In this document: piece after piece, positions 1-40,716 of the stretch
Layout of the letters: every line of letters starts with the position of its first letter
Numbering within the stretch: position 1 is the stretch's first letter
IMG/VR virus record: IMGVR_UViG_3300037851_000243
Span: 1-40,716 of that record
Source of the DNA: a virus
Direction: 5' to 3' (one strand)
Length of the DNA stretch: 40,716 nucleotides
Position numbers and translations under genes: made by a program
The notes under the pieces: generated by a model
Told to the model about the DNA's origin: nothing
Seen by the model: only the letters and a program-made list of their open reading frames with translations
The model's database searches: none

Positions 1-300
1 TGAGCGTCGGCGGCGACCTCTACCTCAGCCACACTCCAATCACCGCCCTGCCTGACGGACTGAGCGTCGGCGGCGGCCTCTACCTCAGCCACACTCCAAT
101 CACCGCCCTGCCTGACGGTCTGAGCGTCGGCGGCGCCCTCTACCTCGGCCACACCCTAATCACCGCCCTGCCTGACGGACTGTGCGTCGGCGGCGACCTC
201 GACCTCAGCGACACCGCGATCACTGCCCTGCCTGACGGTCTGAGCGTCGGCGGCAACCTCGACCTCAGCGACACCCCAATCACCGCCCTGCCTGAGAATT
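1..300 (+). repeat. 60-bp in-frame tandem repeat array (5 units)
   Basis: Units 1-60, 61-120, 121-180, 181-240 and 241-300 all begin tgagcgtcggcgg (or tgtgcgtcggcgg) and differ at only a few positions. Confidence 0.95.
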
Positions 301-611
301 GCAGATTGGGCGGGAAGCGTATCTCCGACGCGCCCATCATCCCAGACATTGATCGGGCAGTGTATGCAGCGGCCTCGCAGCCGGGCGCGCTGGATATGAG
401 GAGATGGCATTGCGGCACCTCACACTGCCGTGCCGGCTGGATCGTGACGCTGGCCGGAGAAGCAGGCAAGCGGCTGGAGATTGACACGGGCTCCACGGCC
501 AATGCAGCGATGCTGATTTATGCTGCGAGTGCGCCGGGCCAGCCGATCCCCGACTTTTATTGTGATAACGAGGCGGCTCTGGCCAACATGAAGGCCAGAG
601 CAGGCCTGTAG
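1..611 (+). CDS. C-terminal part of an LRR-like (20-aa repeat) protein. The 5' end is outside the window, or is the ORF opening at 40174 if the molecule is circular.
   Basis: The frame is open from the window edge (in phase with nt 3) to TAG 609-611. It has five in-frame 60-bp repeats encoding LPDGLSVGGxLxLxxTxITA, then a tail of about 110 aa containing RRWHCGTSHCRAGW. It is near-identical to 39538-40148. Confidence 0.8.
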   Translation, partial: SVGGDLYLSHTPITALPDGLSVGGGLYLSHTPITALPDGLSVGGALYLGHTLITALPDGLCVGGDLDLSDTAITALPDGLSVGGNLDLSDTPITALPENCRLGGKRISDAPIIPDIDRAVYAAASQPGALDMRRWHCGTSHCRAGWIVTLAGEAGKRLEIDTGSTANAAMLIYAASAPGQPIPDFYCDNEAALANMKARAGL

Positions 612-636
612 CGATTGAACAGGAAAGGCCACGAAG

Positions 637-675
637 ATGACAGATGCGCCGATTGATCTAGCTGCCGTCCGGTGA
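637..675 (+). pseudogene. Degenerate remnant of the start of a further repeat-protein gene copy
   Basis: 612-642 (gcgattgaacaggaaaggccacgaagatgaca) parallels the inter-copy spacer plus start at 40149-40179 (acgattgaacaggaaaggccgcgaacatgaca). Here the ATG at 637 opens only a 12-codon ORF (MTDAPIDLAAVR*). Confidence 0.4.
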
Positions 676-928
676 GCCACAAAGAGCTTGCATAAGGCCG
701 CAAATCAAATTATGGCCAAAACAGGACGACTTACGCGAGCCCACCTTCGTAACCGTAGCTGAGTGCTCGCTATAGGCCCAGGCCAGCAAAAAACCATGCT
801 GGCCCCATCGGGGGCCTACGTCAAAAATCAGAATGAAACCATCTCTGATCGCATCAGAAGATGCCTGATACGCCATCATCGGCGTTCCGCCCTTAACAAT
901 CGCTGAACCGCCCGCGCAAGGAGGAATC

Positions 929-1960
929 ATGCACACGTTGTCGAAACGACTCGCCCGCGTCATGGTGTGCGGGGCGCTCGTTGCCGCGCTTATCATGGCC
1001 GTGGCTCATGGAGCCGAGCGCGGCACAAAGCTCCACATGCAGGTCGCGTTGATCATCGGTCTGGCCTGCGTCGCGATCGGCGAGTTTCTCGCGTGGCACA
1101 ATGCCGCGAGTGCTTGGCACGAGCGTCGATCTGGTTCGGTCGCGCTGTGGGCGTGCCTCGGCGTGATTTTGAGCGGCGGAACGCTCTACACCAACTTTTC
1201 ATCCGCAGCCGCCAACAACGACTTGAAAACGGGCGTGCAAAAAGCGGCGTTCGTCACACAAGGGGACGTCGACAAGACCGAGGCGATGCTTGAGAAGAAG
1301 GTGTCGAGGCTCGAGGAACGGCTGCGGATGATGCCAGCGCGGACTGCAGAAGCGGCGCGCGCCGCGCAAGACAACGCACGAGCGCATCGCTGGTGGGGCG
1401 TCACGGACGGATGCAAGACAACGAAGGGGCCAGACACGCGCAAATTCTGTTCCGAATACGCTTCGGCTGTGGCTGACGAAAGCATGGCCAAAGACGCTAT
1501 GACCAGGGCGGAAGAGCTTAAAATGGCTCAAGCGGAGTTGGCCACGTTGCGGACCAACCGCGCCGGCACAGGTGCAGCCGTCGTGTCCGACGAGCAGGCC
1601 GGCGTCGCGGTCCTGGCATCTCTCCTCCGTGTCGATGTCCAGGCCGCCCGCCAAACAGACAGCATGATCCTGCCCCTTCTGGTGCAAGCGATGCTCCTGA
1701 TCGGAGGCATCTGCCTCGCGAGCGAAACCTATCGTCACACAGAGCGGCGCCCTTGGGTCAATTGGAGCCGGTTCGCACCACTCGGTCGCAGATTGATCGC
1801 ATGGTGGCGGGATCAAACGCCGGAACAGCAGATCGCAGACGCTGCGCTGCGTCACGGCCGCATTGAAGTCAATCAAACCGTCACGGACGAGCGCGGCGTT
1901 AACGAGCTGTGGGCCAAACTTAATGGCGCCCTCAACCCGCCACGAGAGCGCACGGCATGA
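929..1960 (+). CDS. Hypothetical membrane protein with a central coiled-coil (343 aa)
   Basis: A strong RBS (aaggagg, 918-924) precedes the ATG at 929. There are three hydrophobic segments at the N-terminus, a long charged helical middle and a fourth hydrophobic segment (ILPLLVQAMLLIGGICLA). The stop overlaps the next ATG (ATGA). Confidence 0.75.
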   Translation: MHTLSKRLARVMVCGALVAALIMAVAHGAERGTKLHMQVALIIGLACVAIGEFLAWHNAASAWHERRSGSVALWACLGVILSGGTLYTNFSSAAANNDLKTGVQKAAFVTQGDVDKTEAMLEKKVSRLEERLRMMPARTAEAARAAQDNARAHRWWGVTDGCKTTKGPDTRKFCSEYASAVADESMAKDAMTRAEELKMAQAELATLRTNRAGTGAAVVSDEQAGVAVLASLLRVDVQAARQTDSMILPLLVQAMLLIGGICLASETYRHTERRPWVNWSRFAPLGRRLIAWWRDQTPEQQIADAALRHGRIEVNQTVTDERGVNELWAKLNGALNPPRERTA

Positions 1961-2229
1961 CCGATACGGAGCAGCTCATTCACCAAGTCGCCAGAGAGCT
2001 AGGGATCGAAGGCGTCGCGACGACCGCAGGACCAACACGGGTTGCCGTGTCTTTCACCCGCAAAGACGGGTCGCAAGGAGGATGCAACATCGACGAGGGG
2101 ACGTCGTTCAAGCAAATCCACGACATCCTCGCTGGAGAGGCAAAGTCAGCCTCGAAGGCGAAAGAGGCGAAGGCGAAGGTCATTGCCGCTATGGAGCTGA
2201 AGTTGAAGGCTCTGAAAGATGAACAGTGA
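1957..2229 (+). CDS. Hypothetical small protein (90 aa)
   Basis: ATGA coupling to the upstream gene and coding-like composition. It lies directly upstream of the TerS-like gene. Confidence 0.65.
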   Translation: MTDTEQLIHQVARELGIEGVATTAGPTRVAVSFTRKDGSQGGCNIDEGTSFKQIHDILAGEAKSASKAKEAKAKVIAAMELKLKALKDEQ

Positions 2230-2662
2230 TGCTGCTGTAACAGAAGCGAAACAGCGTCCACACCCGCGCCCACATCTGATGCAGCACGAATTTAAGCCTG
2301 GGCAGTCGGGCAACCCGAAGGGTCGACCACGGGGAGCGCGCAGCAAGCTCTCGGAATTGTTCATCGAAGAGCTGTACCGCGATTTTCAGATCCACGGCGT
2401 CGACGCCATCAAGGAAGTGCGAGAGGTCCGCCCACACGACTATTTGAAGGTCGTTGCGTCGCTGCTGCCGAAGGAACTGAACGTGCGGGCCGACGTTTTG
2501 TCGGAAATGTCAGATGATGAACTTGTCGCGATCCTCGACAACATTCGATGCCTCGTCGCTGCCGGCAGTTTTACGACGATTGGAGACGGAGCTACAGAAG
2601 CGGCGCGATACCAATCGACTCAAGCACTACCAGCCCTACGCGCGACAGAAGGACTTTCATAA
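2219..2662 (+). CDS. Putative terminase small subunit (DUF5681-like)
   Basis: The motif FKPGQSGNPKGRPRGA is typical of small proteins encoded just upstream of TerL in many phages. The call also rests on position. Confidence 0.65.
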   Translation: MNSDAAVTEAKQRPHPRPHLMQHEFKPGQSGNPKGRPRGARSKLSELFIEELYRDFQIHGVDAIKEVREVRPHDYLKVVASLLPKELNVRADVLSEMSDDELVAILDNIRCLVAAGSFTTIGDGATEAARYQSTQALPALRATEGLS

Positions 2663-3233
2663 CGCCGGACGCGACCACAACGAACGTTTGTTTATGGCTG
2701 GCAATCAGCTCGGCAAAACCTGGGCTGGCGGGTTTGAGACCGCGATGCATCTGACGGGGCGGTATCCCGACTGGTGGCAGGGACAGACGTTCGATAAACC
2801 GCCGATCATCTGGGCGTCTGGCGTGACGGGTGAGAGCACGCGCGACAACCCGCAGCGGGTTCTAGTGGGCAACCCACCGCGCGAAGATGAGTGGGGAACC
2901 GGGACCATCCCACGGGACTGCCTCATAGATCATGATCGGGCGATCGGTGTGCCGAACCTGCTCGACAACGTGGTCGTTCGTCACGGCGGCGGCGGCGATG
3001 TGCAAGCGGGTGAAGCGCTGTGCTATTTCAAGGCCTATGAAAAAGGCCGCGAGAAATGGCAGGGGCCAACAATCGATGCTGTGTGGTTCGATGAAGAACC
3101 GCCGCTGCCCATTTACACCGAGGGCCTGACGCGTACGAATCGCGGACAGCGCTCGCAATTTGTGTACATCACGTTTACGCCGCTCCTGGGGATGTCAGAG
3201 GTTGTGTCGCTCTTCCTATTGAGACCGCAATGA
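2514..3233 (+). CDS. terL: Terminase large subunit, ATPase domain portion (frame-interrupted at the 3' end)
   Basis: Walker A-like MAGNQLGKTW and Walker B-like AVWFDEEP are present. The ORF ends ...TFTPLLGMSEVVSLFLLRPQ* where homologues continue. The start is uncertain because ATG 2514 overlaps the TerS-like ORF by 149 nt. Confidence 0.85.
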   Translation: MMNLSRSSTTFDASSLPAVLRRLETELQKRRDTNRLKHYQPYARQKDFHNAGRDHNERLFMAGNQLGKTWAGGFETAMHLTGRYPDWWQGQTFDKPPIIWASGVTGESTRDNPQRVLVGNPPREDEWGTGTIPRDCLIDHDRAIGVPNLLDNVVVRHGGGGDVQAGEALCYFKAYEKGREKWQGPTIDAVWFDEEPPLPIYTEGLTRTNRGQRSQFVYITFTPLLGMSEVVSLFLLRPQ

Positions 3234-3961
3234 GCCGTCACGTGACGTCGATGACAATCGACGACGTATCCCACTACAGCGAAGCGGAGCGCGCGCAAAT
3301 CGTCGCCAGCTATCCCGCTCACGAACGTGAGGCGCGCGCGCGTGGAATCCCGACGATGGGGAGCGGGCGTATCTTTCCGATCGCTGAATCGGACCTGATC
3401 GTGCCAGCGCGGGAGGTCCCGAAGCATTGGCCGCAAATCAACGGTCTCGATTTTGGTTGGGATCATCCGTTCGCCGCAGTCAACATCGCATGGGATCGCG
3501 ACGCCGATTGTGTGTTCGTGTGTAAAACTTACCGCCGGCGGGAAGAGACGCCAGTGTTGCACGCGGCATCAATCAAACCCTGGGGTGAGTGGATTCCCTG
3601 CGCGTGGCCGCATGACGGCCTGCAACACGATAAAGGCTCCGGGCAGCAGCTGAGGGAGATCTATAAATCACACGGGCTGAATATGTTGTCCGAGCGCGCT
3701 GAACATGCCGAAGGCGGTAACGGTGTCGAAGCCGGGTTGATGGAGATGCTGGAACGGATGCAAACAGGGCGCTTCAAGGTCTTCGCCGATCTCGTGGAAT
3801 GGCTGGAGGAATTTCGCCTCTATCACCGCCTTAACGGCAAAGTCGTGAAGGAACGTGACGATCTCATGAGCGCCACGCGATACGCGGTCATGATGTTGCG
3901 CGAGGCTTGCGTGAAGCCGAGCAGCAAGCCGCTGGCGTACGGTGGGAAGCGATACGCCTGA
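3230..3961 (+). CDS. terL: Terminase large subunit, nuclease domain portion
   Basis: Contains ...MTIDDVSHYSEAERAQIVASYPAHEREARARGIPTMGSGRIFP..., GLDFGWDHP and ERDDLMSATRY (RNaseH-like nuclease acidic residues). It lies in the -1 frame relative to 2514-3233, with an ATGA junction. Confidence 0.85.
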   Translation: MSRHVTSMTIDDVSHYSEAERAQIVASYPAHEREARARGIPTMGSGRIFPIAESDLIVPAREVPKHWPQINGLDFGWDHPFAAVNIAWDRDADCVFVCKTYRRREETPVLHAASIKPWGEWIPCAWPHDGLQHDKGSGQQLREIYKSHGLNMLSERAEHAEGGNGVEAGLMEMLERMQTGRFKVFADLVEWLEEFRLYHRLNGKVVKERDDLMSATRYAVMMLREACVKPSSKPLAYGGKRYA

Positions 3962-6153
3962 TGCACCAAACACCGCAGCCACTGTCTGACGACGAATTGG
4001 TGTTGCAGCTCGAGGAGCAGAACCGCCGCGCTGTTGGCTATCTGTCCGACGAGGTGACGCAGGATCAGGACGACAACCTGAAGCGTTACCTGGGTATGCC
4101 ATACGGCGACGAAGAGGAAGGCTCGTCCAACGCGATGTCGATGGATGTGGCCGAGGTCGTTGATTGGGCGCTTCCGGACCTCCTGGAGCCTTTCATTAGT
4201 GGCGAGCGCAAGGTGGAGTTCCAGGCGCAGACGGAAGCGGACGAAGCATGGGTCGAGCAGGCGTCTGACCTGGTGCAGCACAACATCATGGTCGAAAACC
4301 ACGGCATTTTGTTGCTTTACGACGTTGCCAAATCCGCGCTAATTCAGAAGATCGGCATCACCAAGACGACGTGGGAGACGACGGAACACGTCGAGCAGCA
4401 GACAACGGCTGGTCTCTCGATACTCAACGTCCAGGCGCTGCAGGTCGACCCGGAAATCACGATTGAGAGCGTCCAGTCGGAGCCGACGAACGTCACCAAT
4501 ATTGATCCCTCGGTGCAACAGGCCTTTGTCGATGGCAATGCCTACACGGTGAAATTCAAGCGAACGGTCAAGAAGGGCAAATGCAAGACCGTCGCCGTAC
4601 CACCTGAAGAGTTTCGTGTCACGCAGCGCGCGAAGGACATTCGCAACATCAGATATTGCTGTCATGAAACGGAGACAACGCGCGCTGATCTGATCAGCAT
4701 GGGCTTTGCGACAGATGTCGTCATGTCGATACAGTCGGAGACCTCGCAGGAAGCCAACCGACAGGACACGCGGTTCCGCGGCGAGGACCGCACCGACCAA
4801 ACAACGGCAGCAAGACTAGCGGCGCAAGTGACGCTGAAGGAGGAATACTATCGGGTCGACGCCAATGGCGATGGCCGCGAAGAAATGGTGCAGGTGTTCC
4901 GCGTCGGCAAGACCTTGTTGCAGGACCCGGAAGAGGTTGACGATCACCCGTTTGAAATGTGGACCCCGGACCGCATCCCACATCGGTTGATCGGTTTGGC
5001 GATTGCCGACAAGGTCAAGAACACGCAACGCATCAAGACCGTTCTAACCCGCCAACTGCTTGATAATGTGTATCTGGCCAACAATCCTCGCATTGAAGTG
5101 CCAGACGATGCGGTCAGTGACAACACGTACGACGATCTTCTCAAGTACCGGATCGGCGGTCTGATCCGCACCAAGAAGCCCGGTATGCTCAATGCGATCA
5201 ACCTGCCGGACCGCTCTGGCTCCGCTATGCAAGCGATCATGTACATGGACAGCGTCCGTGAGCAGCAATCGGGCGTCGTCAAAAATGGCATGGCGCTGTC
5301 GTCCGAAGCCATCGACCCCAAGAGCGCGACGGAAGCGCGCAAGGAAGATCGAAACGAGCAGACACGCAAGCGCTTGATGGCGCGTATGTTCGCCGAAACG
5401 TTCATGGTGCCGTTGTTCCAACGCGTTCTACGCTGCATTGTCAAATATCAAGATGTGGCTCTGACGCTGAAATTGCGTGGGCGTTGGGTCGAAATGGATC
5501 CGCGCGGCTGGAACAGCAGCATCACGGCGCGGGCCAGCGTGGGGCTGGGGTACGCGAACCGCGATGAACAGTTGCTCGCGGCAAAGACCGTCGCAGAGAT
5601 GCAGATGGTTGCATTTCAAAATGGTCTCGCAGGGCCAGAACACCTGTATAAAACTGCTGAAAAGGTGATCGAGGCTGTTGGTTGGCAGTTCCCGGACAAC
5701 TATTTCGTCAACCCGCAGACGCCAGAGGGACAGCAGGCCCTGGCACGAATGGCGGAGGCCAAAGCGCAGGACCCGCGTGCGATGGAAGCGCAAGGCAAGC
5801 TGCAACTGATGCAGCTGGAAATGCAGATGGAGGCGCAGGCGGCGCAGCTGAGAGCGACCCGCGAGATTGAATTCGAGAAACTCAAGGTGCAAGCCAAGCA
5901 GGCCATAGAGGAACGGCGTTTGGATTTCGATATCAAGTCGGAAATGCTGCGCATCAACCAGGAAGACAAGTTGGCGCGCGAACGCATGTTCGCTGAATTC
6001 ACGCTGAAGCGACAGCAGATGGCAGCGGAAGCCCAACTCGAGAGAGAGCGCGACGAGGCGGCGCATGTCATTGGATTGGAGCGCGCGAGAAACGCCGGAG
6101 CCGGACAAGGGAATGGCGTCTCGCCGGTCCGGTTCGGAGGCAAACTCGGATGA
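3961..6153 (+). CDS. Portal protein (730 aa)
   Basis: It follows TerL directly (TGATG overlap at 3959-3963) and has the right size. The long Q/A/E-rich helical C-terminus resembles the barrel of P22-type portals. I chose ATG 3961 rather than the track start at 3907. Confidence 0.8.
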   Translation: MHQTPQPLSDDELVLQLEEQNRRAVGYLSDEVTQDQDDNLKRYLGMPYGDEEEGSSNAMSMDVAEVVDWALPDLLEPFISGERKVEFQAQTEADEAWVEQASDLVQHNIMVENHGILLLYDVAKSALIQKIGITKTTWETTEHVEQQTTAGLSILNVQALQVDPEITIESVQSEPTNVTNIDPSVQQAFVDGNAYTVKFKRTVKKGKCKTVAVPPEEFRVTQRAKDIRNIRYCCHETETTRADLISMGFATDVVMSIQSETSQEANRQDTRFRGEDRTDQTTAARLAAQVTLKEEYYRVDANGDGREEMVQVFRVGKTLLQDPEEVDDHPFEMWTPDRIPHRLIGLAIADKVKNTQRIKTVLTRQLLDNVYLANNPRIEVPDDAVSDNTYDDLLKYRIGGLIRTKKPGMLNAINLPDRSGSAMQAIMYMDSVREQQSGVVKNGMALSSEAIDPKSATEARKEDRNEQTRKRLMARMFAETFMVPLFQRVLRCIVKYQDVALTLKLRGRWVEMDPRGWNSSITARASVGLGYANRDEQLLAAKTVAEMQMVAFQNGLAGPEHLYKTAEKVIEAVGWQFPDNYFVNPQTPEGQQALARMAEAKAQDPRAMEAQGKLQLMQLEMQMEAQAAQLRATREIEFEKLKVQAKQAIEERRLDFDIKSEMLRINQEDKLARERMFAEFTLKRQQMAAEAQLERERDEAAHVIGLERARNAGAGQGNGVSPVRFGGKLG

Positions 6154-6434
6154 GTGACAAGTTGCAGGCCGCCCGCGCCCGTGCGCGCCGGTTAAAGGAA
6201 TTGGCGCACGGGCCTGATGGGTTGTTTGCGGTCTTCGATGCGGTCGAGCGCAATTATTTCGAGACTCTCGTGGAGAGCGATGTAGCGGACCAGCGATTGC
6301 GGGAGGACGTCCATCATCGCATTTGCGCTTTGCGCGACATTCGCAAGCTGATCACGGTCGGCATTGCGCAGGGGGTCGCGTCGGAAACCCTGATCAAGCG
6401 ACTATCCAAAATCTCAGAAGCCAAACAGCTCTAA
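6150..6434 (+). CDS. Hypothetical protein (94 aa)
   Basis: ATGA coupling to the portal gene and a helical, charged sequence. Confidence 0.6.
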   Translation: MSDKLQAARARARRLKELAHGPDGLFAVFDAVERNYFETLVESDVADQRLREDVHHRICALRDIRKLITVGIAQGVASETLIKRLSKISEAKQL

Positions 6435-6445
6435 GGGGCGCGATA

Positions 6446-7450
6446 ATGTCAGAAACACTTGCAAAAGCAGACGGCGAAACGACGGCCAGTGGGCCGCTCT
6501 CGTCTGCTGACCTTGCGGAGCACTTTAAGGTCGAGCTGGATCGAGAGGACCAAGACAGCGCCGGAAGCCGTGTCGAGCAATCGCAGGAGATCGACGGCAG
6601 CGCCGGCGCCAATACAGATGTGCAAAGTGTCGTCAGTGCGGTCGAGGCGCCAGACATCGCGGAACCGGAAGCGGTCAACCAGCGAGAGATCCAGGCACCA
6701 GCCGGAATGAGCGATGAGGATCGCGTTGCATTCGCCAAGTTGACGCCGGAGCTTCGGCAGTGGGTCGTCAACAGCGATAAATCTCGCACCGCCGATTACA
6801 CACGCAAGACTCAAGAGGTAGCAGAATCCCGCAAAGCGTATGACGCGGGGCTGCAAACTCTCCAAACACAACTGCAAGAGTATGATCGCATTCTCAAGGG
6901 CTTTACTGCGCGGCCCGTGACGCCGCCTGATCCGGCGCTCCGTCACACCGATCCGTTGGCCTACGAGGACCAGCAGGCCGAGTACATCCAGGCCAAGCAC
7001 AGAATGGAAATCGCGAACGAAGAGCGCGAACGCATCAGAGTCGAGTCAGACCGTATCAACAAGGAGATGTTCGAACGGCAAGTCGCCGAGGAAACAAAGC
7101 TCCTTCGCGAGAAGGTGCCGGAATTTGCCGATGCACGAAAAGCCCCGATCCTCAGCAAGGCGGTCGCGGAATACGCCATCGGCAATGGGTACACGGTTGA
7201 CGAGTTGAAATTTGCCAGGGCCAGCGACATTGCGGTGCTCGTGAAAGCGATGCGCTATGATGCCGCCCAGGCCGCCAGCCAACGCGCGCAACCCGTGACC
7301 GTCGTTCCCAAATCGTCGCAGCCTGGACCAGCAAAATCGGTCAGTCGTGGTGGTCCGATCACAACTGCCATTCAAACATTGTCGCAGGCGCCGACGAGAG
7401 AGAATCTCGCCGCCGCCTTTCTCGCTCAACTCAACTCGGAAAGACGTTAA
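6446..7450 (+). CDS. Putative scaffolding protein (334 aa)
   Basis: RBS aagggg (6433-6438) precedes ATG 6446. The protein is acidic and coiled-coil-rich and is encoded between the portal and major capsid genes. Confidence 0.6.
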   Translation: MSETLAKADGETTASGPLSSADLAEHFKVELDREDQDSAGSRVEQSQEIDGSAGANTDVQSVVSAVEAPDIAEPEAVNQREIQAPAGMSDEDRVAFAKLTPELRQWVVNSDKSRTADYTRKTQEVAESRKAYDAGLQTLQTQLQEYDRILKGFTARPVTPPDPALRHTDPLAYEDQQAEYIQAKHRMEIANEERERIRVESDRINKEMFERQVAEETKLLREKVPEFADARKAPILSKAVAEYAIGNGYTVDELKFARASDIAVLVKAMRYDAAQAASQRAQPVTVVPKSSQPGPAKSVSRGGPITTAIQTLSQAPTRENLAAAFLAQLNSERR

Positions 7451-7453
7451 ACC

Positions 7454-8407
7454 ATGGCAACGATCACGAACGCATTTACCACCAGCTCGGCTGTCGGCAT
7501 CCGTGAGGACCTGACAGACAACATTCATCGCGTCGACATCGACGAAACGCCGATCATGTCCATCATCGGAACGACGACGGCGAAAAACACGCTGCACGAA
7601 TGGCAGACCCGATCGCTCGGCGCCGTTGATACGGGCAACGCCAAACCAGAAGGCAACGAAACGGCACGCGCCGCGGCGACGCCGAACGTTCGCGTCTCGA
7701 ACGTCTGTCAGATCAGCTCCAAGAATGCGACGGTGACGGGAACGCTGGAAGCAGTCGACAAGGCTGGCCGCAACTCGGAAATGGCGTTGCAGATGGCGGA
7801 CCGTACGATTGAACTGCGCAAGGACATGGAAGCAATCATGTTCTGTACCAATCAGGCATTCGCCAACTCCGGAACCCGCACCACGCGCTCGTTTGAAGCC
7901 TGGATCCGCACCAACACGTCGCGTGGCGCTGGCGGGGCGGATCCCGCGGACCCCACGACGACGCCGGGCACGACGGCAACAGATGGCACGGCGCGCGCCT
8001 TTACCGAGGCCCTCATCAAGACAACGATGAAGAAGGCCTTTGAAAACGGCGCCAAGCCCACGAAACTGATCATGGGCGCGCATGCGAAGACAGTGGCGAG
8101 CGGGTTCACCGGTCGCGCCGGATCGACGGTCGACATCGGTCGCAACACGGTGACGAACAACGTTACCAAGTACGAGAGCGATTTCGGCGTGTTGGATTTC
8201 ATCCCGCACGCCTATGCCCGTGCGTCTGGCCGCACCGTCATCGGTCTCGACCCGAAGATGGTCAAAGTCGCCTATTTGCGGAAATTCAAGAGCTTTCCTC
8301 TCGCCAAGATCGGCGACGCCGAGACGCGCGAGATTATTTCGGAATACGGGCTCGAAATGTGCAACGAAAAAGCACATTTCGTCATCGCCGATTTGTTGAC
8401 GGCGTGA
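7454..8407 (+). CDS. Major capsid protein (HK97-fold, DUF5309/SU10-like by eye)
   Basis: Position after the scaffold gene, size of 317 aa, and an N-terminal ...REDLTDNIHRVDIDETPIMSIIG...HEWQT pattern typical of this capsid family. Confidence 0.85.
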   Translation: MATITNAFTTSSAVGIREDLTDNIHRVDIDETPIMSIIGTTTAKNTLHEWQTRSLGAVDTGNAKPEGNETARAAATPNVRVSNVCQISSKNATVTGTLEAVDKAGRNSEMALQMADRTIELRKDMEAIMFCTNQAFANSGTRTTRSFEAWIRTNTSRGAGGADPADPTTTPGTTATDGTARAFTEALIKTTMKKAFENGAKPTKLIMGAHAKTVASGFTGRAGSTVDIGRNTVTNNVTKYESDFGVLDFIPHAYARASGRTVIGLDPKMVKVAYLRKFKSFPLAKIGDAETREIISEYGLEMCNEKAHFVIADLLTA

Positions 8408-8425
8408 TCCGGTAACGCGTCACTG

Positions 8426-8452
8426 ATGGCCGGCTCACAATGAGCCGGCCAT
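8426..8452 (+). terminator. Perfect 12-bp stem / 3-nt loop hairpin just after the capsid gene
   Basis: The sequence is atggccggctca-caa-tgagccggccat. There is no clear U-tract (followed by tccattgaag), so it may be a partial terminator or an mRNA stabiliser. Confidence 0.45.
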
Positions 8453-8470
8453 TCCATTGAAGAGGACGAC

Positions 8471-8689
8471 ATGGCCGATACGACGAAACCGCAGAAGACA
8501 CCTCCGGCACCAGCCGAACCCGCAGCACCAGCCAATTCGGGAAAACCACCAACCACGCTCGTGAAAGGTGTCATTCTCGCGGACGGTGTGTTTTCGTCGC
8601 AGGGCAAGCACAGCAAGGGCGAAAAAGTCGAGCTGCCTTTGGATGATGTTGTCTCATTGGAGGCGAACAACTTCATCACGAGGATATGA
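8471..8689 (+). CDS. Hypothetical head-associated small protein (72 aa)
   Basis: RBS gaagagga, a Pro/Ala-rich N-terminus, and position after the capsid gene. Confidence 0.6.
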   Translation: MADTTKPQKTPPAPAEPAAPANSGKPPTTLVKGVILADGVFSSQGKHSKGEKVELPLDDVVSLEANNFITRI

Positions 8690-9015
8690 TGCAGATCGTC
8701 GGCAAGATCACAGATTGGCAATTGCGATCATGGAAGCCCGGCAAGAAGACATGGATGCGGTACAACGCCGCCACGGATTCCGTCGAGTTCATGGAAGAGT
8801 TCTTCGAAGATGTGCCCTTGCGCGATGCAAAGATCGAACGCGAACTCTCTGAAATGTCATCAGGCCCGCGTGATCTGAAGCCGCTCGCTATCGTTCCGAA
8901 ATCGGTGCAACGCCAGGCGATCCTTGAAGGCTGGGAGGACGACGACAAGCAATGGCGGCGCTGGATAAATGACAGCGACAATCGTTATCTCCGCATAGCC
9001 GGTGGTCGCGTATGA
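8686..9015 (+). CDS. Hypothetical structural-module protein (109 aa)
   Basis: ATGA coupling on both sides. Confidence 0.6.
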   Translation: MMQIVGKITDWQLRSWKPGKKTWMRYNAATDSVEFMEEFFEDVPLRDAKIERELSEMSSGPRDLKPLAIVPKSVQRQAILEGWEDDDKQWRRWINDSDNRYLRIAGGRV

Positions 9016-9650
9016 GCTTCGCGACATACGGCGCTCTCAAGACGCGTGTGGCCAATGAGACGAATCGGACAGATTCGGGGTTCGTCGCGGAGGTGCCGGG
9101 CTTTGTCGCGCTTGCCGAGCAACGTATTTTCCATGGATCAGACGAGCCCATGGAGTCCCGCGCGCTGCGGGTCCGGTTCATGGAGACCCGCGTCACCCTC
9201 GCACTGACGGATGGTGAAGGGTCGCCGCCGGCGGACTTCCTCGAAGCGAAACGGCTTGAATGGCCGTCGGAGCCGAGCAGTCTTCCCGTCTTCCAGCCGC
9301 CGGAGACGTTCTTCCGTCAACGATCGCCGCTGACAACGGGCGGTGCGCTGGCGTTCACGCATGAGGCTGGTAAAATTTATCTGACGCCCAAGCTTACTGG
9401 CACCATGGCGCTGGTATACTACGCAAAACCGCCGCCACTCGTGAACGATGGCGATACAAACTGGCTGTTGATCAATGCGCCGGGCGTGATGTTCCAAGCG
9501 GTGCTGATCGAAGCCTATCGCTATTTGCGGAACGATGCGATGGCGTTGGGATCGTTTGCCGCTTTCAAGGCGGCGATCGACGGCTTGCGGCGCAGTGATC
9601 GAAGCGCACGGGTCTCGGGTTCTTATCTGTATCCGAGGGTCCGCACGTGA
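9012..9650 (+). CDS. Putative head-tail adaptor / tail tubular protein A-like (212 aa)
   Basis: Size and position are equivalent to a podovirus gp11-type adaptor. The gene is coupled to its neighbours. Confidence 0.45.
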   Translation: MSFATYGALKTRVANETNRTDSGFVAEVPGFVALAEQRIFHGSDEPMESRALRVRFMETRVTLALTDGEGSPPADFLEAKRLEWPSEPSSLPVFQPPETFFRQRSPLTTGGALAFTHEAGKIYLTPKLTGTMALVYYAKPPPLVNDGDTNWLLINAPGVMFQAVLIEAYRYLRNDAMALGSFAAFKAAIDGLRRSDRSARVSGSYLYPRVRT

Positions 9651-11122
9651 CACGATCTGTGGCGGCGATTCCCTTGACGCAGTGGGCGCCCGATCTGGCG
9701 CAGACGTCGGGCGCGCAAAGCGAAGCCAAAGGCGTGATTTCAAAGGCGGGCCGGTACACGCCGCTCGGAAGTCTGGTGGCGTACCATCCGAACGCGCGGA
9801 TCGTTGATCCCTGTCAGGCTTGCGTGGCGTTCTATTCGCCTGATGGGGGGTTGGCGACATTCATGGCCGACAAGGGCCGCATTTATCGGCTCGTCAACAA
9901 GGCACCGCTTGATGTCTCTCGAGCTGGGGGCTACGCCGGCGATCCCGATTGGGCGTGGAGTTTCGAGCAGTTTGGCGCGAACGTGCTGGCCTGTCAGCGT
10001 AACGTCCCGCTGCAGCGCATCGAATTGGGCAGTACGGGAACGTTTGCGGACCTGTCCGGCAACCCGCCGCCGGCGGATGGCGTGTTCCGGGTTCGCAATC
10101 ATATGCTGGCGGCAAAGGGGTTGGACCTGTCGTGGTCGGCATTCAACAACATCGAAATATGGGATCCCGATCCCGCTCTAGGATCGGGATCAACGCAGCT
10201 TGGGGCGCAGTTCGGGCAATTCCAGGTTGGCCTTGGTGGCGAAGCCGGCTTCATCTTCCAGGAGCGCGGCGTTTCGCGTCTGACGTACGTTGGACCACCG
10301 ACAACTTGGGTTCTCGACGAAGTGGAACAAGGCCGTGGTTGCATTGGTCCGAAAGCGGCCGTGAAGTGGGGCCGAAACGCAGTCTATGTGAGTGAAGATG
10401 GCTTCTTCCTGTTCGATGGTTTGCAGAGCCAGAGCATCGGCGATAAGACCGTCGACCATTATTTTCAAAGCCGTCTGAACTACTCAGCGCGTCATCGTGT
10501 TTCGATATCGATCGATGGTGCAAACAAGTCGGTAATGATTGCGATCCCAACCGGAACCAGCCTGACGCCGAATGAACTGCTGATCTATTCCTACGCAGAT
10601 CAGCGCTGGACACATGACGATATCCCCGTGCAATTGGTCACAGACATTCCGCGCGAGCCGGTGACGGCCGATGATACGGCCGGATTGATTGCTCTCTTTG
10701 GTTCGGCGGCGACGGAAGCCATCAATGTCAGTCTCGACAACCCTGTGTTTCGAGAAAATCGCCGCCGATGGGCTGCCGTTGATGTCGACGGCACACTGAG
10801 CCTCTTCGAGGGTCCGTCGCGCACTGCCACGCTGGACACGAATTTTGCCGAATTGCAGCCGGGCCGTAAGGCGTACGTCACTGAGATTTGGCCGCAGATC
10901 GACGCCGCGCCAGCCGATGTCACGGCACAAGTCTCGGCAAAGCTGTCGCGGCTCGACGAGGTTGCAACCGTATTCCCCGCTGAAGCGATGACAGCGCTCG
11001 GCAACTGTCCGGCTCGCGTCGATGCGCGGTGGCTGAAGGTGCGCATGTCGATTGCGGCCGGTGCCACATGGACGGAAGCCACAGGCTTTGGCTGGGACGG
11101 GAGTATCAGCGGTGCCCGTTAA
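9647..11122 (+). CDS. Putative tail nozzle / tubular protein B-like (491 aa)
   Basis: GTG start in a GTGA overlap with RBS gaggg 8 nt upstream. The sequence is beta-rich and follows the adaptor-like gene. Confidence 0.45.
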   Translation: MTRSVAAIPLTQWAPDLAQTSGAQSEAKGVISKAGRYTPLGSLVAYHPNARIVDPCQACVAFYSPDGGLATFMADKGRIYRLVNKAPLDVSRAGGYAGDPDWAWSFEQFGANVLACQRNVPLQRIELGSTGTFADLSGNPPPADGVFRVRNHMLAAKGLDLSWSAFNNIEIWDPDPALGSGSTQLGAQFGQFQVGLGGEAGFIFQERGVSRLTYVGPPTTWVLDEVEQGRGCIGPKAAVKWGRNAVYVSEDGFFLFDGLQSQSIGDKTVDHYFQSRLNYSARHRVSISIDGANKSVMIAIPTGTSLTPNELLIYSYADQRWTHDDIPVQLVTDIPREPVTADDTAGLIALFGSAATEAINVSLDNPVFRENRRRWAAVDVDGTLSLFEGPSRTATLDTNFAELQPGRKAYVTEIWPQIDAAPADVTAQVSAKLSRLDEVATVFPAEAMTALGNCPARVDARWLKVRMSIAAGATWTEATGFGWDGSISGAR

Positions 11123-12170
11123 TACGCTTGGAACCGCCGCCGAACAGATTCCAAACCCGCCCGCATCGACGGACCCGCGCACCGTCAATCTGTTCCTACA
11201 GCAACTTGTCGACACGTTGCGGCGCACGCGATCCGCGGATGGGCAAGCGTTATCGGCAACGGCCGAAGCGCAGCTCCTGATTTCTGACGCAATCGAGGCC
11301 TTGCGTAAGGAGGTCGCCGCCGCACAAGAGGTTGTGGAGACACTGGAGCAGTATATTGCAACACTCGATATCGGCGCCCTGACGGCCCAACAGGAGTTCG
11401 AGCTGTCGTTGACGACGCAACGACGGGAGCTGTTTGGGTCGTCCGATGACGTGCTGGGTGCGGCGCTGAGCGAATCCCAAATTGCGGCCGAACGGGCTTT
11501 GGAATCGCGCGTTGAGGCGTTTCACAATGAGGCGGCCATCCGGACAGAGCAAGTGGTCCGTCTGACGGCCGAGGAAAATTTCGCGCAACAAATCACGACG
11601 CTGGTGACGGACCTTGGTGTTGCGAATGCGGCGATTGTCACCGAGCAGACGGCGCGCACGAACGGCGACGCCGCCAACGCCGCGTCCATTAACGCGGTTT
11701 CGACGACGGTAGCCGGGCATACGGCGACGATCGCCACGCAGCAAACCAGTATCAACGGCATCTCGGCAAACTGGACCGTGGCACTGACCGGAAACACCGT
11801 GTCTGGCATGGTACGCCTGGACGGGACTAACAGCCTGTCGAGTTTTGATGTTGTCGCGGATGTGTTTCGTGTGGCGCAACCCGGTGTCGTTGGCGGCGCC
11901 GTGCGCACGGTCTTCGTGATCGGGAACATCAACGGGACGCCGGCGCTCGGGTTCAACGGGGATGCAATTATTGATGGGTCCATTCTGGCGAGCCGCCTGA
12001 ACGTGGCGACATTGAGCGCCATCACCGCGAACATTGGCACGGCAACGGCCGGGCTGATTCGTGACCCGGGTGACGTGTATCAGTTTCGCGTCTCAGATGG
12101 ATGGTTCGGCCGATCCGATGGAACAAGCTTCATCGACATGAAAAACAACATTCTGCAATTTAGCGCATGA
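11112..12170 (+). CDS. Tail fibre-like protein with an N-terminal coiled coil (352 aa)
   Basis: I chose GTG 11112 (RBS gggag, 11099-11103) over the upstream track start. A long helical region is followed by ...FDVVADVFRVAQPG...IIDGSILASRLNVATLSAITANIG, typical of fibre or host-specificity C-termini. Confidence 0.6.
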   Translation: MPVNTLGTAAEQIPNPPASTDPRTVNLFLQQLVDTLRRTRSADGQALSATAEAQLLISDAIEALRKEVAAAQEVVETLEQYIATLDIGALTAQQEFELSLTTQRRELFGSSDDVLGAALSESQIAAERALESRVEAFHNEAAIRTEQVVRLTAEENFAQQITTLVTDLGVANAAIVTEQTARTNGDAANAASINAVSTTVAGHTATIATQQTSINGISANWTVALTGNTVSGMVRLDGTNSLSSFDVVADVFRVAQPGVVGGAVRTVFVIGNINGTPALGFNGDAIIDGSILASRLNVATLSAITANIGTATAGLIRDPGDVYQFRVSDGWFGRSDGTSFIDMKNNILQFSA

Positions 12171-13039
12171 GCACCAGAGTCCGCGCCGAAAACGGCAAAT
12201 TCGCAATTTACACAGTATCCGATCCGGCTTCGACGGACAACGCGCCATTGCAGTATCCGCTGTCGAACGCATCGCGTGTCAAGTTTCATTCGGACCTTGA
12301 CTATCCGCAGATCGTCGACGTGAGAACGGGAAGTGTCACGATACCGGGAGCATCGCCCGGTACATACGGTCTCAACGATTTGAGCCATACCGTTCTGTTC
12401 GCGCATGGCCGTGGGGCAGCACCGATGGTGTTGGCGGAGTTTACCGCGATTGGGGTGCATAATTTGCCAGCACACGCTTGCGGGTCGGTACCGACAGTCA
12501 GTGGGTTCAACTATTCAAGCGGTGAGCAGTATTACGATATCAATAACCCGGTTGTTCGCTGGTTGTCGTTCGGTGCAAACGCATCCGACATTGTCGTGAC
12601 GCACTATTGCGGGTCCGGTTTTTCGCAGCTACCCCCGCTGACGATCTCGTATAAAGTTTGGGTGACGGATTTTTCTGTCGATGGCGCGTCGCCGCCGACG
12701 TATGACAGCGCCGCGCCACTGCTCGGCTTGAATGCTTTCAGCGCGCGCTTTGGAAAAGGTCGGTTTGATTCAACGCGGCGTTATGTCCGCACAGGTGCGC
12801 CATCGCCGGAAACGGTAGTGCCCCAGGCATCGCCCCTGGCTATGCGTCACGAACGGTACCCGCCGAACAATTCCGAGAACCCGACAGTGCAGTACCTTGA
12901 CTATCGCTATGATGGGTATGTGCTGCGACCGGGCGTCGTGAGTACTGGTGGGACTCTGGCGTCGGTAATCCCGGTGTTGGGCGAAACCTACTTCTCCGAA
13001 ACGCGGCCTAACCCAACATCGATACCGATCAGCATATGA
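12167..13039 (+). CDS. Hypothetical tail-associated protein (290 aa)
   Basis: ATGA coupling and position in the tail module. Confidence 0.6.
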   Translation: MSTRVRAENGKFAIYTVSDPASTDNAPLQYPLSNASRVKFHSDLDYPQIVDVRTGSVTIPGASPGTYGLNDLSHTVLFAHGRGAAPMVLAEFTAIGVHNLPAHACGSVPTVSGFNYSSGEQYYDINNPVVRWLSFGANASDIVVTHYCGSGFSQLPPLTISYKVWVTDFSVDGASPPTYDSAAPLLGLNAFSARFGKGRFDSTRRYVRTGAPSPETVVPQASPLAMRHERYPPNNSENPTVQYLDYRYDGYVLRPGVVSTGGTLASVIPVLGETYFSETRPNPTSIPISI

Positions 13040-13554
13040 CAACTGTGCTAACAGCCGGACGCTTGCTCATTACGCGCCCCGATGGTTCGACAGCCTTCGA
13101 CACCGATCAAAAAATGTTTTCGAGTGTCTTCGTGCAAGGCGCTATCGTGGTGCCGCAACGGGCGACCACAAATACGTACGGGACGGCAAGTTACAGCAAT
13201 GTTGACGCCACATACGAACTCGGAAGCGTTCCGGCGGCCATGACGGACGTGATTGGTATGGTGCGATTCACGGCCGCGCTGGCCAGTCAGAAGCAGGTAC
13301 ATGAACAAATTTGGACACAATATAACGGCCTCTACATGAATACGTTTTGGGGCGCTTGGACGGGATCGGGAGGCGTGAAACTGTTGGGTACGCGATACTT
13401 TCGGTTCGAAATCACAAACGGTGCGCTGCGCTGTCGAGAGAAGACGCGAATGACCGGGCTGGATGATCCAAACCATATCGAAAATTGGGTGCATTTGCCT
13501 GTCATTCAAGGTGGAACGTTGCACTACAAACTGTTTTGCGGGTTTTTCAGCTAG
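13036..13554 (+). CDS. Hypothetical tail-associated protein (172 aa)
   Basis: ATGA coupling and position in the tail module. Confidence 0.6.
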   Translation: MTTVLTAGRLLITRPDGSTAFDTDQKMFSSVFVQGAIVVPQRATTNTYGTASYSNVDATYELGSVPAAMTDVIGMVRFTAALASQKQVHEQIWTQYNGLYMNTFWGAWTGSGGVKLLGTRYFRFEITNGALRCREKTRMTGLDDPNHIENWVHLPVIQGGTLHYKLFCGFFS

Positions 13555-13560
13555 GGCGCT

Positions 13561-14874
13561 ATGGCACATCAGAACTGGTATCGGGTCGGCACGATCTCGG
13601 TCACCGCGGGCAGCACAGCCGTCACAGGCACTCTGACGGGTTGGACCGATCAAGTCTCATCCGGCGACCATCTGACGATCGATGGCACCCGTTGGGCAGA
13701 AGTGGCGAGCGTCACCAGCAACACGGCGTTGACGCTGGTGACGCCCTGGTCCGGCCCGACCGCCGCAGGTTCGGCCTATGCCATCGCGCGCGTGTCGCCG
13801 CTGTGGACGTTGGCATCATCCCTCGCGACGCGCGTCGCCGATCTCCTGTCTCGTCTCGTGACGATTTTCACGACATCCGGTGTGCCGTCATCCGCCATCG
13901 GCGCCAATGGTGCCGTGGCGGTCGATACGGCGGCGAAGATCGTCTATTTCAGAGGACTTGGGGGCTGGGACGCCGGCACGGCCTTGGTCGGAACGCAAGG
14001 CCCGGCTGGTACCGATGGCGTTGGTGTGCCAGCCGGTGGCGCGATAAGGCAAGTGCTGCGGAAATCGAGCGCGACCAACTACGCCACCGAATGGGCCACG
14101 GCACGGGACGTGCTCACCGCCACACGCACGTATTACGTGAGCCCAACCGGGAGCGATGCCAACAGCGGTCTTTCCGCCGCGCAGCCGTTCCTGACGATCG
14201 GCAAGGCCTATTCAACCATCGCTGATACGCTCGACCTTGGAGGGCAAACCGTCACCATCCAGCTCGACGATGGAACCTATGCCGCCGGCCTCGCGGTGCA
14301 AAAGCCGTGGGTGGGAGGCGGATCGGTCGTTCTGCAGGGCAACACGACCACGCCAGCGAGCGTCATCATCAATCCCGGCGTCTTCGGCGCTTACGGCGTC
14401 TATGTCAACACCCCGCTTCCTGGGCTGCTCAGCGTGACGGGTGTCAAATTCGTGTGTGCTGCGACCGCCATCCACCACGAATCCACCGGCCTCATCCGCT
14501 TCGGCAAAGTCGACTTCGGCGCTTGCGGCAGCTATCACATCGCAACTGCGGCGCCGGGCGCCAAGATCGAGGCCAACGACGCTTATACGATCTCCGGCGC
14601 AGCCGCCAGCCACTGGCTCGCCAACGGCCAAGGCCTGATCGTCGTCGCCGGGCGAACGGTCACGATTTCAGGCACGCCGGCGTTCGCGGCGGCCTTCGCC
14701 TATGCGACGCGGCTCTCCCAGATTCAAGGGTACTCGAACACGTTCACCGGCACGGCGACGGGCGTGCGCTATCTCGTCGACGGCAACAGCCTGATCTTCA
14801 CGAATGGTGGCGGCACGACCGCCTATCCCGGCAATAGCGCGGGCTCCGCAAGCACGGGAGGTCAGTATGTTTAA
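13561..14874 (+). CDS. Tailspike / receptor-binding protein with a short collagen-like stretch and a beta-helix-type domain (437 aa)
   Basis: Contains GTQGPAGTDGVGVPAGG, then YYVSPTGSDANSGLSAAQPFLTIGKA (the N-cap motif of right-handed beta-helix / pectate-lyase-like proteins) and Gly/Thr/Val-rich beta repeats. Confidence 0.7.
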   Translation: MAHQNWYRVGTISVTAGSTAVTGTLTGWTDQVSSGDHLTIDGTRWAEVASVTSNTALTLVTPWSGPTAAGSAYAIARVSPLWTLASSLATRVADLLSRLVTIFTTSGVPSSAIGANGAVAVDTAAKIVYFRGLGGWDAGTALVGTQGPAGTDGVGVPAGGAIRQVLRKSSATNYATEWATARDVLTATRTYYVSPTGSDANSGLSAAQPFLTIGKAYSTIADTLDLGGQTVTIQLDDGTYAAGLAVQKPWVGGGSVVLQGNTTTPASVIINPGVFGAYGVYVNTPLPGLLSVTGVKFVCAATAIHHESTGLIRFGKVDFGACGSYHIATAAPGAKIEANDAYTISGAAASHWLANGQGLIVVAGRTVTISGTPAFAAAFAYATRLSQIQGYSNTFTGTATGVRYLVDGNSLIFTNGGGTTAYPGNSAGSASTGGQYV

Positions 14875-15196
14875 GATTACCCATGCGGATGGCCATGTTG
14901 AAGAGTGCCTGTTTTTGCCTATGGACCTGCCATTGGGAGCGGCGGTCGAATACATACGCACCCCGAGTGCGGTCGCACTGTGGAAATTGCGGGCGTACTT
15001 GAAGACGGCCAACCAGTTTGATCGTGTCGAAACGACCGTTGCGACTGGATGGGACGCGGTAGTCCGCGAAGAGTGGGAATACGCAGCAGACATCACCCGG
15101 AACGGTCGCTTGATCACGGCGATCCAATCGGCTCTGAGCCTAACGGATGCGCAGGTCGACGCCCTGTTTATGGCTGCCGGCCAGATCCAAGGATGA
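14867..15196 (+). CDS. Hypothetical protein (109 aa)
   Basis: RBS gggagg (14855-14860) precedes ATG 14867. I chose this over the longer track ORF starting at 14804. Confidence 0.55.
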   Translation: MFKITHADGHVEECLFLPMDLPLGAAVEYIRTPSAVALWKLRAYLKTANQFDRVETTVATGWDAVVREEWEYAADITRNGRLITAIQSALSLTDAQVDALFMAAGQIQG

Positions 15197-15654
15197 TTAC
15201 ATGTTCACCGGTTCCAATCGAGTACGTCTCGCAGGAGTGGCCACACGTCGCACGCTGGTTTGACGACGCTGTCGGCTCAAGCGACGGCTGGTGGACGCTT
15301 GATCTTCTGGCGCAGAGGTTGTTGCGGGGTCAGGCGTTGTTGTGGGTCGTGCATGACGCGGGGCAGCGGCTGGCAGCGCTGGTCACGGAGCTTGAGCGAT
15401 GGCCCGATGGCCGCACCGTTCTGGTTATCGCGATCATGGGCGGGGCTGGGCTCGCTGATTGGCTTCACCTGTTGCCGGTGATTGAGTCCTATGGCGTCGA
15501 GGCGGGCGCAACAGCCCTGCAAATTCGCGGCCGTCGCGGGTGGTCTCGAGTGCTCACGCCAGCAGGCTATCAAGAAATGACCGTAACACTGCAAAAGGAC
15601 CTGGATCATGGGATCAAAATCGCGCCAAACGTCGACATCGCATCAGGAAAATAA
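15193..15654 (+). CDS. Hypothetical protein (153 aa)
   Basis: ATG 15193 is in an ATGA overlap with the upstream stop. Composition is coding-like. Confidence 0.55.
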   Translation: MITCSPVPIEYVSQEWPHVARWFDDAVGSSDGWWTLDLLAQRLLRGQALLWVVHDAGQRLAALVTELERWPDGRTVLVIAIMGGAGLADWLHLLPVIESYGVEAGATALQIRGRRGWSRVLTPAGYQEMTVTLQKDLDHGIKIAPNVDIASGK

Positions 15655-16465
15655 CCCATGGGCGCCGGCGCAACCATTGCTCCAGCGCGCGCTTGGTGGG
15701 ATTTCCAACTATCTTGATAGTCCGTTGGCCCACCAAACGTATAGTGGGCCAACACTGGCCGCTCAATCCGACGCGACCCGCCGCGGCCTCGGTATGATGA
15801 CGGCGGGGCGGGGCGCGGATCAATCGTTGGACTACATGTCACGGATGGTCGGCGGTGAGTTTCTCAACGCTGAAAACCCGCATCTGCAGGCGTTGCAGCG
15901 TTCCGTGTCATCGAGCGTGATGCCCGGCATCAATGCGACGTTTTCGCGGGCAGGTATGTCGGGCTCAACGACACATCAAGGTTCATTGGCGCGCGGCCTT
16001 GGCGATGCCATGGCGCCGCACTTGTTCAATCAATTCGAGTCGGAGCGTGGCCGCCAACAGCAAGCCGCCATGGCGCTCCCTGGTATGGAGCATGCGCGCG
16101 GACAACAGCTTATCGGCGCGGGGCAGATGCAGGAAGGCTATGACCAGCGCGTCATCGATGATGCGCGTGCGCGCTTTGAAGCGGAACGCATCGCCGGACT
16201 GAGACCTTACTATGAGACCGTCGATATGATCCGCGGCATCGGCGGCATGGGTGGCACGCAAGACGGCACAAGCACAACGACAACATCACAGCGCCCAAGC
16301 ACCCTTGGTCTCATCGGCGGCGGATTGATGACGGCGGCCGGACTGGCGACGGGCATGCCGGGCCTCATGTCGGGGTTGGGTAGCTTGGGCGGAATGTTTG
16401 GCGGTGGTTCCGCGATGAACAACCCGTACAACACGGGCTGGGCCAATCCGCTGCAGAGGGCCTAA
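15608..16465 (+). CDS. Putative internal virion / ejection protein with a Gly-rich hydrophobic C-terminus (285 aa)
   Basis: The C-terminus reads GLIGGGLMTAAGLATGMPGLMSGLGSLGGMFGGG. Position precedes the other internal proteins. The gene overlaps its upstream neighbour by 47 nt. Confidence 0.55.
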   Translation: MGSKSRQTSTSHQENNPWAPAQPLLQRALGGISNYLDSPLAHQTYSGPTLAAQSDATRRGLGMMTAGRGADQSLDYMSRMVGGEFLNAENPHLQALQRSVSSSVMPGINATFSRAGMSGSTTHQGSLARGLGDAMAPHLFNQFESERGRQQQAAMALPGMEHARGQQLIGAGQMQEGYDQRVIDDARARFEAERIAGLRPYYETVDMIRGIGGMGGTQDGTSTTTTSQRPSTLGLIGGGLMTAAGLATGMPGLMSGLGSLGGMFGGGSAMNNPYNTGWANPLQRA

Positions 16466-16467
16466 CG

Positions 16468-17835
16468 ATGGCGGACGGCATTCTCGGAAATCTTGAGGCG
16501 ATGTTGATGAACCCGCTGACGCTCGGCGGCATCGGCTTGCTCAGTGGCGGTGGTGTGGACGCCATGCAACAAGGCATGAAGAGCGGCGTGGCGTATCGCA
16601 AGGAGCGTCGCTCGGCGGAAGAGATTGAGGCGCGACGCAAGGCGATCCAGGACGCTTTGCAAGGGGGCAAGTTCGCCGGCATGAGTGACGGCGAACGGGC
16701 GATGCTGGCGGCTGATCCCGAGATGGCCAAGAGCGTGTTCCAGACGGTTTACGCGCATCAACTGGACCCGATGACGCCCTATAAAATTCAGCAGTTGCAA
16801 GCACAGACGCAACTCGCGCGCGACCATGGTCGTTACTATCGCGATCTTGTCGGCGTTCGCGCAGCCAATGCTGAGAATACTGCAGAAAGCATGCGCCTTC
16901 GTGAGGCCGAACTTGCACGAAAACAGCAGTGGCTGGACCGCTTCACACGAGACCGCGACGGCAATTTGATGCTCAAGAATAACGGTCCTGTCAGTGCTGA
17001 CGAGCCGGAACCGCGCGGACATGCCAACCCGAGTGGATCGGGACTGTTGCAATTCCGCCAGGACCGCGATGTCCGCGGCTCGCAGCAGGAGGCGCCGGAC
17101 GAGCGAATCGTCGGACGCCATGTCGAGACACAAGGCGGGTCTGTCGATGAGCGTGGTCGTATGGACAATAAACACAGTCTGCCGAACCGGCCGATGCATG
17201 CAAGCGACCCTGGTCTGACAGACGAGACGATTCAAGCCTACTACACAGAGAAATATGGATCGTTGCCCAAAGGCTCGATCTACCGCCGTGACGGCACGGT
17301 TCAGAACCTGATGCAGACCGCTTCAGAGAGGATGAGCAACTACATCGCCAACGACGCCCTGGAAGCCGTGCGGCGTGCGCGGGAGGTCTACAACCGAACC
17401 AGTGGGTTGAGTCAGGCCGCCGGCCATGGCGTCACGCTTCCGTATTTCGGCACGCGGAACCCCGGCGCGTTGGTCTCTAAGAACGCTGAAGATGTCGCGA
17501 TTGCCAGAAAGGAAATGCAATCGGCTGTCCATGACATACTCCGGGTCATGTCTGGCGCGACGGTCAGTGACCGTGAGCGCGACACGTACACAGAGATGTA
17601 CCTGCCAAGAGCCACTGACACGCTGCGGGAGCAGAATTGGAAGATGGACCGTATCGAGAGGTTTTTCTTGCGCTCGCAAATGGCGCGAAAGAACGGTGCC
17701 ACGGATGAAGATATCGCCAAGATGATCCGCGCAGAGATCGGCGCTCAAAACAGTGAGACGTCGCCGCGTCGCAGTGCACCGCGCGCGCCAGCATCACAGC
17801 CTGATAGCGGCTGGTCGATCAAGAGGCTCAACTAA
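16468..17835 (+). CDS. Putative internal virion protein (455 aa)
   Basis: RBS agaggg, a Gly-rich N-terminus (LTLGGIGLLSGGGV) and a helical rest. It lies between two other internal-type proteins. Confidence 0.6.
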   Translation: MADGILGNLEAMLMNPLTLGGIGLLSGGGVDAMQQGMKSGVAYRKERRSAEEIEARRKAIQDALQGGKFAGMSDGERAMLAADPEMAKSVFQTVYAHQLDPMTPYKIQQLQAQTQLARDHGRYYRDLVGVRAANAENTAESMRLREAELARKQQWLDRFTRDRDGNLMLKNNGPVSADEPEPRGHANPSGSGLLQFRQDRDVRGSQQEAPDERIVGRHVETQGGSVDERGRMDNKHSLPNRPMHASDPGLTDETIQAYYTEKYGSLPKGSIYRRDGTVQNLMQTASERMSNYIANDALEAVRRAREVYNRTSGLSQAAGHGVTLPYFGTRNPGALVSKNAEDVAIARKEMQSAVHDILRVMSGATVSDRERDTYTEMYLPRATDTLREQNWKMDRIERFFLRSQMARKNGATDEDIAKMIRAEIGAQNSETSPRRSAPRAPASQPDSGWSIKRLN

Positions 17836-20800
17836 TGGGCACAGTGCGCATCACCGATCCGCAAGGCCGGTCTTATGAAATCTCCGCACCGGACGGCGCG
17901 TCTGATGCGGAGATTCTGGATTATTTCAGAAAGAACGTGGGCGACGGCCAGTCCGGCACGGCATCGCCGCCGTTGGCAAGCGCGTATCATTCCGGGTTGT
18001 CGCGTCCCGAAATCGCAGAATACGAGAACAGGCGCAAAGACCCCGGTGGCATGTACCATCGGCGCCTCAATCAGGCCGTGACGCTTGGTGGTGGTGATGA
18101 ATTCACATCCGGCATGAACGCGCTGTGGGATACCATCAGAGGCGACAATACGCGGGGCAGCAGTTTCGGTGAGCGGTTTGCATCCCGTCAACGCGTGCAG
18201 GAAGCGCTTAATAAGGAAATGCGCGACCAGACAGCGGGCTTTGGTGGTGGCATTTTGGACGTGGTCGGGGGTCTGGCGATGGGCGCACCCAAGGCGGCCG
18301 CGACGGCGATCGGCAATGTGGCCGGTCCGGCCACGCCTGGCGCCTGGAATGCGGTAAAGCAGTTCACGCCCGAGTTCATCAAGCAAGCACCGCAGATTGC
18401 CAAGGTTGGCGCAGGCTACGGGGCCGCGCACGCATTTATGGACAGTGAAGGCGATGCGTCCGATCGTTTGGCCCACGTTCCCGGCGGTGCTGTTGATGGT
18501 GCCAAAGGCGCGCTCGTGTTCGGCGCGGGCCTTGGGACAGCGCTGGCCGCCAAACAGGGACGTGCCGTTGCCAAGGCGGAGCGGGTCGCGGCGCAGCAGG
18601 ACAACGCGCGCGAGATGACCGATGTCGGCGTGACACCATTTGCCCCCGCAATCACGCAAAATCGCTTTGCGCGTGGCATGGCCGAAGGGCTTGCTGATAG
18701 TATTGTTGGTGCACCTGTGCGCCGCGGCGCACAGCAATCGATTGATGAAACATCGGACGCGTTCCGCGCCATGTTGCGTCCCCATACGTTCGGCCAAGCC
18801 TCCAGTGAACTCGGGGACGAGTTGCAAGGCATTCTGCAGAAACAGCTGCGCAGCCGAACCGTCGATGATTGGAAGACGGCAACCGATGCCGACTTGGAAC
18901 GGACTGTGGGGCCTGTCACGGAGCATGGGTTTAGGCCGCCGCGCCCTATTGTCGAGCCCGTGGCGCCAAGGACTGTCGACCCGGTTGTGCCGGACTATAC
19001 CCGGTATCCGCCACAGAACGAACCGGCACCGAATATCGCGGTCGAAGCCAAGTATCCGCGGTTTGAGGATATGCCGGACCGAAGCGCGGCGAAGATCGCC
19101 GAACTCACCCATCGCGCTGAAGTGCATGGTGCGGAGGGTCGCCGCTTGAGCGCGGACATCGCGAAAGCGGAGCAAGACATCATGCGCTTGCGTCGAGAGG
19201 TCGTCGATAAATTCAAGGACGATCCCACCGACGTCTATGGCGATCTGCCATTGGTGTACGGTGGTTCGGTGAACAAGTTCCGCGGCTTGCTTGGCAAGCG
19301 CTCGGAAATTTTCTCGAAAATCAAGGATCCCACGATCTGGCATGATGGGTTTGATCCGTTGGCCAGCGATCATGGCTGGAATCCCCGTGCTGTCGCTGCG
19401 CTCCCGCCAGAGTACGTGCAACGGTTCAACAAAGCGCACGCCGATTTGGACGCGCTGAATCAGAAACGAACAACGCACGCAGAGGCAGCTCGTGCGGCCG
19501 ACGAACAGCGCCGGACGCTGGCGGAGACAAGCGAGAGCGACAGGCTTTTGGATTGGAAAGCGGCCGTCACGCGAGAGCGGACGCGGGCGGAGCTTGAGGC
19601 GCGGCGCGCGGTTGAGGACAGCCAGAAGGACAGCGCGCGACGACGCGCAGACGCAGAGGCCGCAGCAGAGACGCAACGGCTTGTCGAGCGTGCGCGCCGC
19701 GATGCCGATGCACAGACGCGGGCGGCGCAGGAGGCGGCCGACCTGGAATGGCAGAACCGACCGAATGCGATGCAATTCGGCACGTCACGCACGCACACGT
19801 ATCCCGATGAAGCGGCAGCCGCTTATGAAGCGGTCGATCGCGCGACCCCACGGTTTCAGACCAATGTGCTTGGTCGCCCGGCGACATCGAAGCTGGGTGC
19901 GGCGGAGACGGCGACAAGCCACTTGCTGTCTGATCTCGCTGACAAGGCACGCATCCAGTATCATCACAAGGGATATCGCGGCGCTGTTTACGATAATGGC
20001 AGTTATCGGTTTGATCCGCAATTCTTCGCCCATCTGCGCACACTCTATGGACCGAAAATATCCGATCATTTGGCCAGCTACGCCAATATGCGGGCAGGCG
20101 GTGCGGCGCAATTCGATATTCGCCGCATGCACGCCTTCAGAACCGTGATCGGGCAGGAACTACAGGACGTGCGCTTGGCCAAGAAAATCGGCGCGCCGCG
20201 CACCGAAGACGAGGTACAATTGGATCGTCTCTATAAGGCGGTGTCAGAGGATATTGATGCGGCCAAGCGCGCCGTTCCAGGCGGCGCGCGCGCGGCTGAC
20301 ATGCGCAAGGCCGTTGATGACGCCTACGCCGATCACAAGACTGTTGTCGAGAAGCCGCTGTTGCGCGTGTTTGGCGAGAAGGTCGCTCCGATTGAAGCCA
20401 TGGAGCGCCTTGGAACGGCCGTCGAGCGCGGAGACTTGCGCACGGTGAATGCCTTCATGCGCGTGTTGAAGGACAAGGACGACCCTATCAAGGGCGCAAT
20501 GGCCATTGTCGCGCATATGACGGAGAATGCCAGGGATCTCGGCAGCATCATGAAGGGTCTCGCGAAGATTCCACCGGAATCGCGAGCGGTGCTATTCCAG
20601 ACGCCGGCCGGTCGCGAGTATCGAACGGCGCTGGAGAAGATTGAGCGCGTCGCCCAGAAATTGCGTCCCTATCAGAAAGCCATCGAGACAAGCGGCAAAG
20701 GGTTTGGCGTCGCCAACACGATTCTCGGGACCAGCATCATCGGACATGCCATTCATGCGCTGGCGGCTCCCATGACCACCGCCAGCGGTGCGGGAGGCGC

Positions 20801-21698
20801 ATATTTGCTGGGCCGCTTCTTGGCATCGCCGCGGTATGTGCAATGGTTGACCAAGACGCCGAGCGTCTCCGCGTTGCGCGGGTCAAACCCGTTGTTCCAG
20901 AAAACCATCGCGCGTCTGTCAGCCGTCGCAGCCGCAGACTCCGAAACCGGTGATGCGATCTTGTCAGCCATTGGCAATGCGATCCGCCCAGGCAGTGCTA
21001 ATGCGATGTTTGCTGGCGAGTCGGCTGCGACGGCGGATCGAAAGATGCTGGCCAAAGCCCAAGAGATGGAAAACAACGGTGCCGACCGTGATGCGATCTG
21101 GAAAACAACGGGGTGGTTCAAGCAACCGGACGGACGGTGGCGCTACGAGATCAGCGATGACAAAGCGAACACGACGCCGATGTTCGATGCGACACACGCT
21201 GTGTCGCGTCAGAAGAGATCAATGCACCAAACGCAGATGAAAAATCTTCTGCAGCATGACCGATTGTATGACGCTTATCCGGATATCGGGTCAATGCCGG
21301 TGACGATGCACAACTTCGGTCCAAAATTAGAGGCCGCCGCTTATTACCTCCCCGGCGACGATGAAACGGTTCTCAACACCCATCCCAAAAACGGTGCCGG
21401 GCGTAACGAGGTGCTGCATGAAATTCAGCATGCAATCCAGAAGCGCGAGGGCTTTCGCTATGGCGATTTGCGGGCCGGTAAGGTCGTGTTTGATGACACC
21501 TACTATCGCAAACCAGGTGAGGCCGAAGCGTATAACGTCGACGACCGCGCGAACATGACAGCCGAAGAACGGTGGGCAACGCCGCCGTGGCAAACGGGAC
21601 GTGTCGCCGAGCGTGACATTGAGTGGGGTTCGACGCATGCCAAATCGATGAGCGTCGAGGACAGGAAGAAACGCCGCAACAGTCATCGCAACAGATAG
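17835..21698 (+). CDS. Giant internal virion / polyvalent-type protein with a C-terminal zincin-like HExxH domain (1287 aa)
   Basis: TAATG coupling to the upstream gene. The N-terminus has ITDPQGRSYEISAPDGASDAEILDYF. The C-terminus has WKTTGWFKQPDGRWRYEISDD ... VLHEIQHAIQKREGF, with HEIQH at 21417-21431. Confidence 0.85.
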   Translation: MGTVRITDPQGRSYEISAPDGASDAEILDYFRKNVGDGQSGTASPPLASAYHSGLSRPEIAEYENRRKDPGGMYHRRLNQAVTLGGGDEFTSGMNALWDTIRGDNTRGSSFGERFASRQRVQEALNKEMRDQTAGFGGGILDVVGGLAMGAPKAAATAIGNVAGPATPGAWNAVKQFTPEFIKQAPQIAKVGAGYGAAHAFMDSEGDASDRLAHVPGGAVDGAKGALVFGAGLGTALAAKQGRAVAKAERVAAQQDNAREMTDVGVTPFAPAITQNRFARGMAEGLADSIVGAPVRRGAQQSIDETSDAFRAMLRPHTFGQASSELGDELQGILQKQLRSRTVDDWKTATDADLERTVGPVTEHGFRPPRPIVEPVAPRTVDPVVPDYTRYPPQNEPAPNIAVEAKYPRFEDMPDRSAAKIAELTHRAEVHGAEGRRLSADIAKAEQDIMRLRREVVDKFKDDPTDVYGDLPLVYGGSVNKFRGLLGKRSEIFSKIKDPTIWHDGFDPLASDHGWNPRAVAALPPEYVQRFNKAHADLDALNQKRTTHAEAARAADEQRRTLAETSESDRLLDWKAAVTRERTRAELEARRAVEDSQKDSARRRADAEAAAETQRLVERARRDADAQTRAAQEAADLEWQNRPNAMQFGTSRTHTYPDEAAAAYEAVDRATPRFQTNVLGRPATSKLGAAETATSHLLSDLADKARIQYHHKGYRGAVYDNGSYRFDPQFFAHLRTLYGPKISDHLASYANMRAGGAAQFDIRRMHAFRTVIGQELQDVRLAKKIGAPRTEDEVQLDRLYKAVSEDIDAAKRAVPGGARAADMRKAVDDAYADHKTVVEKPLLRVFGEKVAPIEAMERLGTAVERGDLRTVNAFMRVLKDKDDPIKGAMAIVAHMTENARDLGSIMKGLAKIPPESRAVLFQTPAGREYRTALEKIERVAQKLRPYQKAIETSGKGFGVANTILGTSIIGHAIHALAAPMTTASGAGGAYLLGRFLASPRYVQWLTKTPSVSALRGSNPLFQKTIARLSAVAAADSETGDAILSAIGNAIRPGSANAMFAGESAATADRKMLAKAQEMENNGADRDAIWKTTGWFKQPDGRWRYEISDDKANTTPMFDATHAVSRQKRSMHQTQMKNLLQHDRLYDAYPDIGSMPVTMHNFGPKLEAAAYYLPGDDETVLNTHPKNGAGRNEVLHEIQHAIQKREGFRYGDLRAGKVVFDDTYYRKPGEAEAYNVDDRANMTAEERWATPPWQTGRVAERDIEWGSTHAKSMSVEDRKKRRNSHRNR

Positions 21699-21715
21699 CG
21701 AGGAAGACATCTCTC

Positions 21716-22075
21716 ATGAACCCGCACCTTCAGCAGTTGATGCAACGCCGCCAACCCATGCCGGACCCTCGTTCCGCATCACCCGTGGCGGATTATGCGT
21801 TGCGGACAATCGAGAGTGCCGCCCAGCGGCATGGCCTCCAATCCTTGCGGTCGAACCCGGAAGCGCTTTTCAAGGCGCTCGCCGACAAAGAGCCGACCGA
21901 CATCATCCTGGAGTCCATTGACCAACTGTCGCAGCAGCTCAACATTCGGCCGCCGTGGGCGGCCCCGCCGCCGGTTCCGGACGGTGTCCTTGGTCAACAA
22001 CAAAGCCAGCGGATCGCGCCACAGAGTCCGATTGGCGGTGTGCTGGGCCAATTCCAACGTGCGCCGCTGCCGTGA
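21716..22075 (+). CDS. Hypothetical protein (119 aa)
   Basis: RBS gaggaag (21700-21706) precedes ATG 21716. The C-terminus is Pro/Gln-rich. Confidence 0.55.
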   Translation: MNPHLQQLMQRRQPMPDPRSASPVADYALRTIESAAQRHGLQSLRSNPEALFKALADKEPTDIILESIDQLSQQLNIRPPWAAPPPVPDGVLGQQQSQRIAPQSPIGGVLGQFQRAPLP

Positions 22076-22713
22076 GTGACTTGGGCCTCCTCGGACGCTT
22101 CGTCCAATCGGAAAAGGATACCCGGCCTTACGCCGAAACCCTGCAGAGGGGGGCGCTTGTACCGCTCGGCATAAACGGGTTTACGGGCAAGGCCGAACTC
22201 GCTGTGCCATCGCTGATTGCCGGACCGACGCTCGCGGCTCAGGCGTATTTCGACGATCCGATCCGCGAAGGCGAATTGCCCAGCAATCGGACTGATGCCG
22301 TTCTCAACGCCATCAAAGCCGCCACGGGGGCGCAGGGTGCCGGCGGGATGTTTTTCCGTCCGCTCGGATCCCTCGGAATGGCCGGGCGGCCGCGCACCAT
22401 CGAATGGAACGACGCGCGTATCAAGCAATTGATGCAGATGCGCGAAGAAGGGCGCCCTGATCGCACGATTGCTGATGCGTTAGGGATCAGCCGTCCTGCG
22501 GTCCACCGCGCCGCGGCACGGTTCGGCGCGGTGACACGACCCATCGGCCGGCCAAGCGTTGCCGATCAGGTCGAACCGCACAGACTGTCGGCGCTTCGTG
22601 CGATGTATGAAAACGGAACAATGTCACAAACAGAGATCGGGAATTATCTCGGCATAACGCAGGGTGCTGTGTCACAACTCTTGAAGCGGATAAAAGATGG
22701 CGGAAATCAATGA
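22072..22713 (+). CDS. DNA-binding protein with a GcrA-like domain and a second HTH (213 aa)
   Basis: GTG 22072 is in a GTGA overlap. IEWNDARIKQLMQMREEGRPDRTIADALGISRPAVHRAAARFG matches the W-x-D-x-R...L...EG.S...IA..LG.SRNAV pattern of the GcrA N-terminal domain. A second HTH is MSQTEIGNYLGITQGAVSQLLKRI. Confidence 0.6.
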   Translation: MSDLGLLGRFVQSEKDTRPYAETLQRGALVPLGINGFTGKAELAVPSLIAGPTLAAQAYFDDPIREGELPSNRTDAVLNAIKAATGAQGAGGMFFRPLGSLGMAGRPRTIEWNDARIKQLMQMREEGRPDRTIADALGISRPAVHRAAARFGAVTRPIGRPSVADQVEPHRLSALRAMYENGTMSQTEIGNYLGITQGAVSQLLKRIKDGGNQ

Positions 22714-23263
22714 TCTGAACGTGAACCCCGCAACCAACACCGGTCGGTTCCCCGAGGGGATGTTGGTGCCGCAAATCAACGATGCCGGACGCGATCTGGA
22801 AGCCGCTCTCGCGCGGCAGCATAAGGATTTGAGCGCTGTTGGGATCACGTCGGGAACGGCGACCGCATACAGTCTGGTACCGTTTCGCACGCGCGCTGCC
22901 TATGCGGCGGGTGATTCCTACATTGTGCGGTTTCATGTGGCCAATACCGGTGCCGCGACGATGGCTGTGGGCGGGCTCGCAGCCAAGCCGCTGCTGCGAC
23001 AAAGCAATGCAGCACTGGCTGCCGGTGACATCCTCGTCAATCAGGTCGTTCACATCGTCTACAACGCCAGCAACGATAGCTTCGTCTGCATCGGGATCGG
23101 TGCCGTTCTGGCCGGGCTCGACAGCTACACACTGGCAACGCTGCCGGCGGCCAGCGGAACCAAGCGCATGATTTATGTCTCGGATGAGACCGGCGGCGCC
23201 ACGCCGGCCTTCAACGATGGGACCAATTGGCGCCGCGTCACCGACAGGGCGATTGTATCATGA
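22697..23263 (+). CDS. Tail-fibre-like protein (DUF2793-like C-terminus) (188 aa)
   Basis: The N-terminus reads NPATNTGRFPEGMLVPQINDAGRDLEAALAR...TSGTATAYSL. The C-terminus reads LATLPAASGTKRMIYVSDETGGATPAFNDGTNWRRV. This pattern is common in small fibre proteins of alphaproteobacterial phages. Confidence 0.6.
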   Translation: MAEINDLNVNPATNTGRFPEGMLVPQINDAGRDLEAALARQHKDLSAVGITSGTATAYSLVPFRTRAAYAAGDSYIVRFHVANTGAATMAVGGLAAKPLLRQSNAALAAGDILVNQVVHIVYNASNDSFVCIGIGAVLAGLDSYTLATLPAASGTKRMIYVSDETGGATPAFNDGTNWRRVTDRAIVS

Positions 23264-23709
23264 CAACCAAAGATCTCATCAGAGACGAAGCACGGCGGCG
23301 TGTCGCCAGAGCCCTCGGCACCGGATACGGGGCGGACATCGGTCTAGCCGAACTGGAAGTGGTGTTTTCGTGGATGCTGAAGCCGCATAACGGACATCGG
23401 CAAACCGCGCACAATGTGCTGCAAATCATCGCCAGCGCGCGCAATCTGTCAAACAGCCTGCCCGATGATTATCAGGACGACCGCCATTGGCCGCACAGCC
23501 TTGTAGTTCCGGCCGTGATACCCGACCCGTCGCGGCCGGCTGCGATGGGCCATCAAGACTCCGATGGTGGGTCGTTCGATGAGGTCAAGTCACTGCTCAT
23601 CGACGTTGTGTCCAACCTCAACGCACTGCGGATCAAGGTGGAGGACCACGATGCCATCATGACAGCGCTCAAGACGATCGCGGCCGAGAAGGCACAGGTG
23701 GCAGCATGA
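23260..23709 (+). CDS. Hypothetical protein (149 aa)
   Basis: ATGA coupling at both ends. No hydrophobic segment is present. Confidence 0.55.
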   Translation: MTTKDLIRDEARRRVARALGTGYGADIGLAELEVVFSWMLKPHNGHRQTAHNVLQIIASARNLSNSLPDDYQDDRHWPHSLVVPAVIPDPSRPAAMGHQDSDGGSFDEVKSLLIDVVSNLNALRIKVEDHDAIMTALKTIAAEKAQVAA

Positions 23710-24452
23710 ACGTATCAAACAAAGGGATCGACTTCATTGTGTCATTCGAGGGCAAGTTGAAAAAACTCCCTGACGGCCGCTATATCGCGTACCGCTGTCC
23801 AGCCAACGTCCTGACCATCTATGCAGGTTGCACTGAAGGCGTGCGAGAGGGCATGATCTGCAGCGAGGACGAAGGTAAAGCGATGTTTCGCCGCGAGCTG
23901 GTGAAACATGAGGCGGCGGTGCGGCGGCTGGTGACTGTCGATCTGACGCAGAACCAATTCGACGCTCTGGTGTCGTTGTCCTACAACGTGGGGAGCGGAG
24001 CATTGGCACGCTCGACGCTGCTTAAGCACCTCAATGGAGGCGACTATCCGCGCGCCGCATCGCACTTCGGCGACTTCAAGAAGGTGGGCGGGAAAGTTCT
24101 CAAAGGTCTTGTGCGCCGTCGCGCTGCGGAGGCGGCTTTATTCATGGACGACGCCGAGCCGACCGAGATGGCGCAAAAGGTCGATGCGCCAGATATCAAG
24201 ATGAAGCCCATGGAAACAGCAATGAAAGTGGCTGCTCCCGTGGCGGTAACGGCAACGGCCGCCGCGCCGTTAGTCGCGGAGGTTCCGAGGGCCGTCACCG
24301 ATACTGTTGCAAACATCGGGGCGTGGAAAGCAGCCGGACAATCGATTGCGGCGCTCACTCCGAACAAGGAACTTGTGATTGCACTGGCGTTGGGTGGTGT
24401 CGCGTTCGCAACTATAAAATTCATAGGTCCGAAAATCTGGAAATCACAATGA
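23706..24452 (+). CDS. Endolysin, T4-lysozyme-like (GH24) with a C-terminal hydrophobic anchor (248 aa)
   Basis: Contains GIDFIVSFEGKL... (catalytic Glu context), ...QNQFDALVSLSYNVGSGAL... and GLVRRRAAEAALF. The C-terminal segment is ELVIALALGGVAFATIKFIGPKIW. Confidence 0.9.
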   Translation: MNVSNKGIDFIVSFEGKLKKLPDGRYIAYRCPANVLTIYAGCTEGVREGMICSEDEGKAMFRRELVKHEAAVRRLVTVDLTQNQFDALVSLSYNVGSGALARSTLLKHLNGGDYPRAASHFGDFKKVGGKVLKGLVRRRAAEAALFMDDAEPTEMAQKVDAPDIKMKPMETAMKVAAPVAVTATAAAPLVAEVPRAVTDTVANIGAWKAAGQSIAALTPNKELVIALALGGVAFATIKFIGPKIWKSQ

Positions 24453-24706
24453 ACCCGTTCAATGTGGTCGCGGCGATCGTCGCCGTATCGGTCGCTGGGA
24501 TTACCTACAAAGCGATCCAGACATCAGCCGTTGTGACTGAGCGTGCGCGCGTCGAACAGAAAGCGAAAAAGATCGATGCCAAAGCGCAAAGCGCTCGCAA
24601 GTCTGCTGCCTCTGATCCTGGCGGCGTGCTCTCCGGGTACTGCAGAGATTGTGGAAAGTCCGGCTCTGTGTCGATCGTGGCGCCCGGTGACGGTGTCAAG
24701 AAATGA
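24449..24706 (+). CDS. Putative i-spanin (Rz-like) (85 aa)
   Basis: ATGA coupling to the endolysin gene, an N-terminal TM (FNVVAAIVAVSVAGITY) and then a charged helix. A lipoprotein ORF overlaps it out of frame. Confidence 0.55.
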   Translation: MNPFNVVAAIVAVSVAGITYKAIQTSAVVTERARVEQKAKKIDAKAQSARKSAASDPGGVLSGYCRDCGKSGSVSIVAPGDGVKK

Positions 24707-24815
24707 CCGGTTGACCGAACAGACCGCCGAAGAGATTGCAGCCAACAACGCCGCCCGCGATGTCTGGTGCGGTGAGCCTCCACCGAAAGTGTCGCGTCAG
24801 ATGGCAGCGAGATAA
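24576..24815 (+). CDS. Putative o-spanin (Rz1-like lipoprotein) (79 aa)
   Basis: MPKRKALASLLPLILAAC carries a lipobox (LAAC). The gene starts inside 24449-24706 in another frame and extends beyond it, which is the overlapped spanin architecture. Confidence 0.6.
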   Translation: MPKRKALASLLPLILAACSPGTAEIVESPALCRSWRPVTVSRNDRLTEQTAEEIAANNAARDVWCGEPPPKVSRQMAAR

Positions 24816-24829
24816 CACCATGGGCCGTT

Positions 24830-25078
24830 TTGATGAGCAGACAATCACCGAAGCGGTTCGAGCGCTTGCCGGATCGGATCGCCGCCGATCCGGAGTTCAT
24901 GCGCTGGCTGCTGAGCGACCACGAGGACCGCATTCAAGCCCTGGAAAGCACCCCGCCGCTACAGATAGCCGACGTCCAGACGCCGATCGGCCGGCTACCA
25001 TTGCCGGTAGTCATTCTGCTGGTGTCCTTGCTCATCTATATGCGGCCAGACCTCGCTTATCGACTGATCGGACAGTGA
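24830..25078 (+). CDS. Hypothetical protein with one C-terminal TM (82 aa); holin or lysis-regulator candidate
   Basis: This frame has G/C-rich third positions, unlike the competing 24736-25194 frame. The TM is LPLPVVILLVSLLIYM. It is the last gene of the late block. Confidence 0.5.
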   Translation: MMSRQSPKRFERLPDRIAADPEFMRWLLSDHEDRIQALESTPPLQIADVQTPIGRLPLPVVILLVSLLIYMRPDLAYRLIGQ

Positions 25079-25257
25079 GGTTGGTATGGATTGCCAGCGC
25101 CGTCGCTGGCACCCTGGCCGTCCATGCGCTGGCGACGCATGAGAAGCCGGCGAAGCCGGCCGTCATGGTCCATCATCTGCTATGGTGGCGGTAAGGGGAA
25201 CGGTTCAAGTGAACCAGAGGAGCGCTTTGTCAATCGACCGTAACCCATTGAGTGCAT

Positions 25258-25311
<54 letters not shown>

Positions 25312-25392
25312 TCACACCGAAATGCGTGTCGTTGTGGTATTTTTGTAGCGCTTCGCACGGTTTGGAGAGCCTGTTTTCGGCAGTGCAAAGGT

Positions 25393-26457
25393 TCATTGAA
25401 CCGACAACCGCTTCGGCAATTGGACCACTTCCGCAGCACCCCGCATGCTTTCAACACTGGGTTTCGCATAGGTGTCGCGAGTAATCTGCGGATTGGCGTG
25501 ACCAAGAAAGCGCGCGATTTTCTCCATTGGCACATCGCTCGCCTCAAGCCAGCTTGCTGCAGTATGGCGTAAAGTGTGCGGCGTCACGCCGTCTATGCCG
25601 GCACGACGGCACGCCGCGCGAAAGCCAACGCGGATGCACCTGACAGATTCACCGTTCCATTCGATGACGTGATCAGTCAGACGGCCTTCGCGGGCCTCTG
25701 CCAAAGCAGCGCGCGCCCAATCGTTGATATACGAGATTTTGGCGCGACCCTTGCGGACCGCCTTTGAAAGCGGGTTTATCTGTTCCTCGCGATTGAGGTC
25801 GATGCAACGCAATTCGAGGTCAACGCGATCCCAGGTCAACTCAAGCAGCGCGGTTGATCGTGCACCGGTCGCAATGGCCAAGATGATGAACAAGCGCATG
25901 TGCGGCATAACGCAGGCGTCGATGAGGCGTTGCGCTTCGTCGGGTGTCAAAATCCGCGATTTTGGCAGGGGTTTCGCAGGCAACCAGACATAGGGCGTCT
26001 CAGACAGCGCGCGGCGCTTGCAGGCCCAATTGAGGCATGCACGCAAGTATATCAGTTCAGTCCAGGCTGTACCGGCGGACCGGCCGACGTCGAGACGTTG
26101 TTGCGTGTAGTACCGGCACAGATCGGCCGTGATAGAGGCGGGACGCAACGGTCCAAAGACCGTTGCCAGTGCTTTCCAGTGATGATGCAACGATGCGACC
26201 TGCTTACCGTCCAGCGCCCGGTCCTTCACGTATTCACGCCAGATATCGGAGACGGTGAGGGACGCAACAGCTTTCAAGGTGTTGCGTTCGGCGATCCAGG
26301 CATTGAAGAGCGCCCGCGCTTGCGTCTCAGAGGTGGCGGGGCCGAGTCTGTTCCGATGCCGGGCTCCGGTGTCGTCGCGCCATGTCGCGACCGCTTGCCC
26401 TTTGAGAGAGCCAAGCGTGTACGGTCCAACTTGGTAATGCCGCCATCTTTTTCCCAT
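25393..26457 (-). CDS. int: Tyrosine integrase (354 aa)
   Basis: The C-terminal catalytic region has ATGARSTALLELTW (Arg), HTLRHTAASW (H-x-x-R) and ...LGHANPQITRDTYAK (His...Tyr). It is adjacent to the tRNA fragment and to xis. Confidence 0.93.
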   Translation of the reverse strand: MGKRWRHYQVGPYTLGSLKGQAVATWRDDTGARHRNRLGPATSETQARALFNAWIAERNTLKAVASLTVSDIWREYVKDRALDGKQVASLHHHWKALATVFGPLRPASITADLCRYYTQQRLDVGRSAGTAWTELIYLRACLNWACKRRALSETPYVWLPAKPLPKSRILTPDEAQRLIDACVMPHMRLFIILAIATGARSTALLELTWDRVDLELRCIDLNREEQINPLSKAVRKGRAKISYINDWARAALAEAREGRLTDHVIEWNGESVRCIRVGFRAACRRAGIDGVTPHTLRHTAASWLEASDVPMEKIARFLGHANPQITRDTYAKPSVESMRGAAEVVQLPKRLSVQ

Positions 26458-26597
26458 TGCTCGACGTCCTTCAAGCGCAAGCGCAAGATTTTCGCACCGA
26501 CTCGGAAATGCGGAATCAAGTCGTTCTCAATCATCAGGTAGACCTGACGCGCTGAGCAACCGAATCTTTCAGCAACTTGACGGACGGACAGGTTCAT
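26274..26597 (-). CDS. xis: Excisionase / AlpA-MerR-type HTH protein
   Basis: RBS aaggag precedes ATG 26597. The motif is MNLSVRQVAERFGCSARQVYLMIENDLIPHFRVGAKILRLRLKDVEQWEK. The frame stays open for 184 nt into int, so the functional part is probably the first 55-60 aa or so. Confidence 0.75.
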   Translation of the reverse strand: MNLSVRQVAERFGCSARQVYLMIENDLIPHFRVGAKILRLRLKDVEQWEKDGGITKLDRTRLALSKGKRSRHGATTPEPGIGTDSAPPPLRRKRGRSSMPGSPNATP

Positions 26598-26932
26598 TCG
26601 GTCTCCTTCATGGATCGAGACCACGGATCGTATGCGGCGGGTCGCTTTGGGAACGGACGCGACGACTTCCGAATGCCAGCGTGCTTCTCGTAGATACGCT
26701 GGGATTTCGCAATTTGCGGAACGTCGGTCTTGCTTGTCTTCAGCCGGTGGCAGCGGCGATCAAGGACCATACAATTGTCCAAGCTGTTGGTTCCCCCGAG
26801 TGCGGCAGGAACGATATGATCGTATTCAGCCCTGGTCATCAGTTTTTGCCCGCAGCCGCATTCACAAAAGCCGTTCGCGCGCTGGAACGCCTCGAGCTTC
26901 GTGGCCTTGGAAAATTCAGCGCGCTTGTTCAT
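26594..26932 (-). CDS. HNH endonuclease (112 aa)
   Basis: Contains CECGCGQKL...YDHIVPAALGGTNSLDNCMVLDRRCHRLKT (HNH with Cys pairs). I chose ATG 26932 (MNKRAEF). The stop overlaps the xis ATG (ATGA). Confidence 0.85.
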   Translation of the reverse strand: MNKRAEFSKATKLEAFQRANGFCECGCGQKLMTRAEYDHIVPAALGGTNSLDNCMVLDRRCHRLKTSKTDVPQIAKSQRIYEKHAGIRKSSRPFPKRPAAYDPWSRSMKETE

Positions 26933-27086
26933 GGCCACACTGACCCTTCGCGATGATCGTTGCAACAATCGCTTGAGCCGCGGGCGCGCCCACCTGTCGC
27001 ACCAGAGCCGCGAAACCGATTTCGATGTGTTTCACCAACAGTCCTGTGAAGACAAGGTCAACGGGCTTGTTCGTGGAGTGGGTCAT
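26916..27086 (-). CDS. Small hypothetical ORF (56 aa, below the track cutoff)
   Basis: Translated by hand as MTHSTNKPVDLVFTGLLVKHIEIGFAALVRQVGAPAAQAIVATIIAKGQCGHEQAR*. It has ATGA coupling to the upstream gene stop at 27083-27085 and fills an otherwise empty gap in the operon. Confidence 0.35.
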   Translation of the reverse strand: MTHSTNKPVDLVFTGLLVKHIEIGFAALVRQVGAPAAQAIVATIIAKGQCGHEQAR

Positions 27087-27607
27087 TTGGCCATCTCATG
27101 CTGTTGCAGGAGTTCGTCAGCCGTCAGGTGCAACTCGGCGTTGATCACATCCGCGACCGCTTCGTTCAATGCGCAGAAATCCAGATGCTTCATTTTGTCG
27201 AACTGGATGGAGCGCGGCTTGAACACGACGATCAAGCCGTTGTGCGCGCGGACCGCCGCATGGCTTCCGGCCGCCTTGATCGCAGCCGCGGCCAGGGAGC
27301 GGGCCTTGTCAACATCCATGTCGGCCAACGGGATTCGGGCGACTTCGTCGCGAAAGCCGGCTTTCATTGTCAGCCACGCGCGCAGCTCATGCACGGTTGA
27401 AAATTGCTCATCGTGCGTTTCGGGCCAGTGATGGAACGCTGCGGCGCAAAGCGCGAAAAACCGTCGGTGCTGTTCAATCGACCGTGACTTGCGGGTCTTC
27501 GCAACGTTGAAGCGATGCCGGCACAGCGGACACTCCACATGGAGTGTCGGAGTCTGAGGGCCGACAGAAGGCGGCGCGCGATCTGGTCCGATGGTCGGAC
27601 TGGTCAT
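27083..27607 (-). CDS. NinB/DUF1367-like recombination-associated protein (174 aa)
   Basis: RBS ggaagg precedes ATG 27607. A CPLC motif is followed by KTRKSRSIEQHRRFFALCAAAF, resembling the RS..QN..lwa.l motif of NinB-type proteins. It is encoded next to erf. Confidence 0.5.
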   Translation of the reverse strand: MTSPTIGPDRAPPSVGPQTPTLHVECPLCRHRFNVAKTRKSRSIEQHRRFFALCAAAFHHWPETHDEQFSTVHELRAWLTMKAGFRDEVARIPLADMDVDKARSLAAAAIKAAGSHAAVRAHNGLIVVFKPRSIQFDKMKHLDFCALNEAVADVINAELHLTADELLQQHEMAK

Positions 27608-27882
27608 CGTGACACCTTCCGAAATGGCCAAACCGATGCCGTGCGTGGGGATGGTTGGAGGCCCTTGTCGATCGGACCAAGATCGCCGTCCGGCGTGGGC
27701 GCAAAGCGGCCGGCCATCTCTTTCGGCGTTTCCGAAAACGCACCACGCAACGTCGTTTGCGCCCAATCCTTGACCTCGCCGAATGTCGAGAAGGCCATCA
27801 TGGGTGTAGAGGTTTCTGGATGGAGCACGACGAAGCCACCACCCGCCAGTTCGCCGATCGACAGTGTAATAACTTTTTTCAT
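27604..27882 (-). CDS. Hypothetical protein (92 aa)
   Basis: A separate frame from the 27083-27889 track ORF, with ATGA coupling to the downstream gene. Confidence 0.5.
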   Translation of the reverse strand: MKKVITLSIGELAGGGFVVLHPETSTPMMAFSTFGEVKDWAQTTLRGAFSETPKEMAGRFAPTPDGDLGPIDKGLQPSPRTASVWPFRKVSR

Positions 27883-27885
27883 TGG

Positions 27886-28599
27886 TCACAGGCCGGCATC
27901 AACAAGGGCACTCATACGCGCTGCATATTCTTCTCGCAGCATGTCGCGCCACCGGTCCGGCATGTCGGCTATAGCGTCGCTATATGCGGATCCAAGGTCA
28001 CGCAGAGCATCGCTTGTGGACGCGTCGTCGATGTGTACTTTGATCTCTTTGAAAAGTTTATCAGTTCCATCACGTTTTGCTTCGGCGGAACTCTTTCGCT
28101 TGGGCCGTAGTTCGCTTTCCATGCCACTGGCCGCAGCGCCGTCATCGTCGACTTCTGGAATACCAAGAGCCGATTTGAGCGTATAGCGCCGGCCATACGT
28201 CATGGCCGATCCAATGCCCTGAGCATCATCTTTGGTGAGCGTGATCGGCAGACAGACCTGCATATATTCGCTCGTCTCGGCATGCTCGATACGCGTGTAC
28301 ACGCGTAAGATGGCACGGCCGTCTTTGCCTTCACTTCGCGACAGTTCACCAGCCCATTGCGTAAGCACAAGACCGTTCATCGTCATGGGCGCCGCAACCG
28401 CATCCAAGACGCTTTCGAGCGTCGCGTATGTGTTTTTGGCGAACGGGTTCGTGCGATCACGTTTTGCGCCCTGCATGAATTCGGATTGGGCCTTGAGGCG
28501 GGCAAGCATCAAATTCTTTCGCGACGGAGAAAATTCGATACTCTGGCCGATAATGGCCACGATCGCTGCCGGCGCTGTCGTCTTCGCTGTCTCTGTCAT
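27886..28599 (-). CDS. erf: ERF-family single-strand annealing protein (237 aa)
   Basis: Contains NPFAKNTYATLESVLDAVAAPMTMNGLVLTQ ... GIGSAMTYGRRYTLKSALGIPEVDDDG (ERF signature). I chose ATG 28599, with gggag 8 nt upstream. Confidence 0.85.
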   Translation of the reverse strand: MTETAKTTAPAAIVAIIGQSIEFSPSRKNLMLARLKAQSEFMQGAKRDRTNPFAKNTYATLESVLDAVAAPMTMNGLVLTQWAGELSRSEGKDGRAILRVYTRIEHAETSEYMQVCLPITLTKDDAQGIGSAMTYGRRYTLKSALGIPEVDDDGAAASGMESELRPKRKSSAEAKRDGTDKLFKEIKVHIDDASTSDALRDLGSAYSDAIADMPDRWRDMLREEYAARMSALVDAGL

Positions 28600-28672
28600 C
28601 GAAAAGCTCCCATTTGCATTGGGTGCAACGGTCATCGGCAACTTGAGCGCCGCATTCAGGACATGCAATCAT
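28457..28672 (-). CDS. Small zinc-ribbon protein (CPECG-x9-CTQC); true 3' end uncertain
   Basis: MIACPECGAQVADDRCTQCKWELF... has ATGA coupling to the upstream gene. The frame then runs about 140 nt into erf. Confidence 0.4.
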   Translation of the reverse strand: MIACPECGAQVADDRCTQCKWELFDDRDSEDDSAGSDRGHYRPEYRIFSVAKEFDACPPQGPIRIHAGRKT

Positions 28673-28857
28673 GTCCTTATCCTCTGAACTGCCTTGATAG
28701 CCGTGCGCAGCGCGGCGGCGGCCGATGCAAACTGCATCAATGTCGAGAGATGTTGGCTGACGCTGATTGTATCGATCACGCTCGATATCTCCTCAAGATC
28801 GGCCATGAGGGCGCCGATACTCCGGCGCAAATCGGACTGTTCTGTCTTGGTGGTCAT
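28669..28857 (-). CDS. Hypothetical small protein (62 aa)
   Basis: RBS aggag precedes ATG 28857. Confidence 0.55.
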   Translation of the reverse strand: MTTKTEQSDLRRSIGALMADLEEISSVIDTISVSQHLSTLMQFASAAAALRTAIKAVQRIRT

Positions 28858-28876
28858 AGGTGCTCCTGAAACCCGC

Positions 28877-28959
28877 GAGACGGGTGGACGGCCATACCCA
28901 CGCTGTCCACCCGTCTCTCCCTCAACCCATCGGCCATGATGCTGGCCTCAGCCGATGGG
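28877..28959 (-). other. Two adjacent strong stem-loops in an intergenic gap of the leftward operon
   Basis: The first pairs 28877-28889 (gagacgggtggac) with 28905-28917 (gtccacccgtctc), a 13-bp stem. The second pairs 28926-28934 (cccatcggc) with 28951-28959 (gccgatggg), with an inner ggcca/tggcc stem. Confidence 0.5.
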
Positions 28960-28964
28960 GTGCT

Positions 28965-29180
28965 CTAACCGCTGTGAGACTGGTTCATTGAGGCGATCGC
29001 CAGAGCGATGGCGGTCGCCCGTCGTTGCGCGTGCGACGCCGCGAGCGAGTCGCGGATTTGATGAATGATCTCGCAGCACTCATGCAGGCGCGGGCGTATC
29101 GTCCCATCAACCTCAGAAACCATGTCCATCAGCGTTGCTGATGCGACTGCCAAACGGTCATCGATATTGATATCCATCAC
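28965..29180 (-). CDS. Hypothetical small protein (about 70 aa)
   Basis: The start is GTG 29180 or ATG 29177, overlapping the upstream stop. Confidence 0.5.
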   Translation of the reverse strand: MMDINIDDRLAVASATLMDMVSEVDGTIRPRLHECCEIIHQIRDSLAASHAQRRATAIALAIASMNQSHSG

Positions 29181-29512
29181 ACCACCACACCATTGAGGTT
29201 GCCGATGTAGATCGGCGGCGTGTCGGGAGCGACCTGGGGACGCGACTCCCGGACATGATCGGCGATGGCGCGCGCGTGGCGCTTTTCCAATGGCTTGGCC
29301 AACATGTCGAACAGAACGGACGAAGGTCCACTTCCAGGATTGAGCTTCAGAACCTTGCCGCGCTTGATCAGACGATATTGGACGATAATTTCATAGAGCC
29401 GGATTTCGAGGATGTCTCCGGTGTCGGAGACATCGAATTCACACTCGCTGGTGAGGTCGATCGCAACGCCGTTGCATTCGAAAATTGGCTCTTCATCCGT
29501 GATGGTCATCAT
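29177..29512 (-). CDS. Hypothetical protein, first gene of the leftward early operon (111 aa)
   Basis: agga lies 10 nt upstream of ATG 29512. The protein is acidic. Confidence 0.55.
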   Translation of the reverse strand: MMTITDEEPIFECNGVAIDLTSECEFDVSDTGDILEIRLYEIIVQYRLIKRGKVLKLNPGSGPSSVLFDMLAKPLEKRHARAIADHVRESRPQVAPDTPPIYIGNLNGVVV

Positions 29513-29666
29513 GGGATCGCATCCTAGCTGGAACCCGTTTTTGCTGGCGCGAAGCGCTCAACATCACCAACCAGACGCCAAGTACCGTCTCCAAAGTGGC
29601 GAACCCACACCGCTCGGGTCTTTGTGTGCGCTCGCCCAGGACATGACGTCCGGCTGGTGATGATTG

Positions 29667-29695
29667 ACAATAGTGAGACAAATCTCACTCGTCAA
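29667..29695 (-). promoter_or_regulatory. PL-like leftward early promoter
   Basis: The minus strand reads TTGACG (29695-29690), a 17-nt spacer that is exactly the operator, then TATTGT (29672-29667). Confidence 0.6.
29673..29688. promoter_or_regulatory. Operator OL1 (GTGAGACAAATCTCAC)
   Basis: A perfect inverted repeat GTGAGA-N4-TCTCAC fills the promoter spacer. Confidence 0.65.
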
Positions 29696-29702
29696 TCAAA
29701 AA

Positions 29703-29718
29703 ATGAGACAAATCTCAC
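29703..29718. promoter_or_regulatory. Operator OL2 (ATGAGACAAATCTCAC)
   Basis: A second copy of the same 16-mer with one mismatch, 30 bp from OL1. Confidence 0.55.
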
Positions 29719-29889
29719 TCAATAAAAATAGCGCCACGAACTCAAGATGTTGCTTGAATTGCGTCTGTGGAGAACAGGTGATGGAAGCGGTGTCGCTCTG
29801 GCCTTGGGCCGTCGTTCTGATGTTGCTTGGCGCCAATGTCAGTCGCGCGTTGCGACTCTATGCAAAAATGGAGTGGGCCGTGGCTGAGT

Positions 29890-30158
29890 TCACCGGCCAC
29901 CGCGCTTGATAAACATAACCGGCGCGACCCAAGCAATGCGGACGTCTTCGATATCGCGATTGGCCGGATTGTAGCTTCGGAGGTTGAATCGACCTTTTTG
30001 CGTGCTTTTCGAAAGAAATTTGACGTATCGTTCGCCGGTGTCGGTCTCGACGATGCAATCCAGACCGATCAGATTGTGCGCCGTGCGCCCCGCGTGCTTA
30101 ACGCCCACAAGGATATCCCCGCTCCGATACACGGGGACCATGCTGTCACCGCGAACTT
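29890..30158 (-). pseudogene. cI-like repressor, C-terminal fragment (S24 peptidase domain from GDSM onward)
   Basis: The minus frame reads QVR-GDSMVPVYRSGDILVGVKHAGR...GERYVKFLSK...VAPVMFIKRGGR*. It contains the Ser (GDSM) and Lys (VKFL) of LexA/cI-type S24 peptidases. There is no own start, and it abuts IRL of the IS. Confidence 0.85.
30151..30158. repeat. Target-site duplication, left copy (GCGAACTT)
   Basis: The identical 8-mer directly flanks the other IS end at 32822-32829. Confidence 0.85.
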
Positions 30159-30181
30159 GGCGATTATCCGGTTGACAAACC
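30159..30181 (+). repeat. IRL (ggcgattatccggttgacaaacc)
   Basis: It is the reverse complement of 32799-32821 except for one base. Confidence 0.85.
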
Positions 30182-30229
30182 CAACATGATTGGGTAGTTT
30201 CTCTCTCAACACTGAGAGGGAATTGTGTC

Positions 30230-31189
30230 GTGTCCGTCCTGAATGCTCCCCACTTCCACGATGAAGCCGCCGCCTTCGCGAAGCTCGAAGCCGTGCTTTG
30301 GCAGAACGGCCCCGTGTGCCCGAAGTGCGGAAACAAGGAACGCATCTACGTTCTCGACGGCGTGCGCTCCAAGCCAAGCAGGAAGAACCCGGAAGGTGTG
30401 GTCCGCCACGGCTTGAAGAAGTGCGGCAAGTGCCGCCAGCAATTCACCGCGCGCGTCGGTACGGTATTCGAGTCCAGCCATATCCCGCTGCAAAAGTGGT
30501 TCCAGGCCGTGCACCTGCTCTGCTGTTCCAAAAAGGGTATCAGCAGCCACCAGCTTCATCGCGTTCTTGAGATCACCTACGAGGCGGCGTGGTTCATGAG
30601 CCACCGCATTCGTGAGGCCATGCGTTCCGGTTCTCTGGCGCCGATCGGCGGCGCTGGTAGCAGCGGCGTTGTCGAGGCTGACGAGACTTTCATCGGCCGC
30701 AAGAAGGGCGTGCCGATACGTCGCGGCGGCGCGCACAAGAACGTCGTTCTCGGCCTTGTGGAGCGCGGCGGCGAGGTTCGCACGGCCCACATCGACAACA
30801 CCAAGGCCGAGACGATCCTGCCGATCGTCAACGAGAACATTGCCAAAGAAGCGCACGTCATGACCGACGACGGCGCGACCTACTACAAGAAGCTCGGCGA
30901 CTTCGCCGGCCACGACGCTGTGAACCATTCTGCCGAAGAGTATGTGCGTCACGAGGACGGCAAGCCCGTCATCAGCACGAACACGATCGAGGGCTACTTC
31001 AGCATCTTCAAGCGCGGCATGAAGGGCGTCTACCAGCACTGTTCCGAGAAGCATCTGCACCGCTACTTGGCGGAGTTCGATTTCCGCTACAACAACCGAT
31101 CCGCCCTTGGCGTCGAAGACTGTGAAAGAACCGTAAACGCGATCAAGGGCGTCGCCGGAAAGCGGCTCACGTATCGGTCGCCTGATTGA
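30230..31189 (+). CDS. IS1595-family (ISXO2-like) DDE transposase (319 aa)
   Basis: An N-terminal zinc ribbon (CPKCG...CGKCRQQFTARVGTVFE), then ADETFIG, MTDDGATYY and NTIEGYFSIFKRGMKGVYQH. The start is GTG, with gagaggg about 10 nt upstream. Confidence 0.9.
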   Translation: MSVLNAPHFHDEAAAFAKLEAVLWQNGPVCPKCGNKERIYVLDGVRSKPSRKNPEGVVRHGLKKCGKCRQQFTARVGTVFESSHIPLQKWFQAVHLLCCSKKGISSHQLHRVLEITYEAAWFMSHRIREAMRSGSLAPIGGAGSSGVVEADETFIGRKKGVPIRRGGAHKNVVLGLVERGGEVRTAHIDNTKAETILPIVNENIAKEAHVMTDDGATYYKKLGDFAGHDAVNHSAEEYVRHEDGKPVISTNTIEGYFSIFKRGMKGVYQHCSEKHLHRYLAEFDFRYNNRSALGVEDCERTVNAIKGVAGKRLTYRSPD

Positions 31190-31255
31190 CGCGCCCGCGC
31201 AGAAAAAGCGCCCTTGACTCTTGCTTATTTTGATGAATTCGCTCATGATTCGCGG

Positions 31256-32116
31256 ATGAGCAAGAGAGTAAAGATCAGGATCAGAGGCAGTGGGCACGAC
31301 ACCGACGCGCCCACTGTCTACGACATGTCTGATCAGTTGAAGGACTACTTCGATCTGCTTGAATCCGTGGAGCAGACGTTGGCCGATGACGGTCAGAGCG
31401 CCATCGAATGGCGCGTTGTGCATGCCGTTACTGCAAGCCCGATCACTTTCACCGTGCAGGCGTTTCCAAAGATATTTGCAGTGAACGTAGACGCGCGGGC
31501 CGACCATGTTATTACGAGTGCACTTCGTGGCGTCAGAGAGCTTATTCAAAATCCGTCCCGGCCGAGCAATTTTACCGACCAAACGCTTGGCCTAGCGCAG
31601 CGGCTGTATGATCGCGTCACCAACGGACTGGATCGCACAGAGATCGAAGTTGAGGGCCAAGAGGCAGAGCAAATTGCCATAACGCCGACTATCGCTCGTG
31701 TAGCAGCGCAGAACATCCGGACTGTGCTTCAGCCTGTCGTGAAACCCTACAAGGAAATCGGCGGAGTTGAGGGGCACATCCAAAATGTTGGGCAGGACGG
31801 GTATCGCCGCCGCTTCTTGCTGATTCGTAGCAGGATGACAGGTGATGAAATCAAGTGCTTCGTGAGCGGAGACGCCGAAAAGCAGTTAGCCAAATGCGAA
31901 ATTGCGGACGTGTGGCGACGTGCGCGGGTTGAAGTTTTCGGATTGATCCACTTCAAAGGACCACAGCGCATTACCCAAGTCGATGCGCAGCGCCTTCGGT
32001 TCTTCTACGCTGAGAGCGAATTGCCAGCCGTTGACGACATATTGGACCCCGACTTCACTGGCGGTCTGCGCACTGAAGACTATCTAGATTGGCTCCGCAA
32101 TGGCCGCCTCTCCTAA
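31256..32116 (+). CDS. IS passenger gene A: protein of unknown function (286 aa)
   Basis: I chose ATG 31256 (MSKRVKIRIRGSG...); the track start at 31214 is a TTG. I recognise no motif. The stop lies 17 nt inside the PIN gene. Confidence 0.7.
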   Translation: MSKRVKIRIRGSGHDTDAPTVYDMSDQLKDYFDLLESVEQTLADDGQSAIEWRVVHAVTASPITFTVQAFPKIFAVNVDARADHVITSALRGVRELIQNPSRPSNFTDQTLGLAQRLYDRVTNGLDRTEIEVEGQEAEQIAITPTIARVAAQNIRTVLQPVVKPYKEIGGVEGHIQNVGQDGYRRRFLLIRSRMTGDEIKCFVSGDAEKQLAKCEIADVWRRARVEVFGLIHFKGPQRITQVDAQRLRFFYAESELPAVDDILDPDFTGGLRTEDYLDWLRNGRLS

Positions 32117-32603
32117 GCGTGTACTGTGGGACGCGTGCACGTGGATCGCGCTGATTCAGCAGGAAAAGAACATCATAGCGGACGGCATTGATCGCTATAC
32201 ACGGTGTCGAACCGTCATAGACTTGGCCGCAAAAGGCAAGATAGAGATTGTATGCTCGGCGCTCTGCCTCGCTGAGGTGTGCAAGAATAAGGACCTTCGC
32301 GACCAAGATCCTTCACACATTGCTCGTTTCTTCGAGCACGAATACTTGCTGGCCATCGCTCTAGGAAGGGAGATAGCAGAAACCGCGCGTGGCCTGATGA
32401 TGGCAGGGATACCCAAACTGAAGCCCGCCGACGCTTGTCATGTTGCGTCGGCACTTGAGGTTCCAGGCGTAACCGAGATGCACACCTTCGACGATGATCT
32501 CATCGCCCAAAGTGGAAAACTTCAGAAGCGTGACGGTGCATCTCTGAAGATTTGTTACCCTGACGCCGGCGGTCCTGTGCCGCCGCTGCTGAAGGGGGCA
32601 TGA
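32100..32603 (+). CDS. IS passenger gene B: PIN-domain (VapC-like) nuclease (167 aa)
   Basis: The acidic quartet appears in typical contexts: VLWDAC, CLAEV, KPADACHVASA and HTFDDDL. Size and spacing fit a PIN fold. Confidence 0.8.
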   Translation: MAASPKRVLWDACTWIALIQQEKNIIADGIDRYTRCRTVIDLAAKGKIEIVCSALCLAEVCKNKDLRDQDPSHIARFFEHEYLLAIALGREIAETARGLMMAGIPKLKPADACHVASALEVPGVTEMHTFDDDLIAQSGKLQKRDGASLKICYPDAGGPVPPLLKGA

Positions 32604-32604
32604 A

Positions 32605-32775
32605 ATGGTAAAACTCAAGACGCAGTGCCAGAAATTTGTTGAGGCAGCCAAGTCATCAGGTGCGAGCGAGAACGCCGCTGATTTCGATAGGCTGTTGGGT
32701 GGGATCGCAAAGGCTCCGCCACCCGAGACGGTTCAAGAGCGCAAGGCCCCGAAAGCAAAAAAGCCCGCCAAGTAG
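32605..32775 (+). CDS. IS passenger ORF C: small Lys/Ala/Pro-rich protein (56 aa, below the track cutoff)
   Basis: Translated by hand as MVKLKTQCQKFVEAAKSSGASENAADFDRLLGGIAKAPPPETVQERKAPKAKKPAK*. It starts 1 nt after the PIN stop, and its stop lies in the terminator loop. Confidence 0.4.
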   Translation: MVKLKTQCQKFVEAAKSSGASENAADFDRLLGGIAKAPPPETVQERKAPKAKKPAK

Positions 32776-32787
32776 CGGGCTTTTTCT
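32757..32787 (+). terminator. Rho-independent terminator at the end of the passenger operon
   Basis: The sequence is aaaaaagcccgc-caagta-gcgggcttttt. A 7-bp GC stem is followed by a T-run and preceded by an A-run, so it may act in both directions. Confidence 0.75.
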
Positions 32788-32798
32788 TGGCGGGGCGT

Positions 32799-32821
32799 GG
32801 TTTGTCAACCGTATAATCGCC
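32799..32821 (-). repeat. IRR (reverse complement ggcgattatacggttgacaaacc)
   Basis: It pairs with IRL at 30159-30181. Confidence 0.85.
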
Positions 32822-32829
32822 GCGAACTT
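32822..32829. repeat. Target-site duplication, right copy (GCGAACTT)
   Basis: Identical to 30151-30158. Confidence 0.85.
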
Positions 32830-33189
32830 CGAGCGCGATGGCCTCACCGGGAGAAAGCAGAAGTTCAAGCTCACCAAGCCCGTCGTCGATGGGCGTCCAG
32901 CCTTCACCGGCAGCAACGGCCCCTGAGATCGGAATCCGCACGATCCCATCGGCCGTGCCGTCCCGGAGTTCGCGCAGCGTCATCCCAAGTGCCGTTGCAA
33001 CAGCCGCCAATGTCGCATTCCTTGGATCTGATGTTTTCTCAAGGAGATCATAGATCAAGCGTTCATTTTTTCCAACCGCACGCGCCAGAGCCTTGGGGTT
33101 CAACCCCCTCAGCTCCATGGCCGCTTTCAAGCGCTGTTTCCAACCTGGCTCCATGGAGACTGCATAACGAAATGTGGAAAACCAGTCTC

Positions 33190-33205
33190 GTGAGTTTGAT
33201 CTCAT
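33190..33205. promoter_or_regulatory. Operator OR2 (GTGAGTTTGATCTCAT, imperfect)
   Basis: The half-sites GTGAG and CTCAT are spaced as in the other operators. It lies 22 bp from OR1 and overlaps the ATG at 33205. Confidence 0.45.
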
Positions 33206-33233
33206 TGACGGGTGAGACGTATCTCACTATAGT
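33205..33233 (+). promoter_or_regulatory. PR-like rightward early promoter
   Basis: TTGACG (33205-33210), a 17-nt spacer, then TATAGT (33228-33233). The ATG of the cro-like gene lies 8 nt after the -10 box. Confidence 0.6.
33212..33227. promoter_or_regulatory. Operator OR1 (GTGAGACGTATCTCAC)
   Basis: The same palindrome as OL1 with a different 4-nt centre. It fills the PR-like promoter spacer. Confidence 0.65.
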
Positions 33234-33240
33234 GGACCAC

Positions 33241-33462
33241 ATGACCACTGCGGAAAGATTGCTCGCTGATATCGAGACATTTCTGAAAGCCCACGACATG
33301 TCGGCAACGACGTTTGGGCGGTTGGCTTGCCGCGACCCGCATACGGTCCGGTGGCTTCGCGATGGCAATGGCGTCACATCGTCCCGCATTGATACGTTGC
33401 GTAACTTCATGCGGGATTATCGGCCTTCCCAAAAAAAGGTCGCAGACGTTCACGCCGCTTGA
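33241..33462 (+). CDS. Cro-like small HTH regulator (73 aa)
   Basis: It is divergent from the repressor gene and immediately downstream of the PR-like promoter. The HTH candidate is MSATTFGRLACRDPHTVRWLRDGNGVT. Confidence 0.65.
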   Translation: MTTAERLLADIETFLKAHDMSATTFGRLACRDPHTVRWLRDGNGVTSSRIDTLRNFMRDYRPSQKKVADVHAA

Positions 33463-33603
33463 GTAATCCGTAGTGTTCCAGTGCGTCACCATCGGCCTCT
33501 CTGCCGGATGGATTGGCGTGCGCGCGAGCGCAGCGGTTCCTAGCCGTTGTCAGCGTCGATCCGTCCTGTTGTGTGGCCGCGTCCATGTCCTCCTAACCTC
33601 AAA

Positions 33604-33632
33604 CCCTCGGCGCGAATGCCGAGGGGATTTTT
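33604..33632 (+). terminator. Rho-independent terminator (tR1-like) downstream of the cro-like gene
   Basis: The sequence is ccctcggc-gcgaat-gccgaggg followed by gattttt. Confidence 0.65.
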
Positions 33633-33803
33633 CAGGGATATATCCCGATCATGTCCGGGACACACAATCGCAACGGTCCATGTGCGCGTTTCATCCGCGT
33701 CGATGCGACCTGAAACGAAAGACGCTCCGTTGTTTGCGCAACGGAGCGTTGAAGAGTCACATCTGCATCCCGAATGACCCAACCACTCAGGAAACAACGG
33801 TCC

Positions 33804-34019
33804 ATGAATATCAAACCGACACCGAAACGCAACACGGCAGAAGAATTGTCAACAGCCGCGATGAGTCTTCTTGGTCATCCGCGCGCCGCACTTCTCACAG
33901 CGCGCGACCGCGACGACCTCTGGGGTGTCGCGACGAAGGTTTATCCCGCGTCTGCTCAATGGCGCACTGTTGTTGCGATCATTGCGGACAGGCTCGAAGG
34001 GCGGAGTCAGGTGGCATGA
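33804..34019 (+). CDS. Hypothetical small protein (71 aa)
   Basis: aggaaa precedes ATG 33804. The stop overlaps the next ATG (ATGA at 34016-34019). Confidence 0.45.
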   Translation: MNIKPTPKRNTAEELSTAAMSLLGHPRAALLTARDRDDLWGVATKVYPASAQWRTVVAIIADRLEGRSQVA

Positions 34020-34948
34020 GACACGTCACGCACATTCGCTTGTATCCAACCGACTGGCGGTCGGGCTGCTTGGGGCTCTCCCTCGAGCAGGAAGGGCTCT
34101 ATATGCGACTGTGTATGTTCATTGCAGAAACCGGGCGTCGCGTGCCGTTGGATGACAGTCAGGCGGCGCGGACGCTCAACGTCAACATCAACCAATATCG
34201 GAAGGTTTTGGGCGACTTGCTGCGCCTTGGAAAGGTGAAACGACATGTCGACGGATACGGAAACGACAGAGTTGAAAGCGAGCGCGCCGAAGCCCAAAAG
34301 GCGACCGATCGAAAGTCTCCCGCCAAGACCGCCGGGGAGCCCGATCGGGGCTCCAATCAGGGACAAGAACGGGCGGATCATGAGTCTTCCGTAACGGTGT
34401 CCAATGATACACAATCCAGCCTGCCCCCCCAGTCACCCCCCCTAGTCACCGGGGGGGTTACCCCCCCAGTTGAGGCGGAAAAAGATCAATCTTTTCTACG
34501 CGCGAAAAAGAACCATAACCAAATAGATGTTGTTGAGGATGGGCGCGCGCGCGAAATTGCGAAGTCGAAGTACGACCTGCTGGCGGATCGTTTGACCGAA
34601 GCCGCTAAGCCAGCCATTGCCAACCCAGCGGCGTACCCCTGCCTGCTGAACCTATCAGCTCCGCTGATGTGGCTTCGCGAAGGCTGCGATCTCGAGTTGG
34701 ATATTTTACCGACCGTGGCCGAGGTCGCCCGCAGACGTGCCGGCAAGCAGAAAATCACGTCTTGGGAGTACTTCACGGCGGCGGTGGCGATCGCCAAGGC
34801 TAAGCGTGAGGGTGGGCTTCCAGCGGTCGATGTCGCCGGTCTGGTTGCGCGATCACCATCGCTATCGGACGACCGCCGGCCCGCATGGGCTGTTGATCAG
34901 GACAGGCGCCGGCAGGCAGCGCTCGAAGCTCTCAAGGAGTATCAGTGA
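34016..34948 (+). CDS. DUF1376-type replication-associated protein (310 aa)
   Basis: ggag lies 9 nt upstream of ATG 34016. The N-terminus IRLYPTDWRSGCLGLSLEQEGLYMRLCMFIAETG is the YxxDW...eeeG.Y.rLl signature of DUF1376. The upstream 180 codons of the track ORF were rejected. Confidence 0.7.
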   Translation: MRHVTHIRLYPTDWRSGCLGLSLEQEGLYMRLCMFIAETGRRVPLDDSQAARTLNVNINQYRKVLGDLLRLGKVKRHVDGYGNDRVESERAEAQKATDRKSPAKTAGEPDRGSNQGQERADHESSVTVSNDTQSSLPPQSPPLVTGGVTPPVEAEKDQSFLRAKKNHNQIDVVEDGRAREIAKSKYDLLADRLTEAAKPAIANPAAYPCLLNLSAPLMWLREGCDLELDILPTVAEVARRRAGKQKITSWEYFTAAVAIAKAKREGGLPAVDVAGLVARSPSLSDDRRPAWAVDQDRRRQAALEALKEYQ

Positions 34949-34954
34949 GGTCGC

Positions 34955-35521
34955 ATGTCCAACGCGCTCATTCAACGGCTTGCCGTTGTGTTTGGTCCAC
35001 CGGATTTTTCAACCGATCCGGCCGCGTACATGAGCGAGATCGCCAATCTCATTCGTGGTTTCACGGCGGGCGAACTCAACAAGGCTGCGGATCTATTGAT
35101 CCGGGAGTTCCGGCCTTCGCAGCGCAAGCCATGGCCGACGCCGAACGAGATTTGCACGGCGTGTGTTGACGCGCGCACGATGATGGCGCCGCCACAATCG
35201 AATAAGGACCCTTACCAGGAATGGTCGGAGAAGGCCTTCCGAAGAGCCGACGCATTGATTGCGAGTGATTTGGGTCGTGAGGCGGCGGACTCGGGATGGA
35301 TCGCGGCGTTGCATGATTTTTGCCGAGAATACGGCCGTTTGCCGAACGATGCCGAGAGTTATCGCTGCAAAGTCCACGCTGCCGAATTCAATGAGGCCTA
35401 TCGCAATGTTTGTGGCCTCAATGGTGAGGTCAGGGGGCCTCTCAAAGGCCTCGGAGATAAAATGCTGGCGAAGCGCAATCGGCTGGCTGCAATCGCTCAT
35501 GGTCGCAACAATAACACTTGA
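34955..35521 (+). CDS. Hypothetical protein (188 aa)
   Basis: RBS gagg and coding-like composition. It is likely a replication-module partner. Confidence 0.65.
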   Translation: MSNALIQRLAVVFGPPDFSTDPAAYMSEIANLIRGFTAGELNKAADLLIREFRPSQRKPWPTPNEICTACVDARTMMAPPQSNKDPYQEWSEKAFRRADALIASDLGREAADSGWIAALHDFCREYGRLPNDAESYRCKVHAAEFNEAYRNVCGLNGEVRGPLKGLGDKMLAKRNRLAAIAHGRNNNT

Positions 35522-35530
35522 AGGCAGACA

Positions 35531-35728
35531 ATGAACCAGATCACCAACCTCCTCAATCAATGCACGCCCTTTATCCGGCTGGTCGCGCTTCTGTTCGGCA
35601 TCACAGCCGCGGTTCTGGCGTTGGCCGATATGGTCCCGATTGTTGGCCAAATCTGGCGTCCCAAAGGGTCCGCGCAAACCAACGCCATCATTGCCGCGGC
35701 GCTTGCTATTGTGTCGGGAAACCGTTGA
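35531..35728 (+). CDS. Small membrane protein with two hydrophobic segments (65 aa)
   Basis: RBS gaagg. The segments are FIRLVALLFGITAAVLALA and AIIAAALAIVSG. Confidence 0.55.
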   Translation: MNQITNLLNQCTPFIRLVALLFGITAAVLALADMVPIVGQIWRPKGSAQTNAIIAAALAIVSGNR

Positions 35729-35794
35729 GCGCCGATCGGTTCATTTCTTGTTGCGTCCCGTGTCCCGTATCAATCCTCACCACGGAGGCGCTCC

Positions 35795-36340
35795 ATGCGT
35801 CCAATTTGCAAGAAAACAGCCATTGCTCTCGGTGTCTCGCTCGCCGCGCTCATGGCCACGACGTCGTACGTCAACGCTCAATCCTGCTTCGTCGGTGCAT
35901 CAACCTCTGCGGAGGTCGGGCAGATCAAAGCTGAAGGCATCACCTTCAGCCAAAATGGCTTGGGCTTCGGTCTGCTCGGCGGGTGCGCGATCGCCGTCGA
36001 CAAATTCGACGTCGGTGCCCGCATCGCCTACGACTGGTCGCAGAACGGCGGCAACGATGGCGTCTGGCAGGCGGTCGGAACGCTCGGCTATCGTCTCAAC
36101 GAGAACGTCAAGCCGTATCTCCTCGCCGGCTATGGTGGCGTCAAGATCGACTATCAGGACTATGCGGCAAGCCATCGCGGCCTCGTTGCCGGCGCTGGAC
36201 TTGAAATCGCGCTGGGCAAGAACGTCGCGCTGATCGCCGAATACAATCGGCTGTGGCTCAGCGCCAAGACGTTCGACGACATTAAAATCGATCCTGGAGC
36301 GCATGTCGTCCGCGTTGGTGTGACTTACAAGCTGTTCTGA
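35795..36340 (+). CDS. Outer-membrane beta-barrel protein (Ail/Lom/OmpA-like 8-strand type) with signal peptide (181 aa)
   Basis: RBS ggagg. The signal peptide is MRPICKKTAIALGVSLAALMATTSYVNA-QS. Alternating beta-strand patterns are visible (GFGLLGGCAIAV, VGARIAYDW, GTLGYRL, PYLLAGYGG, LVAGAGLEIAL, ALIAEYNRLW), with a terminal VGVTYKLF. Confidence 0.85.
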   Translation: MRPICKKTAIALGVSLAALMATTSYVNAQSCFVGASTSAEVGQIKAEGITFSQNGLGFGLLGGCAIAVDKFDVGARIAYDWSQNGGNDGVWQAVGTLGYRLNENVKPYLLAGYGGVKIDYQDYAASHRGLVAGAGLEIALGKNVALIAEYNRLWLSAKTFDDIKIDPGAHVVRVGVTYKLF

Positions 36341-36341
36341 C

Positions 36342-36560
36342 GTGGATCGGCTTGAGGTTATCGCGCGCGCGATCTGGTGTGCTCACGTCGTCAAGGGAAT
36401 GAGCATTCCAAACATCGTGCGCGACACGATGGAGGACGGCCTTGATTTCGAGGCCGTCCTTAATGCGCTCAACTACGGCTATTACTGGCATACGATGGAT
36501 CACTGCCGGCGCGCGATGCGTCCGGTCTGTGGCAAACAACTGCACGGAGATGTATGGTGA
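36342..36560 (+). CDS. Hypothetical small protein (72 aa)
   Basis: GTG start 2 nt after the OMP stop. The 3' end overlaps the next gene. Confidence 0.45.
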   Translation: MDRLEVIARAIWCAHVVKGMSIPNIVRDTMEDGLDFEAVLNALNYGYYWHTMDHCRRAMRPVCGKQLHGDVW

Positions 36561-37006
36561 ACGTGTTTCGTACGAAACCGCGGCAAGAATTGAAGGCACG
36601 CGATGAACTCGTCGGCGCCGGGATCGAGGTTGTGATGCCGGTCGAATATCGGTACGGCCGACGCTCTCAATCTGTTGAGCATCCGACGCCCAAGGCGAAG
36701 CCCGTCTTAACGGGCTACATCATCACCAGCGATGGCCGTCCCAAGTCGCGCCGCATCGGCGCGTTTGTCGGCTCGATCAGGCCTGATGAGGCAGCGCGTA
36801 TGAAACGGATTGATGGTCGCACTGTAAACGCTCCGCCGGCGCGATCAGGGATTCGTGCTGGCGATGTTGTGCGGGTTCGCAAGGGACCGTTTGCGGAGCT
36901 GCAGGCATCGGTTGTTGCCGTGAAAGGCCGAAAGGCGACGTTGGTGACTTGGTTGTTTGGTCGCGAGTGTCAGTTTACGGCATCCGTCATTCATGTGACG
37001 AAGTGA
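36554..37006 (+). CDS. NusG/RfaH-like transcription antitermination factor paralogue (150 aa)
   Basis: The KOW motif is IRAGDVVRVRKGPFAELQASVVAVKGRKATLVTWLFGRE. The N-terminal NGN-like part ends in KPVLTGYIIT (compare plfPGYvFv). RBS is ggag. Confidence 0.7.
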   Translation: MVNVFRTKPRQELKARDELVGAGIEVVMPVEYRYGRRSQSVEHPTPKAKPVLTGYIITSDGRPKSRRIGAFVGSIRPDEAARMKRIDGRTVNAPPARSGIRAGDVVRVRKGPFAELQASVVAVKGRKATLVTWLFGRECQFTASVIHVTK

Positions 37007-37138
37007 TGCAGCCGACACCTTGCCATCGTAATCGCGAGCAATCGCCGTTTGCACGTCACGCGCCACCTTTTCAGCGGTCGGCATGGCGATAACAGATGCG
37101 AGCGTGTCGGGGTTAAATGTCGTCTCGTAATCCTTCAT
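36845..37138 (-). CDS. Hypothetical protein (97 aa); the 3' part is antisense to the NusG-like gene
   Basis: RBS ggagcagg precedes ATG 37138, with ATGA coupling to the upstream gene. The C-terminal half looks low-quality. Confidence 0.4.
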   Translation of the reverse strand: MKDYETTFNPDTLASVIAMPTAEKVARDVQTAIARDYDGKVSAASLRHMNDGCRKLTLATKQPSHQRRLSAFHGNNRCLQLRKRSLANPHNIASTNP

Positions 37139-37329
37139 TGTTCCTGCTCCGGTCTCGGCCACTGATGGTCACACTTCTCGCAGCGCCATCCCCACCAGTA
37201 CGTGGTGCGACTGCCGTGCTTGTGCTGCAATGCCTGTTGCGGCGACTCGTCCGCCGCTTGCGTAAAGATCGTCGCGTCGTCCGCGTTGCCGCATTTAGGG
37301 CAGACCGGAGCCGATTCATTCAACGGCAA
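37135..37329 (-). CDS. Small zinc-ribbon protein (CPKCG ... CEKC) (64 aa)
   Basis: TTG start with a strong ggagg 6 nt upstream. Two CxxC pairs are present. Confidence 0.55.
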   Translation of the reverse strand: MPLNESAPVCPKCGNADDATIFTQAADESPQQALQHKHGSRTTYWWGWRCEKCDHQWPRPEQEQ

Positions 37330-37344
37330 GCCTTGCCTCCGTTG

Positions 37345-37527
37345 TTAGGCTGAGAATTTCGGCGATCCAGGGCGGCTTGGCCTGATCGACGGGAACGTCG
37401 GACCCGCCTTGCGCGCCCGAGGAAACATTACGCGGCGGAGACGATTGACCAATCCGCGGCGCGTCGTCTTTTTGCGCCAGCGCTGCCAGTACGCTGCGAC
37501 GGCGCGCTTTCGTTCTGTCTGCATCAT
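37345..37527 (-). CDS. Small basic hypothetical protein (60 aa)
   Basis: ATGATG overlaps the upstream stop at 37524-37526. The protein is Arg/Lys-rich. Confidence 0.35.
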   Translation of the reverse strand: MMQTERKRAVAAYWQRWRKKTTRRGLVNRLRRVMFPRARKAGPTFPSIRPSRPGSPKFSA

Positions 37528-37898
37528 GGCGCGCCCCCAGCGGCAGCCGCGACAGGAAATCGGTCGCCCGGCATCCAGTCGTCTGCCTTCAAATCCACAG
37601 TCACAGCTTGGCGGTCGCCAATCTCGCGCCGAACCGTCGCCTCGTCTGGCGCGTCGAATACAGCGCAGATAACCGCGTAATCGCCATTCGCGCTCTCGCC
37701 GCTTTTCCAAAGGTGCGGTGCGCTTGGCGGCGACGGTAACTCCCAGAACGGCCATTCGATGTCGAACTCGTGCTCGTGCAGCGCTGCGATAACTTTGGCT
37801 GCAGCCACGCTATCAAGTAGCGCCTCGCAGACAACAGCTTCCACTTTGAGCCATGGATCGGTTTTCGGTTCGTACCACCGCGCCCAATATCTCGGCAT
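37524..37898 (-). CDS. Hypothetical protein (124 aa)
   Basis: RBS aaggag lies 8 nt upstream of ATG 37898 (MPRYWARWYEPK...). The upstream 51 codons of the track ORF were rejected. Confidence 0.6.
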   Translation of the reverse strand: MPRYWARWYEPKTDPWLKVEAVVCEALLDSVAAAKVIAALHEHEFDIEWPFWELPSPPSAPHLWKSGESANGDYAVICAVFDAPDEATVRREIGDRQAVTVDLKADDWMPGDRFPVAAAAGGAP

Positions 37899-37911
37899 CG
37901 CCTTCGGCTCC

Positions 37912-38205
37912 TTAGTGTGCAGCGGCGTTCGGCCGCTCGAACTCAACACCAGCTTCGACGATCTCGACGAGCGCTTGCCTTGCCGACGTGCCGTCGCCGC
38001 GCGGGTCGGCCAATGCGGCGACGATCGCCCACGCTGGCCCCATGTCAGCAATAACGTCGTCCGCGAGAGATTGCCCCATGATCGAGTGTAGCGCTTGAAG
38101 CGCTGTGATCTTGGTCCGGCCGGCGCACTTGATGCATCGGCACGTACAAAAATCGACCTTGCGGCCGTGACGCTCCAGAATTGCTACTAGTTCTTCGCTC
38201 GGCAC
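37912..38205 (-). CDS. Hypothetical Cys-containing protein (97 aa)
   Basis: GTG start with gaggag upstream. Contains CTCRCIKCAG. Confidence 0.55.
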   Translation of the reverse strand: MPSEELVAILERHGRKVDFCTCRCIKCAGRTKITALQALHSIMGQSLADDVIADMGPAWAIVAALADPRGDGTSARQALVEIVEAGVEFERPNAAAH

Positions 38206-38215
38206 TCCCAGCTCC

Positions 38216-38557
38216 TCAGTTGTTCTGTGAGTTGAGCTTTATGCCGAGCACCTCGCGCATCGCAGGGGACAGCTGCGCGGCGACTTCCTGACCGGACGGG
38301 CTGCGTGCCCATTCGTCGGCTTCCTCCTTTGAGGCGTCAAACTCGCCATCAGCGACGCGCTCAGCCAACTCGTTGAGCCCGTATTTCTTGCAGAGCCGAT
38401 GCAGCTCTGTGATGGGACACACATGCATGTCTCCATAGTCGCTGAACTCTCCGGCTGCCGCGCGCGCCATCAGCTTATCGTGCTTGCCGTCTGGATTGTA
38501 CTCGCGGATTGCTGCGACCAGTCGCTCCGCCGTCGCTTTCGTTGCCGGTCCCATCAC
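38216..38557 (-). CDS. Hypothetical acidic protein (113 aa)
   Basis: ATGA coupling and a coding-like sequence. Confidence 0.65.
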   Translation of the reverse strand: MMGPATKATAERLVAAIREYNPDGKHDKLMARAAAGEFSDYGDMHVCPITELHRLCKKYGLNELAERVADGEFDASKEEADEWARSPSGQEVAAQLSPAMREVLGIKLNSQNN

Positions 38558-38754
38558 GTCGGCTCCTTGTACAGCTTGGCGCGGACAATGCAGTCCTTGG
38601 CTTCAAGCAACTTGCGCAGGCCCGCCGTGCGCTCAGCATTCGCCGGCAGCGTATCGACGATCTGTTGCGCGAGGTCGCCGAATGGCTTGCTGATCTCCTG
38701 CAAGTGCGGCGGAAGATGCGAGTAGGCGAAGAATTGCATCATGCGGTCAGTCAT
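38554..38754 (-). CDS. Hypothetical small protein (66 aa)
   Basis: RBS aggag precedes ATG 38754. Confidence 0.65.
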   Translation of the reverse strand: MTDRMMQFFAYSHLPPHLQEISKPFGDLAQQIVDTLPANAERTAGLRKLLEAKDCIVRAKLYKEPT

Positions 38755-38765
38755 TTCAAATGCTC

Positions 38766-39332
38766 CTATGATCCACGGCCCGATCGGCCGAACTGTTTGT
38801 AGTACCGCGACATTGACCAGCCCTTGGGGCCTGCCGCCACCGCATCCTCATTCGTCCGATGGCGCAGATCGAACCATGCCACGCGCGCACGCTCGATAAC
38901 GTCAGGCGGAAACACCTTGGCGGGTCGGCCCGTGGATTTGCGCCCGTTTTTCCTTCCAGCTGCCGCGCGCCCCGCACTCGTCAGGTGCTCGATCGCGTCG
39001 CGAATCATACCATCGCGCTCCGATTTGATCGAGGTAGAGCGCGACGTTTCCACCTCGAAAATCGACGCGCCCTTGGCCTCGATCTGCTCAATCGCCGTCC
39101 ACAGCGCGTCACGCGGCTTGTCCTTGTAGGTGGTGCGCGGCGCGGCCAGGACATGCAACCACACGACTGCCACAACGTCACCCTTGCGCAGTGAGCCAAT
39201 CAGGTCAGCGAGCGTCTCGGTCTTGCTCTCAACATAGACGATCCGACAGACGGACAACGCGGCCCGCTGCCGTGCCTCAGTGAGGCGTGGCAGCGGGCGC
39301 ACATAGCCGCGCATGGTTTGTCGCAATTCCAT
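38766..39332 (-). CDS. Resolvase-like (serine-recombinase fold) protein apparently lacking the catalytic Ser (188 aa, or 182 from ATG 39314)
   Basis: By-eye alignment to gamma-delta/Tn3 resolvase gives these pairs. GYVRPLPRLTEARQ aligns to GYARVSTSQQ. RKGDVVAVVWLHVLA aligns to EEGDVILVKKLDRLGR. IEAKGASIFEV aligns to FDAQGVSIRFI. The C-terminal tail is basic and HTH-like. The upstream 119 codons of the track ORF are antisense to the repeat array and were rejected. Confidence 0.55.
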   Translation of the reverse strand: MELRQTMRGYVRPLPRLTEARQRAALSVCRIVYVESKTETLADLIGSLRKGDVVAVVWLHVLAAPRTTYKDKPRDALWTAIEQIEAKGASIFEVETSRSTSIKSERDGMIRDAIEHLTSAGRAAAGRKNGRKSTGRPAKVFPPDVIERARVAWFDLRHRTNEDAVAAGPKGWSMSRYYKQFGRSGRGS

Positions 39333-39428
39333 TGTGCAAATGATCTGCACCATATTTGACAGCGCGTCAACTATGTGCTTTGTACCGTCAACAGCGAGAC
39401 GAAATTTTACCCAACTGAGGCCGCGAAC

Positions 39429-40148
39429 ATGACACAATACAAAATAATTGACGGCATGCTGACCCCGCCTGACGGTCTCAGTGTCGGCGGCAACCTCGAC
39501 CTCAGAGGCACCGCAATCACCGCCCTGCCTGACGGACTGAGCGTCGGCGGCGACCTCTACCTCAGCCACACTCCAATCACCGCCCTGCCTGACGGACTGA
39601 GCGTCGGCGGCGGCCTCTACCTCAGCCACACTCCAATCACCGCCCTGCCTGACGGTCTGAGCGTCGGCGGCGCCCTCTACCTCGGCCACACCCTAATCAC
39701 CGCCCTGCCTGACGGACTGTGCGTCGGCGGCGACCTCGACCTCAGCGACACCGCGATCACTGCCCTGCCTGACGGTCTGAGCGTCGGCGGCAACCTCGAC
39801 CTCAGCGACACCCCAATCACCGCCCTGCCTGAGAATTGCAGATTGGGCGGGAAGCGTATCTCCGACGCGCCCATCATCCCAGACATTGATCGGGCAGTGT
39901 ATGCAGCGGCCTCGCAGCCGGGCGCGCTGGATATGAGGAGATGGCATTGCGGCACCTCACACTGCCGTGCCGGCTGGATCGTGACGCTGGCCGGAGAAGC
40001 AGGTAAGCGGCTGGAGATTGACACGGGCTCCACGGCCAACGCTGCGATGCTGATTTATGCTGCGAGTGCGCCGGGCCAGCCGATCCCCGACTTTTATTGT
40101 GATAACGAGGCGGCTCTGGCCGACATGAAAACCAGAGCAGGGCGGTAA
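39429..40148 (+). CDS. LRR-like repeat protein, copy A (239 aa; 6 full repeats, 1 degenerate repeat and a C-terminal domain)
   Basis: gagg precedes ATG 39429 (MTQYKIIDGML...). The 20-aa units are PDGLSVGGxLxLxxTxITAL. The C-terminal domain contains RRWHCGTSHCRAGW and FYCDNEAALADMK. Confidence 0.8.
   Translation: MTQYKIIDGMLTPPDGLSVGGNLDLRGTAITALPDGLSVGGDLYLSHTPITALPDGLSVGGGLYLSHTPITALPDGLSVGGALYLGHTLITALPDGLCVGGDLDLSDTAITALPDGLSVGGNLDLSDTPITALPENCRLGGKRISDAPIIPDIDRAVYAAASQPGALDMRRWHCGTSHCRAGWIVTLAGEAGKRLEIDTGSTANAAMLIYAASAPGQPIPDFYCDNEAALADMKTRAGR
39478..39837 (+). repeat. 60-bp in-frame tandem repeat array (6 units)
   Basis: The units start at 39478, 39538, 39598, 39658, 39718 and 39778. 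Confidence 0.95.
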
Positions 40149-40173
40149 CGATTGAACAGGAAAGGCCGCGAAC

Positions 40174-40716
40174 ATGACACAATACAAAATAATTGACGGC
40201 ATGCTGACCCTACCTGACGGTCTGAGCGTCGGCGGCGCCCTCTACCTCGGCCACACCCTAATCACCGCCCTGCCTGACGGACTGTGCGTCGGCGGCGACC
40301 TCGACCTCAGCGACACCGCGATCACTGCCCTGCCTGACGGTCTGAGCGTCGGCGGCGACCTCTACCTCAGCGGCACCGCAATCACCGCCCTGCCTGACGG
40401 TTTGAGCGTCGGCGGCGACCTCGACCTCTACGGCACCTCAATCACTGCTCTACCTGACGGTTTGAGCGTCGGCGGCGACCTCTACCTCAGCCACACTCCA
40501 ATCACCGCCCTGCCTGACGGACTGAGCGTCGGCGGCGGCCTCTACCTCAGCCACACTCCAATCACCGCCCTGCCTGACGGTCTGAGCGTCGGCGGCGCCC
40601 TCTACCTCGGCCACACCCTAATCACCGCCCTGCCTGACGGACTGTGCGTCGGCGGCGACCTCGACCTCAGCGACACCGCGATCACTGCCCTGCCTGACGG
40701 TCTGAGCGTCGGCGGC
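40174..40716 (+). CDS. LRR-like repeat protein, copy B, 5' part (open at the window end; 299 aa if joined to 1-611)
   Basis: aggaaagg precedes ATG 40174, and the N-terminus (MTQYKIIDGML) is the same as in copy A. There are at least 8 full repeats with no stop before the window end. The gene is absent from the ORF track because it is unterminated. Confidence 0.8.
   Translation, partial: MTQYKIIDGMLTLPDGLSVGGALYLGHTLITALPDGLCVGGDLDLSDTAITALPDGLSVGGDLYLSGTAITALPDGLSVGGDLDLYGTSITALPDGLSVGGDLYLSHTPITALPDGLSVGGGLYLSHTPITALPDGLSVGGALYLGHTLITALPDGLCVGGDLDLSDTAITALPDGLSVGG
40223..40716 (+). repeat. 60-bp in-frame tandem repeat array (8 full units plus a partial one)
   Basis: The units start at 40223, 40283 and so on to 40703. 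Units from 40463 onward are identical to 1-254. Confidence 0.95.

Follow-up and report, generated by a model that had tools for sequence, protein, structure and literature searches.

What is the 2663-bp segment that separates two fragments of a repressor gene in this phage, and what has it done to the capacity of the phage for lysogeny? The window, i.e. the whole stretch of DNA analysed (40,716 nt, IMG/VR record IMGVR_UViG_3300037851_000243), represents a temperate phage with genes for portal, scaffold, tail fibre, integrase, NinB-like protein and ERF. Its ends overlap by 254 bp within 60-bp tandem repeats, and an independent contig bridges end to start. The phage measures ~ 37.8 kb, or ~ 40.46 kb with the element and the duplication, and its host is an alphaproteobacterium, probably of the Hyphomicrobiales. 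Taken as a whole, the locus is best explained, in our view with high confidence, by insertion of a transporter IS into the phage repressor: an IS1595-family transporter IS, itself active, would have jumped into the gene for a cI/LexA-type repressor in a temperate phage.

The element is 2663 bp long (30159–32821) and is located inside a cI/LexA-type repressor gene (HTH + S24). Its boundaries are the following.

30151–30158, no strand: left copy of the target site duplication (TSD), GCGAACTT, 8 bp (repeat family D11, spacing 2671)
30159–30181, + strand: IRL, left terminal inverted repeat, GGCGATTATCCGGTTGACAAACC (inverted repeat I1, 96 % complementary)
32799–32821, − strand: IRR, right terminal inverted repeat, GGCGATTATACGGTTGACAAACC (as reverse complement)
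32822–32829, no strand: right copy of the TSD, GCGAACTT, 8 bp (repeat family D11, spacing 2671)

Coordinates of the element, its inverted repeats (IRs) and the duplication had been given in a preliminary description, and every one was confirmed in the sequence. IRL and IRR are identical at 22 of 23 positions; the IR pattern is present at two sites only in the window and gave no match in 100 shuffles. The repeated stretch is strictly 10 nt long, CCGCGAACTT, since the last two bases of the IS are CC. In line with related elements, we read it as a duplication of 8 bp next to IRs beginning in GG; excision yields an identical product under both readings. The insertion appears to be recent, as was also proposed at first, because the duplication is perfect and neither repressor fragment shows decay.

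The gene is broken between Arg111 and Gly112, just ahead of the Ser114 nucleophile, with 8 bp duplicated by the insertion, and the HTH and linker are thereby parted from the Ser114/Lys155 catalytic and dimerisation domain. The fragments and the divergent region next to them are listed below.

29890–30150, − strand: C-terminal repressor fragment, Gly112 to stop, with GDSM Ser114 and Lys155 (excision restores the ORF)
32822–33154, − strand: N-terminal repressor fragment, Met1–Arg111 (197-aa numbering), HTH + linker
33205–33233, + strand: PR-like promoter TTGACG-17-TATAGT, divergent (promoter scan, 10/12 matches)
33241–33462, + strand: cro-like gene, 73 aa, divergent from the repressor (called in contig L002)

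Pfam matches are HTH_3 (PF01381) and HTH_26 in the N-terminal fragment, the linker of which carries the Ala82-Gly83 cleavage motif (VAAGEG) aligned with homologues, and Peptidase_S24 (PF00717, E 1.6e-11) in the C-terminal one. Removal of 2671 bp in silico produces an uninterrupted 214-codon ORF reading ...ALEVRGDSMVPV..., with HTH_3 and Peptidase_S24 domains both present and similarity to phrog_4 (transcriptional repressor, E 8e-23). Alignment of the restored protein to 15 intact homologues of 185–232 aa (mostly 197–200) is gapless and keeps all 24 invariant columns, including Ser114 and Lys155, thus bearing out the claim that the fragments were once one gene. The uninterrupted frame stands as first described, but the protein length of 214 codons does not: homologues start at the position of MEPGWKQ, so the true repressor probably has 197 aa and a start at 33154, while the longest ORF (214 aa) would start at 33205.

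Domains, catalytic dyad, cleavage site and synteny identify the restored gene, as far as sequence can tell, as a LexA/cI-type S24 phage repressor. With lambda cI and LexA it shares the N-terminal HTH, the Ala-Gly motif (VAAGEG) and the Ser-Lys dyad (GDSM...K155), and with loci of this type the divergent cro-like gene; promoter, cro-like gene and repressor together read as the immunity switch (33205–33462 region). Differences are that identity to any cultured-phage repressor is at most 33 %, and that the gene is interrupted here. A search for an uninterrupted (empty-site) allele of this phage found none, the best intact homologue being only 62–66 % identical, so the ancestral repressor is reconstructed rather than observed.

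The element is organized as IRL, transposase, 286-aa OB-fold gene, VapC-like PIN gene, 56-aa ORF, bidirectional terminator and IRR.

30230–31189, + strand: IS1595-family transposase, 319 aa, GTG start, zinc ribbon + DDE (NF033547, Pfam)

Membership of the IS1595 family is defined by a C-terminal DDE_Tnp_IS1595 domain in the transposase (PMC8101967). We also applied as criteria the zinc finger/ribbon Zn_Tnp_IS1595 (all groups except IS1016) and an 8-bp TSD with terminal IRs. In agreement with the family proposed originally, the transposase reaches 190 bits with NCBIfam NF033547, for which the cut-off is 75, and matches PF12762 (DDE_Tnp_IS1595) with E 2.5e-34 over 151 of 153 profile positions, and PF12760 (Zn_ribbon_IS1595) at its N-terminus with E 2e-8. 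Zinc-ribbon cysteines CPKC...CGKC (CxxC...CxxC) and the catalytic D (EADET), D (MTDD) and E (NTIEGYFSIFK) are conserved among relatives. Catalytic domain, zinc ribbon, and TSD with IRs all assign the element by its sequence to IS1595. Transposition activity is putative, being indicated indirectly by the perfect duplication, the intact transposase and a stand-alone repeat contig.

The ISNwi1 subgroup has an IR consensus of about GGnnnTTAT, a DDEK motif plus E-R(+4), and optional passenger genes; its members with passenger genes (“ISNwi1+” in ISfinder) are presumably the nearest known transporter ISs. The ends of our element read GGCGATTAT and its transposase contains NTIEGYFSIFK (E...K at +7) and AEFDFR. 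By this IR start and the DDE-K(+7)/E-x3-R motif, i.e. by end sequence and catalytic motif, the element may be ISNwi1-like.

The IR sequence forms the element ends at 28 alphaproteobacterial genome loci. Hyphomicrobiaceae and Mesorhizobium genomes contain related elements that have these ends and a perfect duplication of 8 bp, and four sister elements are as follows.

L018, 2802 bp: perfect 8-bp duplication CCAAAGAA
L021, 3473 bp: perfect 8-bp duplication CCATAAAA
L028, 2753 bp: perfect 8-bp duplication TTTTTAAT
L042, 2632 bp: perfect 8-bp duplication TTTTCTTT

Together with GCGAACTT on both flanks of the phage copy, they substantiate the target duplication of 8 bp put forward before. Sister transposases are 61–72 % identical to the one studied, and the cargo differs in each. 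Common to IS1595 transporter ISs and this element are a single Zn-ribbon + DDE_Tnp_IS1595 transposase, IRs starting in GG, the 8-bp TSD, passenger genes and, as in its sisters, a total length of 2.6–3.5 kb; location in a phage genome is unusual.

The right end of the element bears on the fate of the truncated repressor.

32605–32775, + strand: p56, 56-aa ORF, conserved small backbone gene of the IS subgroup
32615–32821, − strand: IS-encoded read-through tail of the truncated repressor, 66–67 non-native codons, stop at 32615–32617
32746–32796, no strand: predicted bidirectional intrinsic terminator just inside IRR, GC-rich hairpin with T-run on both strands

In 8 related elements with different cargo, p56-like ORFs are present close to the right end; p56 has 24 representative homologues (about 55–108 aa) and gave no match in protein-family searches. 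The terminator, predicted to be strong, lies about 10–65 nt inside the right element end, and RNA folding gives it −32.2 kcal/mol (z −3.7) for the + strand and −33.7 kcal/mol (z −5.1) for the − strand. A simple terminator scan did not list this hairpin, the role of which rests on the fold. We know of no description of a conserved 56-aa ORF and a right-end bidirectional terminator as features of transporter ISs. IS genes are antisense to the repressor, as noted earlier (element genes on the + strand, repressor fragments on the −), and the terminator would insulate them.

Gene calls in 5 contigs give the HTH-only repressor as a protein of 179 aa (P0006). The fusion protein is native through residue 113, because the IS terminus GGCGAT re-encodes Gly-Asp, and the first change is Ser114 to Tyr. 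An ORF running from the HTH fragment into the IS and ending at 32615 had been described correctly, but its production as a stable fusion is doubtful given the predicted terminator before the stop. The repressor transcript is probably stopped at this terminator, ahead of the in-frame stop at 32615, so that the fusion of HTH and junk may be translated from a non-stop mRNA and undergo degradation.

The remaining N-terminal product would be unable to dimerise and its mRNA would likely end at the IS terminator, so the phage would be left without a functional maintenance repressor. It would act as a cI-null (clear-plaque) mutant, growing lytically and forming no stable lysogens, and would still be sensitive to the immunity of an intact relative because the operators are untouched. 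We infer that the repressor is inactivated, and likewise a lytic-only, clear-plaque lifestyle and its link to recovery of the genome in circular form. Knock-out of a repressor by an IS, clean as it is here, belongs to a textbook class of mutation.

It is improbable that the phage is still temperate, with the truncated HTH + linker or a second unrecognised repressor maintaining weak, SOS-non-inducible lysogeny and the insertion altering regulation without abolishing it; a weakly repressed, non-inducible variant had also been named in the preliminary description. An HTH-only fragment can hold weak operator binding at high concentration and so give partial non-inducible repression, and the HTH + linker (residues 1–113) is intact with its own promoter region kept; in LexA/cI-type repressors, however, dimerisation depends on the C-terminal domain, and cleavage with RecA leaves an N-terminal product that is inactive (lambda cI, LexA). 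The integrase is also intact and the genome with its IS recurs unchanged in at least 4 assemblies, but termination at the IS terminator before the stop codon, which is probable, would favour tmRNA-mediated degradation, and no second S24 repressor was noticed among the ORFs examined in the window.

Insertion with loss of repressor function is the preferred reading. The insertion is 100 % identical in at least four assemblies, and junctions of this identity occur independently in JGI 3300043260 (both, L046), in JGI 3300037310 (L047 and L002) and in Logan SRR12687606 (L048 and L003). Persistence of the IS-bearing form, unchanged in several samples, shows that it is viable, and is compatible with lytic growth, with a carrier state and with residence as a prophage. 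Logan contig L001 is exactly the 2663-bp element, so both IS ends are branch points and the IS exists in more than one context in the community. This contig, and contig breaks at or within the IS, mark it as a repeat in these communities, and a multicopy host IS could have been threaded into a phage contig during assembly. We regard such an artefact as highly improbable, since mis-assembly creates neither a flawless duplication of 8 bp right at the IR ends nor the in-frame restoration of a conserved gene, and since both junctions come from different assemblers and different samples (JGI, Logan). Least probable of all, and rejected, is a reading in which the 2.6-kb segment is no mobile element but a moron conserved in the immunity region, with the fragments as two ordinarily separate genes, a pattern that the preliminary description had asked of related genomes and that was looked for in related contigs but not found: all of the 70+ homologues are single proteins crossing the junction, intact homologues in phage-like contigs are one gene of 197 or 199 aa divergent from a small cro-like gene, the segment is absent from the examined phage-like contigs of this kind, and the IS ends are bounded by TSDs in bacteria and delimit a free-standing contig.

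Lactobacillus casei phage phiFSW gave rise to the virulent phiFSV through an insertion element (PMC10893365), and insertions of IS2/IS5 are known in lambda and Mu mutants (PMC3091744). In these cases, as here, lysis-lysogeny control is altered by a host IS that has entered the phage genome. Unlike them, the present insertion hit the repressor coding sequence beside the active-site Ser, with an IS that bears cargo; moreover, phiFSV and the lambda and Mu mutants are laboratory or industrial isolates with a phenotype, whereas this event is known from metagenome assemblies alone. IS-converted phages, well known from such settings, are rarely documented among uncultured phages, and the window offers a clean, natural IS conversion of a temperate phage into a probable repressor-null derivative, environmental and stable across samples. 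For annotation, it warns that an “HTH-only” regulator beside an IS in a viral contig may be a broken cI gene.

Transporter ISs have an IS-like structure (one transposase, IRs, duplication) and also hold passenger genes (10.1101/2021.05.26.445724). The IS1595 element was recognized in the preliminary description, but its cargo was overlooked. Judged by three extra ORFs (passenger and backbone) within the IRs, and by a gene pair that elsewhere is IS-independent, the element is a transporter IS. The passenger genes are:

31256–32116, + strand: passenger gene 1, 286 aa, C-terminal OB fold (longest ORF start 31214)
32100–32603, + strand: passenger gene 2, VapC-like PIN-domain protein, 167 aa

The 286-aa protein belongs to an unannotated alphaproteobacterial family of about 190 homologues, none with a Pfam domain; its AF2 model (pLDDT 84.8) matches in Foldseek the LysRS anticodon-binding OB domain (E 5e-4). 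The PIN gene starts 17 nt before the end of this gene. Its product in the window scores 19.6 bits against Pfam PIN, under the cut-off of 23.6, while 28/28 members of its family match PF01850. Among the acidic residues of the family, E49/E59, D111 and D131 show no variation, and D11 almost none. Foldseek with the AF2 model (pLDDT 88) found VapC20 (E 3.6e-5, TMt 0.70) and other VapC structures at TMt about 0.7, and passenger gene 2 is on this modelled basis a VapC-like PIN fold with four conserved acidic residues.

Outside IS contexts the 286-aa gene always adjoins the PIN gene, and the pair is present without any IS in alphaproteobacterial chromosomes. It shares with VapBC modules residence on mobile DNA and an operon of two tightly coupled genes, the second of which encodes a PIN/VapC-fold protein with four acidic residues. 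Its upstream multi-domain OB-fold protein is unlike VapB-type antitoxins (AbrB, RHH, PhD) and matches no antitoxin family. The pair is not a canonical type II VapBC TA, in which a small antitoxin with a DNA-binding domain is encoded upstream and neutralises the toxin. No PADLOC or NCBIfam match was obtained for the pair, which may work like a TA system. The cargo would be a TA-like or defence-like module acquired earlier by the IS, with no role in gene disruption. Transporter ISs can carry toxin-like cargo into phage genomes, which opens a possible virion route for TA-like or defence-like modules; the 286-aa OB-fold/VapC-like PIN module and the 56-aa IS backbone gene are candidates for functional study.

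None of the other complete elements that we examined bore the 286-aa OB-fold + VapC-like PIN cargo. A relative with 84 % nt identity (L012) has the 286-aa gene in common and a different second gene. A wider proposal is that ISNwi1-like elements with these ends, arranged as transposase, cargo slot, p56 and terminator, form a platform on which RNase-toxin modules are swapped as cargo, that the pair is a new TA or anti-phage system, and that the IS, through knock-out of the repressor, made the phage a lytic vehicle spreading the module between hosts. It draws on the present OB-fold (tRNA-anticodon-binding-like)/PIN pair, the L028 cargo and the second-gene swap in L012, and we consider it rather doubtful. 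As to the contents of the two relatives, L028 carries an HTH_66 + PIN_10 pair, and the second gene of L012 replaces PIN with a protein of 303 aa that has an R-x4-H motif.

Features of the 2663-bp element that splits the repressor gene were delimited as follows.

30151-30158 and 32822-32829: two copies of the direct repeat GCGAACTT, flanking the element
30159-30181: left terminal inverted repeat (IRL), GGCGATTATCCGGTTGACAAACC, directly inside the left duplication copy
30230-31189: first ORF, IS1595-family transposase (NF033547, 190 bits against a cut-off of 75; PF12762, E 2.5e-34; PF12760, E 2e-8)
31256-32116: passenger gene 1, 286-aa protein; its family counts ~190 members of ~285 aa in Alphaproteobacteria, none with a Pfam domain
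32100-32603: passenger gene 2, PIN protein, its start overlapping gene 1 by 17 nt
32605-32775: p56, a 56-aa ORF with relatives near the right end of 8 elements, whatever their cargo
32746-32796: strong hairpin, followed by a T-run on either strand, just inside IRR, detected by RNA folding
32799-32821: right terminal inverted repeat (IRR), inverted partner of GGCGATTATCCGGTTGACAAACC, directly inside the right duplication copy

The duplication, inverted repeats and length reported in the preliminary description were all reproduced when recomputed on positions 29700-33400. IRL and IRR are identical at 22 of 23 positions and represent the top-ranked inverted repeat of the region, with the direct repeats spaced by 2671 bp. 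Their pattern occurs at only two sites across the 40.7 kb of the window and in none of 100 shuffles. Because the IS terminates in CC, the true repeated stretch is 10 nt (CCGCGAACTT); the excision product is unchanged by the choice of the 8-bp or the 10-nt boundary, and an 8-bp duplication is the reading common to the sister elements described below.

Deletion of 2671 bp in silico, i.e. the element and one duplication copy, gives a single minus-strand ORF of 214 codons, reading ...GEAIALEVRGDSMVPVYRSGD..., in which HTH_3/HTH_26 and Peptidase_S24 domains are recognized and which matches the PHROG family phrog_4 ‘transcriptional repressor’ (E 8e-23). The uninterrupted frame thus stands as first described, but 214 codons are its maximal extent: starts of homologues coincide with the position of MEPGWKQ, which makes a repressor of 197 aa with the start at 33154 the most likely form. 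A search of 5.8 billion proteins revealed 74 relatives, the best of them 62-66 % identical. They are single proteins across the junction, mostly 197-200 aa long, with the window’s own fragment as the sole exception. Fifteen relatives aligned to the restored sequence show no gaps at the junction, where their consensus is ALEVRGDSMAPVYRNGD, and the restored sequence keeps all invariant columns (24/24), among them Ser114, Lys155 and, surrounding the VAAGEG cleavage motif, the Gly78/Gly83/Trp86 region. In the two intact loci inspected (L043/L044 and L045), a single repressor gene encoding 197 or 199 aa stands divergent to a gene of ~78 aa, with recombination genes following; the window is laid out likewise, except that these loci lack the 2.6-kb insert. 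This speaks against the two alternatives to an insertion raised earlier, that the fragments are normally separate genes or that the 2.6-kb segment is conserved.

The split point lies between Arg111 and Gly112. Gly-Asp is re-encoded by GGCGAT at the IS end, so that the truncated product keeps the native sequence up to and including residue 113; the first change is Ser114 to Tyr. The ORF continues through 66 IS-encoded codons to a stop at 32615, and the catalytic and dimerisation domain is absent from its product.

Both junctions were found at 100 % identity in JGI 3300043260 (L046, a 12.3-kb contig with no mismatch), in JGI 3300037310 (contigs L047 and L002) and in Logan SRR12687606 (L048 and L003). 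Their recurrence in assemblies built by different assemblers rules out a chimera. That the duplication is perfect and the C-terminal fragment shows no decay indicates a recent insertion, as had been proposed. In addition, a Logan contig from SRR12687664 (L001) corresponds exactly to the 2663-bp element with no flank, and in 3300037310 L047 extends 127 nt into the IS and stops there, while L002 begins with IS base 1, so that the two share the first 127 IS bases. According to de Bruijn-graph logic, a flankless contig and a 127-base overlap arise when the IS ends are connected to more than a single flank, so that the community contains multiple copies of the IS. Such a state fits with a donor copy carried by the host and with recent activity.

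The contig breaks in 3300037310 were also considered as a sign of an empty site, i.e. a repressor allele without the element. This reading was rejected, as the shared k-mer lies inside the IS and by the same graph logic points to another IS copy with a different left flank. The proposed check for an uninterrupted allele was successful for relatives, in the form of intact homologues, the best at 62-66 % identity, but not for this phage: a protein search with the source assemblies included gave no uninterrupted allele more than 66 % identical. The empty site as an exact 24-mer, TGTCACCGCGAACTTCGAGCGCGA, had no match in viral_contigs or metagenome_contigs. This negative is weak because the two collections do not include the source samples, as judged by a 36-nt probe for the IS left end, which found nothing in metagenome_contigs, and by the IR probe, which failed to recover the window from viral_contigs. 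The source samples may still contain an empty-site subpopulation.

The IS1595 family is defined by the PF12762 and PF12760 domains together with 8-bp duplications (PMC8101967). All three features are present in the element, and with the NF033547 match they confirm its family assignment. An exact scan with the IRs, using one genome per species, disclosed 28 loci in Hyphomicrobiaceae, Rhodomicrobium, Mesorhizobium and Alphaproteobacteria MAGs. In 4 of the 28, a complete element is bounded by these IRs and flanked by a perfect duplication of 8 bp:

L018: 2802 bp, duplication CCAAAGAA
L021: 3473 bp, duplication CCATAAAA
L028: 2753 bp, duplication TTTTTAAT
L042: 2632 bp, duplication TTTTCTTT

Transposases of these sister elements are 61-72 % identical to that of the window and keep the zinc-ribbon cysteines and the D, D, E residues, with one substitution in L021. 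With 2.6-3.5 kb the elements are far above the size of a bare IS, and their extra genes differ in each, so they are transporter ISs (tISs), a class reportedly confined to the IS1595 and IS66 families (10.1101/2021.05.26.445724). The whole element had no match in the phage collection, and in the plasmid collection only its transposase part was matched (66-71 %). With GGCGATTAT as its end sequence and a DDE-K/E-R motif, the element presumably fits the ISNwi1 group of the ISfinder table, which we regard only as a lead to subgroup membership.

Ends of this kind were also observed in other arrangements. A distantly related viral contig (IMGVR_UViG_3300027728_000956, L014) carries at 1944-1998 a MITE-like mini-element of 55 bp, composed of both IRs 9 nt apart (GGCGATTATCCGGTTGACAAACC-CAGCACTTG-GGTTTGTCAACCGGATAATCGCC) and without a clean 8-bp duplication. 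In four Mesorhizobium loci (L018 1184-1237, L021 2434-2487, L024 2239-2291 and L035 30-83), IRs in opposite orientation are placed 8 bp apart, i.e. as element ends spaced by about one duplication length. Such back-to-back ends suggest that elements inserted next to or into one another, or that insertion beside an existing end is preferred.

ORFs of the p56 kind (~55-65 aa, motif KFIEAARELG-x-[DE]E-x-AFD...IAKAPPP) are present near the right end in the window and in elements L012, L015, L018, L020, L022, L028, L032 and L033. The search for p56 gave 24 representative homologues, and a degenerate remnant is recognizable behind the PIN gene of L013, a locus without the IS. By its distribution p56 looks like a gene of the IS backbone. 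The neighbouring hairpin folds at -32 and -34 kcal/mol on the two strands (z -3.7 and -5.1). A simple terminator scan missed it, although it is the strongest hairpin-plus-T-run of the region and folding shows it on both strands; negatives of that scan are unreliable.

Repressor transcripts entering the IS would meet this terminator after 10-65 nt, upstream of the stop codon, and would become non-stop mRNAs, their fragment being tagged for degradation. The product of RecA cleavage is the inactive form of cI/LexA proteins, and the truncated fragment, even if made, would resemble it. On these two grounds the phage is expected to be cI-null and of the clear-plaque type, with lytic propagation. It is also expected to stay immunity-sensitive, because the operator/promoter region at 33205-33233 is intact. 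It is possible that the truncated repressor, native over its first 113 residues, still gives weak, non-inducible repression. The IS genes point toward the 5' part of the repressor, which the same terminator would insulate from them.

The cargo was examined by profile and structure comparisons. PADLOC gave no match for any IS-encoded protein, and with NCBIfam and PHROGs the transposase was the only IS protein matched, none of the three passenger ORFs being recognized; the cargo is therefore not a catalogued defence system. A PDB sequence search with the 286-aa profile and the PIN protein returned nothing meaningful, and fold comparison alone was informative. The AF2 model of the PIN protein (pLDDT 88) resembles VapC20 and other VapC structures (TMt about 0.7), and some of its relatives are named VapC by some sources. 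While the window copy is slightly below the Pfam cut-off, PF01850 is matched by 28/28 aligned relatives. Across the family E49/E59, D111 and D131 never vary, and D11 almost never. The 286-aa model (pLDDT 84.8) has a C-terminal five-stranded barrel with a local match to the anticodon-binding OB domain of lysyl-tRNA synthetase (Foldseek E 5e-4), and it also resembles uncharacterised phage proteins.

The 286-aa/PIN pair occurs together without the transposase in several settings: in L004-L006 it shares a genomic island with an integrase and a SMODS gene, in L007-L011 its neighbours are housekeeping genes, and in L013 (80 % nt identity) it lies downstream of an ammonium-transporter-like ORF identified by eye from translation. 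Its neighbours also include rpmI-rplT-pheS. The pair is thus an autonomous module captured by the IS. The 286-aa OB-fold protein and the VapC-like PIN protein constitute a conserved, mobile and unannotated two-gene module of Alphaproteobacteria, a candidate for a new toxin-antitoxin or defence pair.

A related tIS, L012 1-3389 (Logan SRR14126291, 84 % nt identity), keeps the 286-aa gene and terminates with the same p56 ORF and IRR, while a 303-aa protein replaces PIN, suggesting effector swapping behind a constant 286-aa partner. The 303-aa protein has no match in Pfam. It contains WRNHIAHGR with an R-x4-H motif, HEPN-like, and its RNHIAH motif offers a lead towards HEPN. The sister tIS L028 307-3059 (Alphaproteobacteria MAG MFD04944.bin.1.319) carries a second PIN-type two-gene cargo within the same IS lineage, encoding an HTH_66-like protein (220 aa) and a PIN_10/DUF5615 protein (154 aa).

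Insertions of ISs that derange the lysogeny control of phages are classical. Examples are the change of phiFSW to phiFSV, in which an IS insertion altered lysogeny control (PMC10893365), and IS2/IS5 in lambda and Mu mutants. ISs were noted as rare in wild-type phage genomes (PMC3091744). The element is a further IS1595 tIS, and the event a further instance of this known mutation type. What is not textbook material is the OB-fold/PIN cargo, which is uncharacterised, together with the conservation of p56, a bidirectional terminator close to the element's end, and a disrupted phage that persists from sample to sample.

The window is a temperate phage, encoding portal, scaffold, virion and tail-fibre proteins, a NinB-like protein, ERF and, on the minus strand at 25393-26457, a tyrosine integrase. 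Cultured phages are distant from it, with 33 % amino-acid identity for both portal and repressor. Rfam and tRNA scans of the window gave no matches. Its first 254 bases recur at its end, and the independently assembled L002 spans from the IS through the window end to window position 466. This bridge supports a circular or concatemeric genome of 40,462 bp, with the caveat that the 254-bp overlap sits within 60-bp tandem repeats.

These repeats belong to two tandem paralogous genes of 257 and 299 aa (39375-40148, and 40174-40716 running on into 1-611), one of which crosses the circular junction of the contig with the terminal overlap inside its repeats. A 20-aa leucine-rich-repeat-like unit (LPDGLSVGGDLYLSHTPITA) recurs 5-9 times in the genes, with a 60-bp period and 87-90 % matches (39463-39832, 40208-40716 and 1-295), and the copy number may be mis-assembled. 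The only match of the genes is to LRR_4, and it is weak; LRR proteins are unusual in phages.

What the first reader, a model, noticed from the sequence alone, without database searches (positions are those of the whole stretch)
39429..40716. Two tandem paralogous LRR-like genes built from near-identical 60-bp repeats, with variation confined to predicted binding-surface codons
Copy A (39429-40148) has 6 full 20-aa units. Copy B (40174 onward, continuing into 1-611) has 9.

All units read PDGL[S/C]VGG-x-L-x-L-x-x-T-x-ITAL. Across the 15 units, differences fall at five x positions: D/G/A/N, Y/D, S/G/R/Y, H/D/G and P/A/L/S. One S/C site also varies. The x positions correspond to the xLxLxxTxI beta-strand face, which forms the ligand-binding concave surface in LRR proteins. 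The scaffold codons are invariant even at the nucleotide level.

Blocks of five units plus the C-terminal domain are duplicated between the copies: 39538-40148 is almost the same as 1-611. This points to recent unequal recombination or gene conversion, and to easy expansion or contraction of repeat number.

The C-terminal domain of about 110 aa (WHCGTSHCRAGW...FYCDNEAAL) is not one I can name. LRR proteins are unusual in phage genomes. The position is also unusual: a divergent promoter region lies upstream, and the genes precede the packaging genes.
Basis: partly seen in the sequence, partly recalled or inferred. Interest (0 to 1): 0.65.

Follow-up and report, generated by a model that had tools for sequence, protein, structure and literature searches.

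The report
Tandem phage LRR genes, orphan C-domain
A temperate phage carries two side-by-side copies of a small leucine-rich-repeat protein whose repeats are reshuffled by recombination, and both copies end in a conserved phage domain of unknown function.

Summary
Gene A (39429-40148, 239 aa, 6 units) and gene B (40174-40462 joined to 1-611, 299 aa, 9 units) are tandem paralogues built from 60-bp units. All amino-acid differences fall at unit codons 5, 9, 11, 13, 14 and 16.

Two corrections are needed:
- The scaffold is not invariant at nucleotide level. It has 7 synonymous variable sites.
- The window ends in an exact 254-bp copy of its start, inside the array. Both contig ends sit on repeat junctions, so B's nine units are a minimum-path count.

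The LRR reading holds. The repeats match a solved LRR, Vibrio FlrP (E 4e-33). The AlphaFold model (pLDDT 92) is an LRR-type solenoid.

The "unnameable" C-terminal domain is PHROG 31265. This family has about 1,900 clusters at 50% identity. Its predicted fold is a confident five-helix bundle with no structural match, and it carries an invariant WHC-T-HC-AGW loop. In relatives its N-terminal partner is nearly always some other near-perfect tandem array, mostly pentapeptide repeats.

The duplication arose by crossover between 17-bp flanking repeats. A 466-bp identical tract shows later gene conversion.

Function is untested. The most likely role is an early accessory protein with a binding array and an effector domain. 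Interest is moderate.

The parts
39429..40148 (+). Gene A, 239 aa: N-cap MTQYKIIDGMLTP, 6 LRR units, C-domain
   Evidence: Translation. AF2 pLDDT 92. The ATG start was chosen because its N-terminus is identical to gene B's.
39468..39827 (+). Array of gene A: 6 x 60 bp (20-aa LRR units)
39828..40148 (+). C-domain of A (PENCRL...TRAGR*), PHROG 31265. Five helices with the invariant loop W172-H-C-G-T-S-H-C-R-A-G-W183.
39418..39434 (+). Upstream copy of the 17-bp flanking direct repeat AGGCCGCGAACATGACA (includes A's start codon)
40149..40173 (+). A-B junction. The left part matches the sequence downstream of B; the right part (from AGGCC) matches the sequence upstream of A. This is the hybrid crossover point.
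40174..40462 (+). Gene B, 5' part: N-cap, units 1-4 and the first 10 nt of unit 5
1..611 (+). Gene B, 3' part: rest of unit 5, units 6-9 (to 290) and the C-domain (291-611). Positions 1-466 are identical to 39538-40003.
   Evidence: The product of 360-611 equals P0001, found on two other JGI contigs.
40463..40716 (+). Exact duplicate of 1-254: a terminal overlap of the contig, not extra gene sequence
626..642 (+). Downstream copy of the flanking direct repeat AGGCCACGAAGATGACA (15 of 17 identical to the upstream copy)
38766..39314 (-). Divergently oriented neighbour, 182 aa, no family match. Context only.

Best explanation
SHOWN
- A and B are two-domain cytoplasmic proteins of a temperate phage. 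The phage has an integrase, an ERF recombinase, a cI-like repressor and an SU10-type portal, capsid protein and adaptor.
- The N-terminal part is a strongly acidic LRR solenoid of the 20-residue FlrP-like class (net charge -12 in A, -21 in B).
- The hypervariable residues (D, N, G, A, Y, S, R, H, P, L) lie on or next to one of the two short strands of each 20-aa unit.
- The C-terminal part is a conserved five-helix domain, PHROG 31265. It caps the solenoid and carries an invariant H-C-x-T-x-H-C loop.

SHOWN BY ANATOMY
- The pair arose by unequal crossover between 17-bp direct repeats that flanked a single ancestral gene.
- The 3' ends have since diverged by about 6%.
- A 466-nt tract was recently homogenised by gene conversion.
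- Two-unit and five-unit blocks have been copied within and between the arrays. Repeat number and unit order therefore change by homologous recombination among near-identical 60-bp units.

INFERRED
- The array is a target-recognition surface under diversifying selection.
- The C-domain is the constant functional module, perhaps a metal-binding or Cys/His catalytic site.
- The proteins act inside the infected cell or lysogen on a host or rival-phage protein. That would make them an accessory host-takeover or anti-defence factor, with two copies giving two specificities.
For: - LRR fold.
- Selection pattern: 11 non-synonymous and 2 synonymous sites in x codons against 0 and 7 in scaffold codons, p = 4.6e-4. 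The same positions are the most variable family-wide.
- Duplication junction is a hybrid of the two flanks.
- Gene conversion: all 9 A/B differences lie in the last 145 of 611 nt, chance about 2e-6.
- Independent support for two 3' variants: two other JGI contigs are 100% identical to the window and both start at window 340. That is 467 minus 127, where 467 is the first A/B mismatch, as expected for a k=127 graph fork (the choice of k is my inference).
- Repeat number varies from 1 to 7 units among proteins with the same LRR + C-domain architecture.
- C-domain: pLDDT 92.4; 22 invariant columns including W-H-C-T-H-C-A-G-W; 1,915 representatives at E<=1e-3.
- Modularity: of 148 loci with the C-domain, 117 have a nucleotide-level tandem array upstream in the same ORF. 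The commonest periods are 15 (63 loci), 45 (15), 9 (12), 30 (7), 60 (7) and 36 (5).
- Early or accessory location of relatives: gene 4 in the early region of T7-like RsoP1IDN; first annotated gene in the Bakoly genome record; between cI/Rad52 and Dam/integrase in the P0121 phage; upstream of the integrase in the P0133 contig; directly upstream of a protein I read as a YqaJ-type exonuclease (from its sequence only) in 16 loci.
- The related Edno5 LRR gene sits between cI and exo/recT.
Against: - No experiment, named homologue or structural match gives a function for the C-domain. Searches of Pfam, NCBIfam, PADLOC, PDB sequences and two fold libraries were all negative.
- In this window the genes are not in the early-left operon. 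They lie between a NusG-like gene and the terminase module. None of their neighbours recurs next to relatives, so context from relatives may not transfer.
- N-terminal partners are so varied (pentapeptide, CSx, 12-aa, LRR, or none) that the array might be a length-variable spacer rather than a specific binder. It is not uniformly acidic: 18% of partners have pI > 7.
- Unit counts rest on an assembly that breaks inside the array.
Confidence: 0.55

Rival explanations
1. Assembly artefact. Only one gene exists. Two strain variants and a collapsed or expanded repeat were strung together as tandem copies, and the 254-bp overlap gives a false circularisation.
For: - Both contig ends lie on repeat junctions, and a 144-nt exact repeat occurs at three loci.
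- Sister contigs break at the array.
- 24 of 148 related contigs end at the repeat.
- Gene A's exact product is on record nowhere else.
- The gene's N-terminal DNA was not found in the metagenome collection. That collection also lacks the sister contigs, so this says little.
Against: - The A-B junction is a specific hybrid whose crossover lies in a 17-bp repeat. That is far below any assembler k, and the repeat has a diverged second copy (15 of 17) downstream of B.
- The 3' ends differ at 9 sites, giving 3 amino-acid changes and different stop codons.
- Closing the circle gives an in-frame gene.
- A strain mix would not create the junction sequence.
- Unit counts could still be wrong even if the tandem pair is real.
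Confidence: 0.12
2. Lysogenic-conversion effector. A and B are secreted LRR effectors of the IpaH/SspH/YopM type, delivered by the lysogen into a eukaryotic host.
For: - The solenoid resembles YopM, IpaH and SspH1 LRR domains.
- An Ail/Lom-like outer-membrane beta-barrel moron lies nearby at 35795-36340.
Against: - There is no NEL or other effector domain.
- The C-domain occurs in T7-like Ralstonia phages, which I take to be strictly lytic, and in phages and prophages binned with environmental Hyphomicrobium, Paracoccus, Reyranella, Nitrospira and others.
- I saw no signal peptide or obvious secretion signal when reading the N-terminus MTQYKIIDGML. No prediction tool was run.
Confidence: 0.05
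3. Prophage-encoded defence or superinfection-exclusion sensor. The LRR array senses a protein of an incoming phage and the C-domain is a toxic or blocking effector.
For: - The phage is temperate and the genes sit in a moron-like position with no conserved neighbours.
- Hypervariable sensor surfaces are typical of immune receptors (general knowledge).
Against: - There is no PADLOC match.
- The family sits in the early region of T7-like phages, which I take to be lytic. That fits counter-defence or takeover better than defence.
Confidence: 0.13
4. Programmed diversification. The x codons are rewritten by a dedicated mechanism, either a diversity-generating retroelement or an invertase/shufflon, rather than by ordinary recombination and selection.
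For: Variable codons are mostly of the NNC type (GAC, GGC, GCC, AAC, TAC, CAC, AGC), which recalls DGR output.
Against: - No reverse transcriptase was found in the ORFs scanned.
- The substitutions are not adenine-specific (CCA/CTA/TCA, AGC/AGA).
- The copies are direct repeats, not inverted.
- The upstream 182-aa gene matches no recombinase.
- The inverted repeats found are short and look like chance matches.
Confidence: 0.03

Closest known systems
Vibrio FlrP (PDB 8z5u/8z5w/8z60), the LRR protein of the polar flagellar motor
   Same: It has the same 20-residue repeat class (LPxGLxVGGxLxLxxTxI). The match is E 4e-33 by sequence, with 38% identity over 148 aligned columns and Foldseek E 8.7e-6. 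It is a beta-solenoid (bioRxiv 10.64898/2025.12.04.692373).
   Different: FlrP has a Sec signal peptide, is positively charged, binds the flagellar rod and has no C-terminal domain. A and B are acidic, lack an obvious signal peptide (by eye), are phage-encoded and carry the PHROG 31265 domain.
PHROG 31265, the 'putative pentapeptide repeat protein' of Ralstonia phages (RSK1 ORF34, RsoP1IDN gp4, RpY1, Bakoly gp1)
   Same: The C-terminal domain is homologous, 56-60% identical over more than 90% of its length. The invariant WHC-T-HC-AGW motif is shared. The architecture is the same: a tandem-repeat solenoid followed by the C-domain.
   Different: Those proteins carry A(D/N)LxG pentapeptide repeats (PF00805). 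A and B carry LRR units and give no PF00805 hit. None of the 148 related loci has two copies.
Edwardsiella phage Edno5 gp47 (AYP69195.1)
   Same: It has a near-identical repeat, PDGLSVGGxLxLxGTGITAL, in 7 units. It is 70% identical at amino-acid level and 77% at nucleotide level. It lies in an early accessory region.
   Different: It has an unrelated C-terminal domain and a different N-cap.
IpaH/SspH/YopM bacterial LRR effectors, and lamprey VLRs and repebodies
   Same: They share a short-repeat LRR solenoid with variable residues on the strand face. In IpaH and SspH the layout is also an LRR recognition domain followed by a constant C-terminal module (general knowledge).
   Different: There is no NEL domain. 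The C-domain here is 106 aa with no fold match. There is no evidence of secretion, and no VLR-type cassette donor arrays were found.

Membership tests
Leucine-rich repeat superfamily (20-residue FlrP-like class) | Tandem 20-30-aa units with an LxxLxLxx(N/T/C)xL core | tested here: met
   15 units read xLxLxxTxI within PDGLSVGGxLxLxxTxITAL.
Leucine-rich repeat superfamily (20-residue FlrP-like class) | Significant sequence similarity to a solved LRR | tested here: met
   8z5u_0, E 4.4e-33. Also designed LRR proteins and SspH1 at weaker E-values. Repeats inflate such scores.
Leucine-rich repeat superfamily (20-residue FlrP-like class) | Solenoid fold matching LRR structures | tested here: met
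   AF2 pLDDT 92. The top 50 Foldseek hits are almost all LRR proteins. This is a prediction, not an experiment.
Leucine-rich repeat superfamily (20-residue FlrP-like class) | Pfam LRR model above its gathering score | tested here: not met
   LRR_1 scores 19.4 against 20.6. LRR_4 scores 18.8 and 23.2 against 27. This reflects model sensitivity for this repeat class.
PHROG 31265 / C-domain family | Profile match plus the invariant W-H-C-x-T-x-H-C-x-A-G-W loop | tested here: met
   E 1e-38. The motif is present at A residues 172-183.
Pentapeptide repeat proteins (PF00805) | Tandem A(D/N)LxX pentapeptides forming a quadrilateral beta-helix | tested here: not met
   No PF00805 hit for A or B. The model is an LRR solenoid with a 20-aa unit. 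Only relatives carry PF00805.
Diversity-generating retroelement target | Reverse transcriptase, template repeat and adenine-specific substitutions | tested here: not met
   No RT among the ORFs scanned. Substitutions are not adenine-specific. Small ORFs were not all scanned.
IpaH/SspH NEL effectors | C-terminal NEL E3-ligase domain with a catalytic Cys | tested here: not met
   No Pfam hit. The C-domain is 106 aa with no PDB fold match.
Known anti-phage defence proteins (PADLOC) | Match to a defence-system model | tested here: not met
   No hit at E<=0.1.
Early / host-takeover accessory gene | Early transcription and an intracellular target | not testable with these tools
   Only positional evidence from relatives is available.

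The most novel reading that the evidence does not exclude
PHROG 31265 proteins would be a broad, uncharacterised class of phage 'adaptive binders'. A constant orphan-fold effector domain is fused to whichever near-perfect tandem-repeat solenoid the lineage has acquired (pentapeptide, LRR, CSx, 12-aa). Unit number and surface residues turn over rapidly by recombination, without a retroelement, to track variable host defence or takeover targets. The tandem A/B pair in this window would show cassette exchange by gene conversion in progress, a recombination-based analogue of VLR or DGR diversification.
Probability: 0.12. Interest if true: 0.8.

Novelty: new variant of a known kind. Interest (0 to 1): 0.45.

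Why it matters
The finding links a tidy local curiosity, two recombining LRR genes, to a large phage protein family that has no function and is partly mis-annotated. About 1,900 clusters at 50% identity share a confidently predicted domain with no structural match. That domain is almost always coupled to a fast-evolving tandem-repeat array.

If the arrays are specificity modules, the family would be a source of natural binders and probably of new phage-host interaction mechanisms.

There are also two practical lessons:
- Such arrays break short-read assemblies. 24 of 148 related contigs end at the array, and this window's 254-bp terminal overlap lies inside it.
- Repeat counts and 'direct terminal repeats' at such sites should not be trusted without long reads.

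Tried and rejected
- Function for the C-domain. Pfam, NCBIfam and PADLOC gave nothing.
- PDB by sequence. A profile search gave only a marginal hit to mitochondrial RbfA (E 0.004). I rejected it because the model is all-alpha and Foldseek finds nothing.
- Fold libraries. Foldseek against PDB and BFVD found nothing below E 0.5.
- DNA-mimic or polyanion idea for the arrays. A and B are very acidic, but 18% of family N-domains are basic, so this is not a general property.
- DGR. No reverse transcriptase was found.
- Invertase switch. The upstream 182-aa protein looks vaguely resolvase-like by eye but has no Pfam, PHROG, NCBIfam or PDB match.
- Conserved synteny. None of 15 window neighbours recurs near relatives.
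- Population variation. Two metagenome scans, one with the N-terminal DNA and one with the C-domain DNA, found nothing. The collection evidently lacks the samples that hold the sister contigs.
- Non-coding features. There were no Rfam hits and no tRNAs, and no promoter consensus.
- Literature. I found no paper on this family.
Full report
**1. What is in the sequence**

The window ends with an exact copy of its first 254 bases (40463-40716 = 1-254). The non-redundant sequence is therefore 40,462 bp.

Gene A is 39429-40148. It encodes 239 aa: a 13-residue cap, six 20-residue units and a 106-residue C-terminal domain. Gene B starts at 40174. It reads in frame into 1-611 only when the overlap is removed, giving 299 aa with nine units. 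TRF finds the period-60 arrays.

All 15 units read PDGL[S/C]VGGxLxLxxTxITAL. They reduce to 9 distinct nucleotide units and 8 distinct peptide units, because blocks are duplicated:
- B units 1-2 equal B units 7-8 and A units 4-5.
- At the protein level B units 5-9 equal A units 2-6. At the nucleotide level the only differences are two bases in unit 5.

**2. Pattern of variation**

Twenty of the 60 nucleotide columns vary.
- Eleven are non-synonymous, and all lie in codons 5, 9, 11, 13, 14 and 16.
- Nine are synonymous, and seven of those lie in scaffold codons.

The underlying point is strengthened, though. Scaffold codons accept only silent change, and x codons accept almost only replacements (Fisher p = 4.6e-4).

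An HMM of the unit pulled 212 distinct full units from 69 other proteins. Entropy peaks at positions 9, 16, 13 and 14, followed by 5, 2 and 11. The window therefore shows the family's usual hypervariable positions, not a local mechanism.

**3. Assembly caveat**

Position 1 is the first base of the 466-nt block that is identical in A (39538-40003) and B (1-466). Position 40716 is the last base of a 144-nt exact repeat that occurs at three loci: 39648, 40213, and 111 with its overlap copy at 40573. Both contig ends thus lie on repeat junctions. The 254-bp 'terminal repeat' is a by-product of that.

A six-unit, 360-bp cycle could be traversed more than once. Nine units in B is therefore the minimal solution.

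Two contigs from other JGI samples (3300037310, 29.9 kb; 3300043260, 4.7 kb) are 100% identical to the window. Both begin at window 340. That is exactly 127 nt before the first A/B mismatch at 467. This is what a k=127 graph fork would produce (my inference), and it implies that both 3' variants coexist in those samples too.

**4. Is the tandem pair real?**

The 25-nt A-B junction is a hybrid. Up to AGGAAAGGCC it matches the sequence downstream of B. From AGGCCGCGAACATGACA onward it matches the sequence upstream of A.

The ancestral gene was flanked by a 17-bp direct repeat: 39418-34 reads AGGCCGCGAACATGACA and 626-42 reads AGGCCACGAAGATGACA. Unequal crossover there yields exactly this structure.

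The 3' 145 nt differ at 9 sites, with three amino-acid changes and different stop codons. The preceding 466 nt are identical. The chance of that distribution is about 2e-6. This indicates an older duplication followed by recent gene conversion.

I rate a pure assembly artefact at about 0.12. The unit numbers remain uncertain even if the pair is real.

**5. Fold**

Pfam LRR models fall just below threshold. A PDB sequence search nonetheless hits Vibrio FlrP (8z5u) at E 4e-33. FlrP is the beta-solenoid LRR protein that binds the polar flagellar rod.

AlphaFold2 models gene A at pLDDT 92 and pTM 0.87. The model has two short strands per unit (unit residues 5-6 and 10-11) followed by five helices. 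Foldseek returns FlrP first (E 8.7e-6, 38% identity), and the remaining hits are almost all LRR proteins, including YopM, IpaH, SspH1, SHOC2 and VLR/repebodies.

Mapping L10, L12, T15 and I17 of the unit onto L4, L6, N9 and L11 of LxxLxLxxNxL puts the variable residues at canonical positions 3, 5, 7, 8 and 10. From general knowledge, positions 3, 5, 7 and 8 are classical ligand-contact sites; position 10 is simply variable. This mapping is inference.

The arrays are very acidic: -12 in A and -21 in B, pI 4.05.

**6. The C-terminal domain**

It matches PHROG 31265 (unknown function) at E 1e-38. Homologues occur in 19 records of Ralstonia phages and one Flavobacterium phage record. In many of the Ralstonia records the protein is annotated 'putative pentapeptide repeat protein' because of its N-terminal half.
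- A word-indexed search found 424 relatives.
- An exhaustive profile search found 1,915 cluster representatives at E<=1e-3, of which 1,302 are at E<=1e-10. In the 150 listed, the domain is almost always at the C-terminus of proteins of 100-430 aa.
- 472 IMG/VR contigs and 63 species-representative genomes carry it.

The domain alone models at pLDDT 92.4 as five helices. It has no match in PDB or BFVD and none by profile-sequence search.

Invariant residues cluster in the loop W-H-C-x-T-x-H-C-x-A-G-W. In the full-length model the ten-residue block containing most of this loop has lower confidence (mean pLDDT about 73). That would be consistent with a site that needs a metal or ligand (inference).

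**7. Family architecture**

Of 148 loci with the C-domain:
- 117 have a nucleotide-level tandem array (typically 80-95% matches) in the same ORF just upstream. The periods are 15 (63 loci), 45 (15), 9 (12), 30 (7), 60 (7), 36 (5), 75 (3), 27 (2), and 24, 90 and 171 (1 each).
- 24 contigs end at or near the domain.
- 7 have no array.

The repeat types are unrelated to one another: A(D/N/V)L(S/R)(G/D) pentapeptides, CS[GDRY] tripeptides, 12-aa units, 24-aa units that resemble Pfam PF13475 repeats, and LRR units.

Proteins with the LRR + C-domain architecture are a small minority and have 1 to 7 units. No other locus has two copies of the domain.

The LRR module itself is also fused to other domains, such as PcfJ-like PF14284 and a recurrent C-terminal domain of about 150 aa. 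Among GenBank phage records it appears only in Edwardsiella phage Edno5, with a different C-terminus.

**8. Context**

The phage carries the following features.

| Feature | Coordinates |
|---|---|
| Integrase | 25393-26457 (-) |
| ERF recombinase | 27886-28668 (-) |
| cI-like HTH repressor | 32615-33205 (-) |
| DUF1376 replication protein | 33473-34948 |
| Outer-membrane beta-barrel moron | 35795-36340 |
| NusG/KOW-like protein | 36554-37006 |
| SU10-type terminase, portal, capsid protein and adaptor | downstream of B |

A and B sit between two or more minus-strand ORFs of unknown function and a 343-aa ORF of unknown function (the N-terminus looks hydrophobic by eye), ahead of the packaging genes. 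No neighbour recurs next to relatives.

Relatives sit elsewhere:
- the early region of T7-like RsoP1IDN, as gene 4;
- the first annotated gene in the Bakoly genome record;
- the cI-Rad52-...-Dam-integrase operon of a temperate phage;
- upstream of an integrase;
- directly upstream of a protein I read as a YqaJ-type exonuclease (from its sequence only) in 16 loci.

This favours an early accessory role (host takeover or counter-defence). The evidence is positional only.

**9. Mechanism**

Shown: an LRR solenoid, replacements restricted to the strand-face positions, tandem duplication by short-repeat crossover, later gene conversion, and block shuffling of units.

Inferred: the array recognises a target, the C-domain supplies a constant activity or anchor, and the proteins work in the cytoplasm. 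I saw no signal peptide when reading the sequence; no predictor was run.

Rivals:
- assembly artefact (0.12);
- prophage defence sensor (0.13);
- secreted effector (0.05);
- programmed diversification by a DGR or invertase (0.03). No reverse transcriptase or recombinase was found.

**10. Verdict**

The genes are a new variant (an LRR array, tandemly duplicated) of an already catalogued but uncharacterised phage family. I found no paper on this family.

The wider pattern is the more interesting lead: an orphan-fold domain coupled to interchangeable, fast-evolving tandem arrays. Interest 0.45.

Noticed in passing
window 1-254 and 40463-40716: The 254-bp terminal overlap is exact and lies inside a coding repeat array. 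Its ends coincide with repeat junctions (254 = 2 x 127). It would be scored as a direct terminal repeat or as evidence of a circular genome, but it is a by-product of the repeat structure.
   Followed up: yes
window 30230-31189 (+): An IS1595-family transposase (DDE_Tnp_IS1595, E 2.5e-34, plus a zinc ribbon). It has the highest GC3 in the window (0.80). It looks like an insertion sequence sitting inside the phage's early region.
   Followed up: partly
window 2514-3233 and 3230-3961 (+): The large terminase appears split into two overlapping ORFs (Terminase_6N, then Terminase_6N weak plus Terminase_6C). The sequence is identical in three independent assemblies, so a sequencing error is unlikely. 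It may be a genuine split or a frameshift.
   Followed up: no
window 17835-21698 (+): A 1287-aa protein whose only match is LPD23, a 'large polyvalent protein associated' domain. It lies in the tail or injection part of an SU10-like structural module.
   Followed up: no
window 35795-36340 and 36554-37006 (+): An outer-membrane beta-barrel (Ail/Lom-like) moron, followed by a NusG/KOW-like protein that matches a PHROG 'transcription antiterminator'.
   Followed up: partly
window 38766-39314 (-), hairpin 39262-39298: The gene divergent from A (182 aa) begins MRGYVRP...Q and looks resolvase-like by eye, but it lacks the catalytic serine motif and has no database match. An 18-nt, 89%-complementary hairpin lies near its 5' end.
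   Followed up: partly
loci L007-L149 (relatives of the C-domain): The C-domain is almost always preceded by a near-perfect tandem array of varying and unrelated unit type (15, 9, 36, 60, 24 bp and others). 24 of 148 contigs end right at the array, which makes it a systematic assembly breakpoint.
   Followed up: yes
L001:4929-5672 (Edwardsiella phage Edno5 gp47): It carries the same 20-aa LRR unit, 77% identical at nucleotide level although the host is an Edwardsiella (an enterobacterium). Its C-terminal domain is unrelated. It lies between cI and exo/recT.
   Followed up: partly
proteins P0126, P0128, P0130, P0137, P0150, P0180: A second recurrent architecture: 7-12 of the same LRR units followed by a conserved domain of about 150 aa (...YVPGKYLYADGILTH...YYAHC...GACQAGTEQF...) with no annotation. 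Some lie on phage-sized contigs (40-41 kb).
   Followed up: no
16 related loci, e.g. L056:2097-2972: A protein I read as a YqaJ-type exonuclease (from its sequence only) lies immediately downstream of the C-domain gene. A second protein that looks RecT-like by sequence lies nearby in 11 loci, downstream in 9 of them. This places the gene where lambda has gam.
   Followed up: partly
window 637-675 (+): A 12-codon ORF (MTDAPIDLAAVR*) starts at the downstream copy of the 17-bp flanking repeat. It may be the vestige of a further gene copy, or just the start of a small downstream ORF.
   Followed up: no
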